Assembly: GCA_963782015.1 (NCBI GenBank) | Contig: CAWAHY010000004.1 | Span: 1,044,633 to 1,108,632 of the forward strand | Origin: an uncultured Chloroflexia bacterium | GTDB taxonomy: Bacteria; Chloroflexota; Limnocylindria; QHBO01 | Direction of reading: 5' to 3' | DNA: 64,000 nucleotides | In this document: positions 1-64,000 of the stretch, one piece after another | How the letters are laid out: each line of letters begins with the position of its first letter | Numbering within the stretch: the first letter of the stretch is position 1 | Notes under the pieces: generated by a model | What the model was told of the DNA's origin: nothing | What the model saw: only the letters and a program-made list of their open reading frames with translations | The model's database searches: none | Program-made: the position numbers and the translations under genes

Positions 1-1433
1 CGCTCGAGCAGCTCGGGCCGCGCCAGGGTGATGATGTAGATCGCGAACCCGCGGCTCCACTCGAGCAGGTGGTCGATGAAGTCGAGCTGACCCGCATCGG
101 CCCAGTGCAGGTCCTCGAACACGAGCACGGCTGTGCCGTCGCCTGCGACCCGCTCGAAGAAGGTGCGCCAGGCGGCGAAGAGCTCCTCGCGGCCCCCGGT
201 CTCCCCCTGGCCGAAGCCAAGCAGGTGCTCGAGCTTGGGCTCCATCCAGCGCCGCTCCGCCTCGTCGGGGACGTGCGTCTCGAGGGCTGTCCACAGCTTC
301 GCGCGGGAGGTCGCCGCATCGTCGAGCTCCAGCAGCCCGACCCGGCTCCGGACCATCTCGGCGAGTGCCCAGAAGCTGATCCCCTCCCCGTACGCCGGGG
401 AGCGCCCCTGGTGCCATCGCACCGTGATGGCGATCCCGTCGATGTACTTGAGGAACTCCCAGGCAAGGCGACTCTTGCCGATCCCCGCCTGGCCGATGAT
501 CGACACCAGGCGCGGCCGCTTCTCGCGCGGCGCGGCGTGGAAGAGGTCCTTGATGAGCCGCAGCTCGGAGTCCCGTCCCATGAACGGCGCCTCGAGCTGC
601 TCGCCCCGGCCGACGCCGCGGCGCTGTGCGACGACTCGCACCGCGCGGTAGGCCGGAACGGGGGCGACCTTGCCCTTCAGATCCTGCTCGCCGACCGGCT
701 CGAAGACGATCGCGCTCTCGGCGCTGCGGAAGGTCGCCTCGCCAACCAGCACGGTGTTGGGAGGCGCGATCGACTGGAGGCGAGAGGCGGTGTTGACCAG
801 ATCGCCCGCCACCATGCCCTGGTTCGCGGCGCCCAGCGTGACCGCCGCCTCGCCGGTGAGGACGCCGGCGCGCACGTTGAGCCGCTCGCCGTCGTGGCCC
901 AGGTGGCCGACCGCGCCGACCAGCTCGAGGGCTGCGCGGACGGCGCGTTCGGCGTCGTCCTCGTGTGCAACCGGGGTGCCCCACACGGCCATCACCGCGT
1001 CGCCGATGAACTTCTCGACCGACCCGCCGTAGCGGGTGATGATCTCCTGCGCAACGCCGAAGTACTCGGTCAGCTGCTCGCGGACGGCCTCCGCGTCGCG
1101 CGACTCGGACATCGTGGTGAAGCCGACCAGGTCGGCGAAGAGCACCGAGACCAGCTTTCGCTCGGCGACGGACGACGGCCCGGACTCGATCGCGGCGGAC
1201 GCCGCAGTTGCCGGTGCCGCGGCGGCCCCGTTGGTCGGCGCCGGGATCGCCGGGGCTCCGGCCTGGGGCGCCGCTGCCGCGCCGAGCGCGAATCCGCACT
1301 CCGGGCAGAACTTGGGGCTCCCCTCGTACGGGGTGGCGCAGGACGGGCACGCCTGCCCCAGGCGCGTTCCGCATTCGGCGCAGAACTTCTGGGTGGGGCT
1401 GGTGGCGGCGACGCCACAGGAGGGGCACAGCAT
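1..1433 (-). CDS. zinc-ribbon / class III adenylate-guanylate cyclase / P-loop STAND ATPase protein (3' end runs off the window)
   Basis: Absent from the ORF track because it has no stop in the window. Manual minus-strand translation from ATG 1433 gives MLCPSCGVAATSPTQKFCAECGTRLGQACPSCATPYEGSPKFCPECG (two CxxC..CxxC ribbons). It continues with LFADLVGFTTMSE...VEKFIGDAVMAVWGTP (cyclase core), IIGQAGIGKSRLAWEF (Walker A) and VFEDLHWADAGQLDFIDHLL at nt 3-122. Both ends are in the same frame. Confidence 0.8.
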   Translation of the reverse strand, partial: MLCPSCGVAATSPTQKFCAECGTRLGQACPSCATPYEGSPKFCPECGFALGAAAAPQAGAPAIPAPTNGAAAAPATAASAAIESGPSSVAERKLVSVLFADLVGFTTMSESRDAEAVREQLTEYFGVAQEIITRYGGSVEKFIGDAVMAVWGTPVAHEDDAERAVRAALELVGAVGHLGHDGERLNVRAGVLTGEAAVTLGAANQGMVAGDLVNTASRLQSIAPPNTVLVGEATFRSAESAIVFEPVGEQDLKGKVAPVPAYRAVRVVAQRRGVGRGEQLEAPFMGRDSELRLIKDLFHAAPREKRPRLVSIIGQAGIGKSRLAWEFLKYIDGIAITVRWHQGRSPAYGEGISFWALAEMVRSRVGLLELDDAATSRAKLWTALETHVPDEAERRWMEPKLEHLLGFGQGETGGREELFAAWRTFFERVAGDGTAVLVFEDLHWADAGQLDFIDHLLEWSRGFAIYIITLARPELLE

Positions 1434-1490
1434 TGGGGCGACAGAATAGCGGTACGCAGCGTGCGGTGACTAGAGCCGTCAAACGCTGGT

Positions 1491-2522
1491 CTAGCCGCCG
1501 ATGTAGCTCATCTCCACCTTGGGCAGCGCCACCGTCTCGGCCGACCTGATCTCGGAGTAGCGGTCGTCGCGGAGCTCCCAGATGCGACGTAGCGTTGCCT
1601 CCAGGTCGGCGTCGGAGGCTTCGTCCCGAACCAGTGCCCGAAGGTCGTGGCCGGCGGTGGCAAAGAGACAGGTGTAGAGCTGCCCGTCGGCGGAGAGCCG
1701 CGCCCGCGAGCAGTCGCCGCAGAACGGCCGGCTGACCGATGCGATGATCCCGATCTCGCCTGCGCCATCGGCGTACCGGTAGCGCTCCGCCACCTCGCCG
1801 GGATGCGTGGGCGCCATCGGCTCAAGGGGGAACTCCGCGGAGAGGGTGGCGAGGATCTCATCCGCCGTCACCACCTCGTCGAGCCGCCAGCCGTTCGAGT
1901 GCCCGACGTCCATGTACTCGATGAAGCGCAGGATCCGCCCCGTCCCGCGGAAGCGGCGCGCCATCGGCAGCAGGGCGTGCTCGTTCCAGCCGCGCTTCAC
2001 CACCATGTTCAGCTTGATGGGGCCGAGCCCCGCGTCCTCGGCCGCCTCGATCCCGGCCAGCACCCGCGAGACCGGCACGCCGGCGTCGTTCATGCGCATG
2101 AAGGTGGCGTCGTCATCGGCGTCGAGGCTGATGGTGACCCGATGGAGGCCTGCCGCCCGGAGCGCCGCCGCCTGTTCGGTGAGCAGCACGCCGTTGGTGG
2201 TGAGGGTCAGGTCGCGGACACCCGGGATTGACGCGAGCATCCCTACCAGGGCGGGGAGCTCGCGACGGACGAGCGGCTCGCCGCCGGTGAGCCGCACCTT
2301 CTCGACGCCCAGACGCGTGAAGATCCGCACCAGGCGCGCGATCTCCTCGAAGGTGAGCAGCTCGGCCCGCGGCAGGAAGGCGTGGTCACGGCCGAAGACG
2401 GTGCGCGGCATGCAGTAGACGCAGCGGAAGTTGCAGCGGTCGGTGACGCTGATGCGCAGGTCGTGCAGCGGCCGGCCGCGCGTGTCACGGGGCAGCATCG
2501 GGAGGGGGAGTGGCTCGGACAT
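1491..2522 (-). CDS. moaA: GTP 3',8-cyclase MoaA (radical SAM, molybdenum cofactor biosynthesis)
   Basis: 343-aa ORF with [18 protein letters not shown] (CxxxCxxC radical-SAM cluster) and a C-terminal [21 protein letters not shown] second cluster motif. Confidence 0.95.
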
Positions 2523-2540
2523 CCGCGCCAGATCCTACCC

Positions 2541-3203
2541 TCAGGCCGGGACGAGCGTCTCCAGCGTGTCGGGAAGCGGCGCGAGGTCGACCAGGTCCGC
2601 CGAACGCGGCAGGTCGCTTCGTTCCCCGAGGCGGTTGATCCAGACGCAGTGCAGGCCAAGCTGCGCAGCCGGCTCGACGTCATGGAAGAGCGAGGCCGCC
2701 ACGTGGACATGGCGCGCGCGGTCCGCCCCGGTGCGGGCGAAGAACGACTCCCAGTGCCGATGCGCCGGCTTGTACGAGCCGACCTCGGAGGCGACCACGC
2801 GCAGGTCGACCGGCACACCGATCACGCCCAGCGACGCGTCGAGCAGGTCAGGGTCGGTGTTCGAGAGGATCGCGAGCCGCCACCCCCGCTTGCGCAAGGC
2901 CCGGAGCGCCCGGGGAACCTCGGCGAAGACCGGCCAGTCGGGCAACGACTCGCCCAGGGCATCCTCGCGTCCGGCGGGCACGGCCAGGCCCGCGGTCTCC
3001 GCGAGGCGGACCAGCGTCTCGGCCATCACCTGGCGATAGGGGATCCCGCGGCCAGCCTGTGCGGCAGGCTCGAGCTGGTGGTACAGGGTCAGCAGGGCGG
3101 CCGAGTCGGAATCGGGCCAGAGGCGCGAGAGCGAGACGCGCAGCCCGCCCATCCAGTCGACGAGGGTGCCGTAGCAGTCGAAGGTGGCCCATCGGTCGCT
3201 CAT
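2541..3203 (-). CDS. HAD-superfamily hydrolase (haloacid dehalogenase type II-like)
   Basis: 220-aa ORF with N-terminal FDCYGTLVDW (DxYGTL motif I), LSNTD (motif II) and SYKP (motif III Lys). Confidence 0.8.
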   Translation of the reverse strand: MSDRWATFDCYGTLVDWMGGLRVSLSRLWPDSDSAALLTLYHQLEPAAQAGRGIPYRQVMAETLVRLAETAGLAVPAGREDALGESLPDWPVFAEVPRALRALRKRGWRLAILSNTDPDLLDASLGVIGVPVDLRVVASEVGSYKPAHRHWESFFARTGADRARHVHVAASLFHDVEPAAQLGLHCVWINRLGERSDLPRSADLVDLAPLPDTLETLVPA

Positions 3204-3233
3204 GTGGCGAGTCTATGGTCCGGGCATGGCAGC

Positions 3234-4626
3234 ATGTGCCCGATGACGGAACAGCTGCTCGACGCCCTGCGCGCGGCGGTCGGGCCGAGCCACGTGCTGA
3301 CCGATCCTGACCTGCGCGCCTCGTACGAGACCGACTGGACCGGCCGCTGGCACGGCGAGTCGCTGGCCGTGGTGCGCCCGGGGTCGACGGAGCAGGTGGT
3401 GGCCGTGCTGCATGCCTGCGCGGCGGCAGGCGCAGCGGTGATCCCGCAGGGCGGCAACACCGGCCTGGTCGGCGGCTCGGTGCCGCGGGGAGAGCTGGAC
3501 CGCGCCGCAGGTCGTGGTCTCGACGCTTCGGCTGCGCGAGCTGGAGCCGGTCGACGCGGTCGCGGCCGAGGTCACGGCCGGCGCCGGCAGCCACGCTCGG
3601 TGCGCTCCAGGCCCACGCGCGGGCCGCCGGGTTCGGGTTCGGGGTGGACCTGGGGGCCAGGGACTCGGCCACCCTCGGCGGCATGATCGCCACCAACGCG
3701 GGCGGCATCCACGTGCTCCGCCATGGACCGATGCGCGCCCAGCTGCTGGGGCTCGAAGCGGTGCTCGCCGACGGCAGCGTGGTGCGCCGGCTGCCGGGGA
3801 TGAGCAAGGACAACACCGGCTACCACCTCGCGTCTCTCCTGGCCGGCAGCGAGGGGACGCTCGCCCTCGTCACCCGCGCGCACCTGCGCCTCGTGCCGCT
3901 CAAGGCGCGCCGCGCGGTCGCGCTGCTGGGGCTGTCCACGGTGGGCGGTGCCGTCGCTCTCGCCGGCGAGCTGCGACGCTCGTTGCCGAGCCTCGCCGCG
4001 GCGGAGCTCTTCTTCGATGCCGGCCTCGAGCTGGTGCTGCGGCATGGCGGTGGCGAGCGCCCATTCCGCGAGCGTCACCCGGTCTACCTGCTGCTGGAGG
4101 TCGAGGCGGACGCCGGACCCGACGGACGAGCTTGCAGCGCGCAATTGCAGCTGCCCCTGCGGTGGCCGATGCGGTCATCGCGGCCGACGAGGCCGGCCGC
4201 GAGCGCCTCTGGCGATTCCGCGAGCGCCACACCGAGGCGATCAACGCGGAGGGGATCCCGCACAAGCTCGACGTGGCGCTGCCGGTGAGCCGCCTGGCCG
4301 AGTTCGTCGATCGGGCGATCAGCGCGGTGGAGGCGGCGGCCCCCGGAGCCCGCACCTTCGTCTACGGCCACATCTGCGAGGGGAACCTGCACTTCGGGAT
4401 CATCGGTCCGGAGCCTGAGGACGAGGCCGTCGACGACGCGGTGCTCGGCCTGGTGGTCGAGATGGGAGGCACGACCAGCGCGGAGCACGGGGTCGGGATC
4501 GCCAAGACGGGCTGGCTGGCGCGCGACCGCGGTGCCGCCGACGTCGCCGCCATGCGAGCCATCAAGCTGGCACTCGACCCGCGTTCGATGCTGAATCCAG
4601 GGGTGATCTTCCCGGACGGAGGATGA
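3234..4626 (+). pseudogene. FAD-linked oxidase (GlcD / D-lactate dehydrogenase-like), reading frame broken 3-4 times
   Basis: Frame 0 from ATG 3234 reads MCPMTEQLLDALRAAVGPSHVLTD...VIPQGGNTGLVGGSVP. It continues in frame 1 near 3505 (VVVSTLRLRELEPVD). It moves to frame 2 near 3589 (ATLGALQAHARAAGFGFGVDLGARDSATLGGMIATNAGG...SEGTLALVTRAHLRL). It returns to frame 1 through about 4112-4145 (IAAAPAVADAVIAADEAGRERLWRFRE...TSAEHGVGIAKTGWL...LNPGVIF) with the stop at 4626. Confidence 0.8.
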
Positions 4627-4686
4627 CGCAGAGCGGCCGATCGCCTATCCTCGCAGACCCGCCCAGCCACCGCATGGAGAGACACG

Positions 4687-4935
4687 ATGCCTAAGTTCAT
4701 GGACGTCCACAGCGGGTTCTACGGCACCACCCAGGAGCAGCTGCGAGGCCGCCCACGACGGCGACCTCGCCATCCAGGCCGAGGAAGGCGTCAGCTTCGA
4801 CCACGCCTGGCTCGACCCGGTCAGCGGCAAGGCCTTCTGCATCTCGACCGGCCCTCCAAGGAGGCCGTGCAGCGCATCCACGCGCGCAACGGGATCCCGA
4901 CCGAGGAGATCTACGAGATCGCCAGCGAGGTCTGA
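4687..4935 (+). pseudogene. DUF4242 / SCO4226-like small protein with an internal out-of-frame segment
   Basis: The ORF stays open but residues about 20-56 are Arg/Pro junk. The +1 frame between about 4745 and 4852 reads EAAHDGDLAIQAEEGVSFDHAWLDPVSGKAFCISTGP. That fits between MPKFMDVHSGFYGTTQEQL and SKEAVQRIHARNGIPTEEIYEI, as I recall for this family. Confidence 0.65.
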
Positions 4936-4938
4936 GCG

Positions 4939-6291
4939 CTAGCCGCCCTTGACGGCCTCCGCGAAGAGGAGGCCCATCACCCGCGCCACGGTCGGGAAGG
5001 CGTGGATCGTGTCCGCGAGGACGGTGAGCGGCGTCTGGAGCTTCACCGCCAGCACCGCCTCGTGGATCGCCTCGCTGGCGCCCGGCCCGGCCATGAACGC
5101 GCCGACCAGGGTGCCGGCACCACGGTCGATCACGATCGAGACGTGCCCCTCGGCCTCGGCGGCGTAGCCCTTGGCGCTCGTGGCCAGGTCGGCGGTCAGC
5201 TCCTCGGCGTCGAGACCGCTCTTCAGCGCCTCCTCGAGGAGCAGGCCCACCGAGCCGGTCTCGGGATCGGTGTAGATGGCGCGCGGGATGGCGCGATAGT
5301 CGGGCGCGACGTCGTCGCCGAGCGCGATGCGCGCCGCCATCTCCCCCTGGTAGTGGCTGACGTGGGTGTGCATCTCGGGGCCGGCGGGGTCGCCCGCCAC
5401 GTACACGCCCGGAGCGATGCGCAGCTGCCGGTCCGGCCGCAGGCGTCCCTCGGAGATGTCGACCCCCACGCTCTCCAGCCCCAGCCCCTCGAGCGGCAGG
5501 CTGCGGCCGATCGCCATCAGCACGGCCGCGCCCGCCACGCTCGTCCCGTCGTCGAGGTCGAACCGATGGCGCCCATGCTCGCCCGCGCCGGCGTGGGCGG
5601 CCACGGCGCGGGCTCCGGTGCGGATCGTGACGCCCTCGCGCACAAGCGCGGCCGCGACCGCGGCCGATGACCGCGGATGGTCCCGTGGCAGGATCCGTGG
5701 GCTGGGGACCACCAGCGTGACCGGGACGCCGTAGCGGGCATAGACCTGCGCCAGCTCCACGCCGGTCGGCCCGGCCCCCAGGATCAGCAGGCTCTCGGGC
5801 AGCTCCCGCGCGGACGTCGCCTCGCGATTCGTCCAGTACGGAACCTCCTCGAGGCCCGGCATATCGGGCACCTTGCTCGTCGAGCCGACGGCCACGATCA
5901 CCGCACCCGCCTCCACGGCGTGCTCGATGTCGTCATGGGCCACGACCACGCGCCCGGGCCCATCGAGGCGGGCCGTGCCACGCATCGGCACCGCACCGGC
6001 CGCCTGGAGATCGGTGAAGTGGTGGGTGTCGTCGGGGTAGTCGATCCCCTCCCGGCTGACCATGTAGTCGCGGCGGGCCGACGCCCTGGGCCAGTCATAG
6101 TCGCCGCCGCCCGCGTGCACCGCGGCGGAGTGGAGCAGCGACTTGGACGGCATGCAGGCGAAGAACGGGCAGGCACCGCCGAAGAGGTCGCGGTCGATGA
6201 TCGCCACCGACGCGCCGCGGCCCCGCGCCAGGAACGCCGCGGCCTCCCCGGCCGGCCCCGCCCCGATGATCACCAGGTCGTAGCGGTCCAT
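4939..6291 (-). CDS. pyridine nucleotide-disulfide oxidoreductase (dihydrolipoamide dehydrogenase / mercuric reductase-like flavoprotein)
   Basis: Start taken at MDRYDLVIIGAGPAGEAAA (GxGxxG FAD fold). Redox-active GGACPFFACMPSK (CxxxxC), a second Rossmann LLILGAGPTGVELAQ, and a C-terminal dimerisation region with HAFPT. The listed 716-aa ORF's N-terminal extension overlaps hutI and is not supported. Confidence 0.85.
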   Translation of the reverse strand: MDRYDLVIIGAGPAGEAAAFLARGRGASVAIIDRDLFGGACPFFACMPSKSLLHSAAVHAGGGDYDWPRASARRDYMVSREGIDYPDDTHHFTDLQAAGAVPMRGTARLDGPGRVVVAHDDIEHAVEAGAVIVAVGSTSKVPDMPGLEEVPYWTNREATSARELPESLLILGAGPTGVELAQVYARYGVPVTLVVPSPRILPRDHPRSSAAVAAALVREGVTIRTGARAVAAHAGAGEHGRHRFDLDDGTSVAGAAVLMAIGRSLPLEGLGLESVGVDISEGRLRPDRQLRIAPGVYVAGDPAGPEMHTHVSHYQGEMAARIALGDDVAPDYRAIPRAIYTDPETGSVGLLLEEALKSGLDAEELTADLATSAKGYAAEAEGHVSIVIDRGAGTLVGAFMAGPGASEAIHEAVLAVKLQTPLTVLADTIHAFPTVARVMGLLFAEAVKGG

Positions 6292-7469
6292 CAGGCGGGC
6301 GCCCCGCCGATCCAGGTCCGCAGCGGTCGCACGTTCCCGAGCCTGAGCGCGAAGGCGCCCTCGTGCGCCGTGTCCCAGGCGACCAGGTCGGCATCGGCGC
6401 CGATGGCGATCTCCCCTCGTCGCCCCGCAAGGCCCAGGGCAGCCGCCCCGCCGACCGTCGCCGCCGCGATGGCCTCGGCGACCGTCATCCCGAGCAGCGT
6501 CGCGCCGAGCCCGATCACCAGCGGCATCGCGCCCCACATGCCAAAGGTGCCGGCATTCGAATCGCTGGCGAGCGCCACCGTCACGCCGGCGTCCAAGAGG
6601 GCCCGAGCCGGCGGGAGGCGGTCTCGCATGACGAGCGCCGGGCCCGGCAGCAGCGTGGCCACCGTTCGAGACCCGGCGAGGGCGGTCACGCCGGCCGCGT
6701 CGAGCTGCTCCAGGTGATCGACACTGACGACCCCCAGCCGCACCGCCAGGGACGTGGCTCCGATCGAGGCCAGCTGATCGGCGTGCATCCGGGTGCCCAG
6801 GCCCAGCCCCGCCGCCGTCTCCAGGATCCGCTCGGTGGCCGCGAGCGAGAAGAAGCCGCGATCGCAGAAGACGTCGCAGAACTCGGCGGCACCGTCGGCG
6901 GCCACCTGGGGCAGCATCTCGTCGGCGACCGTCGCCACGTACGCGTCCATCGAGGCCGCCTCCGACGGGACCGCGTGCGCGCCCAGGAAGGTGCGCACCA
7001 CCCGGATCGGGACCGCCGTGGCCGCCTCGCCGATCAGCCGCAGGGAACGCATCTCCTCCGCGACCGAGAGGCCGTAGCCGGACTTGCACTCGATCGTGGT
7101 GGTGCCGCCCGCCAGCGATGCTCGCAGGCGCCCCAGGATCGCTCCCCGCAGCTCGTCGTCGGACCCCCGGCGCGTGGCCGCCACGCTGCGCAGGATGCCG
7201 CCGCCGGTGTACGGCGCCCCGGCCAGGCGGGCGGCGGCCTCGTCGGACCGGTCGCCGAGGAAGGCGGGATGGGTGTGGGCGTCGACCAGGCCGGGGGTGA
7301 CCAGTCCCGGGCCAACCTCCACGCTCTCGCCGGGCGGCGCATCCGAGCGGGCGCCGATCCAGGCAAAGCGGCCGTCGCGAACGGAGATCGCCCAGGGCGT
7401 CGGGCCGTCGTAGGGCTGCGGCAGGAGGAGCCGGCCGCTGCCGGTGAGGAGGAGCGGGGCGTCGGACAT
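6291..7469 (-). CDS. hutI: imidazolonepropionase-like amidohydrolase
   Basis: Start at MSDAPLLLTG (ATG 7469). Motifs GLVDAHTHPAF, ECKSGYGL, RMHADQL and ALASDSN are typical of HutI. Its TGA shares one nucleotide with the ATG of the downstream reductase (TGATG at 6289-6293). Confidence 0.8.
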   Translation of the reverse strand: MSDAPLLLTGSGRLLLPQPYDGPTPWAISVRDGRFAWIGARSDAPPGESVEVGPGLVTPGLVDAHTHPAFLGDRSDEAAARLAGAPYTGGGILRSVAATRRGSDDELRGAILGRLRASLAGGTTTIECKSGYGLSVAEEMRSLRLIGEAATAVPIRVVRTFLGAHAVPSEAASMDAYVATVADEMLPQVAADGAAEFCDVFCDRGFFSLAATERILETAAGLGLGTRMHADQLASIGATSLAVRLGVVSVDHLEQLDAAGVTALAGSRTVATLLPGPALVMRDRLPPARALLDAGVTVALASDSNAGTFGMWGAMPLVIGLGATLLGMTVAEAIAAATVGGAAALGLAGRRGEIAIGADADLVAWDTAHEGAFALRLGNVRPLRTWIGGAPA

Positions 7470-7556
7470 CGGTCCAACGATAGCCTGCGCAGGGGAGCCG
7501 GGGGAGCGTGCGCGGATCCGCTTGCCCTTGGCCGGCGCGCCGCCCACACTTGGCGG

Positions 7557-10175
7557 GTGACCGAGCTTCCGACCGGGACCGTCACCTTCCTCTTCACCGA
7601 CATCGAGGGCTCGACCCGCCTGACCCAGGAGCTGGGCGATGCCTGGCCGCCGCTGCTCGAGCGCCATCGCGAGATCGCGCGGGCGGCGTGGGCCGAGCAG
7701 CACGGCGTCGAGATCGGGACGGAGGGCGACTCGTTCTTCGTCGTCTTCAGCAGCGCTCCGCAGGCCGTGGCGGCCGCGGTTGCCGCCCAGCGCGGACTGG
7801 CCGCCGAGCCCTGGCCGGCGAGCGCCACGATCCGGGTGCGGATGGGCCTCCACACCGGCGAGGGGCTGCTCAGCGGCGGCTCGTACGTGGGGCTCGACGT
7901 GCACCGCGCGGCGCGCATCGCGAATGCCGGCAACGGCGGGCAGGTCCTCCTGTCGGGGAGCACCCGCGCCCTCGTCGAGGGGAGCCTGCCCGACGGAGTC
8001 TCGCTGCGCGAGATGGGCGAGCATCGGCTCAAGGACCTCTCCCGTCCGGAGCGGATCTGGGACCTCGTCATTGGCGGCCTGCCCAGCGACTTCTCCGCCG
8101 CTGCGCACCCTGAACGCGGTCCCCAACAACCTGCCGGTCCAGCTCACCTCCTTCCTGGGCCGCCAGCGGGAGATCGCGGAGGCCCGCCAGCTCCTGCTCG
8201 ACGGCCGGCTGCTGACCCTCACCGGGCCGGGCGGCACCGGCAAGACCCGCCTCTCGCTCCAGATCGCCGCGGACGCGACCGACCGGTTCCCCGACGGCAT
8301 CTACTTCGTGCCGCTCGGCACGATCAACGAGTCCGACCTGGTGCTGCCGACCATCGCGCAGGCGCTCGGCCTGGTCGACCCCGGCATGGCCGCGCTCGAT
8401 CGGCTTGCCGATCACATCGGCTCGAAGTGCATCCTGCTGGTGCTCGACAACTTCGAGCAGGTCAACGACGCCGCGCCGCAGATCGCCGAGCTGCTCGCCC
8501 GCGCTCCCCGGATCTCGGTCCTGGTCACCAGCCGCAGCCCGCTGCGGGTCTACGGCGAGCGCGAGTACCCGGTCCCGCCACTGGGGCTGCCGGACCCGAA
8601 GCACCTCCCCGACCTCGACAAGCTCGGCCTGTTCGAGTCGGTCGCGCTCTTCGTCGAGCGCGCCATGGCGGTCCGCCCCGACTTCGCGGTGAGCAGCGCC
8701 AACGCCCCGGCGGTGGCGGAGATCTGCGTGCGCCTCGACGGGCTGCCGCTGGCGATCGAGCTGGCCGCGGCGCGCGTCCGCGTGCTGAGCCCGCAGGCGA
8801 TCATGGAGCGGCTGGGCGACCGGCTCAGGCTCCTCTCCGGCGGCTCGCGCGACCTGCCCGAGCGGCAGCAGACGCTGCGCGGCGCGATCGCCTGGAGCCA
8901 CGACCTGCTCGACCCGGCCGACCAGCGGGTCTTCGCCCGCTTCGCGGTCTTCGCCGGCGGCGCCACCCTCGAGGCGGTGGAGCGAGTGGTCTTCGATCCC
9001 GACGAGACGGCTCGACGCGCTGGACGCGATGGCGTCGCTCGTCGACAAGAGCCTCGTCCGGCAGGAGAGCGAGCCGGATGGCGAGCCGCGCTTCCGGATG
9101 CTCGGCACGATCCGCGAGTACGCGACCGAGAAGCTGGGGGAGCGCGGCGAGGTCGAGGAGCTCGCGAACCGGCACGCGGCTTGGGTCGTCGCCCTGGTCG
9201 AGACGGGAGCGGCGTCGGTCTTCGGCCCGGATCAGAAGGCGATCCTGGACCGATACGAGCGCGAGCACGACAACATCCGGGCCGCGCTGGCGCGGGCGGT
9301 GGCGCACCAGCACGCCGAGATGGCGATGCGCATCCTGGCCGCCTGCTGGCGCTTCTGGCAGATGCGCGGCTACCTGGCCGAGGGGCGCGAGCATGCCGAC
9401 CGCGTGCTCGCGATGCCCGGCACGCCGTGAAAGCCCGGATCTCCGCGAGGCGGCCCTGGATGCGGGCGGCGGGATCGCGTACTGGCAGGGCGACGTGCTG
9501 CCGGCCCGGGCCTGGTACGAGGAGGCCGTCGAGCTGGCGCGCGCATCCGGCGATGACGCTCGCATCGCCAACGCGATCTACAACGTCACCTTCACCTTCA
9601 CCCTCGGACGGGAGGACCAGCTCGCCGCGCGGCGCCTGGCGGAAGAGGCGGTCGAGATCTATCGCCGGCTGGGCGACGAGGCGGGGATCGGCCGAGCGCT
9701 CTGGGGGCTGGCCAACGCGCACTACTTCTTCGCCGATTTCGGCGAGGGGCTGGGCTTCGCCCGTGAGGCGCTGGAGATCTTCCGGCGCATCGGCGACCGA
9801 TTCATGACCGGCTGGTGCCTCTACATCATCGCCATCAACAACCTCACGCTCGACCCTGCCATCACCCGCGCGGCCCTCGAGGAGGCGCTGCCGCTCTTCA
9901 CCGAGATCGAGGACAAGTCCGGCTACGCACTCATCTTCGACGCGTTCGCCGCGCTCTACTGGACCGAGGGCGACGTGGACCGGGCGGTCCGCCTGGCCGG
10001 GTACTCCTCCGCGACGGAGGCGAGCACCGGCACCGGCCTGGCGAAGATGAACCGCGAGTTCGCGGGCTTCTACCCAGCGACGTTGACAAGTGACCCGGCG
10101 CTGGCGGCGTCGTTCGCCGCGGGCCAGGGGATGACCGTCGAGCAGGCGACCCAGGTCGCGCTGGGACGGGGCTAG
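7557..10175 (+). pseudogene. class III adenylate/guanylate cyclase - NB-ARC-like P-loop ATPase - TPR protein, three frame breaks
   Basis: GTG 7557, frame 0, reads TELPTGTVTFLFTDIEGSTRLTQ...SFFVVFSS...GLHTGEG...GLDVHRAARIANAGNGGQVLLS. Frame 1 begins near 8093 (PPLRTLNAVPNNLPVQLTSFLGRQREI...LTGPGGTGKTRLSL...LLVLDNFEQV...LDGLPLAIELAAARV). Frame 2 begins near 9012 (LDALDAMASLVDKSLVRQ...). Frame 0 resumes near 9420 (TPR-like repeats, ...GMTVEQATQVALGRG, stop 10175). Confidence 0.8.
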
Positions 10176-10185
10176 GCCCCCGGCG

Positions 10186-10989
10186 TCAGGCCGGGGCGGC
10201 CAGGTCGCGCCGCGGAAAGACGATCAGCGCGTAGACGACCGGGATGACGGTCGCGGCCGCCAGGAGCACGAAGTCGAGTGGGTCGGCGTCACCGGTCAGG
10301 ATCCTGCCCGGGTTGAAGTGGTGGAAGAGCGAGTACGGCTGCGACCACGCGACGTCGCGCCACAGCGAGCCGAGGATCTCGAGGAAGTAGTTGATCAGCA
10401 CGTAGGCCATCGTCAGGCCGAGAGCCGGCGAGTGGCGGTCGAAGCTGACCGATGCCGCCAGGCCGAAGGCCGCGAAGGCGGTCCACAGCAGCACGCCGTT
10501 GAGGAAGACGAGCGGCATCCAGCCGAGGCTCACCTCGCTCGTCAGGTTCTGGAGGGCCAGCCCGGCGATCTGGCCGATGAGCAGGGCGGCCACGATCGCG
10601 CCCACCAGGATCACCGCCGTGACCATCAGCGTCACGTACAGCTCGCGGCGCGCGATCGGCCTGGCCAGGAGGACCTCCAGCGTTCCCTGCTCGCGTTCCC
10701 CGGCCACGGCTCCGGCGGAGGCCCCGACCGCGAAGATCCCCACGAATGCGATCGCCAGCGGGTGTTCCAGCCCCAGGGTGAGGGCGCCCGGGACGGTGAA
10801 GAAGTTGCCCGACCCGAAGCTGAGCAGCTCCTTGGGGATGGTGCCGGACTCGGCGAGCTGCTTGAGCGCGTCGGAGAAGCCCACGTAGACGGTCGGGATC
10901 AGGAGGCCCCAGGCGAACGCGGCCAGGCCAACGGCCACCAGCCGGACGCGGCTCCAGCGCAGCGACTGGATCAGGAGGCGCATGTTCAT
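10186..10989 (-). CDS. ABC-2 family transporter permease
   Basis: 267-aa polytopic hydrophobic ORF with EREQGTLEVLLARPI, typical of ABC-2 permeases. ATGA overlap with the upstream ATPase gene. Confidence 0.7.
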   Translation of the reverse strand: MNMRLLIQSLRWSRVRLVAVGLAAFAWGLLIPTVYVGFSDALKQLAESGTIPKELLSFGSGNFFTVPGALTLGLEHPLAIAFVGIFAVGASAGAVAGEREQGTLEVLLARPIARRELYVTLMVTAVILVGAIVAALLIGQIAGLALQNLTSEVSLGWMPLVFLNGVLLWTAFAAFGLAASVSFDRHSPALGLTMAYVLINYFLEILGSLWRDVAWSQPYSLFHHFNPGRILTGDADPLDFVLLAAATVIPVVYALIVFPRRDLAAPA

Positions 10990-11918
10990 CCGCGCATCTC
11001 CTCGCTGGCCTCGTCTCCCGCGTAGTACTCCATGAACGCCTCCTCCAGGCGTGCCGGCTCGATCGTGAGGTCCTCGAGCGATGGAGAGGCGATCGCCCGC
11101 ACGAAGCCGGAGACGTCGCCCAGCAGGGTGGCGCTCATGCGGTTGCCGTCGACCTTCACGTCCGCGAGCCCCGGCACGCCACCAAGGTCCGGGGCCACGC
11201 CCCGCCAGCGCAGGTGCACCTTCCGCTTGCGCCGTTCCAGCAGGCCCTCGATGTTCTGCAGCGCCATCAGGTGGCCGGCCCGGATGATGGCCACGCGGTC
11301 GCAGAGGCGCTCCACCTCGGACAGGACGTGGCTGGAGAAGAAGATCGTGCGACCCTTCTTGCGCTGATCGTCCATCAGCGCGTAGAAGGCCTGCTGCATC
11401 AGCGGGTCGAGGCCCTCGGTCGGCTCGTCCAGGATGGCCAGCTCCGGATCGTGCTGGAGCGCCTGGATCACCCCGATCTTCTGCCGCATGCCCCGCGAGT
11501 AGTCACGCACCTTTCGGCGCAGGACCGATGCGGGCATCTGCAGCCGCTCGCACAGCTCCTCGCGCAATGGAGCGCCCTGGTCCTGGAGGTCGGCGAGGTA
11601 GCCCAGCGCATCGGCTCCGCTCAGCGAGTCGTACAGCGCGATGCCCCCGGGGAGATAGCCCGTTCGACGCCGGATCTCGACGGTGTCGGCCACGATGTCA
11701 AGGCCGAGCACGCTCGCCGATCCTTCGGTTGGATGCAGGAAGCCGAGCAGGGTGCGGATCAGCGTCGACTTGCCGGCGCCGTTCGGCCCCAGGAAGCCGA
11801 AGATCTCGCCGACCCGCACGTCCAGGGTCAGATCGACGAGGGCCCTGACGTTGCCATAGTGCTTGGTCAGGTCGTGCGTGGCGATCGCATCGGGGGCGCG
11901 CGGCGTCTCGGCTTGCAT
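10986..11918 (-). CDS. ABC transporter ATP-binding protein
   Basis: Walker A GPNGAGKSTL, signature-like YSRGMRQK, Walker B LAILDEPTEGLD. Confidence 0.9.
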   Translation of the reverse strand: MQAETPRAPDAIATHDLTKHYGNVRALVDLTLDVRVGEIFGFLGPNGAGKSTLIRTLLGFLHPTEGSASVLGLDIVADTVEIRRRTGYLPGGIALYDSLSGADALGYLADLQDQGAPLREELCERLQMPASVLRRKVRDYSRGMRQKIGVIQALQHDPELAILDEPTEGLDPLMQQAFYALMDDQRKKGRTIFFSSHVLSEVERLCDRVAIIRAGHLMALQNIEGLLERRKRKVHLRWRGVAPDLGGVPGLADVKVDGNRMSATLLGDVSGFVRAIASPSLEDLTIEPARLEEAFMEYYAGDEASEEMRG

Positions 11919-11957
11919 CGGCGCCCAATCTACTACGCGGACGGGTTCGCGGTGAGC

Positions 11958-13235
11958 TCAGCGGTGAATGCGCGTCGCTCGCCAGACGGACCGCAGCCCC
12001 ACCCGCTGGCCATACAGCAGGACGCCGGCCGAGTAGAGGCGTCCCGCGACCCACAGGGCACCGGCCAGGAAGGCGACCATCAGCGCCGCCGCCGCGGCCC
12101 ACTCCCATGGCGCGACGGTGGAGAGGAGGAGCCGCATCGGCAGCATGTAGGGGCTGAAGAACGGGACCAGCGAGAGCCACTGAACCCACGCCGCGTCGGG
12201 CACGTTCACAGCCGCGAACGCAGCGAAATAGCCGACCATGCCGACCACGATCATCGGTCCTACCACCTGCTGGACGTCCTCCTGGCGGCTCGCCACCGAC
12301 CCGAGGCCGGCGTACAGCAGCGAGTAGAGGGCGAAGCCGGTGACGAAGAAGCCACTGAACGGCGCCAGCACCCACAGGTTGATTCCCTCGAGCGAGGCGC
12401 CGCCCCCATCCCCGAGGACCAGCCGCGCGACGGTGCCCTGGAGCAGCAGGCCGGCGATCGCTGCCGCGACGACCGCCAGGTACTGGGTCAGCCCGGCGGC
12501 GCCCGTCCCCATCACCTTGCCGGCCAGCAGCTGGCGTGGCGTCGCGGCGGTGATGAGCAGCTCCATGACGCGGCTGCTCTTCTCCTCGGCGACGCTCGTC
12601 GCGACCCACTGGCCGTAGGTGAGCACCGCCATGAAGGTGAGGATCACCAATGCCATGGCGAGGACGTAGTCCGGCCCGAAGTTTTCCTCCGGGTTCTGCG
12701 CGTTGGGGTCGAGCGGGGTCACCTCGAACGGCGTCGGGGCGAAGATCTGGCCGACCTGCGACGGATCGACCCCGGCTCGCTCCAGTCGATCGCCGATGTT
12801 GATCTGCGTCGCCGCCTGGCGCACCGCGAAGAGTCGCTGGTCCGTCGGGCCGGCATCCGTCAGGGCGTCGAAGGAGAGCTCGCCATCCGCTCCGCGCGCG
12901 ACGGTTAGCAGGCCATCGATCGCGCCGGACCGGACCTCGGCCTCGGCTGCCGCTTCGTCATCGACGGCCTGGATGCGGTAGCGCGCCTCCCCGCTCGCGT
13001 TCAGGAGCTGGGTCATGGCGATGGCGGTCGAGGACTCCAGCTCCGCGTCGGCCGAATGGATGGCGATGGTCGTCGTCTCGTCGCCAACGATGAGGCGGCC
13101 CACGATCGGCAGCATCGCCAGCCCGAAGCCGATCAGGGCCAGCAGGATCGTGATGATGAGGAAGGTGCGGGTACGAACCCGCGTCACGTATTCGCGCCGG
13201 GCGATGTGCCACGCATTCGGGAAGAGGTCGATCAC
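11958..13235 (-). CDS. ABC-2 type transporter permease (NatB-like, large external loop)
   Basis: 425-aa ORF with an N-terminal TM helix, a soluble loop of about 150 aa, then five or more TM helices. 4-nt overlap with the upstream ATPase gene. Confidence 0.7.
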   Translation of the reverse strand: MIDLFPNAWHIARREYVTRVRTRTFLIITILLALIGFGLAMLPIVGRLIVGDETTTIAIHSADAELESSTAIAMTQLLNASGEARYRIQAVDDEAAAEAEVRSGAIDGLLTVARGADGELSFDALTDAGPTDQRLFAVRQAATQINIGDRLERAGVDPSQVGQIFAPTPFEVTPLDPNAQNPEENFGPDYVLAMALVILTFMAVLTYGQWVATSVAEEKSSRVMELLITAATPRQLLAGKVMGTGAAGLTQYLAVVAAAIAGLLLQGTVARLVLGDGGGASLEGINLWVLAPFSGFFVTGFALYSLLYAGLGSVASRQEDVQQVVGPMIVVGMVGYFAAFAAVNVPDAAWVQWLSLVPFFSPYMLPMRLLLSTVAPWEWAAAAALMVAFLAGALWVAGRLYSAGVLLYGQRVGLRSVWRATRIHR

Positions 13236-14203
13236 GCGTCACCGTCCCGGGCCGGTGCCTTGGCCGTCGTGGCGAGGTGGCGCTCCTCCTCGGCGGCGGC
13301 CGGGCGTCCGACATGCTCGATGAAGATCTCCTCCAGCGACGGCTCGCCGATCTCGAAGCGCGTCACGCGCGCATCGCGCTCGAGGGCGGCACGCAGAATC
13401 CGCTCGGGATCGAATCCCGCGGGCACGGCCAGCTCGACGAAGTCCTCGCGGCGCGCGGTGATCCGGACCCCGTCCATGCCGTCGAGCCAGTCGACGTCGT
13501 GTCCGTCGCCATCGGTCGCCAGTCGAACCACCTGCCGACCCATGGCGCGCTTCACGTCGCGAACCGCCCCGCTGACGACGACCTTGCCCGCGTCGATGAT
13601 CGCGATCGACTCGCACAGCTCCTCGACCGTCTCCATCTGGTGCGTGCTGAAGATGAGCGTCTTGCCGCGGTCGCGCATCTCGAAGAAGGCTTCCTTGAGG
13701 AGCTGCACGTTGACCGGGTCGAGGCCGCTGAAGGGCTCGTCCATGATCAGGACGGCGGGGTCGTGCAGGATCGCGGCGATGAACTGGATCTTCTGCTGGT
13801 TTCCCTTGGAGAGCTCCTCGACCTTGCGGTCGCGGTAGTCGGGGATGCGGAAGCGCTCCAGCCAGTCCTCGACCTCGGCCGTGGCGGCGGCGCCACCGAC
13901 CCCGTAGAGCGAGGCGAAGAAGGAGAGGACGTCGATCACCTTCATGCGCAGGTAGAGGCCGCGCTCCTCGGGGAGGTAGCCCCAGGTGCGCCGCGGCAGG
14001 TCGGTGTTGGCGCGCCCCTCCCAGGTGACGCTGCCGGCATCGGCCCGGAGGATGTCGAGGACGATCCGCATGCAGGTCGTCTTGCCGGCGCCGTTCGCTC
14101 CCAGCAGCCCGAAGATGCGCCCCGGCTCGACGCTGAAGCTGACTCCGTCGAGGGCCACGATCGGCCCGAAGCGCTTGGTGACGGAGTCGACGATGAGGCT
14201 CAT
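13232..14203 (-). CDS. ABC transporter ATP-binding protein (NatA-like)
   Basis: Start chosen at ATG 14203 (MSLIVDSVTKRFG); an alternative GTG lies at 14227. Walker A GANGAGKTT, signature LSKGNQQK, Walker B LIMDEPFSGLD. Confidence 0.9.
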   Translation of the reverse strand: MSLIVDSVTKRFGPIVALDGVSFSVEPGRIFGLLGANGAGKTTCMRIVLDILRADAGSVTWEGRANTDLPRRTWGYLPEERGLYLRMKVIDVLSFFASLYGVGGAAATAEVEDWLERFRIPDYRDRKVEELSKGNQQKIQFIAAILHDPAVLIMDEPFSGLDPVNVQLLKEAFFEMRDRGKTLIFSTHQMETVEELCESIAIIDAGKVVVSGAVRDVKRAMGRQVVRLATDGDGHDVDWLDGMDGVRITARREDFVELAVPAGFDPERILRAALERDARVTRFEIGEPSLEEIFIEHVGRPAAAEEERHLATTAKAPARDGDA

Positions 14204-14284
14204 GCGGCAGACGGAAATGTAGCCCACGGTCCAGCATCTCGCAGCGCCCGTCCCGGTTCCGACCCGGTGCTACACTCTGCTTCC

Positions 14285-14347
14285 CGAACCGCCAGGCGCC
14301 GACCGCTGCGGCGGTTCGTCGGTGTGACACCCTTTCGAACCGCCAGG
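14285..14347 (+). promoter_or_regulatory. pntAA leader: 12-nt direct repeat with a shared complementary segment (alternative hairpins)
   Basis: CGAACCGCCAGG occurs at 14285-14296 and again at 14336-14347. GGCGGTTCG at 14310-14318 is the exact reverse complement of the first 9 nt of both copies. The second copy runs into the AGGAA Shine-Dalgarno-like sequence about 8 nt before ATG 14358. Confidence 0.35.
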
Positions 14348-14357
14348 AACCGCCCCC

Positions 14358-15533
14358 ATGAAGATCGCCGTCCCACGCGAGACTGCGCCCGGAGAGACGC
14401 GCGTCGCGCTCACCCCCGCCGCCGTCATCGCGCTCCTGGCCGATGGCGTGGAGGTGGTCGTTCAGTCGGGCGCGGGCGATGCCTCGTTCATCAGCGACGA
14501 GGCGTTTCGCGAGTCCGGCGCCACGATCGTCCCTGACGCCGCCGCGCTCTACGGACAGGCCGATGTCGTGGTCCGCGTCGGCCGCCCCTCGGACGAGGAG
14601 AGCGGCATGCTGCGTTCGGGCATCATCCTGATCGGGACGCTCGGCACCCTCGCCAACCCGGCCCTTGCGCAGCGACTGGCCGAAGGCGGCGTCACCGCCA
14701 TCAGCATGGATTCGATCCCGCGCATCACGCGTGCGCAGAGCATGGACACCCTCTCCAGCCAGGCCACCGTGGGCGGCTACAAGGCGGTCCTGCTGGCGGC
14801 CGAGCGGCTGCCCAAGTTCATGCCGCTGCTGACCACCGCGGCGGGCACCGTCCGCCCCGCGCGCGGGATCGTGATGGGGGCCGGGGTGGCCGGCCTGATG
14901 GCGATCGGCACCGCCCGTCGCCTGGGCGCCGTGGTCGAGGCGACCGACGTGCGGCCGGTCGTCAAGGAGCAGGTCGAGAGCCTGGGCGGCATCTTCATCG
15001 AGGTCGAGATGACCGAGGAGGAGAAGGCCAACGCCCAGACCTCCGGCGGCTACGCCCGCGAGATGAGCGACGACTACAAGGCCCGGCAGGCCGCGCTCAT
15101 CGCCGAGCGGGTCAAGGAGGCGGACTTCGTGATCACCACCGCGCTGATCCCCGGCCGCCCCGCCCCGCGCCTGGTGACCGATGCGATGGTCGCCTCCATG
15201 AAGCCGGGGAGCGTCATCGTGGACATGGCGGCCGAGATGGGCGGCAACGTCGAGGGGACCGAGGCGGGCAAGGAGGTCGTGCGCCACGGCGTGACGATCA
15301 TCGGCCTCACGAACCTGCCGGCCACCATGCCGGGCAGCGCCACCGCCATGTACGCCCGCAACATGCAGACCCTGCTCAAGCACCTGATCAAGGACGGGTC
15401 GATCACCCTCGACTTCACCGATGAGATCACCCGCGGCGCGACCATCACCCACGGCGGCAAGGTCGTCAACGAGGCGACCGCCAAGGCGCTGGGGATCGAG
15501 CCGGCGGCGCCGGTCGCGGAGGCGGCATCGTGA
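14358..15533 (+). CDS. pntAA: NAD(P) transhydrogenase subunit alpha part 1
   Basis: MKIAVPRETAPGETRVALTP start, alanine-dehydrogenase/PNT fold, NAD-binding GAGVAGLMAIGTARRLGAVV. Confidence 0.95.
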   Translation: MKIAVPRETAPGETRVALTPAAVIALLADGVEVVVQSGAGDASFISDEAFRESGATIVPDAAALYGQADVVVRVGRPSDEESGMLRSGIILIGTLGTLANPALAQRLAEGGVTAISMDSIPRITRAQSMDTLSSQATVGGYKAVLLAAERLPKFMPLLTTAAGTVRPARGIVMGAGVAGLMAIGTARRLGAVVEATDVRPVVKEQVESLGGIFIEVEMTEEEKANAQTSGGYAREMSDDYKARQAALIAERVKEADFVITTALIPGRPAPRLVTDAMVASMKPGSVIVDMAAEMGGNVEGTEAGKEVVRHGVTIIGLTNLPATMPGSATAMYARNMQTLLKHLIKDGSITLDFTDEITRGATITHGGKVVNEATAKALGIEPAAPVAEAAS

Positions 15534-15587
15534 GCGAGGTCGCCGACGCTTCCCACCGAGGCGCTGCTCCAGGCGCTCTTCGTCTTC

Positions 15588-15848
15588 GTGCTCGCCGCCT
15601 TCGTCGGCTACGAGGTGGTGAGCAAGGTGCCGACCATGCTCCACACCCCGCTCATGTCGGGCGCCAACGCCGTGCACGGCGTGATCGTGGTCGGCGCGAT
15701 GCTGGTCGCGGCCTCCGCCGAGGGGCCGCTGCGGATCGTCCTCGCGCTGCTCGGCGTGATCCTGGGCACGATCAACGTGGTCGGCGGCTTCGTGGTCACC
15801 GACCGGATGCTCGAGATGTTCAAGCGCCGCCCGGACGCCAAGCCATGA
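15588..15848 (+). CDS. pntAB: NAD(P) transhydrogenase subunit alpha part 2 (membrane part)
   Basis: Contains FVGYEVVSKVPTMLHTPLMSGANAVHGVIVVGAM. The same frame is open upstream (PTEALLQALFVF) without a start codon. GTG 15530 overlaps the pntAA stop (GTGA) in another frame. The true N-terminus therefore probably starts at 15530 and crosses a frame break near CCC 15552-15554. Confidence 0.8.
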   Translation: MLAAFVGYEVVSKVPTMLHTPLMSGANAVHGVIVVGAMLVAASAEGPLRIVLALLGVILGTINVVGGFVVTDRMLEMFKRRPDAKP

Positions 15849-17260
15849 CGACGCTCCAGATCGTCACCTTCTTCGTCTACCTGGTCGGCTCGGTCACCTT
15901 CGTCCTCGGGCTGAAGTTCCTCTCCTCGCCGGTCTCGGCGCGGCGCGGCAACCGCCTGGCGGCGACCGGCATGGCGATCGTGGTCGGCTGGGTCTTCATC
16001 ACCGAGTTCCTGCTGCGCGACGGCGGGCTTGCCACGGTCTGGATCCTGGCGGTCGGCATCCCGGTGGGAGCGCTGGTGGGAGCCGTTGGCGCGCGCCGCG
16101 TCCCGATGACCGCGATGCCCCAGATGGTCGCCATCTTCAACGGCGCCGGCGGTGGGGCAGCGGCGCTCGTGGCCGCGGCGGAGTTCCTGCGCGACGCGGG
16201 CAGCAGCGGCCCGCTGCTGCCGGTCACCTTCATGGTGGCGACGCTGCTCGGCGCCGTCATCGGCTCGGTCTCGTTCACCGGCTCGATCATCGCCTTCGGC
16301 AAGCTGCAGGGGATCGTCTCCGGCCGCCCGGTCACCTACCCCGGCGACAAGATCGTGACCGGCGCGCTGCTGGCGGGGATCCTGGTGCTCGGCGTGGTCC
16401 TCACCCTGGTCACCAACAGCGTGCCGCTCTTCCTGCTCTTCGTGGCGCTCGCCCTGGTCCTGGGCGTGGCGGCGGTGATGCCGATCGGCGGGGCCGACAT
16501 GCCGGTGGTGGTCAGCCTGCTCAACGCCTACACCGGCATCGCGGTGGCCGCGACCGGGTTCGTGCTGAACAACTACGCCCTGCTCGTGGCCGGCACCCTG
16601 GTCGGCGCCTCGGGCACGATCCTCACCCAGCTGATGTGCCGGGCCATGAATCGGTCCATCTTCAACGTCCTCTTCGGCGCCTTCGGGACCGCCGGCGGCG
16701 CGGCAGCGGCCGGCGCCAGCGGCGACCAGGCAGTCCGCGAGATCAGCGCGGAGGACGCCGCCGTGCTGATGGCCTACGGCCGCAAGGTGATCATCGTCCC
16801 CGGCTACGGGATGGCCGTGGCGCAGGCCCAGCAGACGGTGCGCGAGCTGATGGACCTGCTGGTCGCGCGCGGCGTCGATGTGGAGTTCGCCATTCACCCG
16901 GTCGCCGGCCGCATGCCCGGCCACATGAACGTCCTGCTGGCCGAGGCCAACGTGCCGTACGACCGCCTCAAGGAGATGGACGAGATCAACGACGACTTCA
17001 CGAACGCCACGGTGGCGCTGGTGATCGGCGCCAACGACGTCACCAACCCGGCCGCCCGGACCGATACGACCTCGCCGATCTACGGCATGCCGATCCTCAA
17101 CGTGGACCAGGCCGAGCACGTGATCGTGCTGAAGCGCTCGATGGCCGCCGGCTTCGCCGGGATCGACAACCCGCTCTACGGCGATCCGCGGACGACCATG
17201 CTCTTCGGTGACGCCAAGAAGAGCGTCCAGGCGCTGGTGGCCGGAGTCAAGGCTGCCTAG
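15845..17260 (+). CDS. pntB: NAD(P) transhydrogenase subunit beta
   Basis: ATGA overlap with pntAB. Polytopic N-terminal half, then the dIII domain with VIIVPGYGMAVAQAQ and GANDVTNPAA. Confidence 0.95.
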   Translation: MTTLQIVTFFVYLVGSVTFVLGLKFLSSPVSARRGNRLAATGMAIVVGWVFITEFLLRDGGLATVWILAVGIPVGALVGAVGARRVPMTAMPQMVAIFNGAGGGAAALVAAAEFLRDAGSSGPLLPVTFMVATLLGAVIGSVSFTGSIIAFGKLQGIVSGRPVTYPGDKIVTGALLAGILVLGVVLTLVTNSVPLFLLFVALALVLGVAAVMPIGGADMPVVVSLLNAYTGIAVAATGFVLNNYALLVAGTLVGASGTILTQLMCRAMNRSIFNVLFGAFGTAGGAAAAGASGDQAVREISAEDAAVLMAYGRKVIIVPGYGMAVAQAQQTVRELMDLLVARGVDVEFAIHPVAGRMPGHMNVLLAEANVPYDRLKEMDEINDDFTNATVALVIGANDVTNPAARTDTTSPIYGMPILNVDQAEHVIVLKRSMAAGFAGIDNPLYGDPRTTMLFGDAKKSVQALVAGVKAA

Positions 17261-17279
17261 CCGTCGGCCTGCGTGCCGA

Positions 17280-17437
17280 TACCACGTATGGTGGTACAAG
17301 GACACCGATGTGCCCGGCATGCACGTGCTCTCACGTGCCGCTCGCACCACGTCTCGTGGTGAGCGACGCACGTGCCGCGGGCCAATCCGCCTGATGCGCG
17401 GCCGCGGTCCGCGCCGTTGATACTACCCCACGTGGTA
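17280..17437. promoter_or_regulatory. cluster of palindromic sites (motif family 1) between pntB and the HAD gene
   Basis: TACCACGTATGGTGGTA at 17280-17296 and TACTACCCCACGTGGTA at 17421-17437 both fit TACnAC-N5-GTnGTA. Two further perfect palindromes lie between them: GCACGTG-CTCT-CACGTGC (17321-17338) and CACCACG-TCT-CGTGGTG (17345-17361). Confidence 0.45.
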
Positions 17438-17466
17438 AGACGATCAGTGAGCGGCCAAGGTGGGTC

Positions 17467-18117
17467 GTGCTCGACGTCGGCGAGACGCTCATCGACGAGA
17501 CGCGCGTCTGGTCGCTGTGGGCCGACCTGCTCGGCGTTCCGCGCCTCACGTTCATGGCGGGGTTCGGCTCGCTCATCGCGCGGGGCGCCGAGTTTCGGGA
17601 CATCTTCGAGATGTTCGGGGCCTCCGACTGGCGCCTCCGCTGGCCAGAGCACGAGGCGCTGTACGGCGGCTTCCAGGCGGTTGACCTGTATCCCGACGCG
17701 CTCCCCGCCATCGCCGCGCTGCAGGCGCAGGGCTACCGGCTCGCGGTGATCGGCAACCAGCCGGCCATCCGGGGCGAGCAGCTGCGCTCCCTGGGCGTGG
17801 AGGTCGAGGTGATCGCGATGTCCGAGGCGATGGGCGTCTCCAAGCCGGCGCCGGCCTTCTTCGATCGGACGCTCGAGCTGATCGGCGCTCCGGACCCGGG
17901 GTCGGTCGCCTACGTCGGGGATCGGATCGAGAACGACGTCCTGCCGTCGACCGCCGCGGGGATGCGGGCGGTCTGGATCCGACGCGGGCCGTGGGGCGTC
18001 ATCCAGCGCGTCCCGGATGGGATGCGGCCGGCCCTGGTGGTCGGCTCCCTGGCCGAGCTTGCCGAGCGGATCGACGATGCCTGGTCGGGCTTGCCGGCCA
18101 GCGAGGCGAGCGACTAG
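17467..18117 (+). CDS. HAD-superfamily hydrolase
   Basis: 216-aa ORF (GTG start) with VLDVGETL (variant motif I), AVIGNQP (motif II), SKPAPAFF (motif III) and YVGDRIENDV (motif IV). Confidence 0.7.
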   Translation: MLDVGETLIDETRVWSLWADLLGVPRLTFMAGFGSLIARGAEFRDIFEMFGASDWRLRWPEHEALYGGFQAVDLYPDALPAIAALQAQGYRLAVIGNQPAIRGEQLRSLGVEVEVIAMSEAMGVSKPAPAFFDRTLELIGAPDPGSVAYVGDRIENDVLPSTAAGMRAVWIRRGPWGVIQRVPDGMRPALVVGSLAELAERIDDAWSGLPASEASD

Positions 18118-18243
18118 ACTCGGGCGGCCGCCGCTGCGGCACGGGCCGAGGACCGGGCCCCTATCGCCGGTCCTTGAGGTGGAGACTGCGCAACGCTGCG
18201 TGGTCTCCTTCGTTGTCTGCCGGAAGGTGAGGCGCCCAAGCCA

Positions 18244-19641
18244 GTGGAGCACCTGCCCCAGGTCCTCTTCCAGCTCTTCGTGCTGCTGCTCGCCACCAAG
18301 CTGGGCGACGAGCTCTTCAAGCGGCTGGGACAGCCTGCCCTGGTCGGGGAGATCCTGGGTGGCGTGGTCGTGGGACCGGCCGTGCTCGGCTGGTACCAGA
18401 TCACCCCGGAGACGTCGCTCTTCGCCCAGATCGGGGCGGTGCTGCTCCTCTTCGAGGTGGGCGTCCACACCCGGATCGGGGAGGTGGCGCGGGTCGGCGG
18501 CACTGCGCTGGCGGTTGCGCTGCTGGGGGTCGCGCTCCCGTTCGTGGGCGGCTACGTGGCCGGGGGCATGCTCGGCCTCAGCTTCGCAGGCCAGATCTTC
18601 CTCGCGGCGGCGCTGACCGCCACGTCGGTCGGCATCACCAGCGGCGCGCTGCGCAGCCTCGGCGCGCTCGCCACGATCTCCGGCCGCGTGATCCTGGGGG
18701 CGGCGGTGATCGACGACGTGCTGGCGATGCTCATCGTCGCCGTGGCGGTGGGCATCTCCGCGGGTGACGTCAGCCCCGCCCGGATCGGGCTGCTGCTGGC
18801 CCTGGCTGCGGCGTTCATCGGCATCGTGGTCGTCGGGGGGACCGGCATCCTGCGCCGGCGCCGATCCCTGCTGACCGACCCGCGCTTCGCGGAGACGCCG
18901 TTCCTGCCCGGCATGATCCTGATGCTGGGTCTCGCCGCGCTGGCGGCGCAGATCGGGCTGGCGGCCATCATCGGTGCCTTCCTGGCCGGGATGGTGGTCG
19001 GCGAGTCGAGCGAGCAGCACGCACTCGAGACCGAGACCGCCCCCGTGGCGGCCTTCTTCACGCCCTTCTTCTTCGGGTTCGTCGGCGCGCAGGTCGACCC
19101 CGCGGCGTTCGGCAGCCTCGCCACGGTCGGCCTCTTGGTCGGCATCACGGCCCTCGCCATCGTCGCCAAGTTCGCCGGATCGTTCCTGGGTGCCATGCGG
19201 CTGGGCCGGGATCGCGCCGCGCTGATCGCCTGGGGGATGGTGCCGCGCGGCGAGGTCGAGATCATCGTCGCGGGGCTGGCGCTGACCGCGGGCGCAATCC
19301 GGCCGGACCTCTATGCGGTGATCGTGGCGATGGTCGTGATCACGGCGGTGGTGGTGCCGCCGCTGATGGGACCGCTGGTACGGCGTGCCGAGCCGGGGGT
19401 CGGCGAGCGCGGCGTAGAAACGGGGAGGCCCCTCGCGGACGAGGGGCCTCCAGTCGGTGTCGGGACCGGCGAGGGTTACTCCCCGCCGGGCGTGACCTCG
19501 ACGGTGCCCTTCGTGAAATCAGTTGCTTTGGTGTCGTCCGTGATCCCTTCCAACGCCTGGGTGGCGAGGTCGGTGCGGAACGCGTCGCTGCCGGGATCGG
19601 CCGCGATGATCCCGGAATCAAGCGCGATCTGGACGGTCTGA
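18244..19641 (+). CDS. cation:proton antiporter (CPA2/Kef-NapA-like); 3' end doubtful
   Basis: GTG start, 11-12 TM helices, GQPALVGEILGGVVVGPAVLG and GAFLAGMVVGES motifs. The ORF reads through a perfect hairpin (19424-19451) and runs 166 nt into the convergent gene. An out-of-frame TAG at about 19413 sits just before the hairpin. Confidence 0.8.
   Translation: MEHLPQVLFQLFVLLLATKLGDELFKRLGQPALVGEILGGVVVGPAVLGWYQITPETSLFAQIGAVLLLFEVGVHTRIGEVARVGGTALAVALLGVALPFVGGYVAGGMLGLSFAGQIFLAAALTATSVGITSGALRSLGALATISGRVILGAAVIDDVLAMLIVAVAVGISAGDVSPARIGLLLALAAAFIGIVVVGGTGILRRRRSLLTDPRFAETPFLPGMILMLGLAALAAQIGLAAIIGAFLAGMVVGESSEQHALETETAPVAAFFTPFFFGFVGAQVDPAAFGSLATVGLLVGITALAIVAKFAGSFLGAMRLGRDRAALIAWGMVPRGEVEIIVAGLALTAGAIRPDLYAVIVAMVVITAVVVPPLMGPLVRRAEPGVGERGVETGRPLADEGPPVGVGTGEGYSPPGVTSTVPFVKSVALVSSVIPSNAWVARSVRNASLPGSAAMIPESSAIWTV
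19424..19451 (-). terminator. GC-rich hairpin between convergent genes (terminator-like)
   Basis: GGAGGCCCCTC-gcggac-GAGGGGCCTCC, a perfect 11-bp stem 25 nt after the stop of the minus-strand binding-protein gene. Only a short TTT follows on the minus strand. Confidence 0.5.
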
Positions 19642-20573
19642 TCCCAGAGCGCCGAAGACAGCTGACCGATGCCGTCGGGTGACGGCCAGATCAACGCGTT
19701 GATCTCGTTCAGCTGCCAGGTCTGGTGCCCGGCCCCCAGGGTGCTGCCGGCAGCGAGGACCATGTCCACGCACTCAGCCGCGTTCTCCCGGCAGTAGATC
19801 CACCCCTTGAACGTCGCTCGCAGGAACTTGACGGCGATCTCCTCGTTGCCGTCCTCGGCGAGCCATGAGGCTCGCGCGAAGAGCGCGTCCTGGAGCATGG
19901 CCGTCCCGACGTCGTTGTAGTCGATGACGTTCAGATCATCGGCCGTGTACAGGTCGCCGGTGTCCGGGTTCTCCGCCTCGAGCACCTGGGCGTACTCGTT
20001 GTAGATCATCGCCTCGGCGACATCGATCTCGCGGGAGAGGAGCAGGGTCATGTCAAACGGCTGGATGACCTTGGTGTAGTCGGTCCCCTCCTCGAGGCCG
20101 ACGGCACGTCCCGCAGCTGTCACCTCGAACTCGTTGCCGAAGTCCCAGACGCCGACCTTCTTGTCGGCGAAGTCGGCTGGCTCGGTGATGTTGCTGTCCT
20201 TCCAGCTGACCGAGAGGGTCCCGGAGCGCTGGAAGATCTGCGCGATGTCGACCAGGTCGGACGGCTCATCGGCCTCCCTGGCCTCCAGCACCTTCGGCAC
20301 CCAGCTGATCGTGAACTCGGGCCCGTTCGCTGCCGAGCCGACCTGCTGCGGGATGACGTCAGGCCCGCCAGGCACGATCTCGACGTCCAGGCCCTCAGCC
20401 GCGTAGTAGCCCTTCTCCTTGGCGGCGAAGTAGCCGGCGAACTGGGCCTGCGGGGCCCACTGAAGCTGGACCCTGACCGCCGTCAGCGACGCACTTGGGC
20501 TCGCCGACGTGCAAGCGGACAGGACCAGGGTGACGGCCGTGGCCAGGGTCAGAAATGCGCGGGATCGTCTCAT
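19476..20573 (-). CDS. ABC transporter substrate-binding lipoprotein (NMT1/THI5-like, NitT/TauT family)
   Basis: ATG 20573 preceded by GAGGAG. Signal peptide plus lipobox LVLSAC. QLQWAPQAQFAGYFAAKEKGYY is typical of NMT1/SsuA-like binding proteins. Confidence 0.8.
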   Translation of the reverse strand: MRRSRAFLTLATAVTLVLSACTSASPSASLTAVRVQLQWAPQAQFAGYFAAKEKGYYAAEGLDVEIVPGGPDVIPQQVGSAANGPEFTISWVPKVLEAREADEPSDLVDIAQIFQRSGTLSVSWKDSNITEPADFADKKVGVWDFGNEFEVTAAGRAVGLEEGTDYTKVIQPFDMTLLLSREIDVAEAMIYNEYAQVLEAENPDTGDLYTADDLNVIDYNDVGTAMLQDALFARASWLAEDGNEEIAVKFLRATFKGWIYCRENAAECVDMVLAAGSTLGAGHQTWQLNEINALIWPSPDGIGQLSSALWDQTVQIALDSGIIAADPGSDAFRTDLATQALEGITDDTKATDFTKGTVEVTPGGE

Positions 20574-20664
20574 CTCCACTCCTCATCTGGTCCCGTGTGG
20601 GGCCGGTCTGTTAATGGCGACTGATTCTAGGGACCGCTCGCTCGCCATGCTTGCGTTTCAGGGT

Positions 20665-21459
20665 TCAGCTGGAACCGTCTCCCCTCACGGAGGCGTGCCA
20701 GGGGATCAGGAGCCGCTCGGCCCCGGCAATCGCCAGGTAGAAGGCGATGCCGGTTGTGGCACCAAACAGGATCGCGGCCCAGGAGACATCCCAGCGCAAT
20801 GCACTCGCGGACTGGACCACCACGCGGCCGATGACGTCGCTGGAACCACCGAAGTACTCGGCCACGATCGCGCCGATCAGGCTGAGGGTGGTGCTGACCT
20901 TAAGCCCGGTCAGGAAGAATGGGAGCGCGACCGGGATGCGCACCTTGCGAAGGACCGTCCATTCGCTGACGGCATAGGAGCGCATGAGCTCGATGGCCGC
21001 CGGGTCGACCGCGGCCAGGCCGCGGACGACGTTGATGAAGATCGGGAAGAAGACGAGCACCGAGGCGATCGCCGCCTTCGAGAGCGGGTTCAGCACGCCG
21101 AACCAGTTGTTCATGATCGGCGCGAAAGCGATGATCGGGATCGCGTTGGCAGCAATCGCGATCGGCAGCACAGCGTCGCGCGCCGTCGTCCAGCGAGCCA
21201 CCGCGGCTCCCCACAGGACGCCGAAGAGCGAGCCGATGACGAGGCCGATCATGGCCTCCACGAACGTGTTGCGGGCGGCGATGAAGAGCGGCCAGCGGCC
21301 CGACGACCAGTTCTCGACCAGGGCTCCGATGATGGCGGATGGCCGCGGCAGCACGCCCCCGTGGAGGGTGAACTCCCAGAGCGCGATCACGCCGAGGAAG
21401 ACGGCCAAGGCCGGCAGATAGAACTGCGCGCGTTGCCGCCAGCGGGCGCGACTGCTCAT
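20665..21459 (-). CDS. ABC transporter permease (NitT/TauT family)
   Basis: 264-aa six-TM ORF of the BPD-transport type (SLIGAIVAEYFGG). The ATGA overlap with the upstream ATPase gene appears once that gene's frame is repaired. Confidence 0.8.
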   Translation of the reverse strand: MSSRARWRQRAQFYLPALAVFLGVIALWEFTLHGGVLPRPSAIIGALVENWSSGRWPLFIAARNTFVEAMIGLVIGSLFGVLWGAAVARWTTARDAVLPIAIAANAIPIIAFAPIMNNWFGVLNPLSKAAIASVLVFFPIFINVVRGLAAVDPAAIELMRSYAVSEWTVLRKVRIPVALPFFLTGLKVSTTLSLIGAIVAEYFGGSSDVIGRVVVQSASALRWDVSWAAILFGATTGIAFYLAIAGAERLLIPWHASVRGDGSS

Positions 21460-22306
21460 TCGATCCCCTCCTCCGCGGCGACCGGGTCGATGCTGACCTC
21501 CACGTCGGCATCGGCTCCTCCGCCCCGCAGCAGCGTGCGCGGACCTCGGTCACGAGCTCGAAGTAGCGCCGGTTCTCGCGGGTCTCCACCCCGCGCGGCC
21601 GCGGCAGATCCACGTCGACGGTCCGCGTGATGCGGCCTGGGCGATGGCTCATGACCACCACTCGGCTGGAGAGGAAGACGGCCTCCGGGATCGAGTGCGT
21701 GACGAAGACGATGGTCGTACCGGTCTTCTCCCAGATCCTCAGCACCTCGGAGTTCATCCGCTCGCGGGTCATCTCGTCGAGGGCGCCGAACGGCTCGTCC
21801 ATGAGCAGGAGGGCCGGCTCCAGGGCGAGCGCGCGGGCGATCGCGACGCGCTGCTGCATGCCACCGGAGAGCTGGTAGGGGTAGTGACGTGCGAAGTCGG
21901 TGAGCTCCACCAGCCCCAGCATCTCGCTGGCTCGTTCCTCGCGCTCGGCGCGGCTCATGCCGAGCAGCTCCAGCGGCAGCCGAACGTTGTCCTCGACGCG
22001 CCGCCAGTCGAAGAGGACGGGAGCCTGGAAGACGATGCCGTACTCCCGGCCGCGCCGCGCCTCGGCGGCCGGCTTGCCGTTGACCATGACCTGCCCCGCC
22101 GTCGGCTGGGTCAGGTCACCGATGATCCGGAGCAGCGTGCTCTTGCCGCAGCCGGACGGCCCGATGAGGGACACGAACTCGCCGCGATTGATCTCGAGGT
22201 CGATCCCGGCGAGCGCAGTGGTCAGCACCTCATCCCGGGTGGTGAAGATTTTCTCCACGCCCTTGAGGCGAACGACCGGACCCTGCTCGGCGGGCGCTGC
22301 TGTCAT
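21456..22306 (-). pseudogene. ABC transporter ATP-binding protein, one frame break near the 3' end
   Basis: ATG 22306. Walker A GPSGCGKSTL, signature LSGGMQQR, Walker B LLMDEPFGALD. After ...YFELVTEVR (about 21540) the listed frame runs on into the permease gene. The neighbouring frame gives TLLRGGGADADVEVSIDPVAAEEGIE-stop, whose TGA overlaps the permease ATG. Confidence 0.85.
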
Positions 22307-22310
22307 GTCG

Positions 22311-23180
22311 TCAGCGGGCCGGAGCCGTGCGGAGCGCATAGCGCTCGGCGATCTGGACGAGGCTGTACGACGCGATCCCGAGCAGGGCCGCGATCAGGAT
22401 CGTGGCCCACAGCTTCTCCGGGCCGCTGATGTACTGGTTGTTGAAGTTGATGATCGAGCGGCCGAGGCCATCGTTCACACCTCCGGGGCCCTCGCCGATG
22501 ATCGCGCCCACGATGCTGGCGGTGGCGCTGATCTTCAGCGCGGTGAAGAGGTAGGGCAGCGACGCCGGGATGCGGAGCTTCCAGAAGATCGCCCACGGCG
22601 ACGCCGCGTACGACCGCATCAGATCCAGGGCGCGGGGATCGGGGAGCGGAGGCCTCGGATCATGGCGATCGTGACCGGGAAGAAGGTGAGGTACGTTGCG
22701 ATGATCGCGACGCTGACGATGCTCGTCCCGAAGGCGAAGACGATCATGGGCGCCAGTGCCACGATCGGGATCGTCTGGCTGGCGATGACGTAGGGCACGA
22801 AGGCGCGCTCCAGGATGCGCGAGTGCACGAAGGCGGTGGCCAGCCCGACTCCCGAGGATCGTCCCGGCGACGAAACCAATGGCTGCCTCACGCCAGGTGT
22901 AGAGCGCGGCACCCACCAGGAACTGGCCCAGGGAGTCCGGTCGCAGACGCTGGACCGGTTCGAGGAGCGCGCCGACGATCTGCCAAACGTGGGGGAGCAT
23001 GAGGTCGGAGGCGAACCGGATTTCGAGCGGTGGACGCCACACCCAGCCAAAGTAGCGCCACGGGTCGCCGCCGATGAACTTCACCAGCTCCCAGGCGACG
23101 AGGATGGCCACGACGAAGAGGCCAAAGGTCAGCACGGACCGGGTCCGGGTGCGCCGTGCGACGCCGTCCGCCGTCGTCAT
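22311..23180 (-). pseudogene. ABC transporter permease (NitT/TauT family) with an internal out-of-frame segment
   Basis: N-terminal (MTTADGV...AAIGFVAGTILG) and C-terminal (DLMRSYAASPWAIFWKLRIPASLPYLFTALK...) parts share one frame. The middle part (GVGLATAFVHSRILERAFVPYVIASQTIPIVALAPMIVFAFG...IRGLRSP, about 22625-22850) is only readable in the frame of ORF 22619..23050. Confidence 0.8.
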
Positions 23181-23207
23181 CGGCTCACCGGGCTGGGCGA
23201 CGATCGC

Positions 23208-24542
23208 TCAGGCGATCGCTGCATCGGTTGCGTCGAGGGCTCGGTCGATGATCGCGAACCCCTCGCGCAGCTGCTCCTCGGTGATGCACAGCGGCGGGTT
23301 GGTGAAGACCTGGTTCCAGTGGAACATGGTGTACAGGCCGTCGGCCCGCAGCTGCGCGTCGAGCGCGGCGAGCTCGGGCGAGGACGAGTTGAAGGGAGCC
23401 ATCGGCTCCATCGTCTCGCGCGAGCGCACCAGCTCGAAGACCCCGAACAGGCCGATGCTCCGCACCGTGCCCGACGCACGGGTGGCGCGCCTGGAGCCCG
23501 GCGAGGAGCTCCTTCATGACCGGGTCGAGGCGGGCGGCGTTGCCGACCATGTCCTCGTCGCGCAGGACGTTGACCGCGGCGATCGCCGCGGCACAGCTGA
23601 TCGGGTGCGAGGAGTAGGTGAGGCCGCCGAAGTAGACGCGCTCGTTGAAGTGCTCGGCGATGCGCGGGCTCATCGCCACCGCGCCGAGCGGCAGGTACGA
23701 GCTGGTCAGCCCCTTGGCCATCGTCATCAGGTCCGGGCACGACGCCCCAGTGATCGACCGCGAACCAGCGCCCGGTGCGGCCGAAGCCGGCCATCACCTC
23801 GTCGCAGATCATCACGATGCCGTGCTTCGTGCACAGCTCGCGGATCCCCTTGAGGTAGCCGTCCGGCGGGATCAGGATGCCGTTGGTGCCGGTGACCGTC
23901 TCCATGATGAAGGCGGCGATGGTGTGCGGCCCCTCGTACTGCATCACCTCTTCGATGTACGCGAGGTGCTCCTCGACCGGCTCGGCCTCGCCGCGCGCCC
24001 AGCGCCACGGGTCGAGGACGCGGATGATCGCCCGGGATGCCCGGCTCGTTCGCCCAGCGGCGCGGGTCGCCGGTGACGCTGATCGCCCCGGCGGTGGCGC
24101 CGTGGTACGAGCGGTGATAGGCCATCACCTTCTGGCGCCCCGTCACCATGCGCGCCATGCGCAGCGCGTTCTCGTTGGCCTCCGCGCCGCCGAGGGTGAA
24201 GAAGAACTGATTGAGGTCGCCGGGCGTCACCTCGGCGAGGAGCTGGCCCAGCCGGCCGCGCACCTCGGTCGCGAACTGCGGCGCCGCGAAGGCCAGCTTG
24301 TGCGCCTGCTCGGCGATGGCATCCGCCACGCGCTTGTTCCCGTGGCCGATGTTGATGCTCATCAGCTGGGAGTTGAAGTCGAGGTAGCGCTTGCCGTCGG
24401 GGTCCCAGAAGTAGACCCCCTCGGCCCGGTCGATGACGATCGGGTTGATCTTGGCCTGGGCGCTCCAGGAGAAGAAGGTGTACTCGCGGTTGAGATGCAG
24501 GATCTCGTCGGTGGTGAGCCGATCGGTGGAGGTGACGGTCAT
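23208..24542 (-). pseudogene. class III (omega) aminotransferase, three frame breaks
   Basis: MTVTSTDRL...FFTLGGAEANENALRMAR...YHGAT runs to about 24040. IIRVLDPWRW...IAAFIMETVTGTNGILIPP...MICDEVMAGFGRTGRWFA runs to about 23740. DLMTMAKGLTSSYLPLGAV (PLP Lys) ...FGGLTYSSHP runs to about 23470. RSIGLFGVFELV...ITEEQLREGFAIIDRAL ends at stop 23208. Confidence 0.85.
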
Positions 24543-24737
24543 CGGTACCTCGAGCGCAACGGGTGCGGCGTCATGAGTGTGGGAGTCCGATTAGACCACA
24601 GCCGGCAAGCCGCCCCAGGCAGACTGCGGCCGTCAACGAAGTGTTGCCAGTGGACACACCCACGTCGCGGGGAGGGCGGTCCGGTGGGGTCCGGTCCACT
24701 GGGCCTCTTGCGCGGTGACCCGATACTGTCCGGACCG

Positions 24738-25760
24738 ATGCACGCCAAACGTACTACCCGGGTCCTGGTCGCGCTGCTGGCCGTCAGCCTGCTGCCGGCC
24801 CTGGCCGTCTCCGCCCACCACGGACCGACGTCTGAGGACGTCGTTGCCGTCGCGACCAGCAGCCCGTGGTTCATGCAATGTGCCGCCGTCGATGGGACGC
24901 AAGCCACGTGTAAGGAGGCCCGCGGCAGCAATTACCCGTCACGCACCGCGGTCATCAAGCCGACGAGCGGACCCCTAAGTCAGGTGGTCACCCGGGTCGA
25001 CGCGCACGTCAATGGCAACCGCGACTTCCTCAAGGAGGACCGAGATTGGTCCGCCGCGATCCATCAGGTGGGCTGTGCCGATACACAAGCGGAACAGGCG
25101 GTTGTTCGTCAGTTCATGGACGACCTGTACTTGAACTTTCCCGATTCGCAAGCTGGCGGGACGTACGGCCCCTTTGCAGTTGGTGAGTGTTCGATGAAAG
25201 GGAGCGTCCTGAAGGCGACCGAAACCTCACCCTGGTATTGGGAGGTCACCAGCGACGTCTTGGCAGCAGCTTTCCCGACGCCCACGCCGACCGCGACCCC
25301 GAAGCCAACGGCCAAGCCGACCGCGACGCCGAAGCCGACGGTTCGGCCGACCGCGCGGCCCACCGCGACCGCCACCGCCACCGCGACTGCGAGCGAGTCG
25401 GCATCAGCGAGTGCGAGTGCCACGGCCACGGCCACCGCGACGGCCAACGAGACGCCGGAGCAGACGGTGGCCGGTATCACCTTCACGCCGGAACCGTCGA
25501 CCGCTCCGCCCGCGCCCGCGGAGGGCGGCGATGACTGGGCGGGATCGGTCCCGTCCGCGGGGGACGTCAGCACGGATCCCGCGAAGCTCGCCGGCAGCGG
25601 CCTTGCGGCGCTCCTGCTGCTGCTGGCGATGGGCTTCATCGGTGAGCTCTTCAACAACACGTTCGAAGCGAATTACGACCGGATCGTGGTGGGCTGGCAG
25701 AAGAGCTGGCTCGGCAAGATCGGGAAGGCGTTCAGCGGCCTGTGGGGAGGCGGCAAGTGA
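24738..25760 (+). CDS. secreted hypothetical protein with a Pro/Thr/Ala/Ser-rich linker and a C-terminal TM helix
   Basis: ATG 24738 inside the longer listed ORF. Signal peptide MHAKRTTRVLVALLAVSLLPALAVSAHH, a Cys-containing globular part, a low-complexity linker, then LAALLLLLAMGFIGELF. Confidence 0.6.
   Translation: MHAKRTTRVLVALLAVSLLPALAVSAHHGPTSEDVVAVATSSPWFMQCAAVDGTQATCKEARGSNYPSRTAVIKPTSGPLSQVVTRVDAHVNGNRDFLKEDRDWSAAIHQVGCADTQAEQAVVRQFMDDLYLNFPDSQAGGTYGPFAVGECSMKGSVLKATETSPWYWEVTSDVLAAAFPTPTPTATPKPTAKPTATPKPTVRPTARPTATATATATASESASASASATATATATANETPEQTVAGITFTPEPSTAPPAPAEGGDDWAGSVPSAGDVSTDPAKLAGSGLAALLLLLAMGFIGELFNNTFEANYDRIVVGWQKSWLGKIGKAFSGLWGGGK
25275..25447 (+). repeat. low-complexity coding repeat (TPxP / AT / AS runs)
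   Basis: Encodes TPTPTATPKPTAKPTATPKPTVRPTARPTATATATATASESASASASATATATATA. The DNA is built of reiterated ccgac/gccac units. Confidence 0.7.
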
Positions 25761-26522
25761 TCCGTCTCGCGGCGGCGGTCCTGCTCGCGGCGGTGATCAG
25801 CTCCTTCCTGAGCCCGAACCTGGGGTTCGACTCGGCCTCGTTCGCCACCCTCCTCGGGTTCGTGATCGCGGTGGTCGTGATCCTGATCACGCTTCGAGGT
25901 GCCCGGGCTGGTTGAGCATCGGCGCAGCACCGGCGAGCTGGGCCGCCTGCGGGTGCTGCCGTGGGCCCTCTTCCTGGCGGCGATCTTCGTGCTCATCTCG
26001 CGGCTCGCCGCCCTCCAGCCCGGGTACCTGTGGGGGGTGGTGCTGGGCGTGATCCTGCTGCGACCGCACACCGCCGCGGATGAGGGTCGCGAGGCGGCCG
26101 CCGGTGCGCTGTGGACGCTCGCGATCTCGGTCGCCGCGTGGCTTGCCCTCGGTTGGGTGCGCACCTCCGCCGGGGCCGATGCCTCCTTCGTCTCGACCAT
26201 GCTCCAGACCGCCCTGGCCGCGATCGTCGTCTCGGGGCTCGAGGCGGTCGCGATCGGGCTGCTGCCGTTCCGCTTCATGCCGGGGGTCGCCGTCTACCGA
26301 TGGAACCGGCTGGCGTGGGCGCTCCTCAACGGGGCGAGCCTGTTCGCCTTCATCCACATCCTGATCGGGCCGACCAGCGGCTACATCTCCGACCTGGTCG
26401 CTCCGGCGTGGCTGGCGGCGATGGGCATCTTCGCCGCGTTCGGGGTCTTCACGATCCTCTTCTGGGGCTGGTTCCGATTCCGGCCCTCGCCGGCCGAGGC
26501 AGAGACGCAGGCGGCCGAGTAG
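25757..26522 (+). pseudogene. polytopic membrane protein (GLLP-motif), one frame break
   Basis: GTG 25757 overlaps the upstream stop (GTGA) and reads VIRLAAAVLLAAVISSFL...VVVILIT to about 25890. ORF 25899..26522 then continues (FEVPGLVEHRRSTGELGRLRVLPWALFLAAIF...AIGLLPFRFMPG...). Confidence 0.55.
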
Positions 26523-26574
26523 TCAGGCTACTGCTCGTGCACCTTCGGCTGCGCTCGTAAGTAGTCGAGCTACT
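26518..26574. repeat. two copies of a 15-bp palindrome (motif family 3) in a convergent intergenic region
   Basis: AGTAGTCAGGCTACT at 26518-26532 (overlapping stop codon TAG 26520-26522) and AGTAGTCGAGCTACT at 26560-26574. Arms AGTAG/CTACT, 42 bp apart. Confidence 0.5.
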
Positions 26575-26671
26575 GACCGCGCACATCTCGCGGCCGTGGA
26601 GCGTCAGCCGAGTCGTGCGCCTTATGAGGCGGCGCGTCCGCGTGCGGTTGGGTGCATGAGCAGAAGTGGGG

Positions 26672-28088
26672 CTACTCCTCAGCGCCGGCTGGCCCCTGGC
26701 TGCCCGCCGCCCGCAGGATGGCGGCCGCAGTGCGGTCGATATCGGCCTCGGTGGTCGACCAGTTGCTGACGCTGATGCGCATTGCTCCCAGGCCATGCCA
26801 GGTGGTGCCGCCCATCCAGGCCTCGCCGCCGTCCTGGACCCGCGTCATCACCTCGCGCGTGAACGCGTCGGCGTCGCCGCCGCGCGGGGCGTGAAGCGCA
26901 CCAGCACCTGGTTGAGGACGACGTCGTTGAGGATCTCGACACCCTCGACCGCGGAGAGCCGATCCGCCATCCGCCGTGCGAGGCGGCAGCAGCGCTCGAC
27001 CAGCTCCCGCACGCCGTCCCGACCCAGCGAGCGGAGCGCCGCGTAGACGATGAAGCCGCGAGCCCGTCGCGAGGAGTCGAAGACGAATTCCCAGTTGTCC
27101 CGATGCGCGGGGTCCTGCATCAGGTAGGCGGCCGGGGCGGGTGACATGGCCGCCCGGTGGGCATCGCGATCCCGCACCGCGACGAAGCCGCAGTCGTAGC
27201 CGACGTTGAGCCACTTGTGCGCGTCGGTGGCCCAGGAGTCGGCGCGCTCGACCCCCGCCACCAGGTGCCGCAGCTCCGGGCTCGCCGCCGCCCACAGGCC
27301 AAAGGCCCCGTCGACGTGGATCCAGGCGTTGGGGTGGGTCGCGAGTGCATCCGCGACCGCGTCGGCCGGGTCGAAGGCGCCGGTGTTCACGTTGCCGGCC
27401 TGGATCGCCACGATGGTCGGGACGTCGCGGTCAAGCGCGGCAGGCAGGAGCTCCGCCCGCATCCGGCCCTGCTCGTCGGTGGGGATCCGCGTGACCCGCT
27501 CGCGACCCAGCCCCAGGTACTGGAGCGCTCGAGGACGGTGGAATGCACCTCGTCCCCCACGAAGACCTGGATCTCCGGAGCCCCGTAGAGGCCACGCGCC
27601 TCGACGTCCCAGCCGGCACGGCGGAGGACGGCGTGGCGGCCGGCCGCCAGGCCCACCGTGCTGCCCAGCGCGGCGCCGGTCGGGAAGCCGAAGCTGGCAT
27701 CGGCGGGCAGTCCGAGCAGGTCGAGCATCCACGGGCCGGCGACGAGCTCGGCGGCGGCCGCAGCCGGCGACATCGGGTGGAGGTTCGAATTCTGTGCCCA
27801 CGTGCCGGTCAGCCAATCGGCGCCGGCCGCGGCCGGAAGCTGGCCGCCGACGACGAACCCGAAGTAGCGCGGCCCGGCGGTCGCCACCAGCCCGGGGTCG
27901 AAGTCGCGCGCCATCTGCTCGACCACCGTCTCCGGGTCCTCCCCCTCATCCGGCAGCGGGCCGGCGAGCCTGGCCACGAGGCCGTTGTCATCGGTCAGGG
28001 CGCCGACGTGCCGCTCGTCCAGCCCCGCCACGAATTCGAGGGCGAGCTCCGAGGCACGTCGGAGCACCCGCTCGGTGTCGTCAGCCAC
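26672..28088 (-). pseudogene. PLP-dependent (group II-like) decarboxylase, two frame breaks
   Basis: GTG 28088 preceded by GGAGGAG. MADDTERVLRRASELALEF...GPRYFGFVVGG...FPTGAALGSTVGLAAGR runs to about 27530. LRALQYLGLGRERV...VDGAFGLWAAASP...TDAHKWLNVGYDCG (PLP Lys) runs to about 26885. GGDADAFTREVMTRVQDGGEAWMGGTTW... ends at stop 26672. Confidence 0.8.
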
Positions 28089-28707
28089 GGGTCTCCTCCC
28101 AGAGGGTCGCCGCCACCAGCACGCCGGGATCGCGCAGCGGTTCGCCGACCAGCTGGGCCAGGCGCTCGGCCACGGCCCACCAGTCGAACGACTCGGTCAC
28201 GTCGGACGCGTTGACGAGGAGCAGCCGCTCCCCGGGGATGTAGCTCGGGATGATGCGGTCGAGGATCGCCTCGATCTCGTCGCGGAACGCATCGTTGGTG
28301 GAGCGGACCCCATCGGCCAGCAGCGCGACGTCCGGCAGCAGCCGCACGAACAGGTCGTAGGTCGAGGCCCAGTGGCGGATGAGCGGCTCGACCCCGAACG
28401 GGTCGGCACCATCGGTCACGCGCAGGAAGTACGCGAAGTTGTCGACCACGGACCGATCGGTGACGAGCACCTCGGCCCGCTTCCGCAGCTCCAGCTCCTG
28501 CTGGACCTGGGCCATCAGCACCCAGAGCTGGGCCTCGGGCGTGGCCCCCTCGTTCAGGCCGAGGGGATTGAAGCGGACCATCTCGCGGCCGACCTCGACG
28601 CTCCGCCCGGCCCGCCCGATGGTGCTGGCAAAGGCGTGCACCGCGTTCGTCTTGCGCACCGAGTGCGACCCGATGAACGCGATCTTGGCCGGCCTGCTCC
28701 ATGGCAC
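28081..28707 (-). CDS. P-loop NTPase-like protein (AAA_28/NadR-kinase-like) with a degenerate Walker A
   Basis: 208-aa ORF (GTG start). KIAFIGSHSVRKTN occupies the Walker A position, with Arg where the conserved Gly is expected. VLVTDRS resembles Walker B. 8-nt overlap with the decarboxylase start. Confidence 0.5.
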   Translation of the reverse strand: MPWSRPAKIAFIGSHSVRKTNAVHAFASTIGRAGRSVEVGREMVRFNPLGLNEGATPEAQLWVLMAQVQQELELRKRAEVLVTDRSVVDNFAYFLRVTDGADPFGVEPLIRHWASTYDLFVRLLPDVALLADGVRSTNDAFRDEIEAILDRIIPSYIPGERLLLVNASDVTESFDWWAVAERLAQLVGEPLRDPGVLVAATLWEETRG

Positions 28708-28757
28708 GCCGACAGGGTACTCAGTTGCCCTTGGCGACGGGGTGTAGCCTTGGCGCC

Positions 28758-29321
28758 ATGACAGATGAGACGCGCAGCCTCCCCCGCAACGTCAGCGTGG
28801 CCGCGGTGATGCTGCTGGTGTTCGGCGCGCTGAGCGGGCTTGCCTCCCTGCTGTTGCTGCTGGCCGCCAGCCTGGCTGGGATGCGGCAGATGACCGTGTA
28901 CGGCGATCCCGGGATGATGGGCGGCCCGGCGGGCGTGCCCTGGGGGATGGACGGGGGCCACGGAGCGTTCATGGGGCTGCTCTTCCTGGTGCTGCTCGCC
29001 CTCCTCGGGGCAGCCGTCACCGGCTCCCAGGTGGCGGCCGGCTGGGGGATCCTCCAGCGCAAGCACTGGGGCCGGCTGCTGGGGGTGGTGGTGAGCGCAA
29101 CCGCCCTGGTGGTGCTGGTCGTGGGACTGGCCGGGACCCTCGTCTGGGCTGCCGCCGGGCCCTCGCCCGAGTTCGGCGACCTCCCGCGCCGGATGGCCAT
29201 GCACTACCGATCGGCGATGGGTGCCACGCTCGCCCTGGGCGCGATCGTCAGCCTGGCGTTCATCGCCGGCTACGGCTTCGTGCTGTGGGTCCTCGCCCGC
29301 TCCGGGGACACGCTCGAGTAG
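28758..29321 (+). CDS. hypothetical membrane protein (4 TM)
   Basis: ATG 28758 (MTDETRSLPRNVSVAAVMLLVFGAL...), four hydrophobic helices, strong GC3 bias. Confidence 0.55.
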   Translation: MTDETRSLPRNVSVAAVMLLVFGALSGLASLLLLLAASLAGMRQMTVYGDPGMMGGPAGVPWGMDGGHGAFMGLLFLVLLALLGAAVTGSQVAAGWGILQRKHWGRLLGVVVSATALVVLVVGLAGTLVWAAAGPSPEFGDLPRRMAMHYRSAMGATLALGAIVSLAFIAGYGFVLWVLARSGDTLE

Positions 29322-29346
29322 AGGACATCCCCCGCGGCCGGCATGC

Positions 29347-29883
29347 TCAGTTCTCGGGCTGGCCGCGCCTTGTCCGGAAGGCGAGCGCGGAGATCCCGCC
29401 CACCAGCAGGACGGCCCCCACGACCACGAGGAGGGGAATCGGCAGGTCGGTCGCGTCAGGGCTCAGGGGCGGATGGGTCATCGTCGGCCGCAGGCCGGCC
29501 AGCGACGCGTCCCAGACGAGGGGTCCGTTGCACCCGTCGCCGGCCTGGAGCGTGCCCCCGACCACGTTCGCGATCACGAGGTAGCTGTCGCCGCTGGGTG
29601 TCCACCCCGTCCACTGGCCCGGGGAGCCGGCGAGCACGACGACCGCCGGCACGTCGTCACCCTTCCACACCTCCTCGACGGCGAAGGTGGTGTGCCCGCC
29701 CCCAGCGTCGACCGCGGTCAGGGTGCCGACGAAGACCACCGCTGCCTGGCTGATGGCGAGGTCCGGCGGAGGGCAGGTGGCGGCCCGGGCCGCGGGTGCG
29801 GAGAGGGCGGCGAGGCAGGCGGCGGCCCACAGCATCGCCAGCCAGATAACGGTCTGAGGGCGGAGTCGCAGTGATCGGTTCAT
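29347..29883 (-). CDS. hypothetical secreted protein with a C-terminal membrane anchor
   Basis: ATG 29883 (MNRSLRLRPQTVIWLAMLWAAACLAALSAPAARA signal), globular part, then PIPLLVVVGAVLLVGGISALAF plus RTRR. Confidence 0.55.
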   Translation of the reverse strand: MNRSLRLRPQTVIWLAMLWAAACLAALSAPAARAATCPPPDLAISQAAVVFVGTLTAVDAGGGHTTFAVEEVWKGDDVPAVVVLAGSPGQWTGWTPSGDSYLVIANVVGGTLQAGDGCNGPLVWDASLAGLRPTMTHPPLSPDATDLPIPLLVVVGAVLLVGGISALAFRTRRGQPEN

Positions 29884-29974
29884 GCCGGGTGGGTCCCTCG
29901 GCCAGCCCTGTCGAGCGCGAATGGCTCGGGTGTAGAGTATCGGCTCCTCAGAGGACACTTGCAGGAGGAGTTTC

Positions 29975-30823
29975 ATGGCGAGGATCATCCGCGCGGCGCT
30001 GTTGCAGGCCGACTGGACCGGCGACAAGGAGTCGATGATCGCCAAGCACGAGCGCTACGCCCGAGATGCCGCCAAGCAGGGCGCCCAGGTGATGTGCTTC
30101 CAGGAGCTCTTCTACGGCCCCTACTTCTGCCAGGTGCAGGATCCGCAGTACTTCGCCTACACCGAGAAGATCCCCGGCGGACCCACCACGGAGCGGATGC
30201 AGGCGCTGGCGCGCGAGACGGGAATGGTCCTGATGGTGCCGATGTACGAGGAGGACGCCGACACCACCGGCATCTACTACAACACCGCCGCGGTGATCGA
30301 CGCCGATGGCTCATACCTCGGGAAGTACCGCAAGACGCACATCCCCCACGTCAAGGGCTTCTGGGAGAAGTTCTACTTCCGCCCGGGGAACATGGGATAT
30401 CCGGTCTTCGACACCGCGGTGGGGAAGGTGGGCGTCTACATCTGCTACGACCGCCACTTCCCGGAGGGAGCCCGGGCGCTGGGGCTCAACGGGGCGGAGC
30501 TGGTCTTCATCCCCTCCGCCACCTCGCGCGGGCTGAGCGAGTATCTCTGGCGCGTGGAGCAGGTCTCGCACGCCCTCGCCAACGGCTACTTCGTGGGGAC
30601 GATCAACCGCGTCGGGATCGAGCCGCTCGGCGAGGACGACTTCTACGGGCAGTCGTACTTCGTCGACCCGCGGGGCCAGTTCGTGGGTGACGTCGGCGAC
30701 GCCCACAAGGAGGAGCTGCTCGTCCGCGACCTCGACATGGACAAGATCACCGAGGTGCGGCAGCTCTGGCAGTTCTACCGCGACCGCCGGCCCGATGCAT
30801 ACGCGGACCTGGTGCGCCCGTAG
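29975..30823 (+). CDS. beta-ureidopropionase-like carbon-nitrogen hydrolase (nitrilase superfamily)
   Basis: AGGAGGAG RBS. MARIIRAALLQADW...VMCFQELF (catalytic Glu), YRKTHIP (Lys), GVYICYDRHFPE (Cys). Confidence 0.85.
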   Translation: MARIIRAALLQADWTGDKESMIAKHERYARDAAKQGAQVMCFQELFYGPYFCQVQDPQYFAYTEKIPGGPTTERMQALARETGMVLMVPMYEEDADTTGIYYNTAAVIDADGSYLGKYRKTHIPHVKGFWEKFYFRPGNMGYPVFDTAVGKVGVYICYDRHFPEGARALGLNGAELVFIPSATSRGLSEYLWRVEQVSHALANGYFVGTINRVGIEPLGEDDFYGQSYFVDPRGQFVGDVGDAHKEELLVRDLDMDKITEVRQLWQFYRDRRPDAYADLVRP

Positions 30824-30838
30824 CCGTTGGCGATTCGA

Positions 30839-30985
30839 TACAACGCTGGGTAGTACATAGAGCGCGTGTGACCACGCTCTGCCACCCCGATAGAGCCGCG
30901 AATGGGTCACGGTCTTACTACCGCTGGTGGTAAAGGGCTGCACCGGACCGAGCCCCGCGTGTCGATGAACTACCGACAGGTAGTA
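30839..30985. promoter_or_regulatory. palindromic sites (motif family 1) upstream of the LLM oxidoreductase gene
   Basis: TACAACGCTGGGTAGTA at 30839-30855 and TACTACCGCTGGTGGTA at 30916-30932 both fit TACnAC-N5-GTnGTA. A related perfect palindrome ACTACC-GACA-GGTAGT lies at 30969-30984, 27 nt before ATG 31012. Confidence 0.45.
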
Positions 30986-31011
30986 AGCCGCGCGTCAGTA
31001 GAGGAAGCCAG

Positions 31012-32016
31012 ATGGACTTCGGGTTCACGCTCAAGCCGGAGAACGACCTGGCGCGCACCGTCGAGCTGACGAAGCGTGCCGAGGCGAACGGCTTCTCGTA
31101 CGGCTGGCTCTTCGACAGCCACGTGCTGTGGCGCGAGCCCTACGTGCTGCTGACCCTGATGGCGCAGGCCACCGAGCGGATGCGCCTCGGGACGTGCGTC
31201 ACCAACCCGGCCACGCGCGAGCCGAGCGTGACCGCCTCGACCCTGGCGGTGCTCGACGAGCTGAGCGGCGGGCGGATGGACCTTGGCATCGGGCGCGGCG
31301 ACAGCGCGCGGCGGGTGCTCGGCAAGCCGCCCACGACCATGAAGACGCTGGAGGAGGCGATCGCCGTCATCCGCGACCTCGTCGAGGGGCGCTCCGTCAC
31401 CTTCGAGGGCACGGAGCTGGTGCTCCCGTGGTCCGGCAAGTGGAAGCTTCCCGTCTGGGTGGCCGGCTATGGACCGATGGCGCTGGCCATGACCGGCCGC
31501 GTCGCCGACGGCCTGATCCTCCAGCTCGCCGATCCCGACCTGATCCGCTGGTTCGTCTCGCAGCTGCGCGAGGCGGAGGCTGCTGCGGGACGGCCAAAGG
31601 GGAGCGTCAAGGTCCAGGCGGCTGCGCCAGCGCACGTGGGCGCTCGCGACGTTGGCCGCGACCGGACCCGATGGTTCCCCGCACTCGTCAGCAACCACGT
31701 CGTCGACCTGGTCAACAAGTACCCGCGCGAGCAGCTCCCCGAGGCGCTGACCGGCTACATCGGCAACCGGGAGGGCTACGACTACCACCACCACGCCGAG
31801 GTCGGGTCGAGCAACGCGGCCTTCGTCGGCGACGCCGTGACGGATCGCTTCTGCGTCCTGGGCGAGGCGGCGGAGCACGTCGCCAAGCTGCAGGAGCTGG
31901 CCGCGGCCGGCGTCGACCAGTTCAACCTCTACCTGATGAACGGCGACGAGGAAGAGCAGCTGGACCGCTACGGCCGTGACATCATGCCCACCTTGATGAG
32001 GACCTCGGATGCCTGA
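31012..32016 (+). CDS. luciferase-like (LLM-class) oxidoreductase, probably F420-dependent (mer/Fgd-related)
   Basis: 334-aa ORF: MDFGFTLKPE...ANGFSYGWLFDSHVLW...LGTCVTNPATREP...GRMDLGIGRGDS. The TIM-barrel LLM pattern resembles the F420-dependent clade as I recall it. Cofactor not verified. Confidence 0.75.
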   Translation: MDFGFTLKPENDLARTVELTKRAEANGFSYGWLFDSHVLWREPYVLLTLMAQATERMRLGTCVTNPATREPSVTASTLAVLDELSGGRMDLGIGRGDSARRVLGKPPTTMKTLEEAIAVIRDLVEGRSVTFEGTELVLPWSGKWKLPVWVAGYGPMALAMTGRVADGLILQLADPDLIRWFVSQLREAEAAAGRPKGSVKVQAAAPAHVGARDVGRDRTRWFPALVSNHVVDLVNKYPREQLPEALTGYIGNREGYDYHHHAEVGSSNAAFVGDAVTDRFCVLGEAAEHVAKLQELAAAGVDQFNLYLMNGDEEEQLDRYGRDIMPTLMRTSDA

Positions 32017-32665
32017 CCTCGACCAGCTCGAGAAGGCGGCGGAGCGGCGCTGGCTCGCGTCGTGGCTGATCGGGCCGACCCACACCCGCTACGACGAGCT
32101 GCCGCTCCAGCCGGGAGACATGGCTCCCGACCTGGCGCTGCCCGACACCTCCGGGGAGCAGCGCCACCTGTCGGAGTTCTGGACCCACGGCCCGGCGATC
32201 GTCATCTTCATGCGCCACTTCGGCTGCTCCTGCCTGATGGAGCGCTGGGAGGGGCTGCGCGGCGAGCTCGAGGACTACGCGGCCGCCGGAGCCCGGGTGG
32301 TGGCGATCTGCCAGGCGGAGCCGGAGCGCGCCGAGGCGGTGGCCGCGCGGCGCGGGTACGCCTTCCCGGTGCTGTGCGACCCGGAGCTGCAGGCGTATCG
32401 GGCCTTTGGCCTGCTCGAGGGCCAGCCGGCGCAGATCCTGCACGCCTTCCCGTGGCAGGCCGGCGACGAGGAGACGGCGCGGACCCTCTTCATCGAGCCG
32501 CGGCGGGGGACCGAGCGCGCGGTGGTCGACTCGCCCTGGCAGCTGCCGGGGGAGTTCGTGATCGGCTCCAACGGACGGATCGCCCTGGCCCACCGCTACC
32601 AGTACTGCGAGGATTTCCCGCCCAAGACGGTGCTGGTCGGCGCGATCCTGGCGGCGGAGAGCTGA
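32009..32665 (+). CDS. peroxiredoxin-like (AhpC/TSA, thioredoxin-fold) family protein
   Basis: 8-nt overlap with the LLM gene. PDLALPDTSGEQRHLSEFW...AIVIFMRHFGCSCLMERW is a redoxin-type pattern. Confidence 0.65.
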   Translation: MPDLDQLEKAAERRWLASWLIGPTHTRYDELPLQPGDMAPDLALPDTSGEQRHLSEFWTHGPAIVIFMRHFGCSCLMERWEGLRGELEDYAAAGARVVAICQAEPERAEAVAARRGYAFPVLCDPELQAYRAFGLLEGQPAQILHAFPWQAGDEETARTLFIEPRRGTERAVVDSPWQLPGEFVIGSNGRIALAHRYQYCEDFPPKTVLVGAILAAES

Positions 32666-32666
32666 G

Positions 32667-33853
32667 ATGGCGACCACGGCGGCTCGCCGCATCGACCGGC
32701 TGCGCGACAGCATCGCCCCGTTCCTCGCCTTCTTCACCGGGCCGTTCGCGCGGCTGAACGCCAACCCGGAGATCGCCAACTTCGCGGTCGGCAACCCGCA
32801 GGACTACCCGATCCCGGCCTACGTGGATGCCCTGCGCGCGAACCTCGAGCCAAGGCGGCGCAACTGGTTCGCCTACAAGGACAGCGAGCCGAAGTCGCGG
32901 ATCACCGTCGCCCGCTCGCTCGCGCGAGCGGACCGGCCTGCCGTGGGACCCCGCCGACGTGGCGATGACGAACGGTGGCTTCGCGGCGCTGGCGGTCGCC
33001 ATGCGCGCTCTGGTCGAGCCGGGCGACGAGGTGATCTTCCTCTCGCCGCCGTGGTTCTTCTACGAGTTCATGATCCTGGCCGCCGATGGCGTGCCGGTGC
33101 GCCTGCACCTCGCCCCGCCCGCCTTCGAGCCCGACATGGCCGAGATCGCCGCCGCGATCACGCCGCGCACCCGGGCGGTCATCTTCAACTCGCCGCACAA
33201 CCCGTCCGGCCGGGTCTACCCGCTCGAGACGCTCCAGGCCCTGGCGCAGACGCTGACCGATGCCTCCAGCCCGCATCGGCCATCCGATCTACCTGATCTC
33301 CGATGAGCCGTACAACCGGATCATCTTCGACGGCCGCGCCTTCCACTCGCCGGCGGAGGTCTATCCGAACACGCTGGTGGCCTATTCCTACGGGAAGACG
33401 CTGCTGGCCCCGGGCATGCGCATCGGCTACCTGACCATGCCACCCACCATGCCGGACCGCGAGGCGTTCCGCGAGACGATCTTCGTGGCCCAGTTCGCCA
33501 CCGGCTACGCGTTCCCCAATGCGCTGCTCCAGCACTCCATCGAGGACCTGGAGGGACTCTCGATCGACGTCGGCGCCATGCAGCAGCGGCGCGACGGGCT
33601 GGTGGCTGCGCTGCGGGAGATCGGCTACGAGACGACCATGCCGGAGGGCACCTTCTACATCATGGCCCGCGCCCCGATCGCGGACGACGTGGCCTTCTGC
33701 GACCTGCTCGGCAGGCACGGCGTGCTGGTCCTGCCCGGCACGATCGTCGAGGTGCCCGGCTGGTTCCGGATCAGCCTGACCGCCACCGACGAGATGGTCG
33801 AGCGGGGGATCCCCGGCTTCGCCGCCGCCTACGCCGAGGCGCTCGCCGGCTAG
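32667..33853 (+). pseudogene. class I/II aminotransferase, two frame breaks
   Basis: MATTAARRIDRLRDSIAPFL...FAVGNPQDYP runs to about 32920. GLPWDPADVAMTNGGFAALAVAMRALVEPGDEV...IFNSPHNPSGRVY runs to about 33270. IYLISDEPYNRIIFDG...YSYGKTLLAPGMRIGYL (PLP Lys) ...FRISL ends at stop 33853. Confidence 0.8.
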
Positions 33854-34320
33854 GTGACCGGCTGGGTTGCCTGCGGCTCAAGCTCGAGGTCGTCCAGGTA
33901 GATCACCTCGAGCTTGTCACTGCCCCGCAGCGATCGGTCGTTGGTGACGAACGCCGTGGCGCCGCTGGCGCGCGCGGTGGCGAGGTGGACGGCATCCGAC
34001 AGTCCGATCCGACGGATCCCGCGGATCACCGCCGCATCAGCCGACAGCTCGCCCTCGACTGGAACGACCTTGAGCCCGGCAATGGATCGGATCTCGTCGG
34101 AGTACCGCTCGACCTGAGCCAGGTCATGCCTGGCCGGCCCGGTCAGGACTTCGGCCAGGCCCACGGCGGACAGGACGGCTGCCACGCGACCGTCCTCGGC
34201 CGCCTTCATCAAGCCTCTGGCGGCCGGCCCCCAGCGCTCATCTCCCTCCAGGAGATAGATCAGGATGTTGGCATCGACCGCGATCCGCCGGTGCCGCGCG
34301 CACACCTCCCCGATCGTCAC
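33850..34320 (-). CDS. vapC: PIN-domain ribonuclease toxin VapC
   Basis: GTG 34320 overlaps the antitoxin stop (GTGA). IAVDANILIYLL (first acidic residue), AEVLTG and LSDAVHLATA...FVTNDRSL give the typical PIN acidic quartet spacing. Confidence 0.8.
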   Translation of the reverse strand: MTIGEVCARHRRIAVDANILIYLLEGDERWGPAARGLMKAAEDGRVAAVLSAVGLAEVLTGPARHDLAQVERYSDEIRSIAGLKVVPVEGELSADAAVIRGIRRIGLSDAVHLATARASGATAFVTNDRSLRGSDKLEVIYLDDLELEPQATQPVT

Positions 34321-34568
34321 CGGCCCATGCGCTCGAGCCGCTCCTCCCACTCGTCGCGGAGGGCGCGGACGTACGCCACCGGATCCGGCCCGTACATGCC
34401 CTTTCCGGCGCCGTAGAGGCGGTCGACCGCACTTCCGCCCTGCCGCATGACGAGCTCGCGTCCACGGATCTCGACGGAGAGGCGATCCCCGGCCTTGATC
34501 CCGAGTTCGCGCCGCACCCTGGCGGGGACGTTGATCTGGTTCTTCGAGCTGACCTTGACGCTTAGCAT
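34317..34568 (-). CDS. vapB: AbrB/SpoVT-domain antitoxin (VapB-type)
   Basis: Start taken at ATG 34568. MLSVKVSSKNQINVPARVRRELGIKAGDRLSVEI is a swapped-hairpin AbrB/MazE-type DNA-binding domain. Confidence 0.75.
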   Translation of the reverse strand: MLSVKVSSKNQINVPARVRRELGIKAGDRLSVEIRGRELVMRQGGSAVDRLYGAGKGMYGPDPVAYVRALRDEWEERLERMGR

Positions 34569-34604
34569 GTCAACGATGCTAAGCGCCACCCATGCCCCCG
34601 TCAA
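34559..34604 (-). promoter_or_regulatory. vapBC promoter with an overlapping palindromic operator; leaderless start
   Basis: On the minus strand, TTGACG (34604-34599) is followed by 17 nt, TAGCAT (34581-34576), 7 nt, then ATG (34568). CGCTTAGCAT-N7-ATGCTAAGCG (34559-34585) is a perfect 10-bp inverted repeat. One arm holds the -10 element and the other holds the start codon. Confidence 0.45.
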
Positions 34605-34632
34605 GCGGAGGGGCACAGGCGATGCGGTCCAG

Positions 34633-35360
34633 TCACGCGATCAGGCACCCGTCGAGGAATTCGGCAAGTTCCCCCTCGCGCGACACCGCATGCTCCGAGG
34701 AAGCGGTCTGACGCATCGCCAGCTCGAGGTAGCGGTGGCTGGCCGCAGCGGCGGCCCGCGCCTCCTCGGTCAGCGCCCCGCCCCTCCACGCGCTGTCGCG
34801 TCGGTCCGAGGGGAAGCCATGCTCGTCGTGCTGCCGGCGGAAGCGATCGAGCGGCCCCCAGTGCTTCAGGCGCACGATCTGCGCTCCGACGCGGTCGACG
34901 TGCGCCGGCGAGTACGAATCCTGCAGGCAGTGCAGCAGCTCGCCGAAGAGCATCCATCGACGCCGACTCTCTGGCCAGCGCCATGGCACGAGCGTGGGTG
35001 GTGGCCAGGAACTCGCGCATGTCGTGGACCGCGCGCGGTCGTCGTCCCTGACCAGGCTCGGAGCGCGTGGCGCCTCTGGGCGAAGGGAAGGGCGGAGACC
35101 AGGAACCCGGCCAGGCTCACATCGGGGGCGCGGACACCGCGGATGAGCGCCCGCTGCTGCCCAGGCGACAGCGCCAACCCCTCCCACGCCGCGCGGGTGA
35201 TCGCCTCGTGGCCCTCCTCGCGACTCACCAGGGGCGCGCGCACGAGCCAGCCGACACCGAGGAGGATCGGGAGGAGGTCGAGGGGCCAGCTCACGTCCGA
35301 GAGGATGGCGCAGTCGCGGCATTCCCACCAGCCACTTGCCGACGCTAGGATGTCTCCCAA
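34633..35360 (-). pseudogene. hypothetical protein (His-rich HxLQDSxSPxH motif), two frame breaks
   Basis: MGDILASASGWWEC...REEGHEAITRAAWEGL...PFAQRRHAL (frame of ORF 34866..35360). Then EPGQGRRPRAVHDMREFLATTHARAMALARES (frame of 34601..35020). Then RRRWMLFGELLHCLQDSYSPAHVDR...EFLDGCLIA (frame of 34633..36012). Confidence 0.4.
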
Positions 35361-35391
35361 GCCAGTTCATCAACCTCCCCTGGAGGAACCG

Positions 35392-36772
35392 ATGCGCACC
35401 CTGATCAAGAACGGCACCGTCGTGAATGCCGATGCCACCACCCGCGCCGACGTGCTGGTCGACGGCGAGAAGATCGCCCTGATCGGCAGCGACCTGCCGG
35501 CGACCGCCGACCGGACGATCGACGCGGCCGGCAAGTGGGTGATCCCCGGCGCCATCGACGTGCATACCCACATGGAGCTGCCCTTCGGCGGCACCTTCGC
35601 CAAGGACACGTTCGAGACCGGCACGCGGGCCGCGGCCTTCGGCGGGACCACCACCATCATCGACTTCGCGGTCCAGCCGCGGGGCAAGGCGCTCCGCGAC
35701 GGGCTCGACGCCTGGCATGCCAAGGCCGATGGCAACGCCTGCATCGACTACGGCTTCCACATGATCATCAGCGACGTCCGCGACGACGTCCTGGCCGAGA
35801 TGGACACCCTCGTCGACGAGGGCGTCACCACCTTCAAGCTGTTCACCGCCTACCCCGGCGTCTTCTTCTCCGATGACGGGGCGATCTTCCGCGCGATGCA
35901 GCAGACGGCGAAGAACGGCGGCCTGATCATGATGCACGCCGAGAACGGCCTCGCCATCGACGTCGTGGCGGGGCAGACCTTCGCCGCCGGCAACACCGAT
36001 CCCTACTACCACGGAACGTCGCGGTCACCGGTGCTCGAGGGTGAGGCGACGAACCGCGTGATCCGCCTGGCGGAGGTCGCCGGTGCGCCGGTCTACATCG
36101 TCCACCTCTCCGCCCGGGAGGCCCTCAACGAGGTGCGCCGGGCCCGCGACGAGGGGCTGCCGGCCTTCGCGGAGACCTGCCCGCAGTACCTCTTCCTCTC
36201 GCTCGACGACATGGGCGACGGCTTCAACGGCGCCAAGTTCGTCTGCTCGCCACCCCTGCGCCCGGCCGATCACCAGGAGGACCTGTGGCTCGGCCTCCTC
36301 AAGGACGACCTCCAGGTCGTCTCGACCGACCACTGCCCGTTCGACTTCCACGGCCAGAAGGAGATGGGGATGGGCGACTTCCGCAAGGTCCCGAACGGCC
36401 TGCCCGGCGTCGAGAACCGCGTCGACCTGCTGCACTCCGGCGGCGTGGCCACCGGGCGGCTCTCGCCGAACCGATGGGTGGAGGTCATCTCGGCCGCGCC
36501 GGCCCGCATGTTCGGGCTGCCGCAGAAGGGGGCGGTGGGGATCGGGCTGGATGCCGACCTCGTCGTGTACGACCCAGCTCGGAAGCACACCATCAGCGCC
36601 TCGACGCATCACATGGCCGTCGACTATTCGTGCTACGAGGGGCTCGAGGTCACCGGGGGGTGCCGACGTCGTGCTCTCGCGCGGCAAGATCGTGGTCGAC
36701 GGCTCCGAGTGGCTCGGCGCCCGGGGCGACGGGCAGTTCCTGAAGCGCCAGCGCAGCGCATATCTGAAGTAG
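35392..36772 (+). pseudogene. hydA: dihydropyrimidinase / D-hydantoinase, one frame break near the 3' end
   Basis: GGAGGA RBS, ATG 35392. MRTLIKNGTVVNAD...GAIDVHTHMELPFGG...TFKLFTAYPG (carboxylated Lys) ...MMHAENG...VHLS...VVSTDHCPF. At the G6 run 36655-36660 the frame shifts. The correct C-terminus ADVVLSRGKIVVDGSEWLGARGDGQFLKRQ ends at 36772. Confidence 0.9.
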
Positions 36773-36824
36773 CGCGACGGTCAGGTATCCTCACCGTCGT
36801 CACGCCCAACAGGAGGAGCATCTC

Positions 36825-37443
36825 GTGAACCGATTCCGCACCATCGCCATCACGGCGATCGCCGGATTTGTGCTGGTGGCCTGCGGGCCGGCGGCCTCAC
36901 AGTCCGTGGAGCCTGAGCCCGACGGCAGCCAGGCGGCGGGCCAGTCCGCCGGGGAGTCGCAGGGAGGCCCCGAGCCCTCGTTCTCCGCAGGGCTGGTGGC
37001 CGACCTCGAGGCGCTGATCCCCGACACGGTCGCGGACCTGACCATGCAGAAGGCGAGCATGCAGGGCAACGAGTACCTGGTCGATCCTGACGGCGACGCC
37101 GCGATGCAGCAGTTCCTCCAGGATGCCGGGGTCTCGCCCAGCGACATCTCGATGGCGTTCGGCTATGGCTACAACGCGGACTTCTCGTCCAACGCGTTCA
37201 TGTTCGTGGTCCGCGCCGAGGGTGCCAACTCGAATGCGCTGGTTCCCGCCTTCCAACAGGCGATGCAAGCCGATGCCGAAACCGCGATGCAATGGAGCAG
37301 CGCGAACGTGGGCGGCAAGCAGGTGCAGCAATCGCGACTCCGATGGAGGCACCACCTACCTGTACGCCAGTGGTGACGTCGTCTTCTGGATCTTCGCCAG
37401 CAGCGAAGAGATCGCGGCGGAGATCCTCAGCGGTCTCGACTGA
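36825..37443 (+). pseudogene. hypothetical lipoprotein, one frame break
   Basis: GTG 36825. MNRFRTIAITAIAGFVLVACG (lipobox) ...MQWSSANVGGKQVQQS runs to about 37335, then DSDGGTTYLYASGDVVFWIFASSEEIAAEILSGLD in the frame of ORF 37123..37443. Confidence 0.55.
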
Positions 37444-37482
37444 GACCGCGACAAGGCTGATATCGGCCGGGTCCCGCGCCTG

Positions 37483-38379
37483 ATGCCCGGGACCCGGCCT
37501 GAGACCCCGCCGCGCCCCGCCGCCGTCTTCGTCAATGAGGGCGCCGGCTCCGCACATTCCGCCCGTGTCCGCTCGGCGGTGTCCCTGACCCGGCGCGCGC
37601 TCGACGCCGACCTCCACGTCACCGATACCCGCGATCGCGAGGAGCTGGCCGCCTTCCTCGCCGAGCGGATCGGCGCGTACCGGACGGTGGTCATCGCCGG
37701 CGGCGACGGCTCGCTGGGGGTGGCCTACAACGCGGCCGCGGGCCGCGATCTCGTGCTGGGGTACATCCCCGCCGGCTTCGGCAATGCGACTGCGCACCTC
37801 CTCGACCTGCCCCGGCACCCCGCCGCGCTGGCGGGCCTCCTGGCGGCGGGGGAGGCTCGCCCGGTGGACCTGGTCGACATCAACGGCCGCCTGGCGCTCT
37901 TCGCCGGGGCCGGCTGGGACGCCCTGGTGGCGGGGCGCTACGCCTCGGGCGGCGCGAAGCAGGTGCGCGGCTGGGCCGGTTCGGTGGTCCGCTCGCTGCC
38001 TGACCTCTCGCGGCGCTGGGCGGTGCGCATCGAGGCGGACGACACCGCCGTGCACGACGGACCCATGATCCTGGCCGTGGTCAGCGTCACCCCCTTCTAC
38101 GGCCGCGGGCTGCGCGTGAACCCCGGCGCGCGCCCCGACGAGGGGCGCGTGACGCTGCGCGCCTACGCCGGACCGGCACCGAAACAGGCGGCCGAGGCGA
38201 TGCGCTGGGTGGCGCGCAGGCTGCCGTCGGCGCCCGCCGTCCACGCCGAGCGCGTGGTCGTCACCAGCCTCGACGAGCGGCCGATCCCGGTCCAGGCCGA
38301 CGGCGACCTGGTCGGCGCGGAGGTGGAGTGGCGGTTCGCGGTGCGGCCGGCCGCGGTCCGCCTCATCGGGAACTGGTGA
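37483..38379 (+). CDS. diacylglycerol/lipid kinase family protein (DAGK catalytic domain)
   Basis: VVIAGGDGSLGVAYNAA and LGYIPAGFGNATA match the DAGK_cat GGDG / PxGTGN-like motifs. Confidence 0.75.
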   Translation: MPGTRPETPPRPAAVFVNEGAGSAHSARVRSAVSLTRRALDADLHVTDTRDREELAAFLAERIGAYRTVVIAGGDGSLGVAYNAAAGRDLVLGYIPAGFGNATAHLLDLPRHPAALAGLLAAGEARPVDLVDINGRLALFAGAGWDALVAGRYASGGAKQVRGWAGSVVRSLPDLSRRWAVRIEADDTAVHDGPMILAVVSVTPFYGRGLRVNPGARPDEGRVTLRAYAGPAPKQAAEAMRWVARRLPSAPAVHAERVVVTSLDERPIPVQADGDLVGAEVEWRFAVRPAAVRLIGNW

Positions 38380-38385
38380 CGGAGC

Positions 38386-39514
38386 TCAGCCCAGGGCGCG
38401 GCGGACCTGGTCGAGGGCCGCGAAGGCTGCGCGGCGCTGGCGCTGCGGTCCGCTGCCGTGCACGCGCGCCTGGACGCGTTCGAGCGTCACGGTCCCGCTG
38501 AGGGAGACCTCGACGCGGCTGCGGCCGTGGGCGTCGATGGGGAGGAGCCTGAGCGAGAGCACGGCGTCTGCCGCCGGCTGGAGATCGGCGTCGAGCACGC
38601 CGCCAACGTACCGCACCGGCCCCGGCTCGGCCGCGGCCGCCAGGATGGCCAGCAGCGCGCCGCCGGTGCCGGATTCGACCGACGCCAGGGTTCGCACGCC
38701 CCGTTCGCCCATGACGCGCAGCGCAACGGAGGCCAGGTCGTCGTCATCGGTCCCGTAGACGTGCTCGCCGATCATGCCAAGCGCCCGCTCGACCGGCGCC
38801 TCGAGCGCGGCGGCCGCCCCGCGCGTCCAGAAGCGCAGGTGCACCCCGTCGTCGTGGGCATAGATGCCGGCCTCGACCCCGTCGCCCGGCGCCTCGAGCA
38901 GGTCGCCCACCAGCTCGGCCAGGGCCGACTCACCGATGCCGAAGGTCTTCACCTCGCGGCTCTGCACCGGGCGCGCGGAGAAGCGCGCGGCGAGGCGCGG
39001 GATGACCTGCTCGTCCCACATCCGGCGCATCTCGGACGGCACGCCGGGCATGAGGACGGTCACGGTGCCGTCGCGGTCGACCCACCAGCCGGGTGCCGAG
39101 CCGATCGGGTTGGGCGAGCGCCTGCGCCGACGGCACGCGCAACGCCTGGCGCAGGTTCGACTCCGGCATCGTCCCGAAGGCCGCGAAGCGCTCGCGCAGG
39201 GTCGCCGCCAGCGTGGCGTCCGGCGTCAGCTCTTCGCCGAGCGCATCCGCCAGCCCTTCGCGGGTGAGGTCGTCGTGGGTCGGACCCAGGCCGCCGGTGG
39301 CCACGACCAACGGGACGCGGCCACGCGCCTCGGCGAAGGCGGCGGCAATTACCGTGCGGTCATCGGGCAGCGCGCGGATGGAGCGCAGCGGGATCCCCAG
39401 CCGGGCGAGGGCCGCTCCCAGGAAGGCGGCGTTCGTGTCCACGGTCTCCCCGGCGAGCAGCTCCGAGCCGATGCTCAGCAGCTCGGCGAGGGGCCCGGCG
39501 CTCGGCGGATTCAT
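38386..39514 (-). pseudogene. cinA: CinA-like protein (MoCF-binding domain + nicotinamide-nucleotide amidase domain), one frame break
   Basis: LSIGSELLAGETVDTNAAFLGAAL...VVATGGLGPTHDDLT runs to about 39110. APGWWVDRDGTVTVLMPGVPSEMRRMW...ASVESGTGGALLAIL ends at stop 38386. Confidence 0.8.
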
Positions 39515-39544
39515 CGGTCAGCCAGTCTAGTAGGATGCGCCGAC

Positions 39545-39958
39545 ATGGCTTCCTCGATGAGCACCACGACCACCATCACGCCGGAGGTCCGCGCATGGCT
39601 GATGGCCGAGCTGCGCTTCCCGGTGATGGCGACCATCGGCAAGGACGGCATGCCGAGCCAGTCGGTCATCTGGTTCGACCTCGATCCGGACCGCGATGAC
39701 GTGGTGCTGCTCAACACGCTGGCCGGCCGGGTCAAGGATCGTCACCTGCGGCGCGATCCGCGGATCAGCCTCTGCTTCGAGGACGGGACCGACTACGTGA
39801 CGATCGAGGGGCGGGCCACCCTCTCCGACGACCATGAGAAGGCGCTCGACAACATCTGGGCCATGGCGCATCGCTACGGTCAGGGCGAGGGTTCGTTCGC
39901 GATGGGCGACCGGGTCGACATCACGGTGCACGTGGAGCGAGTGATCCGGCACCGGTGA
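39545..39958 (+). CDS. PPOX-class (pyridoxamine 5'-phosphate oxidase fold) probable F420-dependent enzyme
   Basis: ATG 39545. FPVMATIGKDGMPSQSVIWFDLD...VLLNTLAGRVKDRHLRRDPRISLCFEDG...VTIEGRA is a split-barrel flavin/deazaflavin pattern. Cofactor inferred from family recollection and context. Confidence 0.65.
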   Translation: MASSMSTTTTITPEVRAWLMAELRFPVMATIGKDGMPSQSVIWFDLDPDRDDVVLLNTLAGRVKDRHLRRDPRISLCFEDGTDYVTIEGRATLSDDHEKALDNIWAMAHRYGQGEGSFAMGDRVDITVHVERVIRHR

Positions 39959-40893
39959 GCGCTCCGATCCGGCTCGGCATGCTGGCCTGGAACCAGTACA
40001 CGACGTGGCCGGCCATGCGTGCCGCGGCGGTCCGCGCCGACGAGCTGGGCTATGACGACCTCTGGACCTGGGATCACCTGTACCCGATCGTCGGCTCGCC
40101 TGAGGGCCCCATCCTCGAGGGCTGGACGGTCATCACCGGCTGGGCCGGTGCCACGTCACGGGCGCGGCTGGGGCTCATGGTCGGTGCCAACACCCTGCGC
40201 AACCCGGCGCTGGTGGCGAAGATGGCGACGACGCTGGACCACGTCAGCGGGGGTCGCGCGATCCTGGGGATCGGCGGCGCCTGGTTCGAGACCGAGCATC
40301 TTGCGTATGGGATCCCGTTCGGCGGTTCGCCGGGGGAGCGGCTGCGCTGGCTGGATGAGGCGGCCCGGATCATGCGCGGCATGCTGCGCGGCGAGGAGCC
40401 GTCCGGGGAGCTGTTCTACGCTGCGCGGGCGGTGCGGAACGACCCGCCGCCGGTGCAGGACCGGCTGCCGCTGCTGATCGGGGGAGGTGGAGAGCGGCGC
40501 ACGCTGCGGACCGTGGCCCTCTACGCCGACATGTGCAACCTGGGCGGCGGCTTCGACAACGTGAGGCACAAGGACGAGGTGCTGCGCCGCCACTGCGCGG
40601 AGGTGGGCCGCGACGAGTCCGAGATCGAGCGGACGGTGGGGATGGGCGTCTGCCTCATCCGCGACACGGAGGACGAGGCGCGCCGCGTCAACGACGCCCT
40701 CTTCGCGCACAACGGGCGGGCGCGGGTGTGGCCCAACCAGCACATCGGGACGGCGGAGCAGGTGGCCGAGATGATGCGCCCGTACCTGGGGATCGGCTTC
40801 CGGCATTTCATCTGCGGCTTCCCCGGGCCCCATGACGCCGAGTCGATGGAGCGGATGATCACCCAGGTGAAGCCGATGCTCGAGGCCGGCTGA
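39955..40893 (+). CDS. LLM-class F420-dependent oxidoreductase (Rv1855c-like)
   Basis: GTGA overlap with the PPOX gene. LGMLAWNQYTTW...ADELGYDDLWTWDHL...EGWTVITGWAGATSRARLGLMVGANTLRNPALVAKMATTLDHVSGGRAILGIGGAW. Confidence 0.8.
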   Translation: MSAPIRLGMLAWNQYTTWPAMRAAAVRADELGYDDLWTWDHLYPIVGSPEGPILEGWTVITGWAGATSRARLGLMVGANTLRNPALVAKMATTLDHVSGGRAILGIGGAWFETEHLAYGIPFGGSPGERLRWLDEAARIMRGMLRGEEPSGELFYAARAVRNDPPPVQDRLPLLIGGGGERRTLRTVALYADMCNLGGGFDNVRHKDEVLRRHCAEVGRDESEIERTVGMGVCLIRDTEDEARRVNDALFAHNGRARVWPNQHIGTAEQVAEMMRPYLGIGFRHFICGFPGPHDAESMERMITQVKPMLEAG

Positions 40894-40925
40894 GCGGCTC
40901 GCAGCGCCATCCGTGTCGCGCGGGT

Positions 40926-41065
40926 TACAACGTTGCGTGGTACATCAACACATCCGGCCCCGCTACGGGGCCTGAGAGGGCCGTTTTGGTTGGATCCCAC
41001 TACCATGCGTGGTAGGGCGACGCCCCGCGCCGACCTCAGGTGCTGATGCACAACCATGGGTTGTA
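40926..41065. promoter_or_regulatory. palindromic sites (motif family 1) upstream of cofD
   Basis: TACAACGTTGCGTGGTA at 40926-40942 and CACTACCATGCGTGGTA at 40998-41014 (core CTACCA-TGCG-TGGTAG is a perfect palindrome). A related ACAAC-CATGG-GTTGT lies at 41050-41064. A GGCCCC-gctac-GGGGCC hairpin (40956-40972) and a T-run (40984-40987) lie between sites 1 and 2. Confidence 0.45.
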
Positions 41066-41108
41066 ACCGGGCCGAGGCCGGAGCCCCGCAGGCGGTACCC
41101 TCTCCCCC

Positions 41109-42050
41109 ATGAAGGTCGCGCTCCTTGCCGGCGGCACCGGCGGCGCCAAGCTGGCCCACGGCTTCCAGCTGGCCCTGCCGCCCGGCGACCTGACGGTGAT
41201 CGTCAACGTCGGCGACGACACCGATCGGTTCGGGCTGCTCGTCTGCCCGGATATCGACACGATCCTGTACACCCTCGCCGGCCTCGCCGACCGCGAGCAG
41301 GGCTGGGGCGTGGCGGGCGACACGGCCACCGCGCTCGGGATGCTCGAGCGGTACGGCGAGGAGGCCTGGTTCCGCATCGGTGACGCCGACCTGGCGACGC
41401 ACGTGCGCCGCGCGCACCTCATGCGCGACGGCTCCTCCCTGACCGATGCCACCGCCGCGATGGCCACCGCATTGGGCGTGCCGAGCCACCTGGTGCCGGC
41501 GACCGACCAGCGGCTGCGAACCGGCCTGGAGACCGATGTGGGCGAGCTCGACTTCCAGTCCTACTTCGTGCAGCGCGGCCAGCGCGACGAGGTCCGCGCG
41601 GTGCGCTTCGACGGGGCCGATTCCGCCCGACCCAGCCCCGCGGCGCTCGTGGCCCTGGCGACCGCCGAGCTGGTGGTGATCGGGCCGTCCAACCCGATCG
41701 TGAGCATCGGCCCGATCCTGGCCGTGCCGGGCATGCGCGAGGCGCTGCTCGCATCGCCCGCGCCGCGGATCGGGGTCAGCGGGATCGTGGCGGGCAAGGC
41801 GCTGCGCGGTCCGGCGGACCGGATGCTCACCTCGCTCGGCCACGAGTCGAGCGCCCTTGGCGTCGCGCGCCTGTACGCGGGGCTCGTCGAGCGGTTCGTG
41901 GTCGACGAGGCGGACGCGGCGCTGGCCCCGGCCATCGAGGCGCTCGGCATGGCGGTCAGCGTCCTGCCGACGGTGATGCGCGACGACGCGGATCGCGCCG
42001 GGCTGGCGCGAGCCCTTGTCGGGCTGGGCGAGGGTATGCTCCGGGGGTGA
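41109..42050 (+). CDS. cofD: 2-phospho-L-lactate (or enolpyruvyl) transferase CofD/FbiA
   Basis: MKVALLAGGTGGAKLAHG...VNVGDD...GLLVCPDIDT...VIGPSNPIVSIGPIL. Confidence 0.9.
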   Translation: MKVALLAGGTGGAKLAHGFQLALPPGDLTVIVNVGDDTDRFGLLVCPDIDTILYTLAGLADREQGWGVAGDTATALGMLERYGEEAWFRIGDADLATHVRRAHLMRDGSSLTDATAAMATALGVPSHLVPATDQRLRTGLETDVGELDFQSYFVQRGQRDEVRAVRFDGADSARPSPAALVALATAELVVIGPSNPIVSIGPILAVPGMREALLASPAPRIGVSGIVAGKALRGPADRMLTSLGHESSALGVARLYAGLVERFVVDEADAALAPAIEALGMAVSVLPTVMRDDADRAGLARALVGLGEGMLRG

Positions 42051-42643
42051 GCGTCCGGATCATCGTGCCGCACCGCGGCCTGGCCGCGGCCAAGACGCGC
42101 CTCGCCCCCGTCCTCGACGATACCGAGCGCGAGGCGCTCGCCCGGCGCCTGCTGGTCCGCGTGCTGGCCGTCGCGCACGCGGCCTGTGGCGACGTGGTGG
42201 TCATCAGCCCGTCTGACGCGCTCGGGCCGCTGGTGGCGACGGCCGGCGCACGGCTCGTCCACCAGCTCGGGCTGGGGCTCAACGCCGGGCTGGAGCAGGC
42301 TCGTCGCGAGGCCATCGCCGACGGGATCACGACGCTCCTGGTGCTGCACGGGGACCTTCCCAACCTGGCGACCGATGATGTCGCGGCGCTCCTCGACGCA
42401 GTGCCGCCCTCGGGGGGCGGGGCGATCGCGCAGGATCGGGCGGGGAGAGGCACGAACGCGCTGGCGCTGCGACCCCCCGACGCGATCGCGTTCCGGTTCG
42501 GGATCGGGTCGCTCGAGGCGCACCGCGCGGCCGCCACGGACGCGGGGGTGCCACTGGTCGAGGTCCATCGGCCGGGGCTGGCCTTCGACCTCGACACGCC
42601 CGCCGACCTGGCGCGCTGGATCGAGCTGGGCGACGCGGCATGA
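42047..42643 (+). CDS. cofC: phospholactate/phosphoenolpyruvate guanylyltransferase CofC/FbiD
   Basis: 4-nt overlap with cofD. IIVPHRGLAAAKTRLAPVL...LLVLHGDLPNL...AIAQDRAGRGTNALAL. Confidence 0.8.
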   Translation: MSVRIIVPHRGLAAAKTRLAPVLDDTEREALARRLLVRVLAVAHAACGDVVVISPSDALGPLVATAGARLVHQLGLGLNAGLEQARREAIADGITTLLVLHGDLPNLATDDVAALLDAVPPSGGGAIAQDRAGRGTNALALRPPDAIAFRFGIGSLEAHRAAATDAGVPLVEVHRPGLAFDLDTPADLARWIELGDAA

Positions 42644-43390
42644 TCATGCTGGTCGCCCTCGAGGGGATCCCGGAGGTGAAGCGGGGAGATCACCTGCCTT
42701 CCCTGATCAAGACGGCAATCGGCGCCGCGGGCATCAGCCTGGAAGCCGGAGACGTGCTGGTCGTCACGCAGAAGGTCGTCAGCAAGGCCGAGGGGCGCGT
42801 GGTGGAGCTGGCATCGGTCAGGCCCGGGGCGAAGGCGCGCGAGTGGGCCGACCACTGGGGGAAGGACCCACGCCAGGTGGAGCTCGTCCTCCAGGAGAGC
42901 GCGGAGGTGCTGCGGATGGCGAAGGGCGGGCTGATCATCTCGCGCACGCCGCACGGCTTCGTGTGCGCGAACGCCGGCGTCGACCTCTCGAACGTGGGGG
43001 GCGGCGAGGTTGCGACCCTGCTGCCGGTTGACCCCGATGCCTCCGCCCGCGCGCTTGCGCGACGGGTTGCGCGCGCTCACCGGGGTGGGGGTGGCTGTCG
43101 TCATCAGCGACTCGTTCGGGCGGCCGTGGCGGAACGGGATCGTGAACGTGGCAATCGGGTGCGCGGGGCTGGACGCGCTGGTCGACCTGCGCGGCACGCC
43201 GGACGTGCAGGGCCGCGTGATGCACTCGACGGTGATCGCGGTGGCCGACGAGCTGGCCTCCGCTGCGGACCTGGCCGGCGGCAAGGTCGCGCAGCGCCCT
43301 GTCGTGCTGGTGCGCGGCTGGGAGCACGAGGCGGGGGAGGGGGCCGCGGCGGCGCTCGTCATGGATCGAGAGCTGGACCTCTTCCCCTAG
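42640..43390 (+). pseudogene. cofE: F420-0:gamma-glutamyl ligase CofE (short, single-domain form), one frame break
   Basis: 4-nt overlap with cofC. GDVLVVTQKVVSKAEGRVV...FVCANAGVDLSNV...LLPVDPDASAR runs to about 43050. RLRDGLRALTGVGVAVVISDSFGRPWRNGIVNVAIG...VRGW ends at stop 43390. About 250 codons, with no room for a C-terminal nitroreductase-like domain. Confidence 0.85.
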
Positions 43391-43403
43391 GGGCCACGGC
43401 CTG

Positions 43404-43555
43404 GCGTACGCGCAGCGTGCACAGCCAAGAAGAAGGCCGAGTTCGTTGTCGCTCCTGTGCGCCCAGCGAGCACCGTCCGCAACCAATGGCTCTTTTCGCG
43501 CCGACCAGGCCCCGTTCGACCTGCAAGTCGCCGGCTGTGCACGCTCAGCGTGCAC
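43404..43555. repeat. palindromic repeats (motif family 2) in the convergent cofE / NTF2-like intergenic region
   Basis: GCGTACGC-GCA-GCGTGCAC at 43404-43422 and GTGCACGC-TCA-GCGTGCAC at 43537-43555 (perfect 9-1-9 palindrome). A degenerate copy CTGTGCGC-CCA-GCGAGCAC lies at 43455-43473. Confidence 0.5.
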
Positions 43556-43572
43556 GGAGCGGAGAGCGACGG

Positions 43573-43908
43573 CTACATCGGTTGCAGGAAGAGGGAAACG
43601 ATGTGCGCGCCCTCGACCCGGAAGTTCGCCTCGACCCGCATCGAGGGGGCGCCGGGGCGCATGACCGTCATGTCGGCGATGTAGCTGGCGCCCATGCTGC
43701 GGCCGTCGTTGGCGTACATCCGGAAGCCGTCACCGGCCCGGATGAACCAGCCACCCACCTTGTCGCGGCCGCGCAGGTTGGTTCGCTCGTCCGACCCAGG
43801 GACGGAGATCCCAAGCACCGCGTTCTCCGCGAAGAGAGCGACCGCGTCCTCGCGGCGGTCGTCGTTGATCAGCTCGATGAAGAGGTCGACGGTCTCGGTG
43901 GCACCCAT
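43573..43908 (-). CDS. NTF2-like / SnoaL-like small protein
   Basis: 111-aa ORF with good GC3 bias. MGATETVDLFIELINDDRREDAVALFAENAVL resembles the SnoaL-like polyketide cyclase fold family. Low specificity. Confidence 0.5.
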   Translation of the reverse strand: MGATETVDLFIELINDDRREDAVALFAENAVLGISVPGSDERTNLRGRDKVGGWFIRAGDGFRMYANDGRSMGASYIADMTVMRPGAPSMRVEANFRVEGAHIVSLFLQPM

Positions 43909-43950
43909 GCGGGCCAGTGTAGCGGCGGTCCGCGGCTAGACTCCCGCGAC

Positions 43951-44895
43951 ATGGAGCGGCTGCGGATCGGGCTGATCGGGTGGGGGACGGTTGGCGCTGC
44001 GCTCGGCGAGCTGATCGCCACCGGGCCGCTGCCGGTGGAGCTGGCACGCATCGCGATCCGGGACCCGGGCCGCGAGCGGGCGAGCGCGCTGCCGGCGGGC
44101 GTCGAGATCGGCCGAGCGGGCGTGGTGGTGGCTGCCCCGGACCTCGACGCGGTGGTGGAGCTGGCCGGCGGCATCGACGACCCGCTCGACTGGGCCCGTG
44201 CCACACTCGGCAATGGCCGTCCGTTCGTCACCGCCAACAAGGCGCTCCTCGCCACGCACGGCAACGCGCTGTCGCGGATCGCGCGGGGGCACCCGGGAGC
44301 GGCGCTCCTGGCGTCGGCCAGCGTCGGCGGCGGGACGCCCATGATCGAGACGGTCGAGCACCTGGCCGCGACGGGTGGCATCACCCGGCTCCGCGGGCTG
44401 CTCAACGCGACAACGACCTTCATCCTCTCCGCCATGGCCCAGGGGCGCTCGTACGACGAGGCGTTGGCGGCTGCCCAGGGCGCGGGCTACGCCGAGGCCG
44501 ATCCCTCCTTCGACGTCGAGGGGCGGGACGCCGCCCAGAAGCTCGCCATCCTGGCCTCGGTGGCGTGGGGCCGGTGGCGTCCCGAGCGCGAGGTGGAGAC
44601 GCAGGGTATCGTCGGCCTGACCGTCGAGCCGGGCCGGATCGTGCGGCTGGTGGCGGAGGCGGACGGGGAGGACCTGCGAGTGAAGCCGATGGAGCTGCTC
44701 CCCGGCACCGCGCTGGCATCGGCGTCGGGGGTGGAGAGTGTGCTGGAGGTGGAGGTGCGCGACGCGGGCACGTTCCGGGTGAGCGGCCCCGGCGCCGGTG
44801 GGCGCGCAACGGCAGGTGCCGTCTACGCCGACCTTGGCCGGCTCGTCGCCGGCGAGCGGCCGATCCTGTTCGCGCCGCGCGGAGGCGCGGGGTGA
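43951..44895 (+). CDS. hom: homoserine dehydrogenase (short form, no ACT domain)
   Basis: ATG 43951. IGLIGWGTVGAAL, FVTANKALLA, ASVGGGTPMIETV, LLNATTTFILSAM, GYAEADPSFDVEGRDAAQKLAILA. Confidence 0.85.
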   Translation: MERLRIGLIGWGTVGAALGELIATGPLPVELARIAIRDPGRERASALPAGVEIGRAGVVVAAPDLDAVVELAGGIDDPLDWARATLGNGRPFVTANKALLATHGNALSRIARGHPGAALLASASVGGGTPMIETVEHLAATGGITRLRGLLNATTTFILSAMAQGRSYDEALAAAQGAGYAEADPSFDVEGRDAAQKLAILASVAWGRWRPEREVETQGIVGLTVEPGRIVRLVAEADGEDLRVKPMELLPGTALASASGVESVLEVEVRDAGTFRVSGPGAGGRATAGAVYADLGRLVAGERPILFAPRGGAG

Positions 44896-45921
44896 GCGAC
44901 TGGCCGGTGGTCGGCGTCGCGGGCGCGCGCGGCGTGGTTGGCGGCGTCTTCCTCTCGATCCTGGCCGATGCGGGCCTCCCGGCGGCCAGCCTGCGCGCCT
45001 TCGGGACGGAGCCCGGCGAGGTGGCCTACCGCGGCGAGCGGCTGCCGGTCGCGGTCCTGGACGAGGCAGCGGCGGGGGAGCTGGAGGTCCTCTTCCTGGC
45101 GACCGACGCCGCCGTCTCGCGGGAGATCGTGGCCGGCCCGGGGCGCGCGGTGCCGCTCATCGTCGACAACTCGAGCGCCTTCCGGCTCGATCCCGCAGTG
45201 CCGCTGGTGGTTCCCGAGGCGAACGCCGCGGCGCTCCGCGGCCATATCGGCAACCTCGTCGCCAATCCGAACTGCACGACCGCCGCGGCGGCGGTGGTGC
45301 TTGCGCCGATCCGCGACCTCGCCGGCCTCGAGTCGGTCGACCTGGCCTCCTACCAGGCGGTCAGCGGGGCCGGCCGTGCCGGGCTGGATGCCTACGAGGC
45401 GGAGCGAGCGGCCGGTGGCACGGAGCGGGCGGATGGCTCTCCCTTCCACGGCCGCATCGCCGACAGCGTGGTGCCGCAGATCGACACCCTCGACGAATCG
45501 GGATGGTCGGGGGAGGAGCGCAAGGTGAGCGCCGAGCTGCGCAAGATCCTGGGCACTGCCCGGGCTGGACGTCGCCGCCACCACGGTCCGCGTCCCGGTC
45601 CACACCGGGCACTCCGTCGCGATCCACCTCCGCACCGAGCGCGCCACGACCGTCGCCGAGCTGGAGTCCGCTCTCCGCGCCGCGCCCGGCCTCGAGTACC
45701 GCCCCGTTGACGGTAGTCAACGCCACCCGATGCCGCTCGACGCCGCCGGCCGCGATCCGGTCCTGGTCGGGCGGCTGCGCGCGATCCCGGGGCGCGCCCG
45801 GGGCTTTGCGCTCTTCCTCAGTTCGGATAACCTTCGCAAGGGCGCTGCCCTGAACGCGATCCAGGTGGCGGCCGCGGCCGACCCGGAGCGCTTCGCCCGC
45901 CTCGTCCCGACCCCGCGCTGA
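44892..45921 (+). pseudogene. asd: aspartate-semialdehyde dehydrogenase, one frame break
   Basis: GTGA overlap with hom. VGVAGARGVVGGVF, VDNSSAFR, ANPNCTTAAA (active-site Cys), SYQAVSGAG. Frame shifts at CCCGGG 45559-45564. It continues GLDVAATTVRVPVHTGHSVAI...VGRLR...SDNLRKGAALNAIQVA to stop 45921. Confidence 0.9.
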
Positions 45922-45953
45922 CAACCCGATCCAACACGCCCTGGAGTCTGCCC

Positions 45954-47588
45954 GTGTCCGCCTTCTCCGACCTCGCGGCCGAGTTCCTGGCCGAGTACCA
46001 CGCCGAGCACCCGGTGCAGGCCAGCGCCCTCGGCCTGGCCCGCTACGACGATCAGCTGGATGACCTCTCGGCCGCCGCCTTCGAGCGTCGCCGCGTCTCG
46101 GATGACGCGTGGCTGACCCGCTTCCGAGCGGTCGACGCCGCCACGCTGAGCTTCGACGACGCGATCGATCGCGATCTGCTGGTGGCACGGCTGACCGAGC
46201 GGGCCATCTACGACGAGTGGGAGCTCTGGCGCCGAAGCGCCGACACGTACATGAACCCAGGCCTGGAGGGGGTCTTCATCCTCTTCCTGCATCGGCTCCG
46301 TCCCGAGCCGGACCTGGTGCGCAGCGCCATCCGGCGCCTGCGCGGGATCCCCGCCCAGCTGGAGGCGGGCAGGGCCAACCTGCGGCCCGCGCTGGTCCCC
46401 GCCCTGCTCCTGAAGCGAGCCGTGAACCAGGCCCGCGCCGGGGCCCACTACACCCGCGAGCTGCTTCCCGCGCAGGTCGAGCCGGCCAACCGGGCCGAGC
46501 TGACCGAGGCCGGCGCGCTCGCCGCCGACGCGCTCGAGTCGTATGCGGCGTTCCTCGAGGCGATGGAGCCCGACGCCACCGGCGACTGGGCCTTCGGCGA
46601 GGCCCGCTACAACGCCGTGCTGCGCGACGCCGAGCTGCTCGGCACCGACGCCCGCGCCCTTCGCGAGCGGGCCCGCGGCCAGATCGACACGCTCAGCGCC
46701 GAGATGCGGGCCACCGCCCGCCAGATCGCCGGGCACGAGGACTGGCACGCGCTGGTGCTCGAGCTGAACCACGACCGCCCGGCCAACCCCGAGGCGATGC
46801 GCCTGGGCTACGAGGACTGGACCGCGCGGGCTCGCGCCTTCCTCCACGAGCGCGGCCTGGTCAGCTTCCCGCCCGGCGAGGAGTGCGCCGTCGAGCCGTC
46901 GCCGCCCTTCCAGCGGCCCGTGCTGGCGGTCGCCTCCTACCAGGACCCGCCCCCGTTCTCGGACTCGATGCGCGGCCACTTCTTCGTGCCATACCCGCCG
47001 GATGAGGCGAGCGAGGCGGAGATCGCCAAGCGGCTCGAGTCGAACTCGTATCCGAGCATCCCGACCACATCGGTGCACGAGGCCTATCCGGGGCACCACT
47101 GGCACCTGGTGATGGCCAAGCTCAACCCGTCGCCGGTGCGGCAGGTCTTCGGGACCAGCTACTTCGCCGAGGGCTGGGCGCTTTACGCCGAGCGGATGAT
47201 GCGGGAGGCCGGCTTCTACGACGACCCGCGCCACGTCCTGTTCCAGTACGAGGCGACCCTCTTCCGCGCGGCGCGGATCGTGGTCGACACCAGCCTCCAC
47301 CTGGGCGAGATGACCCACGAGGAGGGGGTGCAGTTCATGCTCGAGCACTCCTCCATGACCGAGCCGACGGCGATCGCCGAGGTCACGCGCTACTGCTCGT
47401 GGCCGACGCAGGCCAGCTCGTACCTGACCGGCTGCCTGGAGATCCTGCGCATCCGGGACCGATTCCTGGCGGCGCGCGGGGCGACCATCAGCGATGTCGG
47501 CGCCCTGCGCGACTTCCACGACGGGATCACCGGCGCCGGCACGCTGCCGATCGCCCTCGCCGAGCGGGCGGTGATGGCCACCGCATGA
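45954..47588 (+). CDS. DUF885 family protein (putative metallopeptidase-like)
   Basis: 544-aa ORF with HEAYPGHHWHLV and FAEGWALYAERMM. Confidence 0.8.
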   Translation: MSAFSDLAAEFLAEYHAEHPVQASALGLARYDDQLDDLSAAAFERRRVSDDAWLTRFRAVDAATLSFDDAIDRDLLVARLTERAIYDEWELWRRSADTYMNPGLEGVFILFLHRLRPEPDLVRSAIRRLRGIPAQLEAGRANLRPALVPALLLKRAVNQARAGAHYTRELLPAQVEPANRAELTEAGALAADALESYAAFLEAMEPDATGDWAFGEARYNAVLRDAELLGTDARALRERARGQIDTLSAEMRATARQIAGHEDWHALVLELNHDRPANPEAMRLGYEDWTARARAFLHERGLVSFPPGEECAVEPSPPFQRPVLAVASYQDPPPFSDSMRGHFFVPYPPDEASEAEIAKRLESNSYPSIPTTSVHEAYPGHHWHLVMAKLNPSPVRQVFGTSYFAEGWALYAERMMREAGFYDDPRHVLFQYEATLFRAARIVVDTSLHLGEMTHEEGVQFMLEHSSMTEPTAIAEVTRYCSWPTQASSYLTGCLEILRIRDRFLAARGATISDVGALRDFHDGITGAGTLPIALAERAVMATA

Positions 47589-47595
47589 CCCGCGC

Positions 47596-49284
47596 ATGAG
47601 CGCCGAGCTCGACCGGCTGGCCGAGGAGTACTGGGACGCCAACCTGGCCGCCGATCCGCTGCAGGGCACGGCGATCGGGGATCACCGCTACGGGGATCGG
47701 CTGAGCGACATCTCGCCGGCGGGCCGCGCCGCCGCGGCCGTGCGCTTCGAGGCGATCCGCGCCTCGCTCGCGACGCTTCCGGCCGAGACCGATCCCGAAG
47801 CCGCGTTGACCGCCGCGGCCCTGGCCCAGGCGATCGACGACCGATTGGCCTTCCTGGCGGCCGATCCGCGCGCCTACACGGTCGATGCCATGAACGGCCC
47901 GCAGACCACCTTCCTCGACATCCCGTCCCTCCAGCCGCTGCGCGACCCCGCCGACGGCGAGGCGATGCTCTCGCGCTGGTGGGCGATGGGACCGTGGATC
48001 GACCAGCAGATCGCCCAGCTGCGCCGCGGCCTCGGCGAGGGGCGCTCGCCGGTGGCCGGCTCGGTGGGTCGGGTGATCTCCCAGCTCGACGAGCTCGCCG
48101 CTCGACCGCTCGAGGATTGGCCGCCCCTCGCGCCACTGAAGAGCGACCACGCCGGCTGGAGCGACTCGACCTGGCGCGCCTTCGAGGTCGGGCTGGCCGG
48201 CGCGGTCCGCGAGGGGCTGCGCCCCGCCTTCGCGCGCTACCGCGTCTTCCTGGCCGACGAGGCCCTGCCGCGCGCCCGGGACGAGGCTCACGTCGGGATC
48301 GGACATCTCCCCGGCGGGACGGAGGCGTACGCGAGCCTGGCCCGCGCCCACACCACCACGAACCTCACCCCGGAGGCGATCCACGGGATCGGGCTGGCCG
48401 AGATCGCGCGGATCGACGCGGAGATCACCGAGCTGGGCGGCCGCGTGCTGGGGACGCACGACCTGCCCGGGACGCTCGCTGCGCTGCGGGGGGATCCATC
48501 GGTCCATTTCAGCTCGGGCGAGGAGATCGTGGGGGTGGCGGAGGCATCGCTGGCCCGCGCCACGGCCGCCATCCCGGCCTGGTTCGGGCGGCTGCCGCGC
48601 GCGGACTGCGTGGTGGTCCGCATGCTCGCCCACGAGGAGCAGCACTCGACCATCGCCTACTACCGCGAGCCGCCCGACGACGGCAGCCGGCCGGGGCGCT
48701 ACTACATCAACACCTACGCCCCGGAGACGCGGCCGCGCTACGAGGCGGAGGCGCTCGCCTTTCACGAGGCCGTGCCGGGGCATCACCTGCAGGTCGCGAT
48801 CGGGCAGGAGCTGGAGCAGCTGCCCGCCTTCCGGCGCCACTCCGAGACGACCGCCTTCGTCGAGGGCTGGGCCCTCTACACCGAGCGGCTCTCGGACGAG
48901 ATGGGGCTCTACAGCGGCGACCTGGACCGGATCGGGATGCTCTCGTACGACGCCTGGCGCGCCTCGCGGCTGGTGGTCGACACCGGCATGCACGCGCTGG
49001 CTTGGTCACGCTCCGCGGCGATCGACTTCATGGCCGCCCACACCGCGCTGGGGCTCAACAACATCGCCAACGAGGTGGACCGATACATCGGCTGGCCCGG
49101 ACAGGCGCTGGCCTACAAGATCGGGCAGCTCGAGATCCGCCGCCTGCGGGCCGATGCCGAGTCCGCCCTTGGCGCCAGGTTCGACATCCGCCGCTTCCAC
49201 GACGCGGTGCTGGGGCACGGCGCGCTCCCCTTGAGCGTGCTGCGCGAGTCGGTCACCGCCGAGCTGGGATTGGAGCAGCCTTGA
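47596..49284 (+). CDS. DUF885 family protein (paralogue)
   Basis: 562-aa ORF with HEAVPGHHLQVAIGQ and FVEGWALYTERL. Confidence 0.8.
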   Translation: MSAELDRLAEEYWDANLAADPLQGTAIGDHRYGDRLSDISPAGRAAAAVRFEAIRASLATLPAETDPEAALTAAALAQAIDDRLAFLAADPRAYTVDAMNGPQTTFLDIPSLQPLRDPADGEAMLSRWWAMGPWIDQQIAQLRRGLGEGRSPVAGSVGRVISQLDELAARPLEDWPPLAPLKSDHAGWSDSTWRAFEVGLAGAVREGLRPAFARYRVFLADEALPRARDEAHVGIGHLPGGTEAYASLARAHTTTNLTPEAIHGIGLAEIARIDAEITELGGRVLGTHDLPGTLAALRGDPSVHFSSGEEIVGVAEASLARATAAIPAWFGRLPRADCVVVRMLAHEEQHSTIAYYREPPDDGSRPGRYYINTYAPETRPRYEAEALAFHEAVPGHHLQVAIGQELEQLPAFRRHSETTAFVEGWALYTERLSDEMGLYSGDLDRIGMLSYDAWRASRLVVDTGMHALAWSRSAAIDFMAAHTALGLNNIANEVDRYIGWPGQALAYKIGQLEIRRLRADAESALGARFDIRRFHDAVLGHGALPLSVLRESVTAELGLEQP

Positions 49285-49659
49285 CGAAGCGAATCATCAC
49301 CACGCCGAGACGCGCCCGGGGGCCTTCCCTTCAGCCAGGCCGTCGTCGCCGGCGGCCTCGTCTTCGTCAGCGGCCAGGGGCCGATCAATCCCGCGGACGG
49401 CTCGATCGTGGGCATGAACATCCAGGACCAGACCGCCCAGTGCCTGCGCAATGTTCAGGCGATCCTTGAGGCTGCCGGAAGCTCGATGGACAGGGTCGTC
49501 AGCGCGACCTTCATCCTCCGCGACCCGTACGACTTCAAGGGCATGAACGAGGAGTGGGAGCGCTGGTTCCCGGTTGATCCGCCTGCCCGCCAGGGCGCGC
49601 GCCACCCGCTCGACTCCGACGGGCTGCGGATCTCCATCGCGGTGATCGCCGAGGCCTAG
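49281..49659 (+). pseudogene. ridA: RidA/YjgF family reactive-intermediate deaminase, one frame break near the 5' end
   Basis: TTG 49281 overlaps the DUF885 stop (TTGA). MTKRIIT, then about 49300-49310 shifts to DAPGGLPFSQAVVAGGLVFVSGQGPINPADGSIVGMNIQDQTAQCLRNVQAILEAAG...ISIAVIAEA. Confidence 0.75.
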
Positions 49660-49692
49660 CTCGGGGTCATGGTTGGCGGCCAACCAAGACCC

Positions 49693-49844
49693 GCGTACGC
49701 CCAGCGTGCACAGACACCAGGTTGGTCGCCGGACGTTGCCCTGGACCGCCCCACCTTGCCCGCCATGCACGCTGGGCGTGCACCTGCGCCTCCGAGCCGG
49801 GTTCGCGGATCGCTTCTTCGCGGATGCGTACGCTGGGCGTACGC
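49693..49844. repeat. palindromic repeats (motif family 2) upstream of typA
   Basis: GCGTACGC-CCA-GCGTGCAC at 49693-49711, ATGCACGC-TGG-GCGTGCAC at 49765-49783, GCGTACGC-TGG-GCGTACGC at 49826-49844. Also GGTTGG-CGG-CCAACC at 49671-49685 and the direct repeat TTCGCGGAT at 49801-49809 and 49816-49824. Confidence 0.5.
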
Positions 49845-49895
49845 GATCGGTCGCTCCAGGGGTCCACGCCCGGCTGTGCGACAATCAGGGCTCCC

Positions 49896-51827
49896 ATGAC
49901 GACTCCCGCCTCTCTCGCCACGCCCGCCGCGCCCTCCGCGGACGCCGTCATGCGCCCGGATCTGCGCAACCTGGCGATCGTCGCGCACGTGGACCACGGC
50001 AAGACGACGCTGGTCGACGCGCTGCTGCGCCAGACGGGCGCCTTCCGCGCCAACCAGGCGGTGGTGGATCGGGTCCTCGACTCCGGGGACCTGGAGCGCG
50101 AGAAGGGGATCACCATCCTCGCCAAGCAGACCACCATCGAGCACGGCGGGATCCATCTGAACATCGTGGATACCCCCGGCCACGCCGACTTCGGCGGCGA
50201 GGTGGAGCGCAGCCTGCTCATGGTCGACGCGGTCCTGCTGCTCGTGGATGCCGCGGAGGGGCCGCTCCCGCAGACCCGCTACGTCCTCTCCAAGGCGATG
50301 GCGCGGCACCTGCCGGTGATCGTCTGCATCAACAAGATCGACCGCTCCGACGCCCGCCCGGCGGAGGTGCTCGACGCGATCTACGAGCTGTTCATCGACC
50401 TCGGCGCGACCGACGCCCAGATCGACTTCCCGGTGGTCTACACCAACGCCAAGCTCGGCACGGCGACGCGCGACCTCGCCACCCCCGGGACCGACCTGCT
50501 GCCGCTGCTCGACCTGCTGGTGGCGGTGACGCCCCCGCCCTCCTACGTCCCCGATACCCCCCTCCAGCTGCTCGTCACCAACCTGTCGGCGAACGACTAC
50601 GTGGGGCGGATGGCGGTCGGGCGCATCTGGAGCGGGACGGTCAAGCCGGGCCAGCGCGTGACGATCGTGCGCGAGGAGCCGGAGGCGGCCGATGGCTCGG
50701 TCGAGCCGGGCCGCACGGTGACACTGACCGGCACGGTGACGAGCCTGACCACGGCCCGCGGCATCGAGCGGGTCGACATGGCGGAGGCCGGGCCGGGCGA
50801 CATCGTCGCGCTCGCCGGGATCCCCGAGGTGACGATCGGCGACACGATCACCGATCCCGCCGACCCGCGGCCGCTGCCCCGCCTCGACGTGGACGCGCCG
50901 ACGCTGCGCATGACCCTGGGCGTGAATACGTCGCCGCTCTCCGGCAAGGACGGCCGCTACGTGACGAGCCGCCAGATCAAGGCGCGCCTCGACCGCGAGG
51001 TGCTCGGCAACGTCTCGATCGAGGTCTACCCGACCGATACCGGCGACACCTTCGAGATCCGCGGCCGCGGCGAGCTCCAGCTCGCGGTCCTGGTGGAGCA
51101 GATGCGACGCGAGGGGTTCGAGCTGCAGGTGAGCCGGCCCGAGGTGATCCTGCGCACCGTGGACGGCCAGACCCAGGAGCCGTACGAGCGCATCACGGTC
51201 GACATCCCGCCCGACTTCATCGGTGAGGTGCAGTCGGCGCTGGCGGGGCGCAAGGCGAAGCTCGAGCAGATGTCGACCGACAGCGACGGGCGGGTGCGGC
51301 TCGAGTTCGTGCTGCCGGTGCGCGGCCTGATCGGGTACCGCGGCCAGCTCCTGACCGAGACGCGCGGGACGGCGCTCCTGCACCAGATCGGCGAGGGCTT
51401 CGGACCGTGGGCCGGCGACGTGACGCATCGGACGGCCGGAGTGCTGGTGAGCGATCGGGCGGGCATCTCGAACTCGTACGCGCTCTTCGCGCTCCAGGAG
51501 CGGAGCGAGCTGTTCATCGGTACCGGGGTGGAGGTCTACGAGGGGATGGTGGTCGGCGAGAACAGCCGCCCCGGCGACATGGACGTCAACCCGACCAAGG
51601 AGAAGAAGCTGACCAACATGCGCACCCACGCGCACGACGAGGCGCTGCGGCTCACCCCGCCCCGCCCCATCACGCTCGAGTCGGCGATCGAGTTCATCGC
51701 GGCCGATGAGCTGGTCGAAGTCACCCCCGGCGCCATCCGCCTGCGCAAGCGGCTCCTCGCCGAGCACGACCGTCGGCGGGAGGCGGGGCGCGAGCACGAG
51801 CGCCGAGTGGAGGCCGCGCGGGCCTGA
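49896..51827 (+). CDS. typA: translational GTPase TypA/BipA
   Basis: [38 protein letters not shown], and EF-G-like domains through the C-terminus. The start may instead be ATG 49950 ([11 protein letters not shown]). Confidence 0.95.
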
Positions 51828-51850
51828 GCCGGGACTACAATCTGCGCCAC

Positions 51851-52033
51851 TTGATCAGAAAGTCGCTGCTCCGCGTCCCGATCCTCGGCCGCTGGGTCGA
51901 GCGCCGCTGGATGCCGGATCCGGTCGAACGCGACCAGCATCGCGAGGTCGTGCGTGCCCGCCTCGACGCCCCGGTGATCGCCGCGACGCCGCCCGACGAG
52001 GTCGCCGAGACCAAGGAGCTGACGGGGTCGTAG
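51851..52033 (+). CDS. small hypothetical protein (60 aa)
   Basis: TTG start. Almost every third codon position is G/C, so coding-like. No recognisable family. Confidence 0.35.
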   Translation: MIRKSLLRVPILGRWVERRWMPDPVERDQHREVVRARLDAPVIAATPPDEVAETKELTGS

Positions 52034-52057
52034 CCCGCCGCGGACCGGACGGACATG

Positions 52058-52088
52058 TCGAGGGCCCGCCATGGCGGCGGGCCCTCGA
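52058..52088. terminator. perfect 13-bp GC hairpin between convergent genes (bidirectional terminator-like)
   Basis: TCGAGGGCCCGCC-atggc-GGCGGGCCCTCGA, about 25 nt from both the 52033 stop (+) and the 52113 stop (-). No T-tract on either side. Confidence 0.5.
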
Positions 52089-52112
52089 TCGTGTGCCTGG
52101 CTGGCTGCTCGG

Positions 52113-54411
52113 CTAGTTGCTCTGCACCCAGTGCCCGTGCGGGCGCGGGACGTACCAGTGCGGCGGATCGTGCGGCCACTGCTTGGGGCTCTTGGTCACG
52201 ATCTTGATCTCGTACGGGGCGTAGTTCTGCTCGCCCTGCAGGGCGTCGAAGGTCACGATCAGGACCGCCTGGTCACAGTTCGCGACGGCGTCGCGAACCT
52301 CGATCGGGCGGCTCATCTCGGACCTCCGCGTCGTGAAGATGTGGAAGACCCGGTAGCTGACCTTCCCCTTCCAGTCCTTGTGACTGGTCACCAGGTCGAC
52401 CGTGAAGTTCAGGTCGATCGGCTGGTAGAAGGTTTCGTGCTTGAACACCGAAGCATCGGTGCCGTCGCTGACGTGAACGCCGTCGACCTGCACGTTGTCG
52501 ATGTACCAGTTCGGGTTGTCCAGGTCACCGATGTTGCCGTTGAAACCCCAGTCGGTCAGCAGCCGGAAGCCGATCAGGATCGACTGCCCTGCGTAGGCCG
52601 ACAGGTTGAAGGTTTCGTGGTCCCAGCCGATGGCGCCGGGGCCACCGCCGGAGACGCCGGTGAAGCCCGGCAGGTTGTCAGCTTCGTCTTGGGGTAGCCA
52701 ACGTCGGCACGATGTCACTGCGGGTGTCCGCGTTGGCGAGGCTGGTCCAGTTCAGGCCGTCGTCGGTCGAGACCTGCACCACGCCGAAGTCCCACTGCTC
52801 CTCGAGGTCGTAGAGGGTGTCGAAGTCGAGGCTCCCGCCACCGGTGGTGGCGAAGATCGCGAACCGATCCTTCTCGTCACCGCCCCCGGACCAGAGGGAC
52901 TTGCCCTCGATGCCCAGCGGGTCGTCGACCACGGTCCACTCCGTGTCGAGGGTCAGCATGTCGAGCCCGTCGAAGACGAGCTTCTTGATCTTGTTCGGGT
53001 CCTTGAGGAGCAGGTAGTCGCTGCCGAACGGCGGTGCCCCCGGCGTGTCGAAGGCGTCGCCGTTGATGGTCCCGTCGGCATTCTTGAGGACGACCGGCGA
53101 CGCGATGTCCGGGATGTTCCAGATGCCCTTCGGCTTCCCGGGCTTGTCGCTCAGGACGAGCCGGGCGATGGCGAAGTTGTGATAGACGTCCGCGAAGGTC
53201 GTCTTGGCCTTGATCGTCTTGAGGGCGTCGTTCACCCCGGCCATGCCCTGGAACTGCGAGTGGAAGAGCGCCTGCATCGCCCCCTGCCCGTAATGGGTGT
53301 AGAGGTAATGCATGAACAGGAAGGCCTCGCCGTAGTCGGTGATGATCTCCACGTCCCCCTGGTCACCCCAGATCACGAGCGAGTTCTCACCGTTCTCCTG
53401 GGCCTCGTCCACGTACGTCTGCGGGACGCCGTAGCCGACCAGCCACTCGGTCCACATCGAGAGGCCCTCGTTGATCCAGCTCTCCTCGGCGGCATCCTCG
53501 TCGCCGTGCAGCAGGTGCTGGTACTCGTGGGCAAAGGTGGATTCGTAGAGGAAGTCGACATCGTTGTCAGGGCCATCGGCGGGGCGCCATGGAGCGCCGG
53601 GACCGCCGACACGGTTCGCCCAGTCGAGCGCGTCGATGGTGATCACGTTGCGGTCGATGTAGAAGTTGACGTCCGGGCTGAAGAACCCGGCCACGTAGAG
53701 CGGATAGGTCGGGTCGTAGAAGTTGTCGTCCTCGATGTTCTCGATCTTGGCGATGACCCGATCCTTGCCGTCGAAGGACATGAACGAGTCGGGGTCGAGG
53801 CCAAAGAGGTCATCGAGGACCGCGTTGGAGCCGTTGCGCAGCTCCGGCGTCCGCCAGTAGTCGGACTCCTTGGGGAAGATGTTGTTGTCGAACTCATCGA
53901 CCAGGTAGGCGATCTGCGCGTCGGTGACCTCAGGGGTGGGTCGCGGGTCAGACGGGTCGTCGGCATAGAAGGACATGTCGAGCTGGACCCAGACCTCGAT
54001 GTTCGTACCGATCGCCCTGACCTCGTAGATCTCGGGGTACAAGCCAAAGACCGTATCGACAGTGACCGCGTACACGAAATCGCCGACGTTGTAGACGAGT
54101 GGCTCGACGGGCGCCGTCGCGGCGCTGCCGTCAGCTGGAGCCGCGTTCGGGTCCGCCGGGGCGGCATTCGGGTCCGCCGGGGCGGCGTTCGGGTCCGCCG
54201 GCGCGGGGTTGTTGGCAGCGGTGAGGGCCGGGCCTGCCCCGCGGGTCACGTTCAGTGGATCGATGACATTGTCGGTGACCCACGCGGGGGCCGCGGTTGG
54301 CCGCAGCTTCTGCGGTCCTGAGCTCGAGAGTGCGCCGGCCGGCGCGAGCGCCGTGATGAGCAGCGCGATGGTGGCGGTGAGCGCAAGGATGCGCCGGCGG
54401 GGATGGGACAC
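52113..54411 (-). pseudogene. secreted M6-family (immune inhibitor A-like) metalloprotease, one frame break
   Basis: GTG 54411 preceded by GGAGGAGGAG. Signal peptide MSHPRRRILALTATIALLITALAPAGA. Zinc motif FAHEYQHLLH (HExxH) plus NEGLS. Frame shifts at GGGG 52691-52694. It continues QDEADNLPGFTGVSGGGPGAIGWDHETFNLSAYAGQSILIGFRLLTDWG...YIDNVQVDG to stop 52113. Confidence 0.8.
54146..54205 (-). repeat. 21-bp tandem repeat (about 2.9 copies) inside the protease gene
   Basis: ttcgggtccgccggggcggc[a/g] repeated, encoding PADPNAA x3 (NPAPADPNAAPADPNAAPADPNAAPADGS) just after the signal peptide/propeptide region. Confidence 0.8.
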
Positions 54412-54658
54412 GACTCCTCCTCCAGTGTGCTCGGTGTGGAGCGGCGGCTCGCAGCGATCGTGTGTCGGGAGGCTGGCCCTGCGTCCACGGTCGGAAGGAC
54501 CGGTGCGGCGCGCGCGTGACGACGCGGCAACCCCCTGTTGGCCGCCACTCTAGCGGCGCCCCGGTCGGGCTGTCCAACGTCCGCGTGCTTTCGGGCAGAG
54601 GAAGCGGTGCAGCGGAGCACCGTTCGCCAAATCCCGGCTCCCGTGGCACCCTTTGGAC

Positions 54659-54685
54659 GTGAACCGATCCCGACCGATCACCGTC
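54659..54685 (+). promoter_or_regulatory. ECF-type promoter candidate (GTGAAC-N17-CGTC) directly upstream of the lipoprotein gene
   Basis: GTGAAC at 54659-54664 and CGTC at 54682-54685. The expected start site would fall at or next to ATG 54694, giving a leaderless or near-leaderless transcript. Confidence 0.3.
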
Positions 54686-54693
54686 CTGTGGGC

Positions 54694-55212
54694 ATGACGC
54701 AGTGGCTTCCCGTGCACCGGATGGTGGTCATCGGTGCTGCCCTGGCGCTCACTACGGGGTGCGCACTGCTGCCGCTCGGTCGCTACGCTGGATCGGTGGA
54801 CCCATCCGCCAGCGCGAGCGCGTCAGCGAATGCCGGGAGCGCGGATGGTGACTCCGGCGACCCCGACGACGGTGAGCCGGCAGCCTCGCACCCGCAGGCC
54901 ATTCCCGACCCGCTGCACCCGATCGCCCATGGCGCGGGCGAGTCGCTCGATGTCGGCAACGCCACCATCTCGTTCATCGGCCTCGAGCAGGTCGGGGACC
55001 AGCTCCGCGCCCGATTCAGCATCGAGTCAGGGTCCCTCGCCTCGGCCCGGCTCGTGTCGCCTTCGGGCGAGGTCGTGGACCTCCACGCCTCAGGCGGCGA
55101 GCTGCGGAGCGACCCATTCGGCTCGGCCGCCGATCCTCCGTCGAAGCTCTCGCACCTGACGCTGGTGGTGGGGCAGCGCCTCTACCTCTTCGAGGCCGGC
55201 CCCGTCAGCTAG
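54694..55212 (+). CDS. hypothetical lipoprotein
   Basis: ATG 54694. MTQWLPVHRMVVIGAALALTTGCAL (lipobox), an Ala/Ser/Asp-rich linker, then a small beta-rich domain. Confidence 0.55.
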   Translation: MTQWLPVHRMVVIGAALALTTGCALLPLGRYAGSVDPSASASASANAGSADGDSGDPDDGEPAASHPQAIPDPLHPIAHGAGESLDVGNATISFIGLEQVGDQLRARFSIESGSLASARLVSPSGEVVDLHASGGELRSDPFGSAADPPSKLSHLTLVVGQRLYLFEAGPVS

Positions 55213-55232
55213 GGCTCCATCGGCCCGTTCGA

Positions 55233-55294
55233 AGATTGAGTCGCCCGCGGTAGCGCCATGCCCATACCGTATGAGTGCGCCGATCTGAATCGGC
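55233..55294 (+). promoter_or_regulatory. conserved upstream boxes plus 5'-UTR hairpin of ECF sigma gene 1
   Basis: AGATTGA (55233-55239), 21 nt, CCCATACCGT (55261-55270), then the palindrome GCCGAT-CTGA-ATCGGC (55279-55294). The same layout occurs before sigma genes 2 and 3. Confidence 0.4.
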
Positions 55295-55315
55295 TCACCG
55301 CACAGCGGACGGGGC

Positions 55316-55864
55316 ATGGATACACAACTCGTGGTACGAGCGCAGCGCGGCGACGAAGGGGCCTTTACCAGCCTCGCCGTGGCCGTGGGCGATCGGCTCC
55401 ATGCGGTGGCGTTCAGGATCCTGCGCGACACCGACCTTGCCGAGGACGCGACGCAGCAGGCGCTGCTCAACGTCTGGCGAGACCTGCCGCAGCTCCGCGA
55501 CCCGGCGCGCTTTGACGCCTGGTCGTATCGGCTCCTCGTGCGCGCCTGCTACGCCGAGGGTCGCCGAACCCGTCGCTGGAGCCCGAACATGCGCCTCCTC
55601 CCGGCTGATGAGCCGATGGCGGCGGATGGCACGAGCCTGGTCCTTGATCGCGACCAGCTCGAGCGCGGCTTCCGGCGCCTCTCCATCGAACATCGTGCGG
55701 TGGTGGTCCTGCATCACTACCTCGACCTGCCGCTCTCGGAGGTCGCCGAGACGCTCGGCGTGCCACAGGGAACGGTCCGATCTCGACTTCATTACGCGAT
55801 GCGGGGGTTGCGCGCGGCGCTCGATGCCGACACGCGCCCGACCAGGCGGGAGGCTGCTCGATGA
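55316..55864 (+). CDS. ECF (group IV) RNA polymerase sigma factor, copy 1
   Basis: 182 aa. Region 2 is LAEDATQQALLNVWRDLPQLRDPARFDAWSYRLLVRAC. Region 4 is HRAVVVLHHYLDLPLSEVAETLGVPQGTVRSRLHYAMRGLR. Confidence 0.9.
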   Translation: MDTQLVVRAQRGDEGAFTSLAVAVGDRLHAVAFRILRDTDLAEDATQQALLNVWRDLPQLRDPARFDAWSYRLLVRACYAEGRRTRRWSPNMRLLPADEPMAADGTSLVLDRDQLERGFRRLSIEHRAVVVLHHYLDLPLSEVAETLGVPQGTVRSRLHYAMRGLRAALDADTRPTRREAAR

Positions 55865-56733
55865 GCACCGATCGCGACGTCAACCGCATCGTTCGGTCGT
55901 GGCTCGACGAGGGCGTCACGGCGCTCCCGGACCGCGTCCTGGATGCCGTGCTCGACCAGCTCCCCGCGACCCCACAGCGCCGAGCCGGCTGGCTGGCGCG
56001 GAGGTTCCCGATCATGAACACGAACATCGTGCGCTTCGGGCTGATCGCCGCCGTTCTGGTGGTGGCGGTGATTGTCGGCGCAAGCCTGCTCCGGCAGCCA
56101 TCGGTTGGCCCGTCGCCTTCGGAGGAACCCTCAGTGGCGCCTCCTGCGTTCCTGTACAACGTCCCCAGTGGCGACCTGGCGGCCGGCAGCTATGAACTGA
56201 ACCTGGCCATCCCAGTGCGGCTGACCTTCGACGTGCCGGTGGGCTTCAGCCACGACAAGGGCGGGATTGAGGCGATCCACGGCACGACCGCCGCAAACGA
56301 AGGCCTGGAATTCCAATTCGCCTCGAATGTCTATCCCGACCCTTGCCATCGTGCAACCGGGGCGGCCGATCCAGCCGTCGGTCCCAGCGTCGACGACCTG
56401 GTCACGGCCATGACCAGCATGGTCGGCTTCCAGGCTGGCCCCATCACCGATCTGACCATCGCTGGTTTTCCGGCGAAAGCATTCGATCTCACGAACGAGA
56501 TCGACGCCGCGACCTGCGATGAGCAGGACGTCCGCACCTTCGTGTGGGAGGGCGACCACCCCCCGAACGGAAGCAGCGTCGGCTCAGGTGAGCGCCAGCG
56601 GATCTATGTCGTGGACATCCAAGGCAGGCGCTTGATGATCATGACCTACTACTTCTCAAGCGGGGATACGGCCGCCGAGGCCGCTGCCGCGGCGGAGCTG
56701 AAGACGATCGTGGAGTCGATCGCGATCCGTTAG
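55861..56733 (+). CDS. membrane-anchored partner of ECF sigma 1 (putative non-canonical anti-sigma with extracytoplasmic Cys-pair domain)
   Basis: ATGA overlap with the sigma gene. MSTDRDVNRIVRSWLDEGVTALPDRVLDAVLDQLPATPQRRAGW, TM helix FGLIAAVLVVAVIVGASLL, a P/S linker, and an outer domain of about 200 aa. No HxxxCxxC. Confidence 0.6.
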   Translation: MSTDRDVNRIVRSWLDEGVTALPDRVLDAVLDQLPATPQRRAGWLARRFPIMNTNIVRFGLIAAVLVVAVIVGASLLRQPSVGPSPSEEPSVAPPAFLYNVPSGDLAAGSYELNLAIPVRLTFDVPVGFSHDKGGIEAIHGTTAANEGLEFQFASNVYPDPCHRATGAADPAVGPSVDDLVTAMTSMVGFQAGPITDLTIAGFPAKAFDLTNEIDAATCDEQDVRTFVWEGDHPPNGSSVGSGERQRIYVVDIQGRRLMIMTYYFSSGDTAAEAAAAAELKTIVESIAIR

Positions 56734-56744
56734 TCGCCGCGCGA

Positions 56745-56777
56745 GATGAGGCCGTGGCCCCGGGCCGCGGCCTCATC
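56745..56777 (+). terminator. strong GC hairpin after module 1
   Basis: GATGAGGCCG-TGGCCCCGGGCCG-CGGCCTCATC with further inner pairing, 12 nt after stop 56733. Followed by gtcTTcc (weak T-tract). Confidence 0.5.
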
Positions 56778-56790
56778 GTCTTCCCTGGAA

Positions 56791-56854
56791 AGATTGAAGG
56801 TCATTCCCGTCCTTGCCCCCATACCGTGTGTAATGCATCGGTCTGAACCGATGC
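56791..56854 (+). promoter_or_regulatory. conserved upstream boxes plus 5'-UTR hairpin of ECF sigma gene 2
   Basis: AGATTGA (56791-56797), 20 nt, CCCATACCGT (56818-56827), then GCATCGGT-CTGA-ACCGATGC (56835-56854). Confidence 0.4.
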
Positions 56855-56870
56855 CTTGACGGAAGAGGGC

Positions 56871-57419
56871 ATGGACACCGATCTCGTGAGACTCGCGCAA
56901 CTCGGCGACAAAGGGGCTTTCACGAGCCTTGCCGCCGCCCGGGCCGATCGGTTCCTCGCCGCGTCGCACAGGATCCTGCGCGACCTCAACCTCGCCGAGG
57001 ATGCGACGCAGCAGGCGCTGCTCAACATCTGGCGGGACCTTCCGCAGCTTCGCGACCCGGCGCGCTTCGATGCCTGGTCGTACCGCCTCCTCGTGCGCGC
57101 CTGTTACGCGGAGGCCAGCCAGACCAGGCGTTGGGCGCCGAACATCCACCTGCTGCCGGCGGATGAGCCGATGGCGGTGGACGAGCTGAGCGCGGTCGTG
57201 GATCGCGACCAGCTCGAGCGCGCCTTTCGACGCCTCTCCCTCGATCACCGAACGGTGGTGGTCCTGCACCACTACCTCGACCTGCCGCTCGACCAGGTTG
57301 CCGAGGTGCTCGGCATCCCGGTCGGGACGGCCGCCTCCAGAATTCACTACGCGGTGCGCGGACTGCGCGCGGCGCTCGACGCCGACGCACGCCCGACACG
57401 GCGAGAGGGTGCCCGATGA
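56871..57419 (+). CDS. ECF RNA polymerase sigma factor, copy 2
   Basis: ATG 56871 chosen by alignment with copy 1 (MDTDLVRLAQLGD vs MDTQLVVRAQRGD); the listed ORF starts at TTG 56856. Region 2 and 4 motifs are almost identical to copy 1. Confidence 0.9.
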   Translation: MDTDLVRLAQLGDKGAFTSLAAARADRFLAASHRILRDLNLAEDATQQALLNIWRDLPQLRDPARFDAWSYRLLVRACYAEASQTRRWAPNIHLLPADEPMAVDELSAVVDRDQLERAFRRLSLDHRTVVVLHHYLDLPLDQVAEVLGIPVGTAASRIHYAVRGLRAALDADARPTRREGAR

Positions 57420-58309
57420 GCACTGATCTCGACGTCACCCGCGTCCTTCGGTCGTGGCTGCACGAGGATGCCCACGAGGACGCCGACCGTGTCCTCGACC
57501 TCGTCCTCGATCAGATCGACACGACTCCACAGCGCCGAGCCTCCTGGCCGGCGTGGAGGTCTCCTGTCATGAGCAACACCCTCCGCATCACCCTCGCGGC
57601 CGCGGCCGTGGTGATCGTTGCGTTCATCGGCTTTCAGGTATTCGGCAACGGAAGCGTCGGCGGGCCGGCCACGTCGCCGTCGCAGTCCGAGGCAGCGAGC
57701 ATCGCGCCCACCCCGACTGCGACCCCGGTGCCAGCCGGGTTTCTTGCCGCCGGTGCTCAGACGATTGGCAGGCATTCGATGGTTCTGTCGGGAGTCAGGG
57801 TCTCGATCGAGATTCCAACGGCTGGCTGGACCAGCAACGGCGAATGGGGCCTGGACTTGGGCACCTGGCCCAGCGCTGGCTATGCCGGTTTCATCTTCTG
57901 GCCGTTGTCGGCTCCTGACCACGTCTTCAGCGATCCATGCAACGAAACGCCGGCAAGTCCTCCGCCCGGAGGGTCGGCCGCCGAGCTGGCGACGGCGGTG
58001 GCAACGATTCCCGGCGTCACCCTCGTCAGCGGTCCCTCGGAGGTCCGCGTGGGCGGGCACCCGGCGCAGCACGTGGTGTTGACCTTTACGAATGACATCG
58101 GTTGCGCCCCAGAGAACTTCTACCTGTGGGAGGACGCGGACAACCCGGGCGCGGCCCGCTACGCCAGCGAGGTGGGCGAAACCCTCTCCGTCTGGATCAT
58201 CGACGTGAACGGCACAATCGTGTGGATCGACACCGAGACCTTCCTGAACTCCGGGCTCGAGGCCGAGCAGAAGGTTCAGAACCTCATCGACTCGATCCAG
58301 TTTGAGTGA
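57416..58309 (+). CDS. membrane-anchored partner of ECF sigma 2 (paralogue of 55861-56733)
   Basis: ATGA overlap. MSTDLDVTRVLRSWLHEDAHEDADRVLDLVLDQIDTTPQRRASW, a TM helix, a linker, and an outer domain with FSDPCNE...IGCAPENFYLW...WIIDVNGTIVWIDT...LIDSIQFE. Confidence 0.6.
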   Translation: MSTDLDVTRVLRSWLHEDAHEDADRVLDLVLDQIDTTPQRRASWPAWRSPVMSNTLRITLAAAAVVIVAFIGFQVFGNGSVGGPATSPSQSEAASIAPTPTATPVPAGFLAAGAQTIGRHSMVLSGVRVSIEIPTAGWTSNGEWGLDLGTWPSAGYAGFIFWPLSAPDHVFSDPCNETPASPPPGGSAAELATAVATIPGVTLVSGPSEVRVGGHPAQHVVLTFTNDIGCAPENFYLWEDADNPGAARYASEVGETLSVWIIDVNGTIVWIDTETFLNSGLEAEQKVQNLIDSIQFE

Positions 58310-58329
58310 GGCGCGAGGACTCGACAACC

Positions 58330-59790
58330 ATGACCAGGAGCATCCAAAGATGGTCCCCGTGGTGGCTCGCCGTCGCATGCGTCGCCCTGCTCAGCGCATG
58401 CGCCGCAAGCTCCACCCCCACGGCCAGTCTCGACGCCTCGTCGCAACCGGCGATGCGCAGCTTCACCGCGTGGCTCGACGCCTTCAACAGCGGGGATCGT
58501 CAGCGGTACAAGACGTTCCTCAGGGACCACTATCCAGCTCTGCTCGGGCAGCTGGACGGCGAGATGGCGTTCCGCGATATCACCGGCGGATTCGAACTGC
58601 GGGCGGTGGAGCACGCGTCCGCCTCCAGTGCCAGCGGCCTGGTGCAGGAGCGTGATTCCGATCAGTTCGCACACTTCGAACTGCTCGTCGGCCCCGAAGC
58701 AAAGCACGAGATCATTCGGCTCGGTGTGAGGGCGATCCCTCGCCCCGCGGAGTTCCCTATCGCGCGGCTCACCGAGGACGAAGCCATCGAGGGTGTCGCG
58801 TCTCTGCTGCGGGAGCGCGCCACCCGGGACCGGTTCAGCGGCGCAGCCCTGGTGGCGAGGGACGGCGAGGTCATCTTCAGTGCGGCCTATGGGGAAGCCG
58901 ATCGAGCGAACGGAGTGCCGAACTCCCTCGAGACGAGCTTCCGCCTCGGGTCGATGAACAAGATGTTCACGGCGGTGGCGATCCTTCAGCTGGTCGAGAC
59001 CGGGCTCATCGACCTGACGGCACCCGTCGGCCGATACATCACCGATTACCCCAACCGCGACGTGGCCAGCAAGGTGACGATCCACCAGCTGCTGACCCAC
59101 ACCGGAGGCACCGGCGACATCTTCGGCCCGCAGTTCGACGCGCACCGCCTGGAGCTCCGGACCCTCGACGACTACGTGGAGCTCTACGGCCAGCGCGGCC
59201 CGGAGTTCGAGCCGGGCACCTCCTGGGCCTACAGCAACTATGGGATGGTCCTGCTGGGCGTCGTCATCGAGAGAGTCACGGGCGAGACGTACTACGACTA
59301 CGTCGACGAGCACATCTACCGCCCCGCCGGCATGACCTCGAGCGGGTCGCTGTCGGAGGCCCGCGTGGTCCCGGGCCGCTCGATCGGGTACACGAGAGAG
59401 GCAAGCGACGCTGAGTGGGCCCCGAATACGGACACGCTCCCGTATCGAGGAACATCGGCCGGCGGCGGCTACTCGACGGTCCAGGACCTCTACCGATTCG
59501 CCCAGGCGCTGCTGGCCAACCGGTTGCTCAGCCGCGCCTCCACGCAGCTGCTCTTCAGCGGCAAGGTGGACTCGGGTCCCGGTGGACGCTACGCGTACGG
59601 GTTCTTCGACGCTCGAGACGCGGATGGGAACGGCTGGGTTGGCCACGGGGGTGGCGCACCCGGCATGAACGGCGACCTGAGGATCTACCCGAAAACCGGC
59701 TACGTGGTGGTGGTGCTGGCGAACATGGACCCGCCGGCGGCTGGAAGGATCTCCGAGTATCTCGACCCGCGGTTGCCAGCGGAGCCGTGA
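58330..59790 (+). CDS. serine hydrolase lipoprotein (beta-lactamase / class C esterase family)
   Basis: ATG 58330. Lipobox LLSACA. SMNK (SxxK), YSN (YxN), HGGG (KTG-equivalent). Confidence 0.8.
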   Translation: MTRSIQRWSPWWLAVACVALLSACAASSTPTASLDASSQPAMRSFTAWLDAFNSGDRQRYKTFLRDHYPALLGQLDGEMAFRDITGGFELRAVEHASASSASGLVQERDSDQFAHFELLVGPEAKHEIIRLGVRAIPRPAEFPIARLTEDEAIEGVASLLRERATRDRFSGAALVARDGEVIFSAAYGEADRANGVPNSLETSFRLGSMNKMFTAVAILQLVETGLIDLTAPVGRYITDYPNRDVASKVTIHQLLTHTGGTGDIFGPQFDAHRLELRTLDDYVELYGQRGPEFEPGTSWAYSNYGMVLLGVVIERVTGETYYDYVDEHIYRPAGMTSSGSLSEARVVPGRSIGYTREASDAEWAPNTDTLPYRGTSAGGGYSTVQDLYRFAQALLANRLLSRASTQLLFSGKVDSGPGGRYAYGFFDARDADGNGWVGHGGGAPGMNGDLRIYPKTGYVVVVLANMDPPAAGRISEYLDPRLPAEP

Positions 59791-61358
59791 TGCGCCGATG
59801 GAGGCGGTCCGCGCGGACGCGAGCCGGTTCCCTCGCGCTCTTGCTGGCGTTGAGCGCCTGCACCGCGACCCCGCCACCGAGTGCGAGTCTGCAGATGTCC
59901 GCTGGCCCGAGCACCAGTATCGAAGCCACGCCCAGTCTGCCGATCGCCTACCCATTCCCCCTCGAAGCCACGATCCCGGAGCTCCAGGCCGCGATGGAGA
60001 GCGGCGAGCTCACGGCGGTTGAGCTGGTCGACTTCTACCTGGCCCGGATCGCCGCGTACGACGACCTCGGCCCCGCGCTCAACGCGTTCATCCTCGTGAA
60101 CCCGGCGGCCCGCGATGAGGCAGCTGCGCTCGACGCGGAGCGCGCGACCTCGGGTCCGCGCGGGCCGCTCCATGGCATCCCGATCGTGATCAAGGACAAC
60201 ATCGGCACCGCGGACATGCCGACCACCGCCGGATCGCGCGCGCTCGAGGGATTCATCCCGTCGGACGACGCGTTCCAGGTGCGGAAGCTGCGCGAGGCGG
60301 GGGCGATCATCATCGGCAAGACGAACCTGTGCGAGTTCGCCCTCTGCTGGGAGACGACCTCGTCCCTCGGCGGGCAGACCCGCAACCCGTACGACCCGAC
60401 CCGCGATCCCGGTGGCTCGAGTGGCGGCACGGCGGTGGCCGTGGCGGCGAACTTTGGGGTTGCCGGTCTCGGGACCGATACCTGTGGCTCCATCCGACTT
60501 CCATCGGGGCTCAATGACCTCTACGGGCTGCGGCCCACCAACGGGCTCTCGTCGCGCGCCGGCGTCATCCCCTTCTCGACCTCGACCGATACGGTCGGGC
60601 CGATGGCCCGCAGCGTCATCGACCTTGCGATCGTGCTGGATGCCACCGCCGGCGAGGATCCGGCGGACCCGACCACCGTCCCGCTCACGACCTCGTTCGC
60701 CGACGCCGTCGACCCGAATGGACTCGCTGGCCGGAGGATCGGCCTGCTCACCTTCACCCTGGACCCCGAGATGATGCAGCTCGAGGGAGGCGCCATCGAC
60801 GCGATGGTCGCGAACGGGGTCGAGGTCACCCCGGTGAACCTCCCGGCCGGCGTGCGGATGGATCCCCTCTACGGCGAGCTCCGCACCGCCCTGGACGCAT
60901 ACCTCGCCGCCCAGCCGACGGCGCCCGTCAGGTCACTCGCCGAGATCGCGAACTCGAACGTCGCCGATCCGTGGGTGGCGGGGTTCCTGCGATCCCTCGC
61001 CTCGGCGCCCAACCTCGATTCGCAGGCGTACCGCGATGCAGTCGACGGGCGAGCCACCTTCCGTGACAAGGTGGTCGCCCTCATGGACGAGCACGACCTC
61101 GACGCGATTGCCTACCCGGAGTCTCGGAGGCCGGCCGCCCTGATCGGCGCCGGCCAGGAGGCCTTCAACTGCGACACGGCCGCGTACGGTGGCCTGCCCG
61201 CCATCGTCATCCCGGCCGGGCTGACTGCCGATGGCCTGCCGGTTGGGCTGGAGCTGATGGGCCGGCCATTTGACGAGGCGACCCTGATCGCCATCGCCGC
61301 GGGCTTCGAGGCGCACACGGGTCCCCGGGTCCTCCCTCCCTCGACGCCGCCGCTTTAG
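59790..61358 (+). CDS. amidase-signature family lipoprotein
   Basis: ATG 59790 shares one nt with the upstream TGA (GTG 59787 also possible). Lipobox LLALSAC. KDNIGTADMPTTAGS and GGSSGGTAVAVAANFGVAGLGTDTCGSIRLPS (amidase signature, Ser-cisSer-Lys). Confidence 0.85.
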   Translation: MRRWRRSARTRAGSLALLLALSACTATPPPSASLQMSAGPSTSIEATPSLPIAYPFPLEATIPELQAAMESGELTAVELVDFYLARIAAYDDLGPALNAFILVNPAARDEAAALDAERATSGPRGPLHGIPIVIKDNIGTADMPTTAGSRALEGFIPSDDAFQVRKLREAGAIIIGKTNLCEFALCWETTSSLGGQTRNPYDPTRDPGGSSGGTAVAVAANFGVAGLGTDTCGSIRLPSGLNDLYGLRPTNGLSSRAGVIPFSTSTDTVGPMARSVIDLAIVLDATAGEDPADPTTVPLTTSFADAVDPNGLAGRRIGLLTFTLDPEMMQLEGGAIDAMVANGVEVTPVNLPAGVRMDPLYGELRTALDAYLAAQPTAPVRSLAEIANSNVADPWVAGFLRSLASAPNLDSQAYRDAVDGRATFRDKVVALMDEHDLDAIAYPESRRPAALIGAGQEAFNCDTAAYGGLPAIVIPAGLTADGLPVGLELMGRPFDEATLIAIAAGFEAHTGPRVLPPSTPPL

Positions 61359-61383
61359 GAGTCCTGTCGCGCCGCCAATTCCC

Positions 61384-61442
61384 TATTTGAACGCTGGCGC
61401 CAACCGCCGACTCATACTCGCTGATCGCCCGGACCTCGGGCG
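61384..61442 (+). promoter_or_regulatory. diverged version of the upstream boxes plus hairpin before ECF sigma gene 3
   Basis: TATTTGA (61384-61390), 20 nt, CTCATACTCG (61411-61420), then CGCCCG-GACCT-CGGGCG (61426-61442). Confidence 0.3.
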
Positions 61443-61457
61443 CATCTGAGGTGAGGG

Positions 61458-62003
61458 ATGGAGCGGAGGCTCGTCGAGCTGGCGATGCGCGGCGACGAAG
61501 AGGCGTTCGACTCACTTGTCGGACGCATCGGTGACGGCCTCCACTCAGTGGCGCGCAGGATCCTGCGCGACACGACCCTGGCGCAGGACGCGACCCAGGA
61601 AGCATTGCTCGATGTGTGGCGCAACCTGCCGCGACTGAGGGATCCCGACCGCTTCGAGGCCTGGGCCTATCGCCTCCTCGTGAACGCATGTCATGCCGAA
61701 GCGCGCCGCGAACGACGTCATCGCGGCAACCTGACGCTGCTGCCTCATGACGAGCCGATGGTCACCGATTCGGCATCGCGGATCGCCATCCAGGACCAGC
61801 TCGACCGCGCGTTCCGCCAGCTAAGCCTCGAGCATCGGACCGTGGTCGTGCTGGTGCACTACCTCGGCCAGACGCCGTCGGAGGCGGCCGAAACGATGGG
61901 GACGCCCGTCGGCACGGCACGTTCACGGCTCCACTACGCACTCGAACACCTGCGCGCGTCCATCGAGGCCGATGCGCGGGTCACCAAGCGAGGGACGGCA
62001 TGA
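61458..62003 (+). CDS. ECF RNA polymerase sigma factor, copy 3
   Basis: 181 aa. LAQDATQEALLDVWRNLPRLRDPDRFEAWAYRLLVNAC and HRTVVVLVHYLGQTPSEAAETMGTPVGTARSRLHYALEHLR. Confidence 0.9.
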   Translation: MERRLVELAMRGDEEAFDSLVGRIGDGLHSVARRILRDTTLAQDATQEALLDVWRNLPRLRDPDRFEAWAYRLLVNACHAEARRERRHRGNLTLLPHDEPMVTDSASRIAIQDQLDRAFRQLSLEHRTVVVLVHYLGQTPSEAAETMGTPVGTARSRLHYALEHLRASIEADARVTKRGTA

Positions 62004-62890
62004 CACGTGACGACGAATTCATCGGCCAGCTCGAGGGCTACCTCGACGAGTATGAGGGCCTGACCCCCCTGCCCGATGCGGTCCGCCAAGCCGTCCGAGC
62101 CGAGCTCCCAACGACGGGCCAGGGCGGTCCTCGCTGGGGACCGATGCGGTACCTCTCCATGAGCAACAACGTGAAGCTCGGCCTCGCGATTGCTGCCGTC
62201 TCCGGGCTGGCACTCATTGGGGTCGGGCTCCTGCGTCCCGGTCTGAACATCGGCAACCCGACTCCGACGGTCACGCCGAGACCATCGGCTCTGCCGTCCG
62301 TGGGTCCGCTGCCAGCCGGAACCTACCTCATGTCAGACCCGAGATTCACCCAGGTGCCCTACCGGTTCACCGTTCCCGACGGGTGGGCGATCACCGCCGA
62401 CGGACTCGTCATCAAGCACCAGGACGAGAACAGCGAGGTGGGATTCGCCTCCTGGGAGGTCACCCACCTCTTCGGCAACGCCTGCCACTGGTCTGGGACG
62501 CTCGTGGCTGTCACCGGCACCAGCCTCGACAGCTTCGCGGGATCGCTGGTTGCCCAGGAGGAACAGCAGGCATCTGGCCCCATCGACACACAGCTCGCAG
62601 GCTACCCAGCCAAGCGCATCGACCTCTTCGAACCGGCCGGTTTCGACTTTTCGGCGTGTGACGGTGATGAAGAGCTCGTCCGGCTATGGGCCGATGTGGG
62701 AGGCGATCTGAACGGCGGCTGGCGAGCGCGCCCCGGCCAGATCGACTCGGCGTACATCGTCGACGTCGACGGCAAGCGGATCGTCATCGACACGTGGCAG
62801 TTCCCGCGGACCTCGGCGCAGGACATCACGGAGATCGAAGGGATCATCGCCTCCATCCGTTTCGTACCCGAGGAAGGGGTTCCGCAGTGA
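62000..62890 (+). CDS. membrane-anchored partner of ECF sigma 3 (diverged paralogue)
   Basis: ATGA overlap. MTRDDEFIGQLEGYLDEYEGLTPLPDAVRQAVRAELPTT, TM helix LGLAIAAVSGLALIGVGLL, and an outer domain with FGNACHW...LAGYPAKRIDL...SACDGDEE...YIVDVDGKRIVIDT...IIASIRF. Confidence 0.6.
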   Translation: MTRDDEFIGQLEGYLDEYEGLTPLPDAVRQAVRAELPTTGQGGPRWGPMRYLSMSNNVKLGLAIAAVSGLALIGVGLLRPGLNIGNPTPTVTPRPSALPSVGPLPAGTYLMSDPRFTQVPYRFTVPDGWAITADGLVIKHQDENSEVGFASWEVTHLFGNACHWSGTLVAVTGTSLDSFAGSLVAQEEQQASGPIDTQLAGYPAKRIDLFEPAGFDFSACDGDEELVRLWADVGGDLNGGWRARPGQIDSAYIVDVDGKRIVIDTWQFPRTSAQDITEIEGIIASIRFVPEEGVPQ

Positions 62891-62910
62891 AGACCAGCAC
62901 GACAGGCCGA

Positions 62911-63681
62911 ATGACGATGCGATGGCTCGCGATCCTCTTCGCCGCATTCGCGGCTGCGCTCCTCGCCGTCGGCTGCTCGCGAGTAGCCGACGAACCGTCG
63001 GCGAGTCAAGACCCGGCTTCACTCCCGAACTCAGTCACGCCGACCCCGACGGCTCCCTCCTCGACCCCGGCCGGGTCAGTTCCAGCCGGCGTCAGGTCCG
63101 TCACGGGGCTGGTCCTGGGGACCGGTGACTACCCCACCTACGAGGTGGTCGTGCCCGACACCTGGGGCGCCGCCGGCGGGCACTTTGTCGTGAAGTACAA
63201 CTTCGCCCACCCGCCGGTGCTTGGGTTGAGCGTTTGGGACGTTGGCCAGGTGTTCCGCGACCCATGCCACTGGGTCGGCCAGGAATACGATCCGGGACCG
63301 ACCGTCGAGGATCTGGTTGCTGCCCTCGTCGCCCAGCCGATGCGGAATGCCAGCCAGCCGACCGCCGTCACCGTCGCCGGGTACTCGGGCCAGTACCTGG
63401 AGTGGTCGGTCCCGGCTGACCTGAAGTCAAGCACCTACACGGACTTCGACGCGTGCGACATCGATCCCTCCGACGTCATTCATCGCAACTTCAACAGCTG
63501 GCTGGGCAACGGAATGGGGAACCGGTACGAGCAGGTGCCAGGTCAGGTCGACCGGCTCTGGGTCCTTGACGTGGATGGGCAGCGACTCGTCATCGACGCA
63601 ACCTACTCGGCAGACACCGTCCAGGCTGACCGCGACGAGTTGAGCAGCGTCGTCGCCTCGCTCCGGTTCGCAGCACCCTAA
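62911..63681 (+). CDS. lipoprotein carrying the same outer domain without a sigma-linked N-terminus
   Basis: ATG 62911 (GTG 62887 overlapping the upstream stop is an alternative). Lipobox LLAVGCS. FRDPCHW...VAGYSGQYLEW...DACDIDP...WVLDVDGQRLVIDA...VVASLRF. Confidence 0.65.
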   Translation: MTMRWLAILFAAFAAALLAVGCSRVADEPSASQDPASLPNSVTPTPTAPSSTPAGSVPAGVRSVTGLVLGTGDYPTYEVVVPDTWGAAGGHFVVKYNFAHPPVLGLSVWDVGQVFRDPCHWVGQEYDPGPTVEDLVAALVAQPMRNASQPTAVTVAGYSGQYLEWSVPADLKSSTYTDFDACDIDPSDVIHRNFNSWLGNGMGNRYEQVPGQVDRLWVLDVDGQRLVIDATYSADTVQADRDELSSVVASLRFAAP

Positions 63682-63691
63682 GCCTGGCTGC

Positions 63692-64000
63692 TCAGTCCTC
63701 GACGGCGATCCGGATCCGCTTGTTGATCCGGCCCTTGGATTCGTAGCCGGTCACCCGCACCCGCCCGATCTCGGCGGTGTGGGCCACGTGCGTGCCGCCA
63801 TCGGCCTGGAGGTCGAGGCCCACGATCTCGATGGTCCGCACCTCGCTGATCCCCTCCGGCAGCAGGTTGATCTTGGTGCGGATCAGGTCGGGGATGGCGA
63901 ACGCCTCGTCGCGCGGGTGGACGGCGACGCGGATCTCGCGGTCCGCGGCGATCTCCACGTTCACGCGCCGCTCGATCTCGGCCACCAGCTCGCCGGCCAT
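63692..64000 (-). CDS. alanyl-tRNA editing (AlaX-like) / tRNA-synthetase second additional domain protein, C-terminal part only
   Basis: The 5' end lies beyond the window. LQADGGTHVAHTAEIGRVRVTGYESKGRINKRIRI matches the tRNA_SAD GGTHV motif region. Confidence 0.65.
   Translation of the reverse strand: MAGELVAEIERRVNVEIAADREIRVAVHPRDEAFAIPDLIRTKINLLPEGISEVRTIEIVGLDLQADGGTHVAHTAEIGRVRVTGYESKGRINKRIRIAVED

Follow-up and report, generated by a model that had tools for sequence, protein, structure and literature searches.

A predicted F420-dependent oxidoreductase of the LLM class probably reduces uracil and thymine with F420H2 in a soil Chloroflexota bacterium (Limnocylindria), replacing dihydropyrimidine dehydrogenase (PydA) in a reductive pyrimidine cluster. 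The activity is inferred, not assayed, and a canonical PydA elsewhere in the genome is not excluded. This reading, proposed in an earlier note on the same DNA, remains the best supported because the protein belongs to an F420-class family, its synteny is conserved and PydA is absent from the examined loci. The stretch analysed (the window, 64,000 nucleotides; Table 1) is from a long-read metagenome-assembled genome that is rich in indels. In the proposed pathway, a pyrimidine would be imported, probably via an NMT1-type ABC transporter, which is a candidate uptake system with an inferred substrate. The LLM would then reduce the C5=C6 bond by hydride transfer from F420H2, yielding 5,6-dihydrouracil or dihydrothymine; its substrate, reaction and reaction direction are all inferred. 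Dihydropyrimidinase would open the ring, the CN-hydrolase would release beta-alanine or beta-aminoisobutyrate with CO2 and NH3, and a class-III aminotransferase would produce malonate or methylmalonate semialdehyde; the final step would fall, in many of the relatives, to a methylmalonate-semialdehyde dehydrogenase (MMSDH) of the CoA-acylating type. As far as we know, the groups attacked by the F420 LLMs characterised so far are C=N+, C=O/CH-OH or conjugated imine systems. If the enzyme does reduce the C5=C6 bond of uracil, this would be new chemistry for the LLM fold, which counts against the reading.

Table 1. Features of the window relevant to the cluster (coordinates are those of the whole stretch).
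Feature	Position	Strand	Domains and remarks
PntAB proton-translocating NAD(P) transhydrogenase	14364–17257	+	PF05222/PF01262, PF12769, PF02233
ABC transporter: NMT1/THI5-type binding protein (19500–20582), permease, ATPase, permease	19500–22879	-	PF09084, PF00528, PF00005
Class-III (omega) aminotransferase	23152–24542	-	PF00202; at least 2 frameshifts
CN-hydrolase, N-carbamoyl-amidase type	29975–30823	+	PF00795, E 4.9e-64
TIGR03842-family LLM-class F420-dependent oxidoreductase	31012–32016	+	PF00296, TIGR03842
AhpC/TSA-fold, SelL-related redox-like protein (CSC motif)	32009–32665	+	PF00578 (1.4e-15), PF13911
Class I/II PLP aminotransferase (PRK06836-like)	32667–33853	+	PF00155 on two fragments
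VapC (PIN) toxin and AbrB/MazE-type antitoxin	33850–34616	-	PF01850 (3e-16); PF04014 / TIGR01439
Dihydropyrimidinase / D-hydantoinase (PydB role)	35392–36772	+	TIGR02033; one +1 frameshift
Second LLM, TIGR03560-like (Rv1855c type)	39955–40893	+	PF00296; directly upstream of cofD
cofD	41109–42050	+	PF01933
cofC	42047–42643	+	PF01983
cofE	42640–43387	+	PF01996

Split-frame genes are spread throughout the window and intact copies of them occur in close relatives (locus L002), so the frameshifts are, judging from these comparisons, most likely long-read assembly errors and not pseudogenes. The five cluster genes listed in the earlier note all exist on the plus strand with the ends it gave, but it overlooked their frameshifts, and its inventory also lacked the class-III aminotransferase and the NMT1 transporter. 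The spans of two of the five are not multiples of three because of +1 insertions, which lie near 32915 and 33266 in the class I/II aminotransferase (spread over three frames) and in a run of six G near 36655 in dihydropyrimidinase.

The LLM protein has 334 residues, a TIM-barrel fold and no Fe-S motifs. It matches PF00296 at E 1.5e-64 and TIGR03842 with 434.8 bits (cutoff 295), and all other LLM models that it matches score far under their own cutoffs. This sequence evidence places it firmly in an F420-class family, which substantiates the earlier view that it is probably F420-dependent; no biochemical data were found in the literature for any TIGR03842 member. F420-dependent Mer, FGD and Adf outrank FMN-type LLMs as its neighbours by both sequence and fold. 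With a pLDDT of 69 the AF2 model is mediocre, a point against PydA replacement, and it is weak at residues 36–42, 64–77 and 95–111, where conserved His37 and the VTNPxTR motif are located. RutA, the FMN-dependent monooxygenase for pyrimidines in the Rut pathway, also belongs to the LLM superfamily and acts on uracil/thymine, as is proposed for the window LLM, but it uses FMNH2 and O2 for oxidative ring cleavage; we know of no ability of F420 to activate O2. RutA (TIGR03612) is absent from the best 25 of the 31 NCBIfam families matching the window LLM, and no rutB–G partners are present.

In both sequence and fold, the characterised protein nearest to the window LLM is Mer, the F420-dependent 5,10-methylene-tetrahydromethanopterin reductase, which also supplies the nearest solved structures (1F07, E 1e-35; Foldseek TM about 0.72–0.74). 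Mer and the window LLM have the same predicted cofactor and a common VTNPxTR(x)P motif, and Mer likewise reduces a carbon of an N-heterocyclic system by hydride transfer from F420H2; identity is about 28% in structural alignments (24–29% across Mer chains). This top rank raises the idea of a Mer-like C1 enzyme (methylene-tetrahydromethanopterin or methylene-tetrahydrofolate reductase) in an incidental cluster position, which is hardly tenable. Mer equivalog cutoffs are far from met (155.9 bits on NF002619 vs 276; 135.7 vs 348.7), organisms and gene context differ, the proposed substrate is not a pterin, and pyrimidine-catabolic genes are conserved neighbours in three phyla. The only C1/folate gene in annotated or Pfam-scanned loci is a formate-tetrahydrofolate ligase in Pseudovibrio, which lies about 7 kb away from the LLM and is not conserved. 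In Proteobacteria the LLM is the sole F420 client, and the hosts are not known for methanopterin-linked Mer.

Partner genes in the window fit the pathway. The CN-hydrolase is, from its similarities, a probable beta-ureidopropionase (PydC role): its PDB neighbours are N-carbamoylputrescine amidohydrolase 5H8I (1e-60), Drosophila beta-alanine synthase 2VHH (2.5e-51) and human beta-ureidopropionase 6FTQ, with D-carbamoylases far weaker. Dihydropyrimidinase scores 528.9 bits on TIGR02033 (cutoff 393), is 93% identical to the intact L002 protein (459 aa) and has 1YNY/3SFW as its closest PDB entries (E 1e-147). The class-III aminotransferase, spread over three frames in tblastn against the intact L002 protein, is a probable beta-alanine/beta-aminoisobutyrate transaminase (PydD role). 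The complete cofD-cofC-cofE set described previously is present, but a frameshift in cofE near 43040 had gone unnoticed; tblastn with Leisingera CofD/C/E covers cofE residues 5–256 of 257 in two frames. These three genes encode late steps of F420 biosynthesis. PntAB is possibly linked to the cluster as an NADPH supply, an association not established for this lineage; pntAB also occurs within the Leisingera pyrimidine operon and near group-2 LLM loci. The second LLM reaches 216.6 bits on TIGR03560, under the cutoff of 231.

Gene neighbourhoods were compared in 80 related Limnocylindria loci together with L001 and L002 (82 in total). Among orthologues of the window LLM, 41 of 46 loci have the CN-hydrolase immediately upstream and 40 of 43 have dihydropyrimidinase downstream (adjacent in 22). 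Of the 33 orthologous loci whose sequence extends 8 kb or more upstream, 29 have the class-III aminotransferase there; MMSDH (TIGR01722, 708–726 bits) is found in 18 of 32, and the NMT1 transporter unit adjoins the aminotransferase in L002 and 19 loci. With such counts, clustering of the LLM with pathway genes is far above chance; the co-occurrence analysis suggested earlier thus gave a clear association, which recurs in Streptomyces and Proteobacteria. Each lineage has several TIGR03842 paralogue groups. Two Limnocylindria groups mostly lack a nearby dihydropyrimidinase (group 2 largely, group 4 entirely), which weighs against PydA replacement.

In Streptomyces sp. BHT-5-2 and S. rimosus, a CN-hydrolase (69% identity) is followed by a class-III aminotransferase and, further along, by dihydropyrimidinase (60%) and an LLM (50%), the last two only ~15 nt apart. 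In all eight proteobacterial genera examined (Alpha- and Gammaproteobacteria), cofG-cofH-cofD-cofC-cofE-Fno-LLM forms a single operon, so that a single F420 enzyme is encoded together with F420 synthesis and NADPH-dependent F420 reduction. This operon abuts dihydropyrimidinase, an M20 carbamoylase and a nucleobase-type transporter (NCS1 or NMT1) in five of the eight genera; the loci of Paracoccus alcaliphilus, Pukyongiella and Hoeflea have no dihydropyrimidinase within 10–12 kb, a further point against replacement. The Leisingera operon additionally carries an AptA-type omega-aminotransferase, and one marine MAG has DHPase-ABC-cofGHDCE-Fno-LLM-aminotransferase on one strand. A homologous NMT1 transporter (34–37% identity) lies between dihydropyrimidinase and the cof operon in Cohaesibacter and the marine MAG. 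Aminotransferase genes are absent from the islands of Marinobacterium and Pseudovibrio, which leaves transporter, LLM, dihydropyrimidinase and carbamoylase as the minimal conserved set; the last three match the PydA, PydB and PydC roles exactly. Carbamoylases are non-orthologous across phyla (CN-hydrolase vs M20) and gene order differs, so the link between LLM and pathway is functional and not merely inherited synteny.

These islands also bear on a second alternative, in which a canonical PydA is encoded elsewhere and the LLM is an F420H2-dependent malonate/methylmalonate-semialdehyde reductase (PydE/RutE-like) or has another accessory redox role. Characterised F420 LLMs (Adf, FGD, fHMAD, phthiodiolone ketoreductase) most often catalyse carbonyl/alcohol redox reactions, and group-2 LLMs adjoin a class-III aminotransferase, often without dihydropyrimidinase nearby. 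Without an aminotransferase, however, no semialdehyde would be made locally in Marinobacterium and Pseudovibrio, and many clusters already have the CoA-acylating MMSDH to deal with one. The tightest pairing is instead that of LLM and dihydropyrimidinase in Streptomyces and Limnocylindria. PydA normally clusters with PydB/C, yet it is missing from every locus examined, and this alternative is very unlikely. The window holds no PreA- or PreT-like sequence at E<1e-3, in keeping with the earlier remark that it lacks a PydA-like gene. In tblastn searches no PreA homologue was detected in Chloroflexota loci totalling 1.24 Mb (window included; E<1e-3) or in 12 Streptomyces and proteobacterial stretches (~0.28 Mb, partly overlapping; E<1e-5). 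These searches covered about 1.5 Mb of loci and not whole genomes, which leaves room for a distant PydA.

Replacement of PydA by the LLM would preserve the reaction, uracil/thymine to 5,6-dihydropyrimidine, of E. coli PreT/PreA, mammalian DPD and clostridial ferredoxin-dependent PydAc. It would also preserve the position just before dihydropyrimidinase, and the neighbours PydB, PydC, transporter and aminotransferase are held in common. PydA, however, has an unrelated fold: it is an FMN enzyme of the DHO_dh type that contains Fe-S clusters and may or may not have an FAD/NAD(P)H subunit; the window LLM has no sequence similarity to it (no PreA match by tblastn) and is predicted to use diffusible F420H2. 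No publication was found on an F420-dependent pyrimidine cluster; the sole precedent is a bioinformatic remark of 2025 that proposes an F420 LLM in Chloroflexota SsnA clusters as a ring reductase, ‘yanthine reductase’ (PMC12507026). LLMs adjoining SsnA (L053, L057, L064) reach 410 bits on TIGR03842 and share about 67% identity with the window LLM. They are of the same family, again with an F420 LLM as reductive dearomatising enzyme before a cyclic amidohydrolase, but they form another paralogue group proposed to act on purine/uric acid and not pyrimidine; both roles are experimentally untested. The group-4 paralogues in the SsnA loci examined adjoin a genuine YgfK ring reductase (TIGR03315, 884 bits), so the LLM there is an addition and not a simple reductase replacement.

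The window LLM could similarly feed dihydropyrimidinase with another N-heterocycle that the cluster degrades, for instance a pyrimidine with modifications or a ring of the 2-oxo/2,4-dioxo type derived from a purine. Paralogues of the same lineage beside SsnA and YgfK, which are reductive uric-acid pathway genes (PMC12507026), point this way, as do the multiplicity of paralogue groups and the action of TIGR02033 enzymes (HyuA) on hydantoin-type intermediates of that pathway. Such a substrate is nonetheless unlikely. The orthologues of the window LLM have the classic Pyd genes as partners, the CN-hydrolase is nearest to beta-ureidopropionase and N-carbamoylputrescine amidases, omega-aminotransferase and MMSDH suit beta-alanine and beta-aminoisobutyrate, and Proteobacteria have NCS1 nucleobase transporters.

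The remaining genes between LLM and dihydropyrimidinase are lineage-specific insertions. The peroxiredoxin-like gene shares 8 nt with the end of the LLM gene, stop codon included, an overlap already recognised in the earlier note, and its product scores 96 bits on NF040769 (cutoff 120). Only 8 of the 82 related loci have it, each time together with the class I/II aminotransferase, and neither gene is likely to be core to the pathway. The class I/II enzyme had been taken for the pathway transaminase, a role that it probably does not have, being present in only 9 of 82 loci; the conserved transaminase is the class-III gene. The VapBC module sits between these accessory genes and dihydropyrimidinase, and L002 has VapBC as well.

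The genes between 29975 and 36772 are predicted to encode a known pathway in a new form, namely pyrimidine reduction (Pyd) with a luciferase-like protein (LLM) substituting for dihydropyrimidine dehydrogenase (PydA; PreT/PreA in E. coli). Canonical bacterial Pyd clusters have PydA beside dihydropyrimidinase (PydB, here DHPase) and beta-ureidopropionase (PydC). The earlier note had described such a cluster without PydA, and its inventory holds: the CN-hydrolase (CNH), LLM, peroxiredoxin-like, aminotransferase and DHPase genes are all present with the ends that it gave, cofD-cofC-cofE lie downstream, and E. coli PreA and PreT as references find no related sequence in the 64-kb window. That reading missed a class-III aminotransferase for the transaminase (PydD) role, an NMT1-type ABC transporter, a VapBC pair, a second LLM and pntAB.

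Positions of features in the window and in related loci
Feature	Position	Strand	Evidence or context
pntAA-pntAB-pntB transhydrogenase	14364-17257	+	13 kb upstream of the cluster
NMT1-type ABC transporter	19500-22879	-	
Class-III aminotransferase	23152-24542	-	
PLP-dependent decarboxylase	26675-28196	-	PF00282; frameshifted; between the aminotransferase/transporter unit and the CNH-LLM unit
AAA_28 ATPase	28084-28731	-	Between the same units; L001 also has an AAA_28 gene close to its cluster
CN-hydrolase (CNH)	29975-30823	+	PF00795, E 4.9e-64
LLM	31012-32016	+	TIGR03842, 434.8 bits
AhpC/TSA-fold (peroxiredoxin-like) protein	32009-32665	+	PF00578, PF13911; overlaps LLM stop codon
Class I/II aminotransferase	32667-33853	+	
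VapC (PIN)/AbrB-type antitoxin (VapBC) pair	33850-34616	-	Between accessory aminotransferase and DHPase
Dihydropyrimidinase (DHPase)	35392-36772	+	TIGR02033, 528.9 bits (cutoff 393)
Second LLM	39955-40893	+	TIGR03560 (Rv1855c) type; directly upstream of cofD
cofD, cofC, cofE	41109-43387	+	
578-aa ORF	52681-54414	-	Strong coding signal; N-terminal signal-like segment; PADPNAA repeat; no Pfam match
Divergent LLM paralogue, full-length loci among seven	about 10001-10978		
Region of LLM paralogue and SsnA/YgfK, L053	7244-8263 and 5081-6646		
Region of LLM paralogue and SsnA/YgfK, L057	27-4401		
Region of LLM paralogue and SsnA/YgfK, L064	5265-9863		
Second, divergent cluster version, L060	7690-19334		
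TIGR03560-type LLMs, L060	11868-12857, 14146-15135		
Proteobacterial cof-Fno-TIGR03842 operon, L084	6510-13002		
Same operon, L085 and L089-L095	about 4400-11005		

LLM is a full-length member of TIGR03842 ('LLM class F420-dependent oxidoreductase', the CPS_4043 family), with residues 2-328 matching profile positions 1-329 and a score above the cutoff of 295.45 bits. Its close homologues carry a TIGR03842-type name, and it scores far under the cutoff of every other LLM model. PF00296, the luciferase-like TIM-barrel fold, is its only domain (E 1.5e-64). Foldseek with the AF2 model (pTM 0.76, pLDDT 69) gives Mer, FGD and Adf as top matches (TM ~0.7); the model is too weak for pocket or active-site analysis and has low confidence in the segments with the conserved His37 and VTNPxTR motif. 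Mer, the F420-dependent methylene-tetrahydromethanopterin reductase, is the nearest characterised member of the fold, but LLM fails its equivalog cutoffs (NF002619, 155.9 against 276 bits; TIGR03555, 135.7 against 348.7 bits). PydA and PreA combine an FMN domain of DHO_dh type with Fe-S clusters, and a GltD-like PreT subunit may accompany them. LLM lacks these features; it may function like PydA without being a PydA family member. Use of F420 by LLM is inferred only indirectly, from cofD, cofC and cofE in the window and from the cofactor operon that its gene ends in 8/8 proteobacterial genera. Family scores and F420 chemistry led us to reject a RutA-like oxygenase; TIGR03612 (RutA) is not among the best 25 of the 31 NCBIfam families matched by LLM, and the window has no rut genes.

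DHPase matches structures 1YNY and 3SFW with E 1e-147. CNH falls in the N-carbamoyl-amidase clade; its best NCBIfam match, aguB, reaches 265 bits and is below the cutoff of 410, its structural neighbours in the PDB include beta-alanine synthases, and its substrate specificity is not readable from sequence. A hydantoin/D-amino-acid cluster of hydantoinase and D-carbamoylase was considered and rejected because CNH is much nearer to beta-ureidopropionases/carbamoylputrescine amidases than to D-carbamoylases, the partner genes are instead an omega-aminotransferase and methylmalonate-semialdehyde dehydrogenase (MMSDH), and such a pathway needs no reductase.

The closest homologues of the window proteins are in Chloroflexota MAGs labelled 'Candidatus Limnocylindria', to which LLM is 86-94% identical, and the best 80 genomic relatives are all Chloroflexota. 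Gene neighbourhoods were compared by tblastn in 82 related loci (L001-L082; 1.24 Mb including the window) with window proteins or intact orthologues as queries. One of these loci, L034, lies on Limnocylindria chromosome OY970185.1. Clustering of LLMs at 70% identity gave four main groups, all of which score as TIGR03842. Within the window's orthologue group (56 sequences; denominators are loci with enough flank), CNH is directly upstream of LLM on the same strand in 41/46 loci and DHPase is downstream in 40/43, immediately adjacent in 22. A class-III aminotransferase lies upstream on the opposite strand in 29/33 loci, and a CoA-acylating MMSDH (TIGR01722, 708-726 bits) is downstream in 18/32, though it is absent from the window. 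The tie of LLM to DHPase and CNH, which the earlier note had read from one cluster, extends across these relatives; the peroxiredoxin-like gene and class I/II aminotransferase that it listed alongside them are present but not core. These two genes occur as a pair (8/82 and 9/82 loci, respectively) and are a lineage-specific insertion because they are limited to close relatives of the window. The peroxiredoxin-like protein shows RHFGCSC rather than the canonical peroxidatic PxxxT/SxxC motif and scores 96 bits against a SelL-related model (cutoff 120). Seven loci of another group (L068, L070, L071, L072, L075, L077, L080) have the same CNH-LLM-DHPase slot. Replacement of LLM by a divergent paralogue in an otherwise conserved operon is suggested there because CNH is 89-93% identical to that of the window and DHPase 80-84% identical to the intact copy in L002, a close relative, but LLM is only 62-64% identical.

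The association recurs outside Chloroflexota. With LLM as query, tblastn against annotated plasmids hit TIGR03842 genes of Streptomyces, Leisingera and Paracoccus. In both Streptomyces sp. BHT-5-2 and S. rimosus, CNH (69% identity) is followed by a class-III aminotransferase and, further along, DHPase (60% identity), with LLM (50% identity) ~15 nt after DHPase. Leisingera caerulea has cofG-cofH-cofD-cofC-cofE-npdG(Fno)-LLM, with LLM as the last gene, divergent from pntA-pntB, an omega-aminotransferase of AptA type, an M20 carbamoylase-family hydrolase, hydA dihydropyrimidinase and an NCS1 nucleobase symporter. The Leisingera orthologue is WP_259972928.1. With the Leisingera protein as search seed, a large proteobacterial LLM clade emerged, and all 8 proteobacterial genera inspected carry the cofGHDCE-Fno-LLM operon. 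Five of these (Leisingera, Cohaesibacter, Marinobacterium, Pseudovibrio and a marine MAG) have DHPase within 10-12 kb. An NCS1 or NMT1-ABC transporter accompanies it in all five, and an M20 hydrolase in each of them except the marine MAG; the NMT1 binding proteins are 34-37% identical to that of the window. The marine MAG has DHPase-ABC-cofGHDCE-Fno-LLM-aminotransferase on a single strand. The compact operon occurs in both Alpha- and Gammaproteobacteria and is plasmid-borne in Leisingera and Paracoccus. It packages the entire F420 supply chain with this one LLM enzyme and resembles a self-sufficient, mobile F420 module that serves one client enzyme.

The LLM family is tied to DHPase in three phyla with different gene orders and non-orthologous carbamoylases (CN-hydrolase or M20). 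The minimal recurrent set of transporter, LLM, DHPase and carbamoylase is, as predicted from gene content, a Pyd pathway with LLM in the place of PydA. No PydA was found in the 82 Chloroflexota loci or in 12 Streptomyces and proteobacterial loci, where only the loci and not whole genomes were searched; PreA, PreT and YgfK homologues are all missing from the Streptomyces and proteobacterial loci, and no related Pyd-type locus shows similarity to PreA or PreT. F420H2, an obligate hydride donor, has a potential near that of NADPH. LLM could plausibly transfer a hydride from F420H2 to uracil C6, with protonation of C5, although we know of no precedent for such a reduction in the LLM fold. LLM probably performs the PydA step, in what looks like non-orthologous displacement; comparative genomics supports this form of the pathway well, and catalysis is inferred and biochemically unproven. 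Alternatively, LLM could reduce the semialdehyde product instead of the pyrimidine, but this reading is weakened by the MMSDH already encoded in many clusters, by two proteobacterial islands that lack an aminotransferase and by the fact that LLM-DHPase is the tightest gene pairing.

In a fourth Limnocylindria LLM group (~67% identity), both DHPase and CNH are missing within 10 kb. In 3/7 of its loci (L053, L057, L064) the LLM gene lies divergently to genes for an SsnA-like amidohydrolase and a genuine YgfK (TIGR03315, 884 bits), both of which belong to the reductive uric-acid pathway; L069, L073 and L076 have no conserved neighbours. Chloroflexota SsnA clusters have been reported to carry an F420 LLM and to lack YgfK/UacX, and the LLM was suggested as a YgfK substitute (PMC12507026, 2025), whereas YgfK is present in these three loci. 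This context again links TIGR03842 to reductive nucleobase ring-opening, and it shows that a TIGR03842 LLM is not always 'the missing reductase'. Because YgfK co-occurs with the paralogue, it remains open whether LLM has a different substrate or performs a second redox step. We lean slightly towards a joint proposal in which TIGR03842 proteins are F420H2-dependent nucleobase-ring reductases, one branch of them being an Fe-S-free dihydropyrimidine dehydrogenase that has so far gone unrecognised, and in which the sister paralogues beside SsnA/YgfK act on purine-type rings. On the same proposal, the dihydropyrimidine dehydrogenase would explain why a self-contained F420 biosynthesis and Fno operon is found in many marine Alpha- and Gammaproteobacteria, and it would rank among the major uses of F420 in soil Chloroflexota.

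Known dihydropyrimidine dehydrogenases comprise an NAD(P)H Fe-S flavoprotein and a ferredoxin-dependent clostridial form. If the proposed role of LLM is correct, it would be a third, structurally unrelated type with chemistry that is new for luciferase-like F420 enzymes. According to a 2021 FEMS review, Chloroflexi and Proteobacteria had no characterised F420 enzyme and why they make F420 was unknown (PMC8498797); LLM would provide the first concrete physiological role for F420 in both phyla. It would also correct pathway reconstructions in which these abundant soil and marine bacteria are credited with only an incomplete pyrimidine catabolism. A literature search found no publication on TIGR03842 or an F420-dependent pyrimidine reductase and nothing relevant on F420 and Leisingera; PMC12507026 was the only relevant paper. 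The question is directly testable in culturable Leisingera, Pseudovibrio, Cohaesibacter and Streptomyces rimosus.

Several cluster genes are interrupted. Single-base insertions occur near 32915 and 33266 in the class I/II aminotransferase and in a G6 run near 36655 in DHPase; cofE is frameshifted once, near 43040, and the class-III aminotransferase at least twice. GC3 frame analysis of the window (G+C ~70%) reveals that single-base indels break up many genes into two to four reading frames throughout the 64 kb (e.g., 3198-4584, 8065-10172, 22314-24575, 26675-28196, 42640-45918); at least one of these indels falls in a homopolymer. Split genes of this sort are characteristic of metagenome assemblies from long reads; the window resembles an unpolished long-read MAG in which 'pseudogene' calls are unsafe. 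We read the cluster frameshifts as putative assembly errors because L002 has an intact class I/II aminotransferase (394 aa) and DHPase (459 aa). A decaying, pseudogenised cluster was rejected since split frames are window-wide, one is in the G6 homopolymer and the genes of close relatives are intact. Rfam at gathering thresholds and tRNA scans detected no RNA elements in the window, and the best-matching sequencing runs, none of them RNA, share only ~10% of its words.

L002 shares the VapC/AbrB-type insertion of the window. Leisingera has pntAB within its pyrimidine operon, pntAB also occurs close to LLM loci of group 2 (L059, L065, L067), and a link of the window copy to NADPH/F420H2 supply is possible. 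Relatives of the second LLM flank the class-III aminotransferase in group-2 loci. The divergent cluster version in L060 combines cofE, an FGD-like LLM, an FDOR-like protein, a TIGR03842 LLM and two TIGR03560-type LLMs with a class-III aminotransferase, DHPase (60% identity), a GucD-like aldehyde dehydrogenase and a CN-hydrolase (71% identity).

Follow-up and report, generated by a model that had tools for sequence, protein, structure and literature searches.

In the class I pairs RseA–sigmaE, RsiW–sigmaW and RslA–SigL, an autoregulated ECF sigma factor is co-transcribed with a single-pass membrane partner encoded at position +1, and release occurs by regulated proteolysis. Class II anti-sigma factors, such as CnrY of Cupriavidus metallidurans and NepR, instead use a short cytoplasmic segment of two helices. 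CnrY, which is membrane-anchored and encoded beside its own ECF sigma factor CnrH, is a small protein that depends on a separate periplasmic sensor, CnrX. Multiplied systems are known from Clostridium thermocellum, whose multiple paralogous SigI/RsgI pairs combine conserved anti-sigma heads with differing extracellular sensors (carbohydrate-binding modules and SEAL domains), although SigI is not an ECF sigma factor of the type described here. [quoted passage not shown] As a rule, ECF groups have their own group-specific membrane anti-sigma factor at position +1, without a Pfam match (PMC7826278).

Here we analyze a locus from an uncultured member of the Chloroflexota, located in a window of 64,000 nucleotides (the whole stretch of DNA considered). 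We think it likely that the locus holds three self-contained modules, each pairing an autoregulated ECF sigma factor with an anti-sigma factor that has a minimal class II-like head and a fast-diverging sensor, and that they belong to a family greatly expanded in Limnocylindria-type Chloroflexota. The open reading frames of three sigma genes, three partners and a further, fourth gene for the outer domain lie exactly where a first-pass annotation, made from the DNA letters, had placed them (Table 1).

Table 1. Features of the three-module locus, in window coordinates.
Feature	Position	Strand	Basis or remark
Two-box promoter-like motif, module 1 (AAGATTGAGTCGC-N15-GCCCATACCGTATG)	55232..55273	+	Top PWM match in window
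5'-UTR stem-loop, module 1	55275..55298	+	Between -10-like box and ribosome-binding site
ECF sigma factor S1, 182 aa	55316..55864	+	Pfam Sigma70_r2 + r4; TIGR02937
Partner A1, 290 aa, putative anti-sigma	55861..56733	+	ATGA overlap with S1; AlphaFold2; Foldseek
GC-rich hairpin 3' of A1, -35 kcal/mol	56745..56777	+	RNAfold
Two-box promoter-like motif, module 2 (AAGATTGAAGGTC-N14-CCCCATACCGTGTG)	56790..56830	+	Regex + PWM
5'-UTR stem-loop, module 2 (GCATCGG-tctgaa-CCGATGC)	56835..56854	+	Aligned leaders
ECF sigma factor S2, 182 aa	56871..57419	+	Pfam r2/r4; identity to S1 77%
Partner A2, 297 aa, putative anti-sigma	57416..58309	+	ATGA overlap with S2
Lipoprotein serine hydrolase (PF00144, SMNK motif, lipobox LLSAC)	58330..59790	+	Starts 20 nt past A2
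Lipoprotein amidase (PF01425, GGSSGG, lipobox LSAC)	59790..61358	+	Start overlaps hydrolase stop (TGATG)
Variant promoter-like motif, module 3 (TTTGAACGCTGG...ACTCATACTCGC)	61383..61426	+	Regex; related-locus comparison
5'-UTR stem-loop, module 3	61423..61446	+	Aligned leaders
ECF sigma factor S3, 181 aa	61458..62003	+	Pfam r2/r4; identity to S1 62%
Partner A3, 296 aa, diverged head (MTRDDEFIGQLEGYLDEYEG..PLPDAVRQAVRAELP)	62000..62890	+	ATGA overlap with S3
Stand-alone lipoprotein outer domain, 256 aa, lipobox LAVGC	62911..63681	+	C-domain HMM 120.8 bits

By their matches to Pfam r2 and r4 and their TIGR02937 scores, which exceed the cut-off, S1, S2 and S3 are ECF-type sigma factors. S1 scores 62 bits against TIGR02937 (cut-off 42.9), and the closest solved sigma factor is SigL of M. 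tuberculosis (E 5e-16). The tabulated identities bear out the earlier view of the three genes as paralogues, with copies 1 and 2 identical at about three quarters of positions and copy 3 more diverged; the 41-residue motif quoted at that stage is common to S1 and S2. As also described then, the partner start codon lies inside an ATGA overlap with the sigma gene in all three modules. It is highly improbable that this tandem repetition is devoid of functional meaning, i.e., that it consists of recent duplicates or results from misassembly of repetitive DNA. Many database entries of the family are frameshifted fragments, and thus show that assemblies of these genomes contain indel errors, but the modules, all of them intact, show clear divergence from each other (dS 0.5 to >1.2), S1-, S2- and S3-type genes are each found again in other MAGs with their own promoter variant, and arrays of two to three modules also occur in loci L003, L004, L005, L014 and L056. 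SigI/RsgI likewise has several paralogous pairs per genome with conserved heads and differing sensors, but its sigma family, anti-sigma domain and sensor domains are all of other kinds, and the present modules are directly tandem.

The partners have a mutual identity of 28–35%. In the AlphaFold2 model of A1 (pLDDT 84.6 overall), a cytoplasmic head of two short helices (residues 3–16 and 24–33) is followed by one transmembrane helix (residues 54–77), a Pro/Ser/Thr linker and a well-folded, PsbP-like outer domain of ~190 residues, in agreement with the layout read from the letters, in which a short cytoplasmic part and a single membrane pass lead via the linker to an outer domain of ~200 residues; the head helices themselves reach only moderate model confidence (pLDDT 57–75). 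Sequence comparison recovered the reported N-terminal consensus, MSTD.DV.R..RSWL....DRVLD.VLDQ...TPQRR..W, in A1 and A2, and a diverged version in A3. The cytoplasmic segments of A1, A2 and A3 contain no cysteine, so that, as annotated, no copy has the HxxxCxxC zinc anti-sigma motif. The partners have no Pfam match and no match to PDB anti-sigma chains, their best score against NCBIfam anti-sigma models is 27 bits (cut-off 100), and the head shows no significant similarity to solved or curated anti-sigma domains. They thus belong to none of the described anti-sigma families.

The cytoplasmic head lacks the length that a class I domain requires, and its two predicted helices correspond to the class II architecture. 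Two features distinguish the partners from the class II proteins mentioned above: they have no detectable sequence similarity to CnrY or NepR and, unlike CnrY, bear their own folded outer domain of 190 residues. We also considered that the partners might be ordinary, strongly diverged class I anti-sigma factors that are short in appearance only and work by the RseA/RsiW mechanism. In helix 1 they carry RSWLDEG, which is similar to the motif at the corresponding place in class I proteins, for example LMDGE in RseA. The contact logic of class I helix 1 has been described (PMC7406223). In addition, two members of the partner family weakly match the RseA model PRK10863, and 28 of 60 members weakly match NF052375 ("anti-sigma factor") over helix 2, the juxtamembrane RR..W and the transmembrane helix. 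A weak match over the same segments to NF038083 ("CU044_5270 family protein") is likewise given by 28 of 60. Scores against these two NCBIfam models are 16–27 bits, far under the 100-bit cut-offs, and the NF052375 alignment spans model positions 49–103, leaving the N-terminal ~48 positions without a counterpart in the partners. However, only ~50 residues precede the transmembrane helix, about half the class I length (101 ± 33 residues; PMC7406223), two helices are predicted rather than four (AlphaFold2), no member reaches a class I Pfam or NCBIfam threshold, and the zinc motif is absent. A class I assignment is consequently unlikely.

The outer domain is confidently predicted to adopt a PsbP/Mog1/LpqN-like fold by a Foldseek search with the AlphaFold2 model, in which the named matches have E values of 1e-4 to 1e-2, probabilities of 0.98–1.0 and TM scores of 0.43–0.59 on the target, at a sequence identity of 8–14%. 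The domain, first taken for an uncharacterised sensor, is thus not a structural orphan, but it does lack a Pfam match. The same fold is found in cyanobacterial PsbP, Jonesia 3lyd, M. tuberculosis LpqN, Mtc28, Apa, Salmonella DcrB and Tsi3, several of which are envelope lipoproteins. None of them is known to form part of an anti-sigma factor, and the DPC...C cysteine pair conserved in the partner outer domains is peculiar to this family. The fourth copy of the domain, starting 20 nt past the end of A3, is itself a lipoprotein: its lipobox is present and the head HMM gives no match to it, as expected from the initial description, and comparable stand-alone copies occur in loci L019, L032 and L082.

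All three modules are preceded by a promoter-like motif. The regular expression TTGARB-N19-22-CATAC has three matches in the window against 0.03 expected, and the two-box motif is conserved 5' of family sigma genes in related loci, where 68 of the 78 instances are closely followed by such a gene; in relatives it also precedes genes of secreted proteins and lipoproteins. The module 3 variant accompanies all four S3-type sigma factors examined. The boxes differ from the typical ECF GGAAC/CGT boxes, and their promoter role is putative. A leader hairpin at the module 1 position is present in 59/59 aligned leaders with 53 different 5' arms (mean z -2.1), which marks the 5'-UTR hairpin of the modules as covarying in these alignments. 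Downstream of A1, transcription of module 1 likely ends at the hairpin at 56745..56777, although this hairpin lacks a clean T-tract and was missed by a consensus terminator scan.

Two hydrolase genes separate modules 2 and 3. The true start of the serine hydrolase is probably 58330, and its proximity to A2 makes co-transcription of the serine hydrolase and the amidase with module 2 probable in this genome; a later start codon for the amidase was rejected. Of 83 other loci, 10 contain a gene similar to the serine hydrolase, in most cases on the other strand, and in five an amidase-like gene adjoins a module. The positions of the two hydrolases were annotated correctly, and the upstream protease weakly matches InhA-like/M6 models, but the hydrolases, the M6 protease and the upstream lipoprotein are not conserved parts of the modules.

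A1 has at least 1,753 homologues, every one without a name, and the partner family, which was not found in Pfam or NCBIfam, comprises no fewer than 2,739 clusters at the 50% identity level, nearly restricted to MAGs of Limnocylindria-type Chloroflexota, an uncultured soil and freshwater lineage. It is thus a large, hitherto undescribed family built to a familiar sigma/membrane-sensor design. The head always occupies residues 1–50 across these clusters; it is now and then fused to other outer domains (e.g., SnoaL-like), and keeps adjoining a sigma gene even where the outer domain is swapped. The 48-residue head is the most conserved segment of the partner: its mean pairwise identity is 68%, whereas the transmembrane helix reaches 42% and the outer domain 36%. 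The co-occurrence of the two families, raised in the first-pass annotation, is nearly complete: the window and 83 related loci together contain 107 full-length sigma genes of the family, and at 105 of them a partner with a head begins in a 4-nt overlap, a proportion inflated by gathering the loci via the partner, although extra modules in the flanks were not so selected. Judged by distance matrices, the head co-diverges with the sigma factor (r = 0.91 for all pairs, 0.79 within the main clade) and the outer domain does not (r = 0.14 and 0.24, respectively), with the correlations partly reflecting shared descent and near-saturated outer-domain distances.

These relationships bear on whether the partner is an inhibitor at all. 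It could instead be a sigma-controlled envelope protein or a FecR-like activator, with the head serving membrane targeting or another cytoplasmic contact, given that its function is read from context, that a free lipoprotein version of the outer domain is encoded as well, and that the motif ahead of secreted-protein and lipoprotein genes in relatives makes envelope proteins plausible sigma targets. We regard this as quite unlikely, because the head is so strongly conserved and follows sigma divergence, because it remains beside the sigma gene when the outer domain is replaced, and because translational coupling as strict as this 4-nt overlap implies that sigma factor and partner are made in matching amounts. 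Head length, the two predicted helices, and linkage and co-divergence with the sigma factor all favor the possible class II-like anti-sigma assignment proposed at the outset, and from these we infer the function itself: the partners are putative anti-sigma factors with a minimal class II-like head. The weak resemblance of helix 2 and the transmembrane helix to NF052375, the promoter-like motif ahead of the family sigma genes and the separate motif variant of the S3 type also speak for this reading of the modules.

Based on these results, we propose the following model. The sequence shows that sigma factor and partner are made together through translational coupling. The 48-residue two-helix head would clamp the sigma factor and hold it at the membrane; its helix 1 would contact sigma-4 and its helix 2 sigma-2, the arrangement of CnrY-type (class II) domains and of helices 1 and 4 in class I domains. 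The outer domain, stabilised by its cysteine pair, may sense an extracytoplasmic cue, upon which the partner would lose its activity; by analogy with other single-pass anti-sigma factors, proteolysis is the most likely route. The freed sigma factor would then transcribe its own operon from the AAGATTGA(G/A)TCGC-N15-GCCCATACCGTGTG motif, resulting in probable positive autoregulation; in relatives, secreted-protein and lipoprotein genes are also preceded by the motif. The lipoprotein serine hydrolase and amidase are probably driven by module 2 as well in this genome, and the free lipoprotein copy of the sensor domain by module 3. Sigma factor and head form a conserved chassis, compared with which divergence or exchange of the sensor domains proceeds far more rapidly, and the tandem array would therefore give several different inputs.

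The open reading frames listed in the first-pass annotation are all present, and the three ECF sigma genes S1, S2 and S3 are indeed paralogues: S1 matches S2 at 77% of positions, with a 41-residue block in common, and S3 at 62%. The protein alignment of the three is gap-free except for one terminal position. All three products (181-182 aa) contain PF04542 together with PF08281/PF04545, i.e. only Sigma70_r2 and r4, which is the composition that defines ECF (group IV) factors, and with 62, 53 and 76 bits they pass the NCBIfam model of the ECF superfamily, TIGR02937 (cut-off 42.9). None of them passes a specific subfamily model, since the best scores, at 95-115 bits, fall short of the required 141.55 and 208 (for example, TIGR02983 SigE-family and PRK12518). 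The closest relative with a solved structure is M. tuberculosis SigL. Hidden Markov models of the sigma factor, the partner's N-terminal cytoplasmic segment (the head) and its outer domain returned no extra copy elsewhere in the 64-kb window.

As described at first pass, the stop codon of each sigma gene overlaps the start codon of its partner gene (A1, A2 or A3) as ATGA, so that all three modules have a putative cognate regulator at position +1, co-transcribed with the sigma gene, as is expected of an ECF sigma/anti-sigma module. The linkage extends to relatives, since in the window and 83 related loci (L001-L083) a head-bearing ORF follows, in a 4-nt overlap, 105 of the 107 full-length family sigma genes. 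Putative anti-sigma factors, usually at +1, accompany 114 of 157 ECF groups, and most of these are group-specific and carry no Pfam anti-sigma domain (PMC7826278). Because such proteins are common, the general design found here is ordinary. The main text of the same re-classification of ECF factors does not mention Chloroflexi (PMC7826278).

The head, which is the putative sigma-binding part of the partner, lacks the features of class I inhibitors. There is not a single cysteine in the translated cytoplasmic segments of A1, A2 and A3, so that the HxxxCxxC zinc motif is absent, as had been stated at first pass. Likewise, the head was rightly said to be about half as long as a class I domain, with ~50 residues before the membrane helix compared to a class I average of 101 +/- 33 (PMC7406223). 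An AlphaFold2 model of A1, built on a 60-sequence alignment (mean pLDDT 84.6), predicts short head helices at residues 3-16 and 24-33 with moderate confidence (pLDDT ~57-75), followed by a membrane helix at residues 54-77 and a disordered Pro/Ser/Thr linker. Class I anti-sigma domains (ASDI, including ZAS) have four helices and ~100 aa, whereas the partner head has two predicted helices in ~50 residues. Class II domains consist of two helices, the first of which resembles class I helix 1 on sigma-4 while the second acts as class I helix 4 on sigma-2, and anti-sigma domains of <50 residues have been put aside as possible class II members (PMC7406223). As modelled, the head agrees with the class II (CnrY/NepR) type in its short two-helix architecture, but by sequence it could not be related to CnrY or NepR: it has no Pfam match, and neither the whole-protein profile nor the head-only profile, the latter taken to E <= 10, matched any solved anti-sigma chain in the PDB. 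The partner also falls outside the anti-sigma families described in NCBIfam, where scores are far below threshold. NF052375 ("anti-sigma factor"; best 27.2 bits, cut-off 100) and the CU044_5270 model NF038083 (best 20.1 bits, cut-off 100) are each weakly matched by 28 of 60 family members, and in A2 and the homologous protein P0098 the weak match spans only helix 2, the juxtamembrane RR..W segment and the membrane helix.

The outer domain had been called an uncharacterised sensor domain, which holds in that no sequence family matches it, but not at the level of fold. The model of its 190 residues, which has pLDDT >90 for most of the stretch 100-290 and drops to 75-78 in two blocks of 10 residues, is an alpha-beta-alpha sandwich like that of PsbP, Mog1, LpqN and DcrB. 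A Foldseek search of the PDB places it in the PsbP/Mog1-like superfamily (best E 1.2e-4, probability 1.0, TM 0.50-0.59 normalised to the target), with matches to cyanobacterial and plant PsbP, Jonesia 3lyd, M. tuberculosis LpqN/Apa/Mtc28, DcrB and Tsi3; the agreement is at fold level only. The four outer-domain proteins of the window are mutually 28-35% identical. A cysteine pair, DPC162 and C219 in A1 numbering, is conserved, also in the lipoprotein copy, and this conservation suggests an extracytoplasmic disulfide. The lipoprotein copy has no cytoplasmic head, as first reported, and its signal peptide, as read directly from the sequence, ends in the lipobox LAVGC; the stretch MTMRWLAILFAAFAAALLAVGC followed by S fits the pattern [LVI][ASTVI][GAS]C.

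The two ends of the partner have diverged very differently. Mean pairwise identity is 68% in the head, which is the best conserved segment, 42% in the membrane helix and 36% in the outer domain; W14, D16, R25 and Q39/R40/R41 are among the conserved head residues. Distances between sigma factors correlate closely with those between heads (r = 0.91 over 92 pairs, r = 0.79 over the 73 of the main clade) and hardly with those between outer domains (r = 0.14 over all 92 pairs, r = 0.24 in the main clade). Within the main clade, sigmas differ on average by 21%, heads by 29% and outer domains by 70%. The conservation of the head and its co-divergence with the sigma indirectly mark it as the part that would bind sigma-2 and sigma-4. 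When modules 1 and 2 are compared, dS is ~0.5 in the sigma gene and head and ~1.2 in the outer domain, the latter estimate being unreliable at 35% identity. This contrast hints at mosaic evolution, in which either outer domains were exchanged while the chassis stayed conserved or the chassis itself underwent conversion.

The family is large and nearly restricted, among species-representative genomes, to Chloroflexota MAGs labelled Limnocylindria, Limnocylindrales or "uncultured Chloroflexia". A word-indexed search yielded at least 1,753 partner homologues, all without names, and an exhaustive search with a profile of just the head yielded at least 2,739 clusters at 50% identity (E <= 1e-3). 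A head-only profile homologue search is silent on domain architectures because its matches were short fragments of 31-88 aa; the architectures come from the exhaustive search of representatives. Nearly all of the best 150 matches listed have the head at residues 1-50, and the exceptions examined are frameshift artefacts. The outer domain is also present in 74 of the 82 representatives of at least 250 aa; of the remaining long ones, some are frameshifted gene calls and others have an unrelated type of outer domain, such as a SnoaL-like domain. In several relatives the same 50-residue head and membrane helix are fused to other outer domains, one of them SnoaL/NTF2-like, with the 4-nt overlap with a family sigma gene retained. 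Six apparent natural sigma-partner fusions were rejected as frameshift artefacts with sigma-4 out of frame. Single-base frameshifts have shortened many public gene calls of the family or turned them into sigma/partner chimeras (also within P0121-P0220), probably through indel errors of long-read MAG assemblies, and family-member counts derived from gene calls are to be treated with care. Arrays of two to three modules also occur in L003, L004, L005, L014 and L056, and both the S1/S2 type and the S3 type are seen again in other MAGs, which argues that the modules of the window are old paralogues and not a local accident.

The leader region of the family sigma genes contains a CCCATACC box and a hairpin. 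Nearly all family sigma genes are preceded by a two-box motif whose consensus is AAGATTGA(G/A)TCGC-N15-GCCCATACCGTGTG. As a regular expression it has three matches on both strands of the window, compared to 0.03 expected, all of them 46-55 nt upstream of the three sigma start codons, and a position-weight scan of the 64 kb gave no further site. The motifs of S1 and S2 are nearly identical, and module 3 and its relatives have a variant of their own, TTGAACGCT...CTCATACTC. Of 78 matches in the related loci, 68 are found immediately before a family sigma gene, and most of the other ten stand in front of genes whose products are secreted proteins or lipoproteins. The sites before non-sigma genes of this kind mark candidate regulon members in relatives, the window having no such site, and the one in L056 also carries the same leader hairpin. 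Every leader has a 6-8-bp stem-loop between the second (-10-like) box and the ribosome-binding site. The stem sequence varies among loci with pairing retained (53 different arms in 59 leaders, mean z -2.1), for example GCGCCGG/CCGGCGC, GCATCGG/CCGATGC, CGTCCGG/CCGGACG and GTCACC/GGTGAC. The hairpin emerges from per-sequence folding; RNAalifold on a MAFFT alignment of the leaders found no consensus structure because the stems occur in two registers, and Rfam gave nothing relevant in 54000-64000 and no match for the stem-loop. We infer that the two-box motif is a candidate autoregulated ECF promoter and that the hairpin is a 5'-terminal mRNA element, where it may act as a stabiliser or in regulation. 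A consensus scan for terminators and sigma-70 promoters was uninformative.

A strong GC-rich hairpin lies at the end of module 1. A lipoprotein serine hydrolase gene starts 20 nt after module 2, and the lipoprotein outer-domain copy 20 nt after module 3. The hydrolase has an extra N-terminal region of ~160 residues before its PF00144 domain, and its stop codon overlaps the start of the amidase gene (TGATG); this translational coupling and the LSAC lipobox found in both proteins suggest a paired envelope hydrolase unit. The rarity or absence of the hydrolases, the M6 protease and the upstream lipoprotein beside modules in the 83 related loci rules them out as conserved parts of the system, and they are local cargo or neighbours. 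The InhA-like/M6 metalloprotease seems to be divided between two ORFs that overlap in different frames, with the HEYQH catalytic part in a 577-aa ORF and a MAM-like C-terminal part in a 201-aa ORF; the break marks a frameshift pseudogene or else an indel in the assembly. Directly beside the array is a gene for an AlaX-like (tRNA_SAD) editing domain. Its homologues adjoin modules in 13 further loci, so that relatives share synteny at this edge of the locus.

Coordinates of the features in the window and in related loci (L-numbers) or homologous family proteins (P-numbers)
Feature	Position or protein	Strand	Adjoining modules in other loci
ECF sigma genes S1, S2, S3	55316-55864; 56871-57419; 61458-62003		
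Partner genes A1, A2, A3 (putative anti-sigmas)	55861-56733; 57416-58309; 62000-62890		
Lipoprotein copy of outer domain	62911-63681		
Leader stem-loops	55275-55298; 56835-56854; 61423-61446; equivalent position in L001-L083		
GC-rich hairpin at end of module 1	56745-56777		
PF00144 lipoprotein serine hydrolase	58330-59790		10/83, mostly opposite strand
Amidase	59790-61358		5/83
M6-like protease ORFs	52113-52718; 52678-54411	-	0/83
Upstream lipoprotein	54688-55212		0/83
AlaX-like gene	63692-64000	-	
Large ORF, which by eye (GTP_EFTU-like motifs in translation) we take to be a TypA/BipA-type translational GTPase	49722-51827	+	
Motif sites before non-sigma genes	L056 2508-2539; L012 140-170; L042 1089-1120, 577-607; L002 9849-9879; L030 3303-3334; L070 2933-2963		
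Head joined to other outer domains	L070 6519-7127; L003 4027-5211; L067 3824-4903; L076 4992-6269; P0289, P0334, P0303, P0345		
Rejected sigma-partner fusions	L071 9403-10845; L080 4434-5300; P0260, P0329, P0331, P0355		

In the profile libraries and literature searched, we found no description of the partner family itself, of its minimal, predicted two-helix head, of a PsbP/Mog1-like domain as putative sensor, of the contrast between hyper-divergent putative sensors and a conserved chassis of sigma factor, head and candidate promoter, or of the expansion of such a family in an uncultured class. To our knowledge, the PsbP/Mog1-like domain has no earlier link to sigma-factor signalling. As a minimal anti-sigma domain of two helices, the head would be the third such type with many members. 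One further reading, offered tentatively and considered rather unlikely, is that the 48-residue head represents a separate kind of minimal anti-sigma domain, either descended from class I after helices 2-3 were lost or of independent origin. It would then define a very large Chloroflexota-specific family, in which a near-invariant sigma/head/promoter chassis is combined with PsbP-like sensors that are swapped or rapidly diversifying. On this reading, tandem arrays would be multi-input sensors feeding overlapping promoters, an idea with which the near-identity of the promoter-like motifs of S1 and S2 agrees. The family overturns no current idea.

With a 180-aa sigma factor, a 50-aa putative inhibitor head and a defined candidate promoter, the system is compact and on its face modular, and a compact combination of sigma factor, inhibitor and promoter is what ECF-based synthetic switches seek. 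Limnocylindria are abundant in soil and freshwater, but we know of no cultured representative and of hardly any work on how they perceive their environment. Sigma-factor counts have been used only as a proxy for regulatory complexity, in one genomic study (PMC13212565). With thousands of sequence clusters, the family described here appears to be among the main expanded signalling devices of Limnocylindria.
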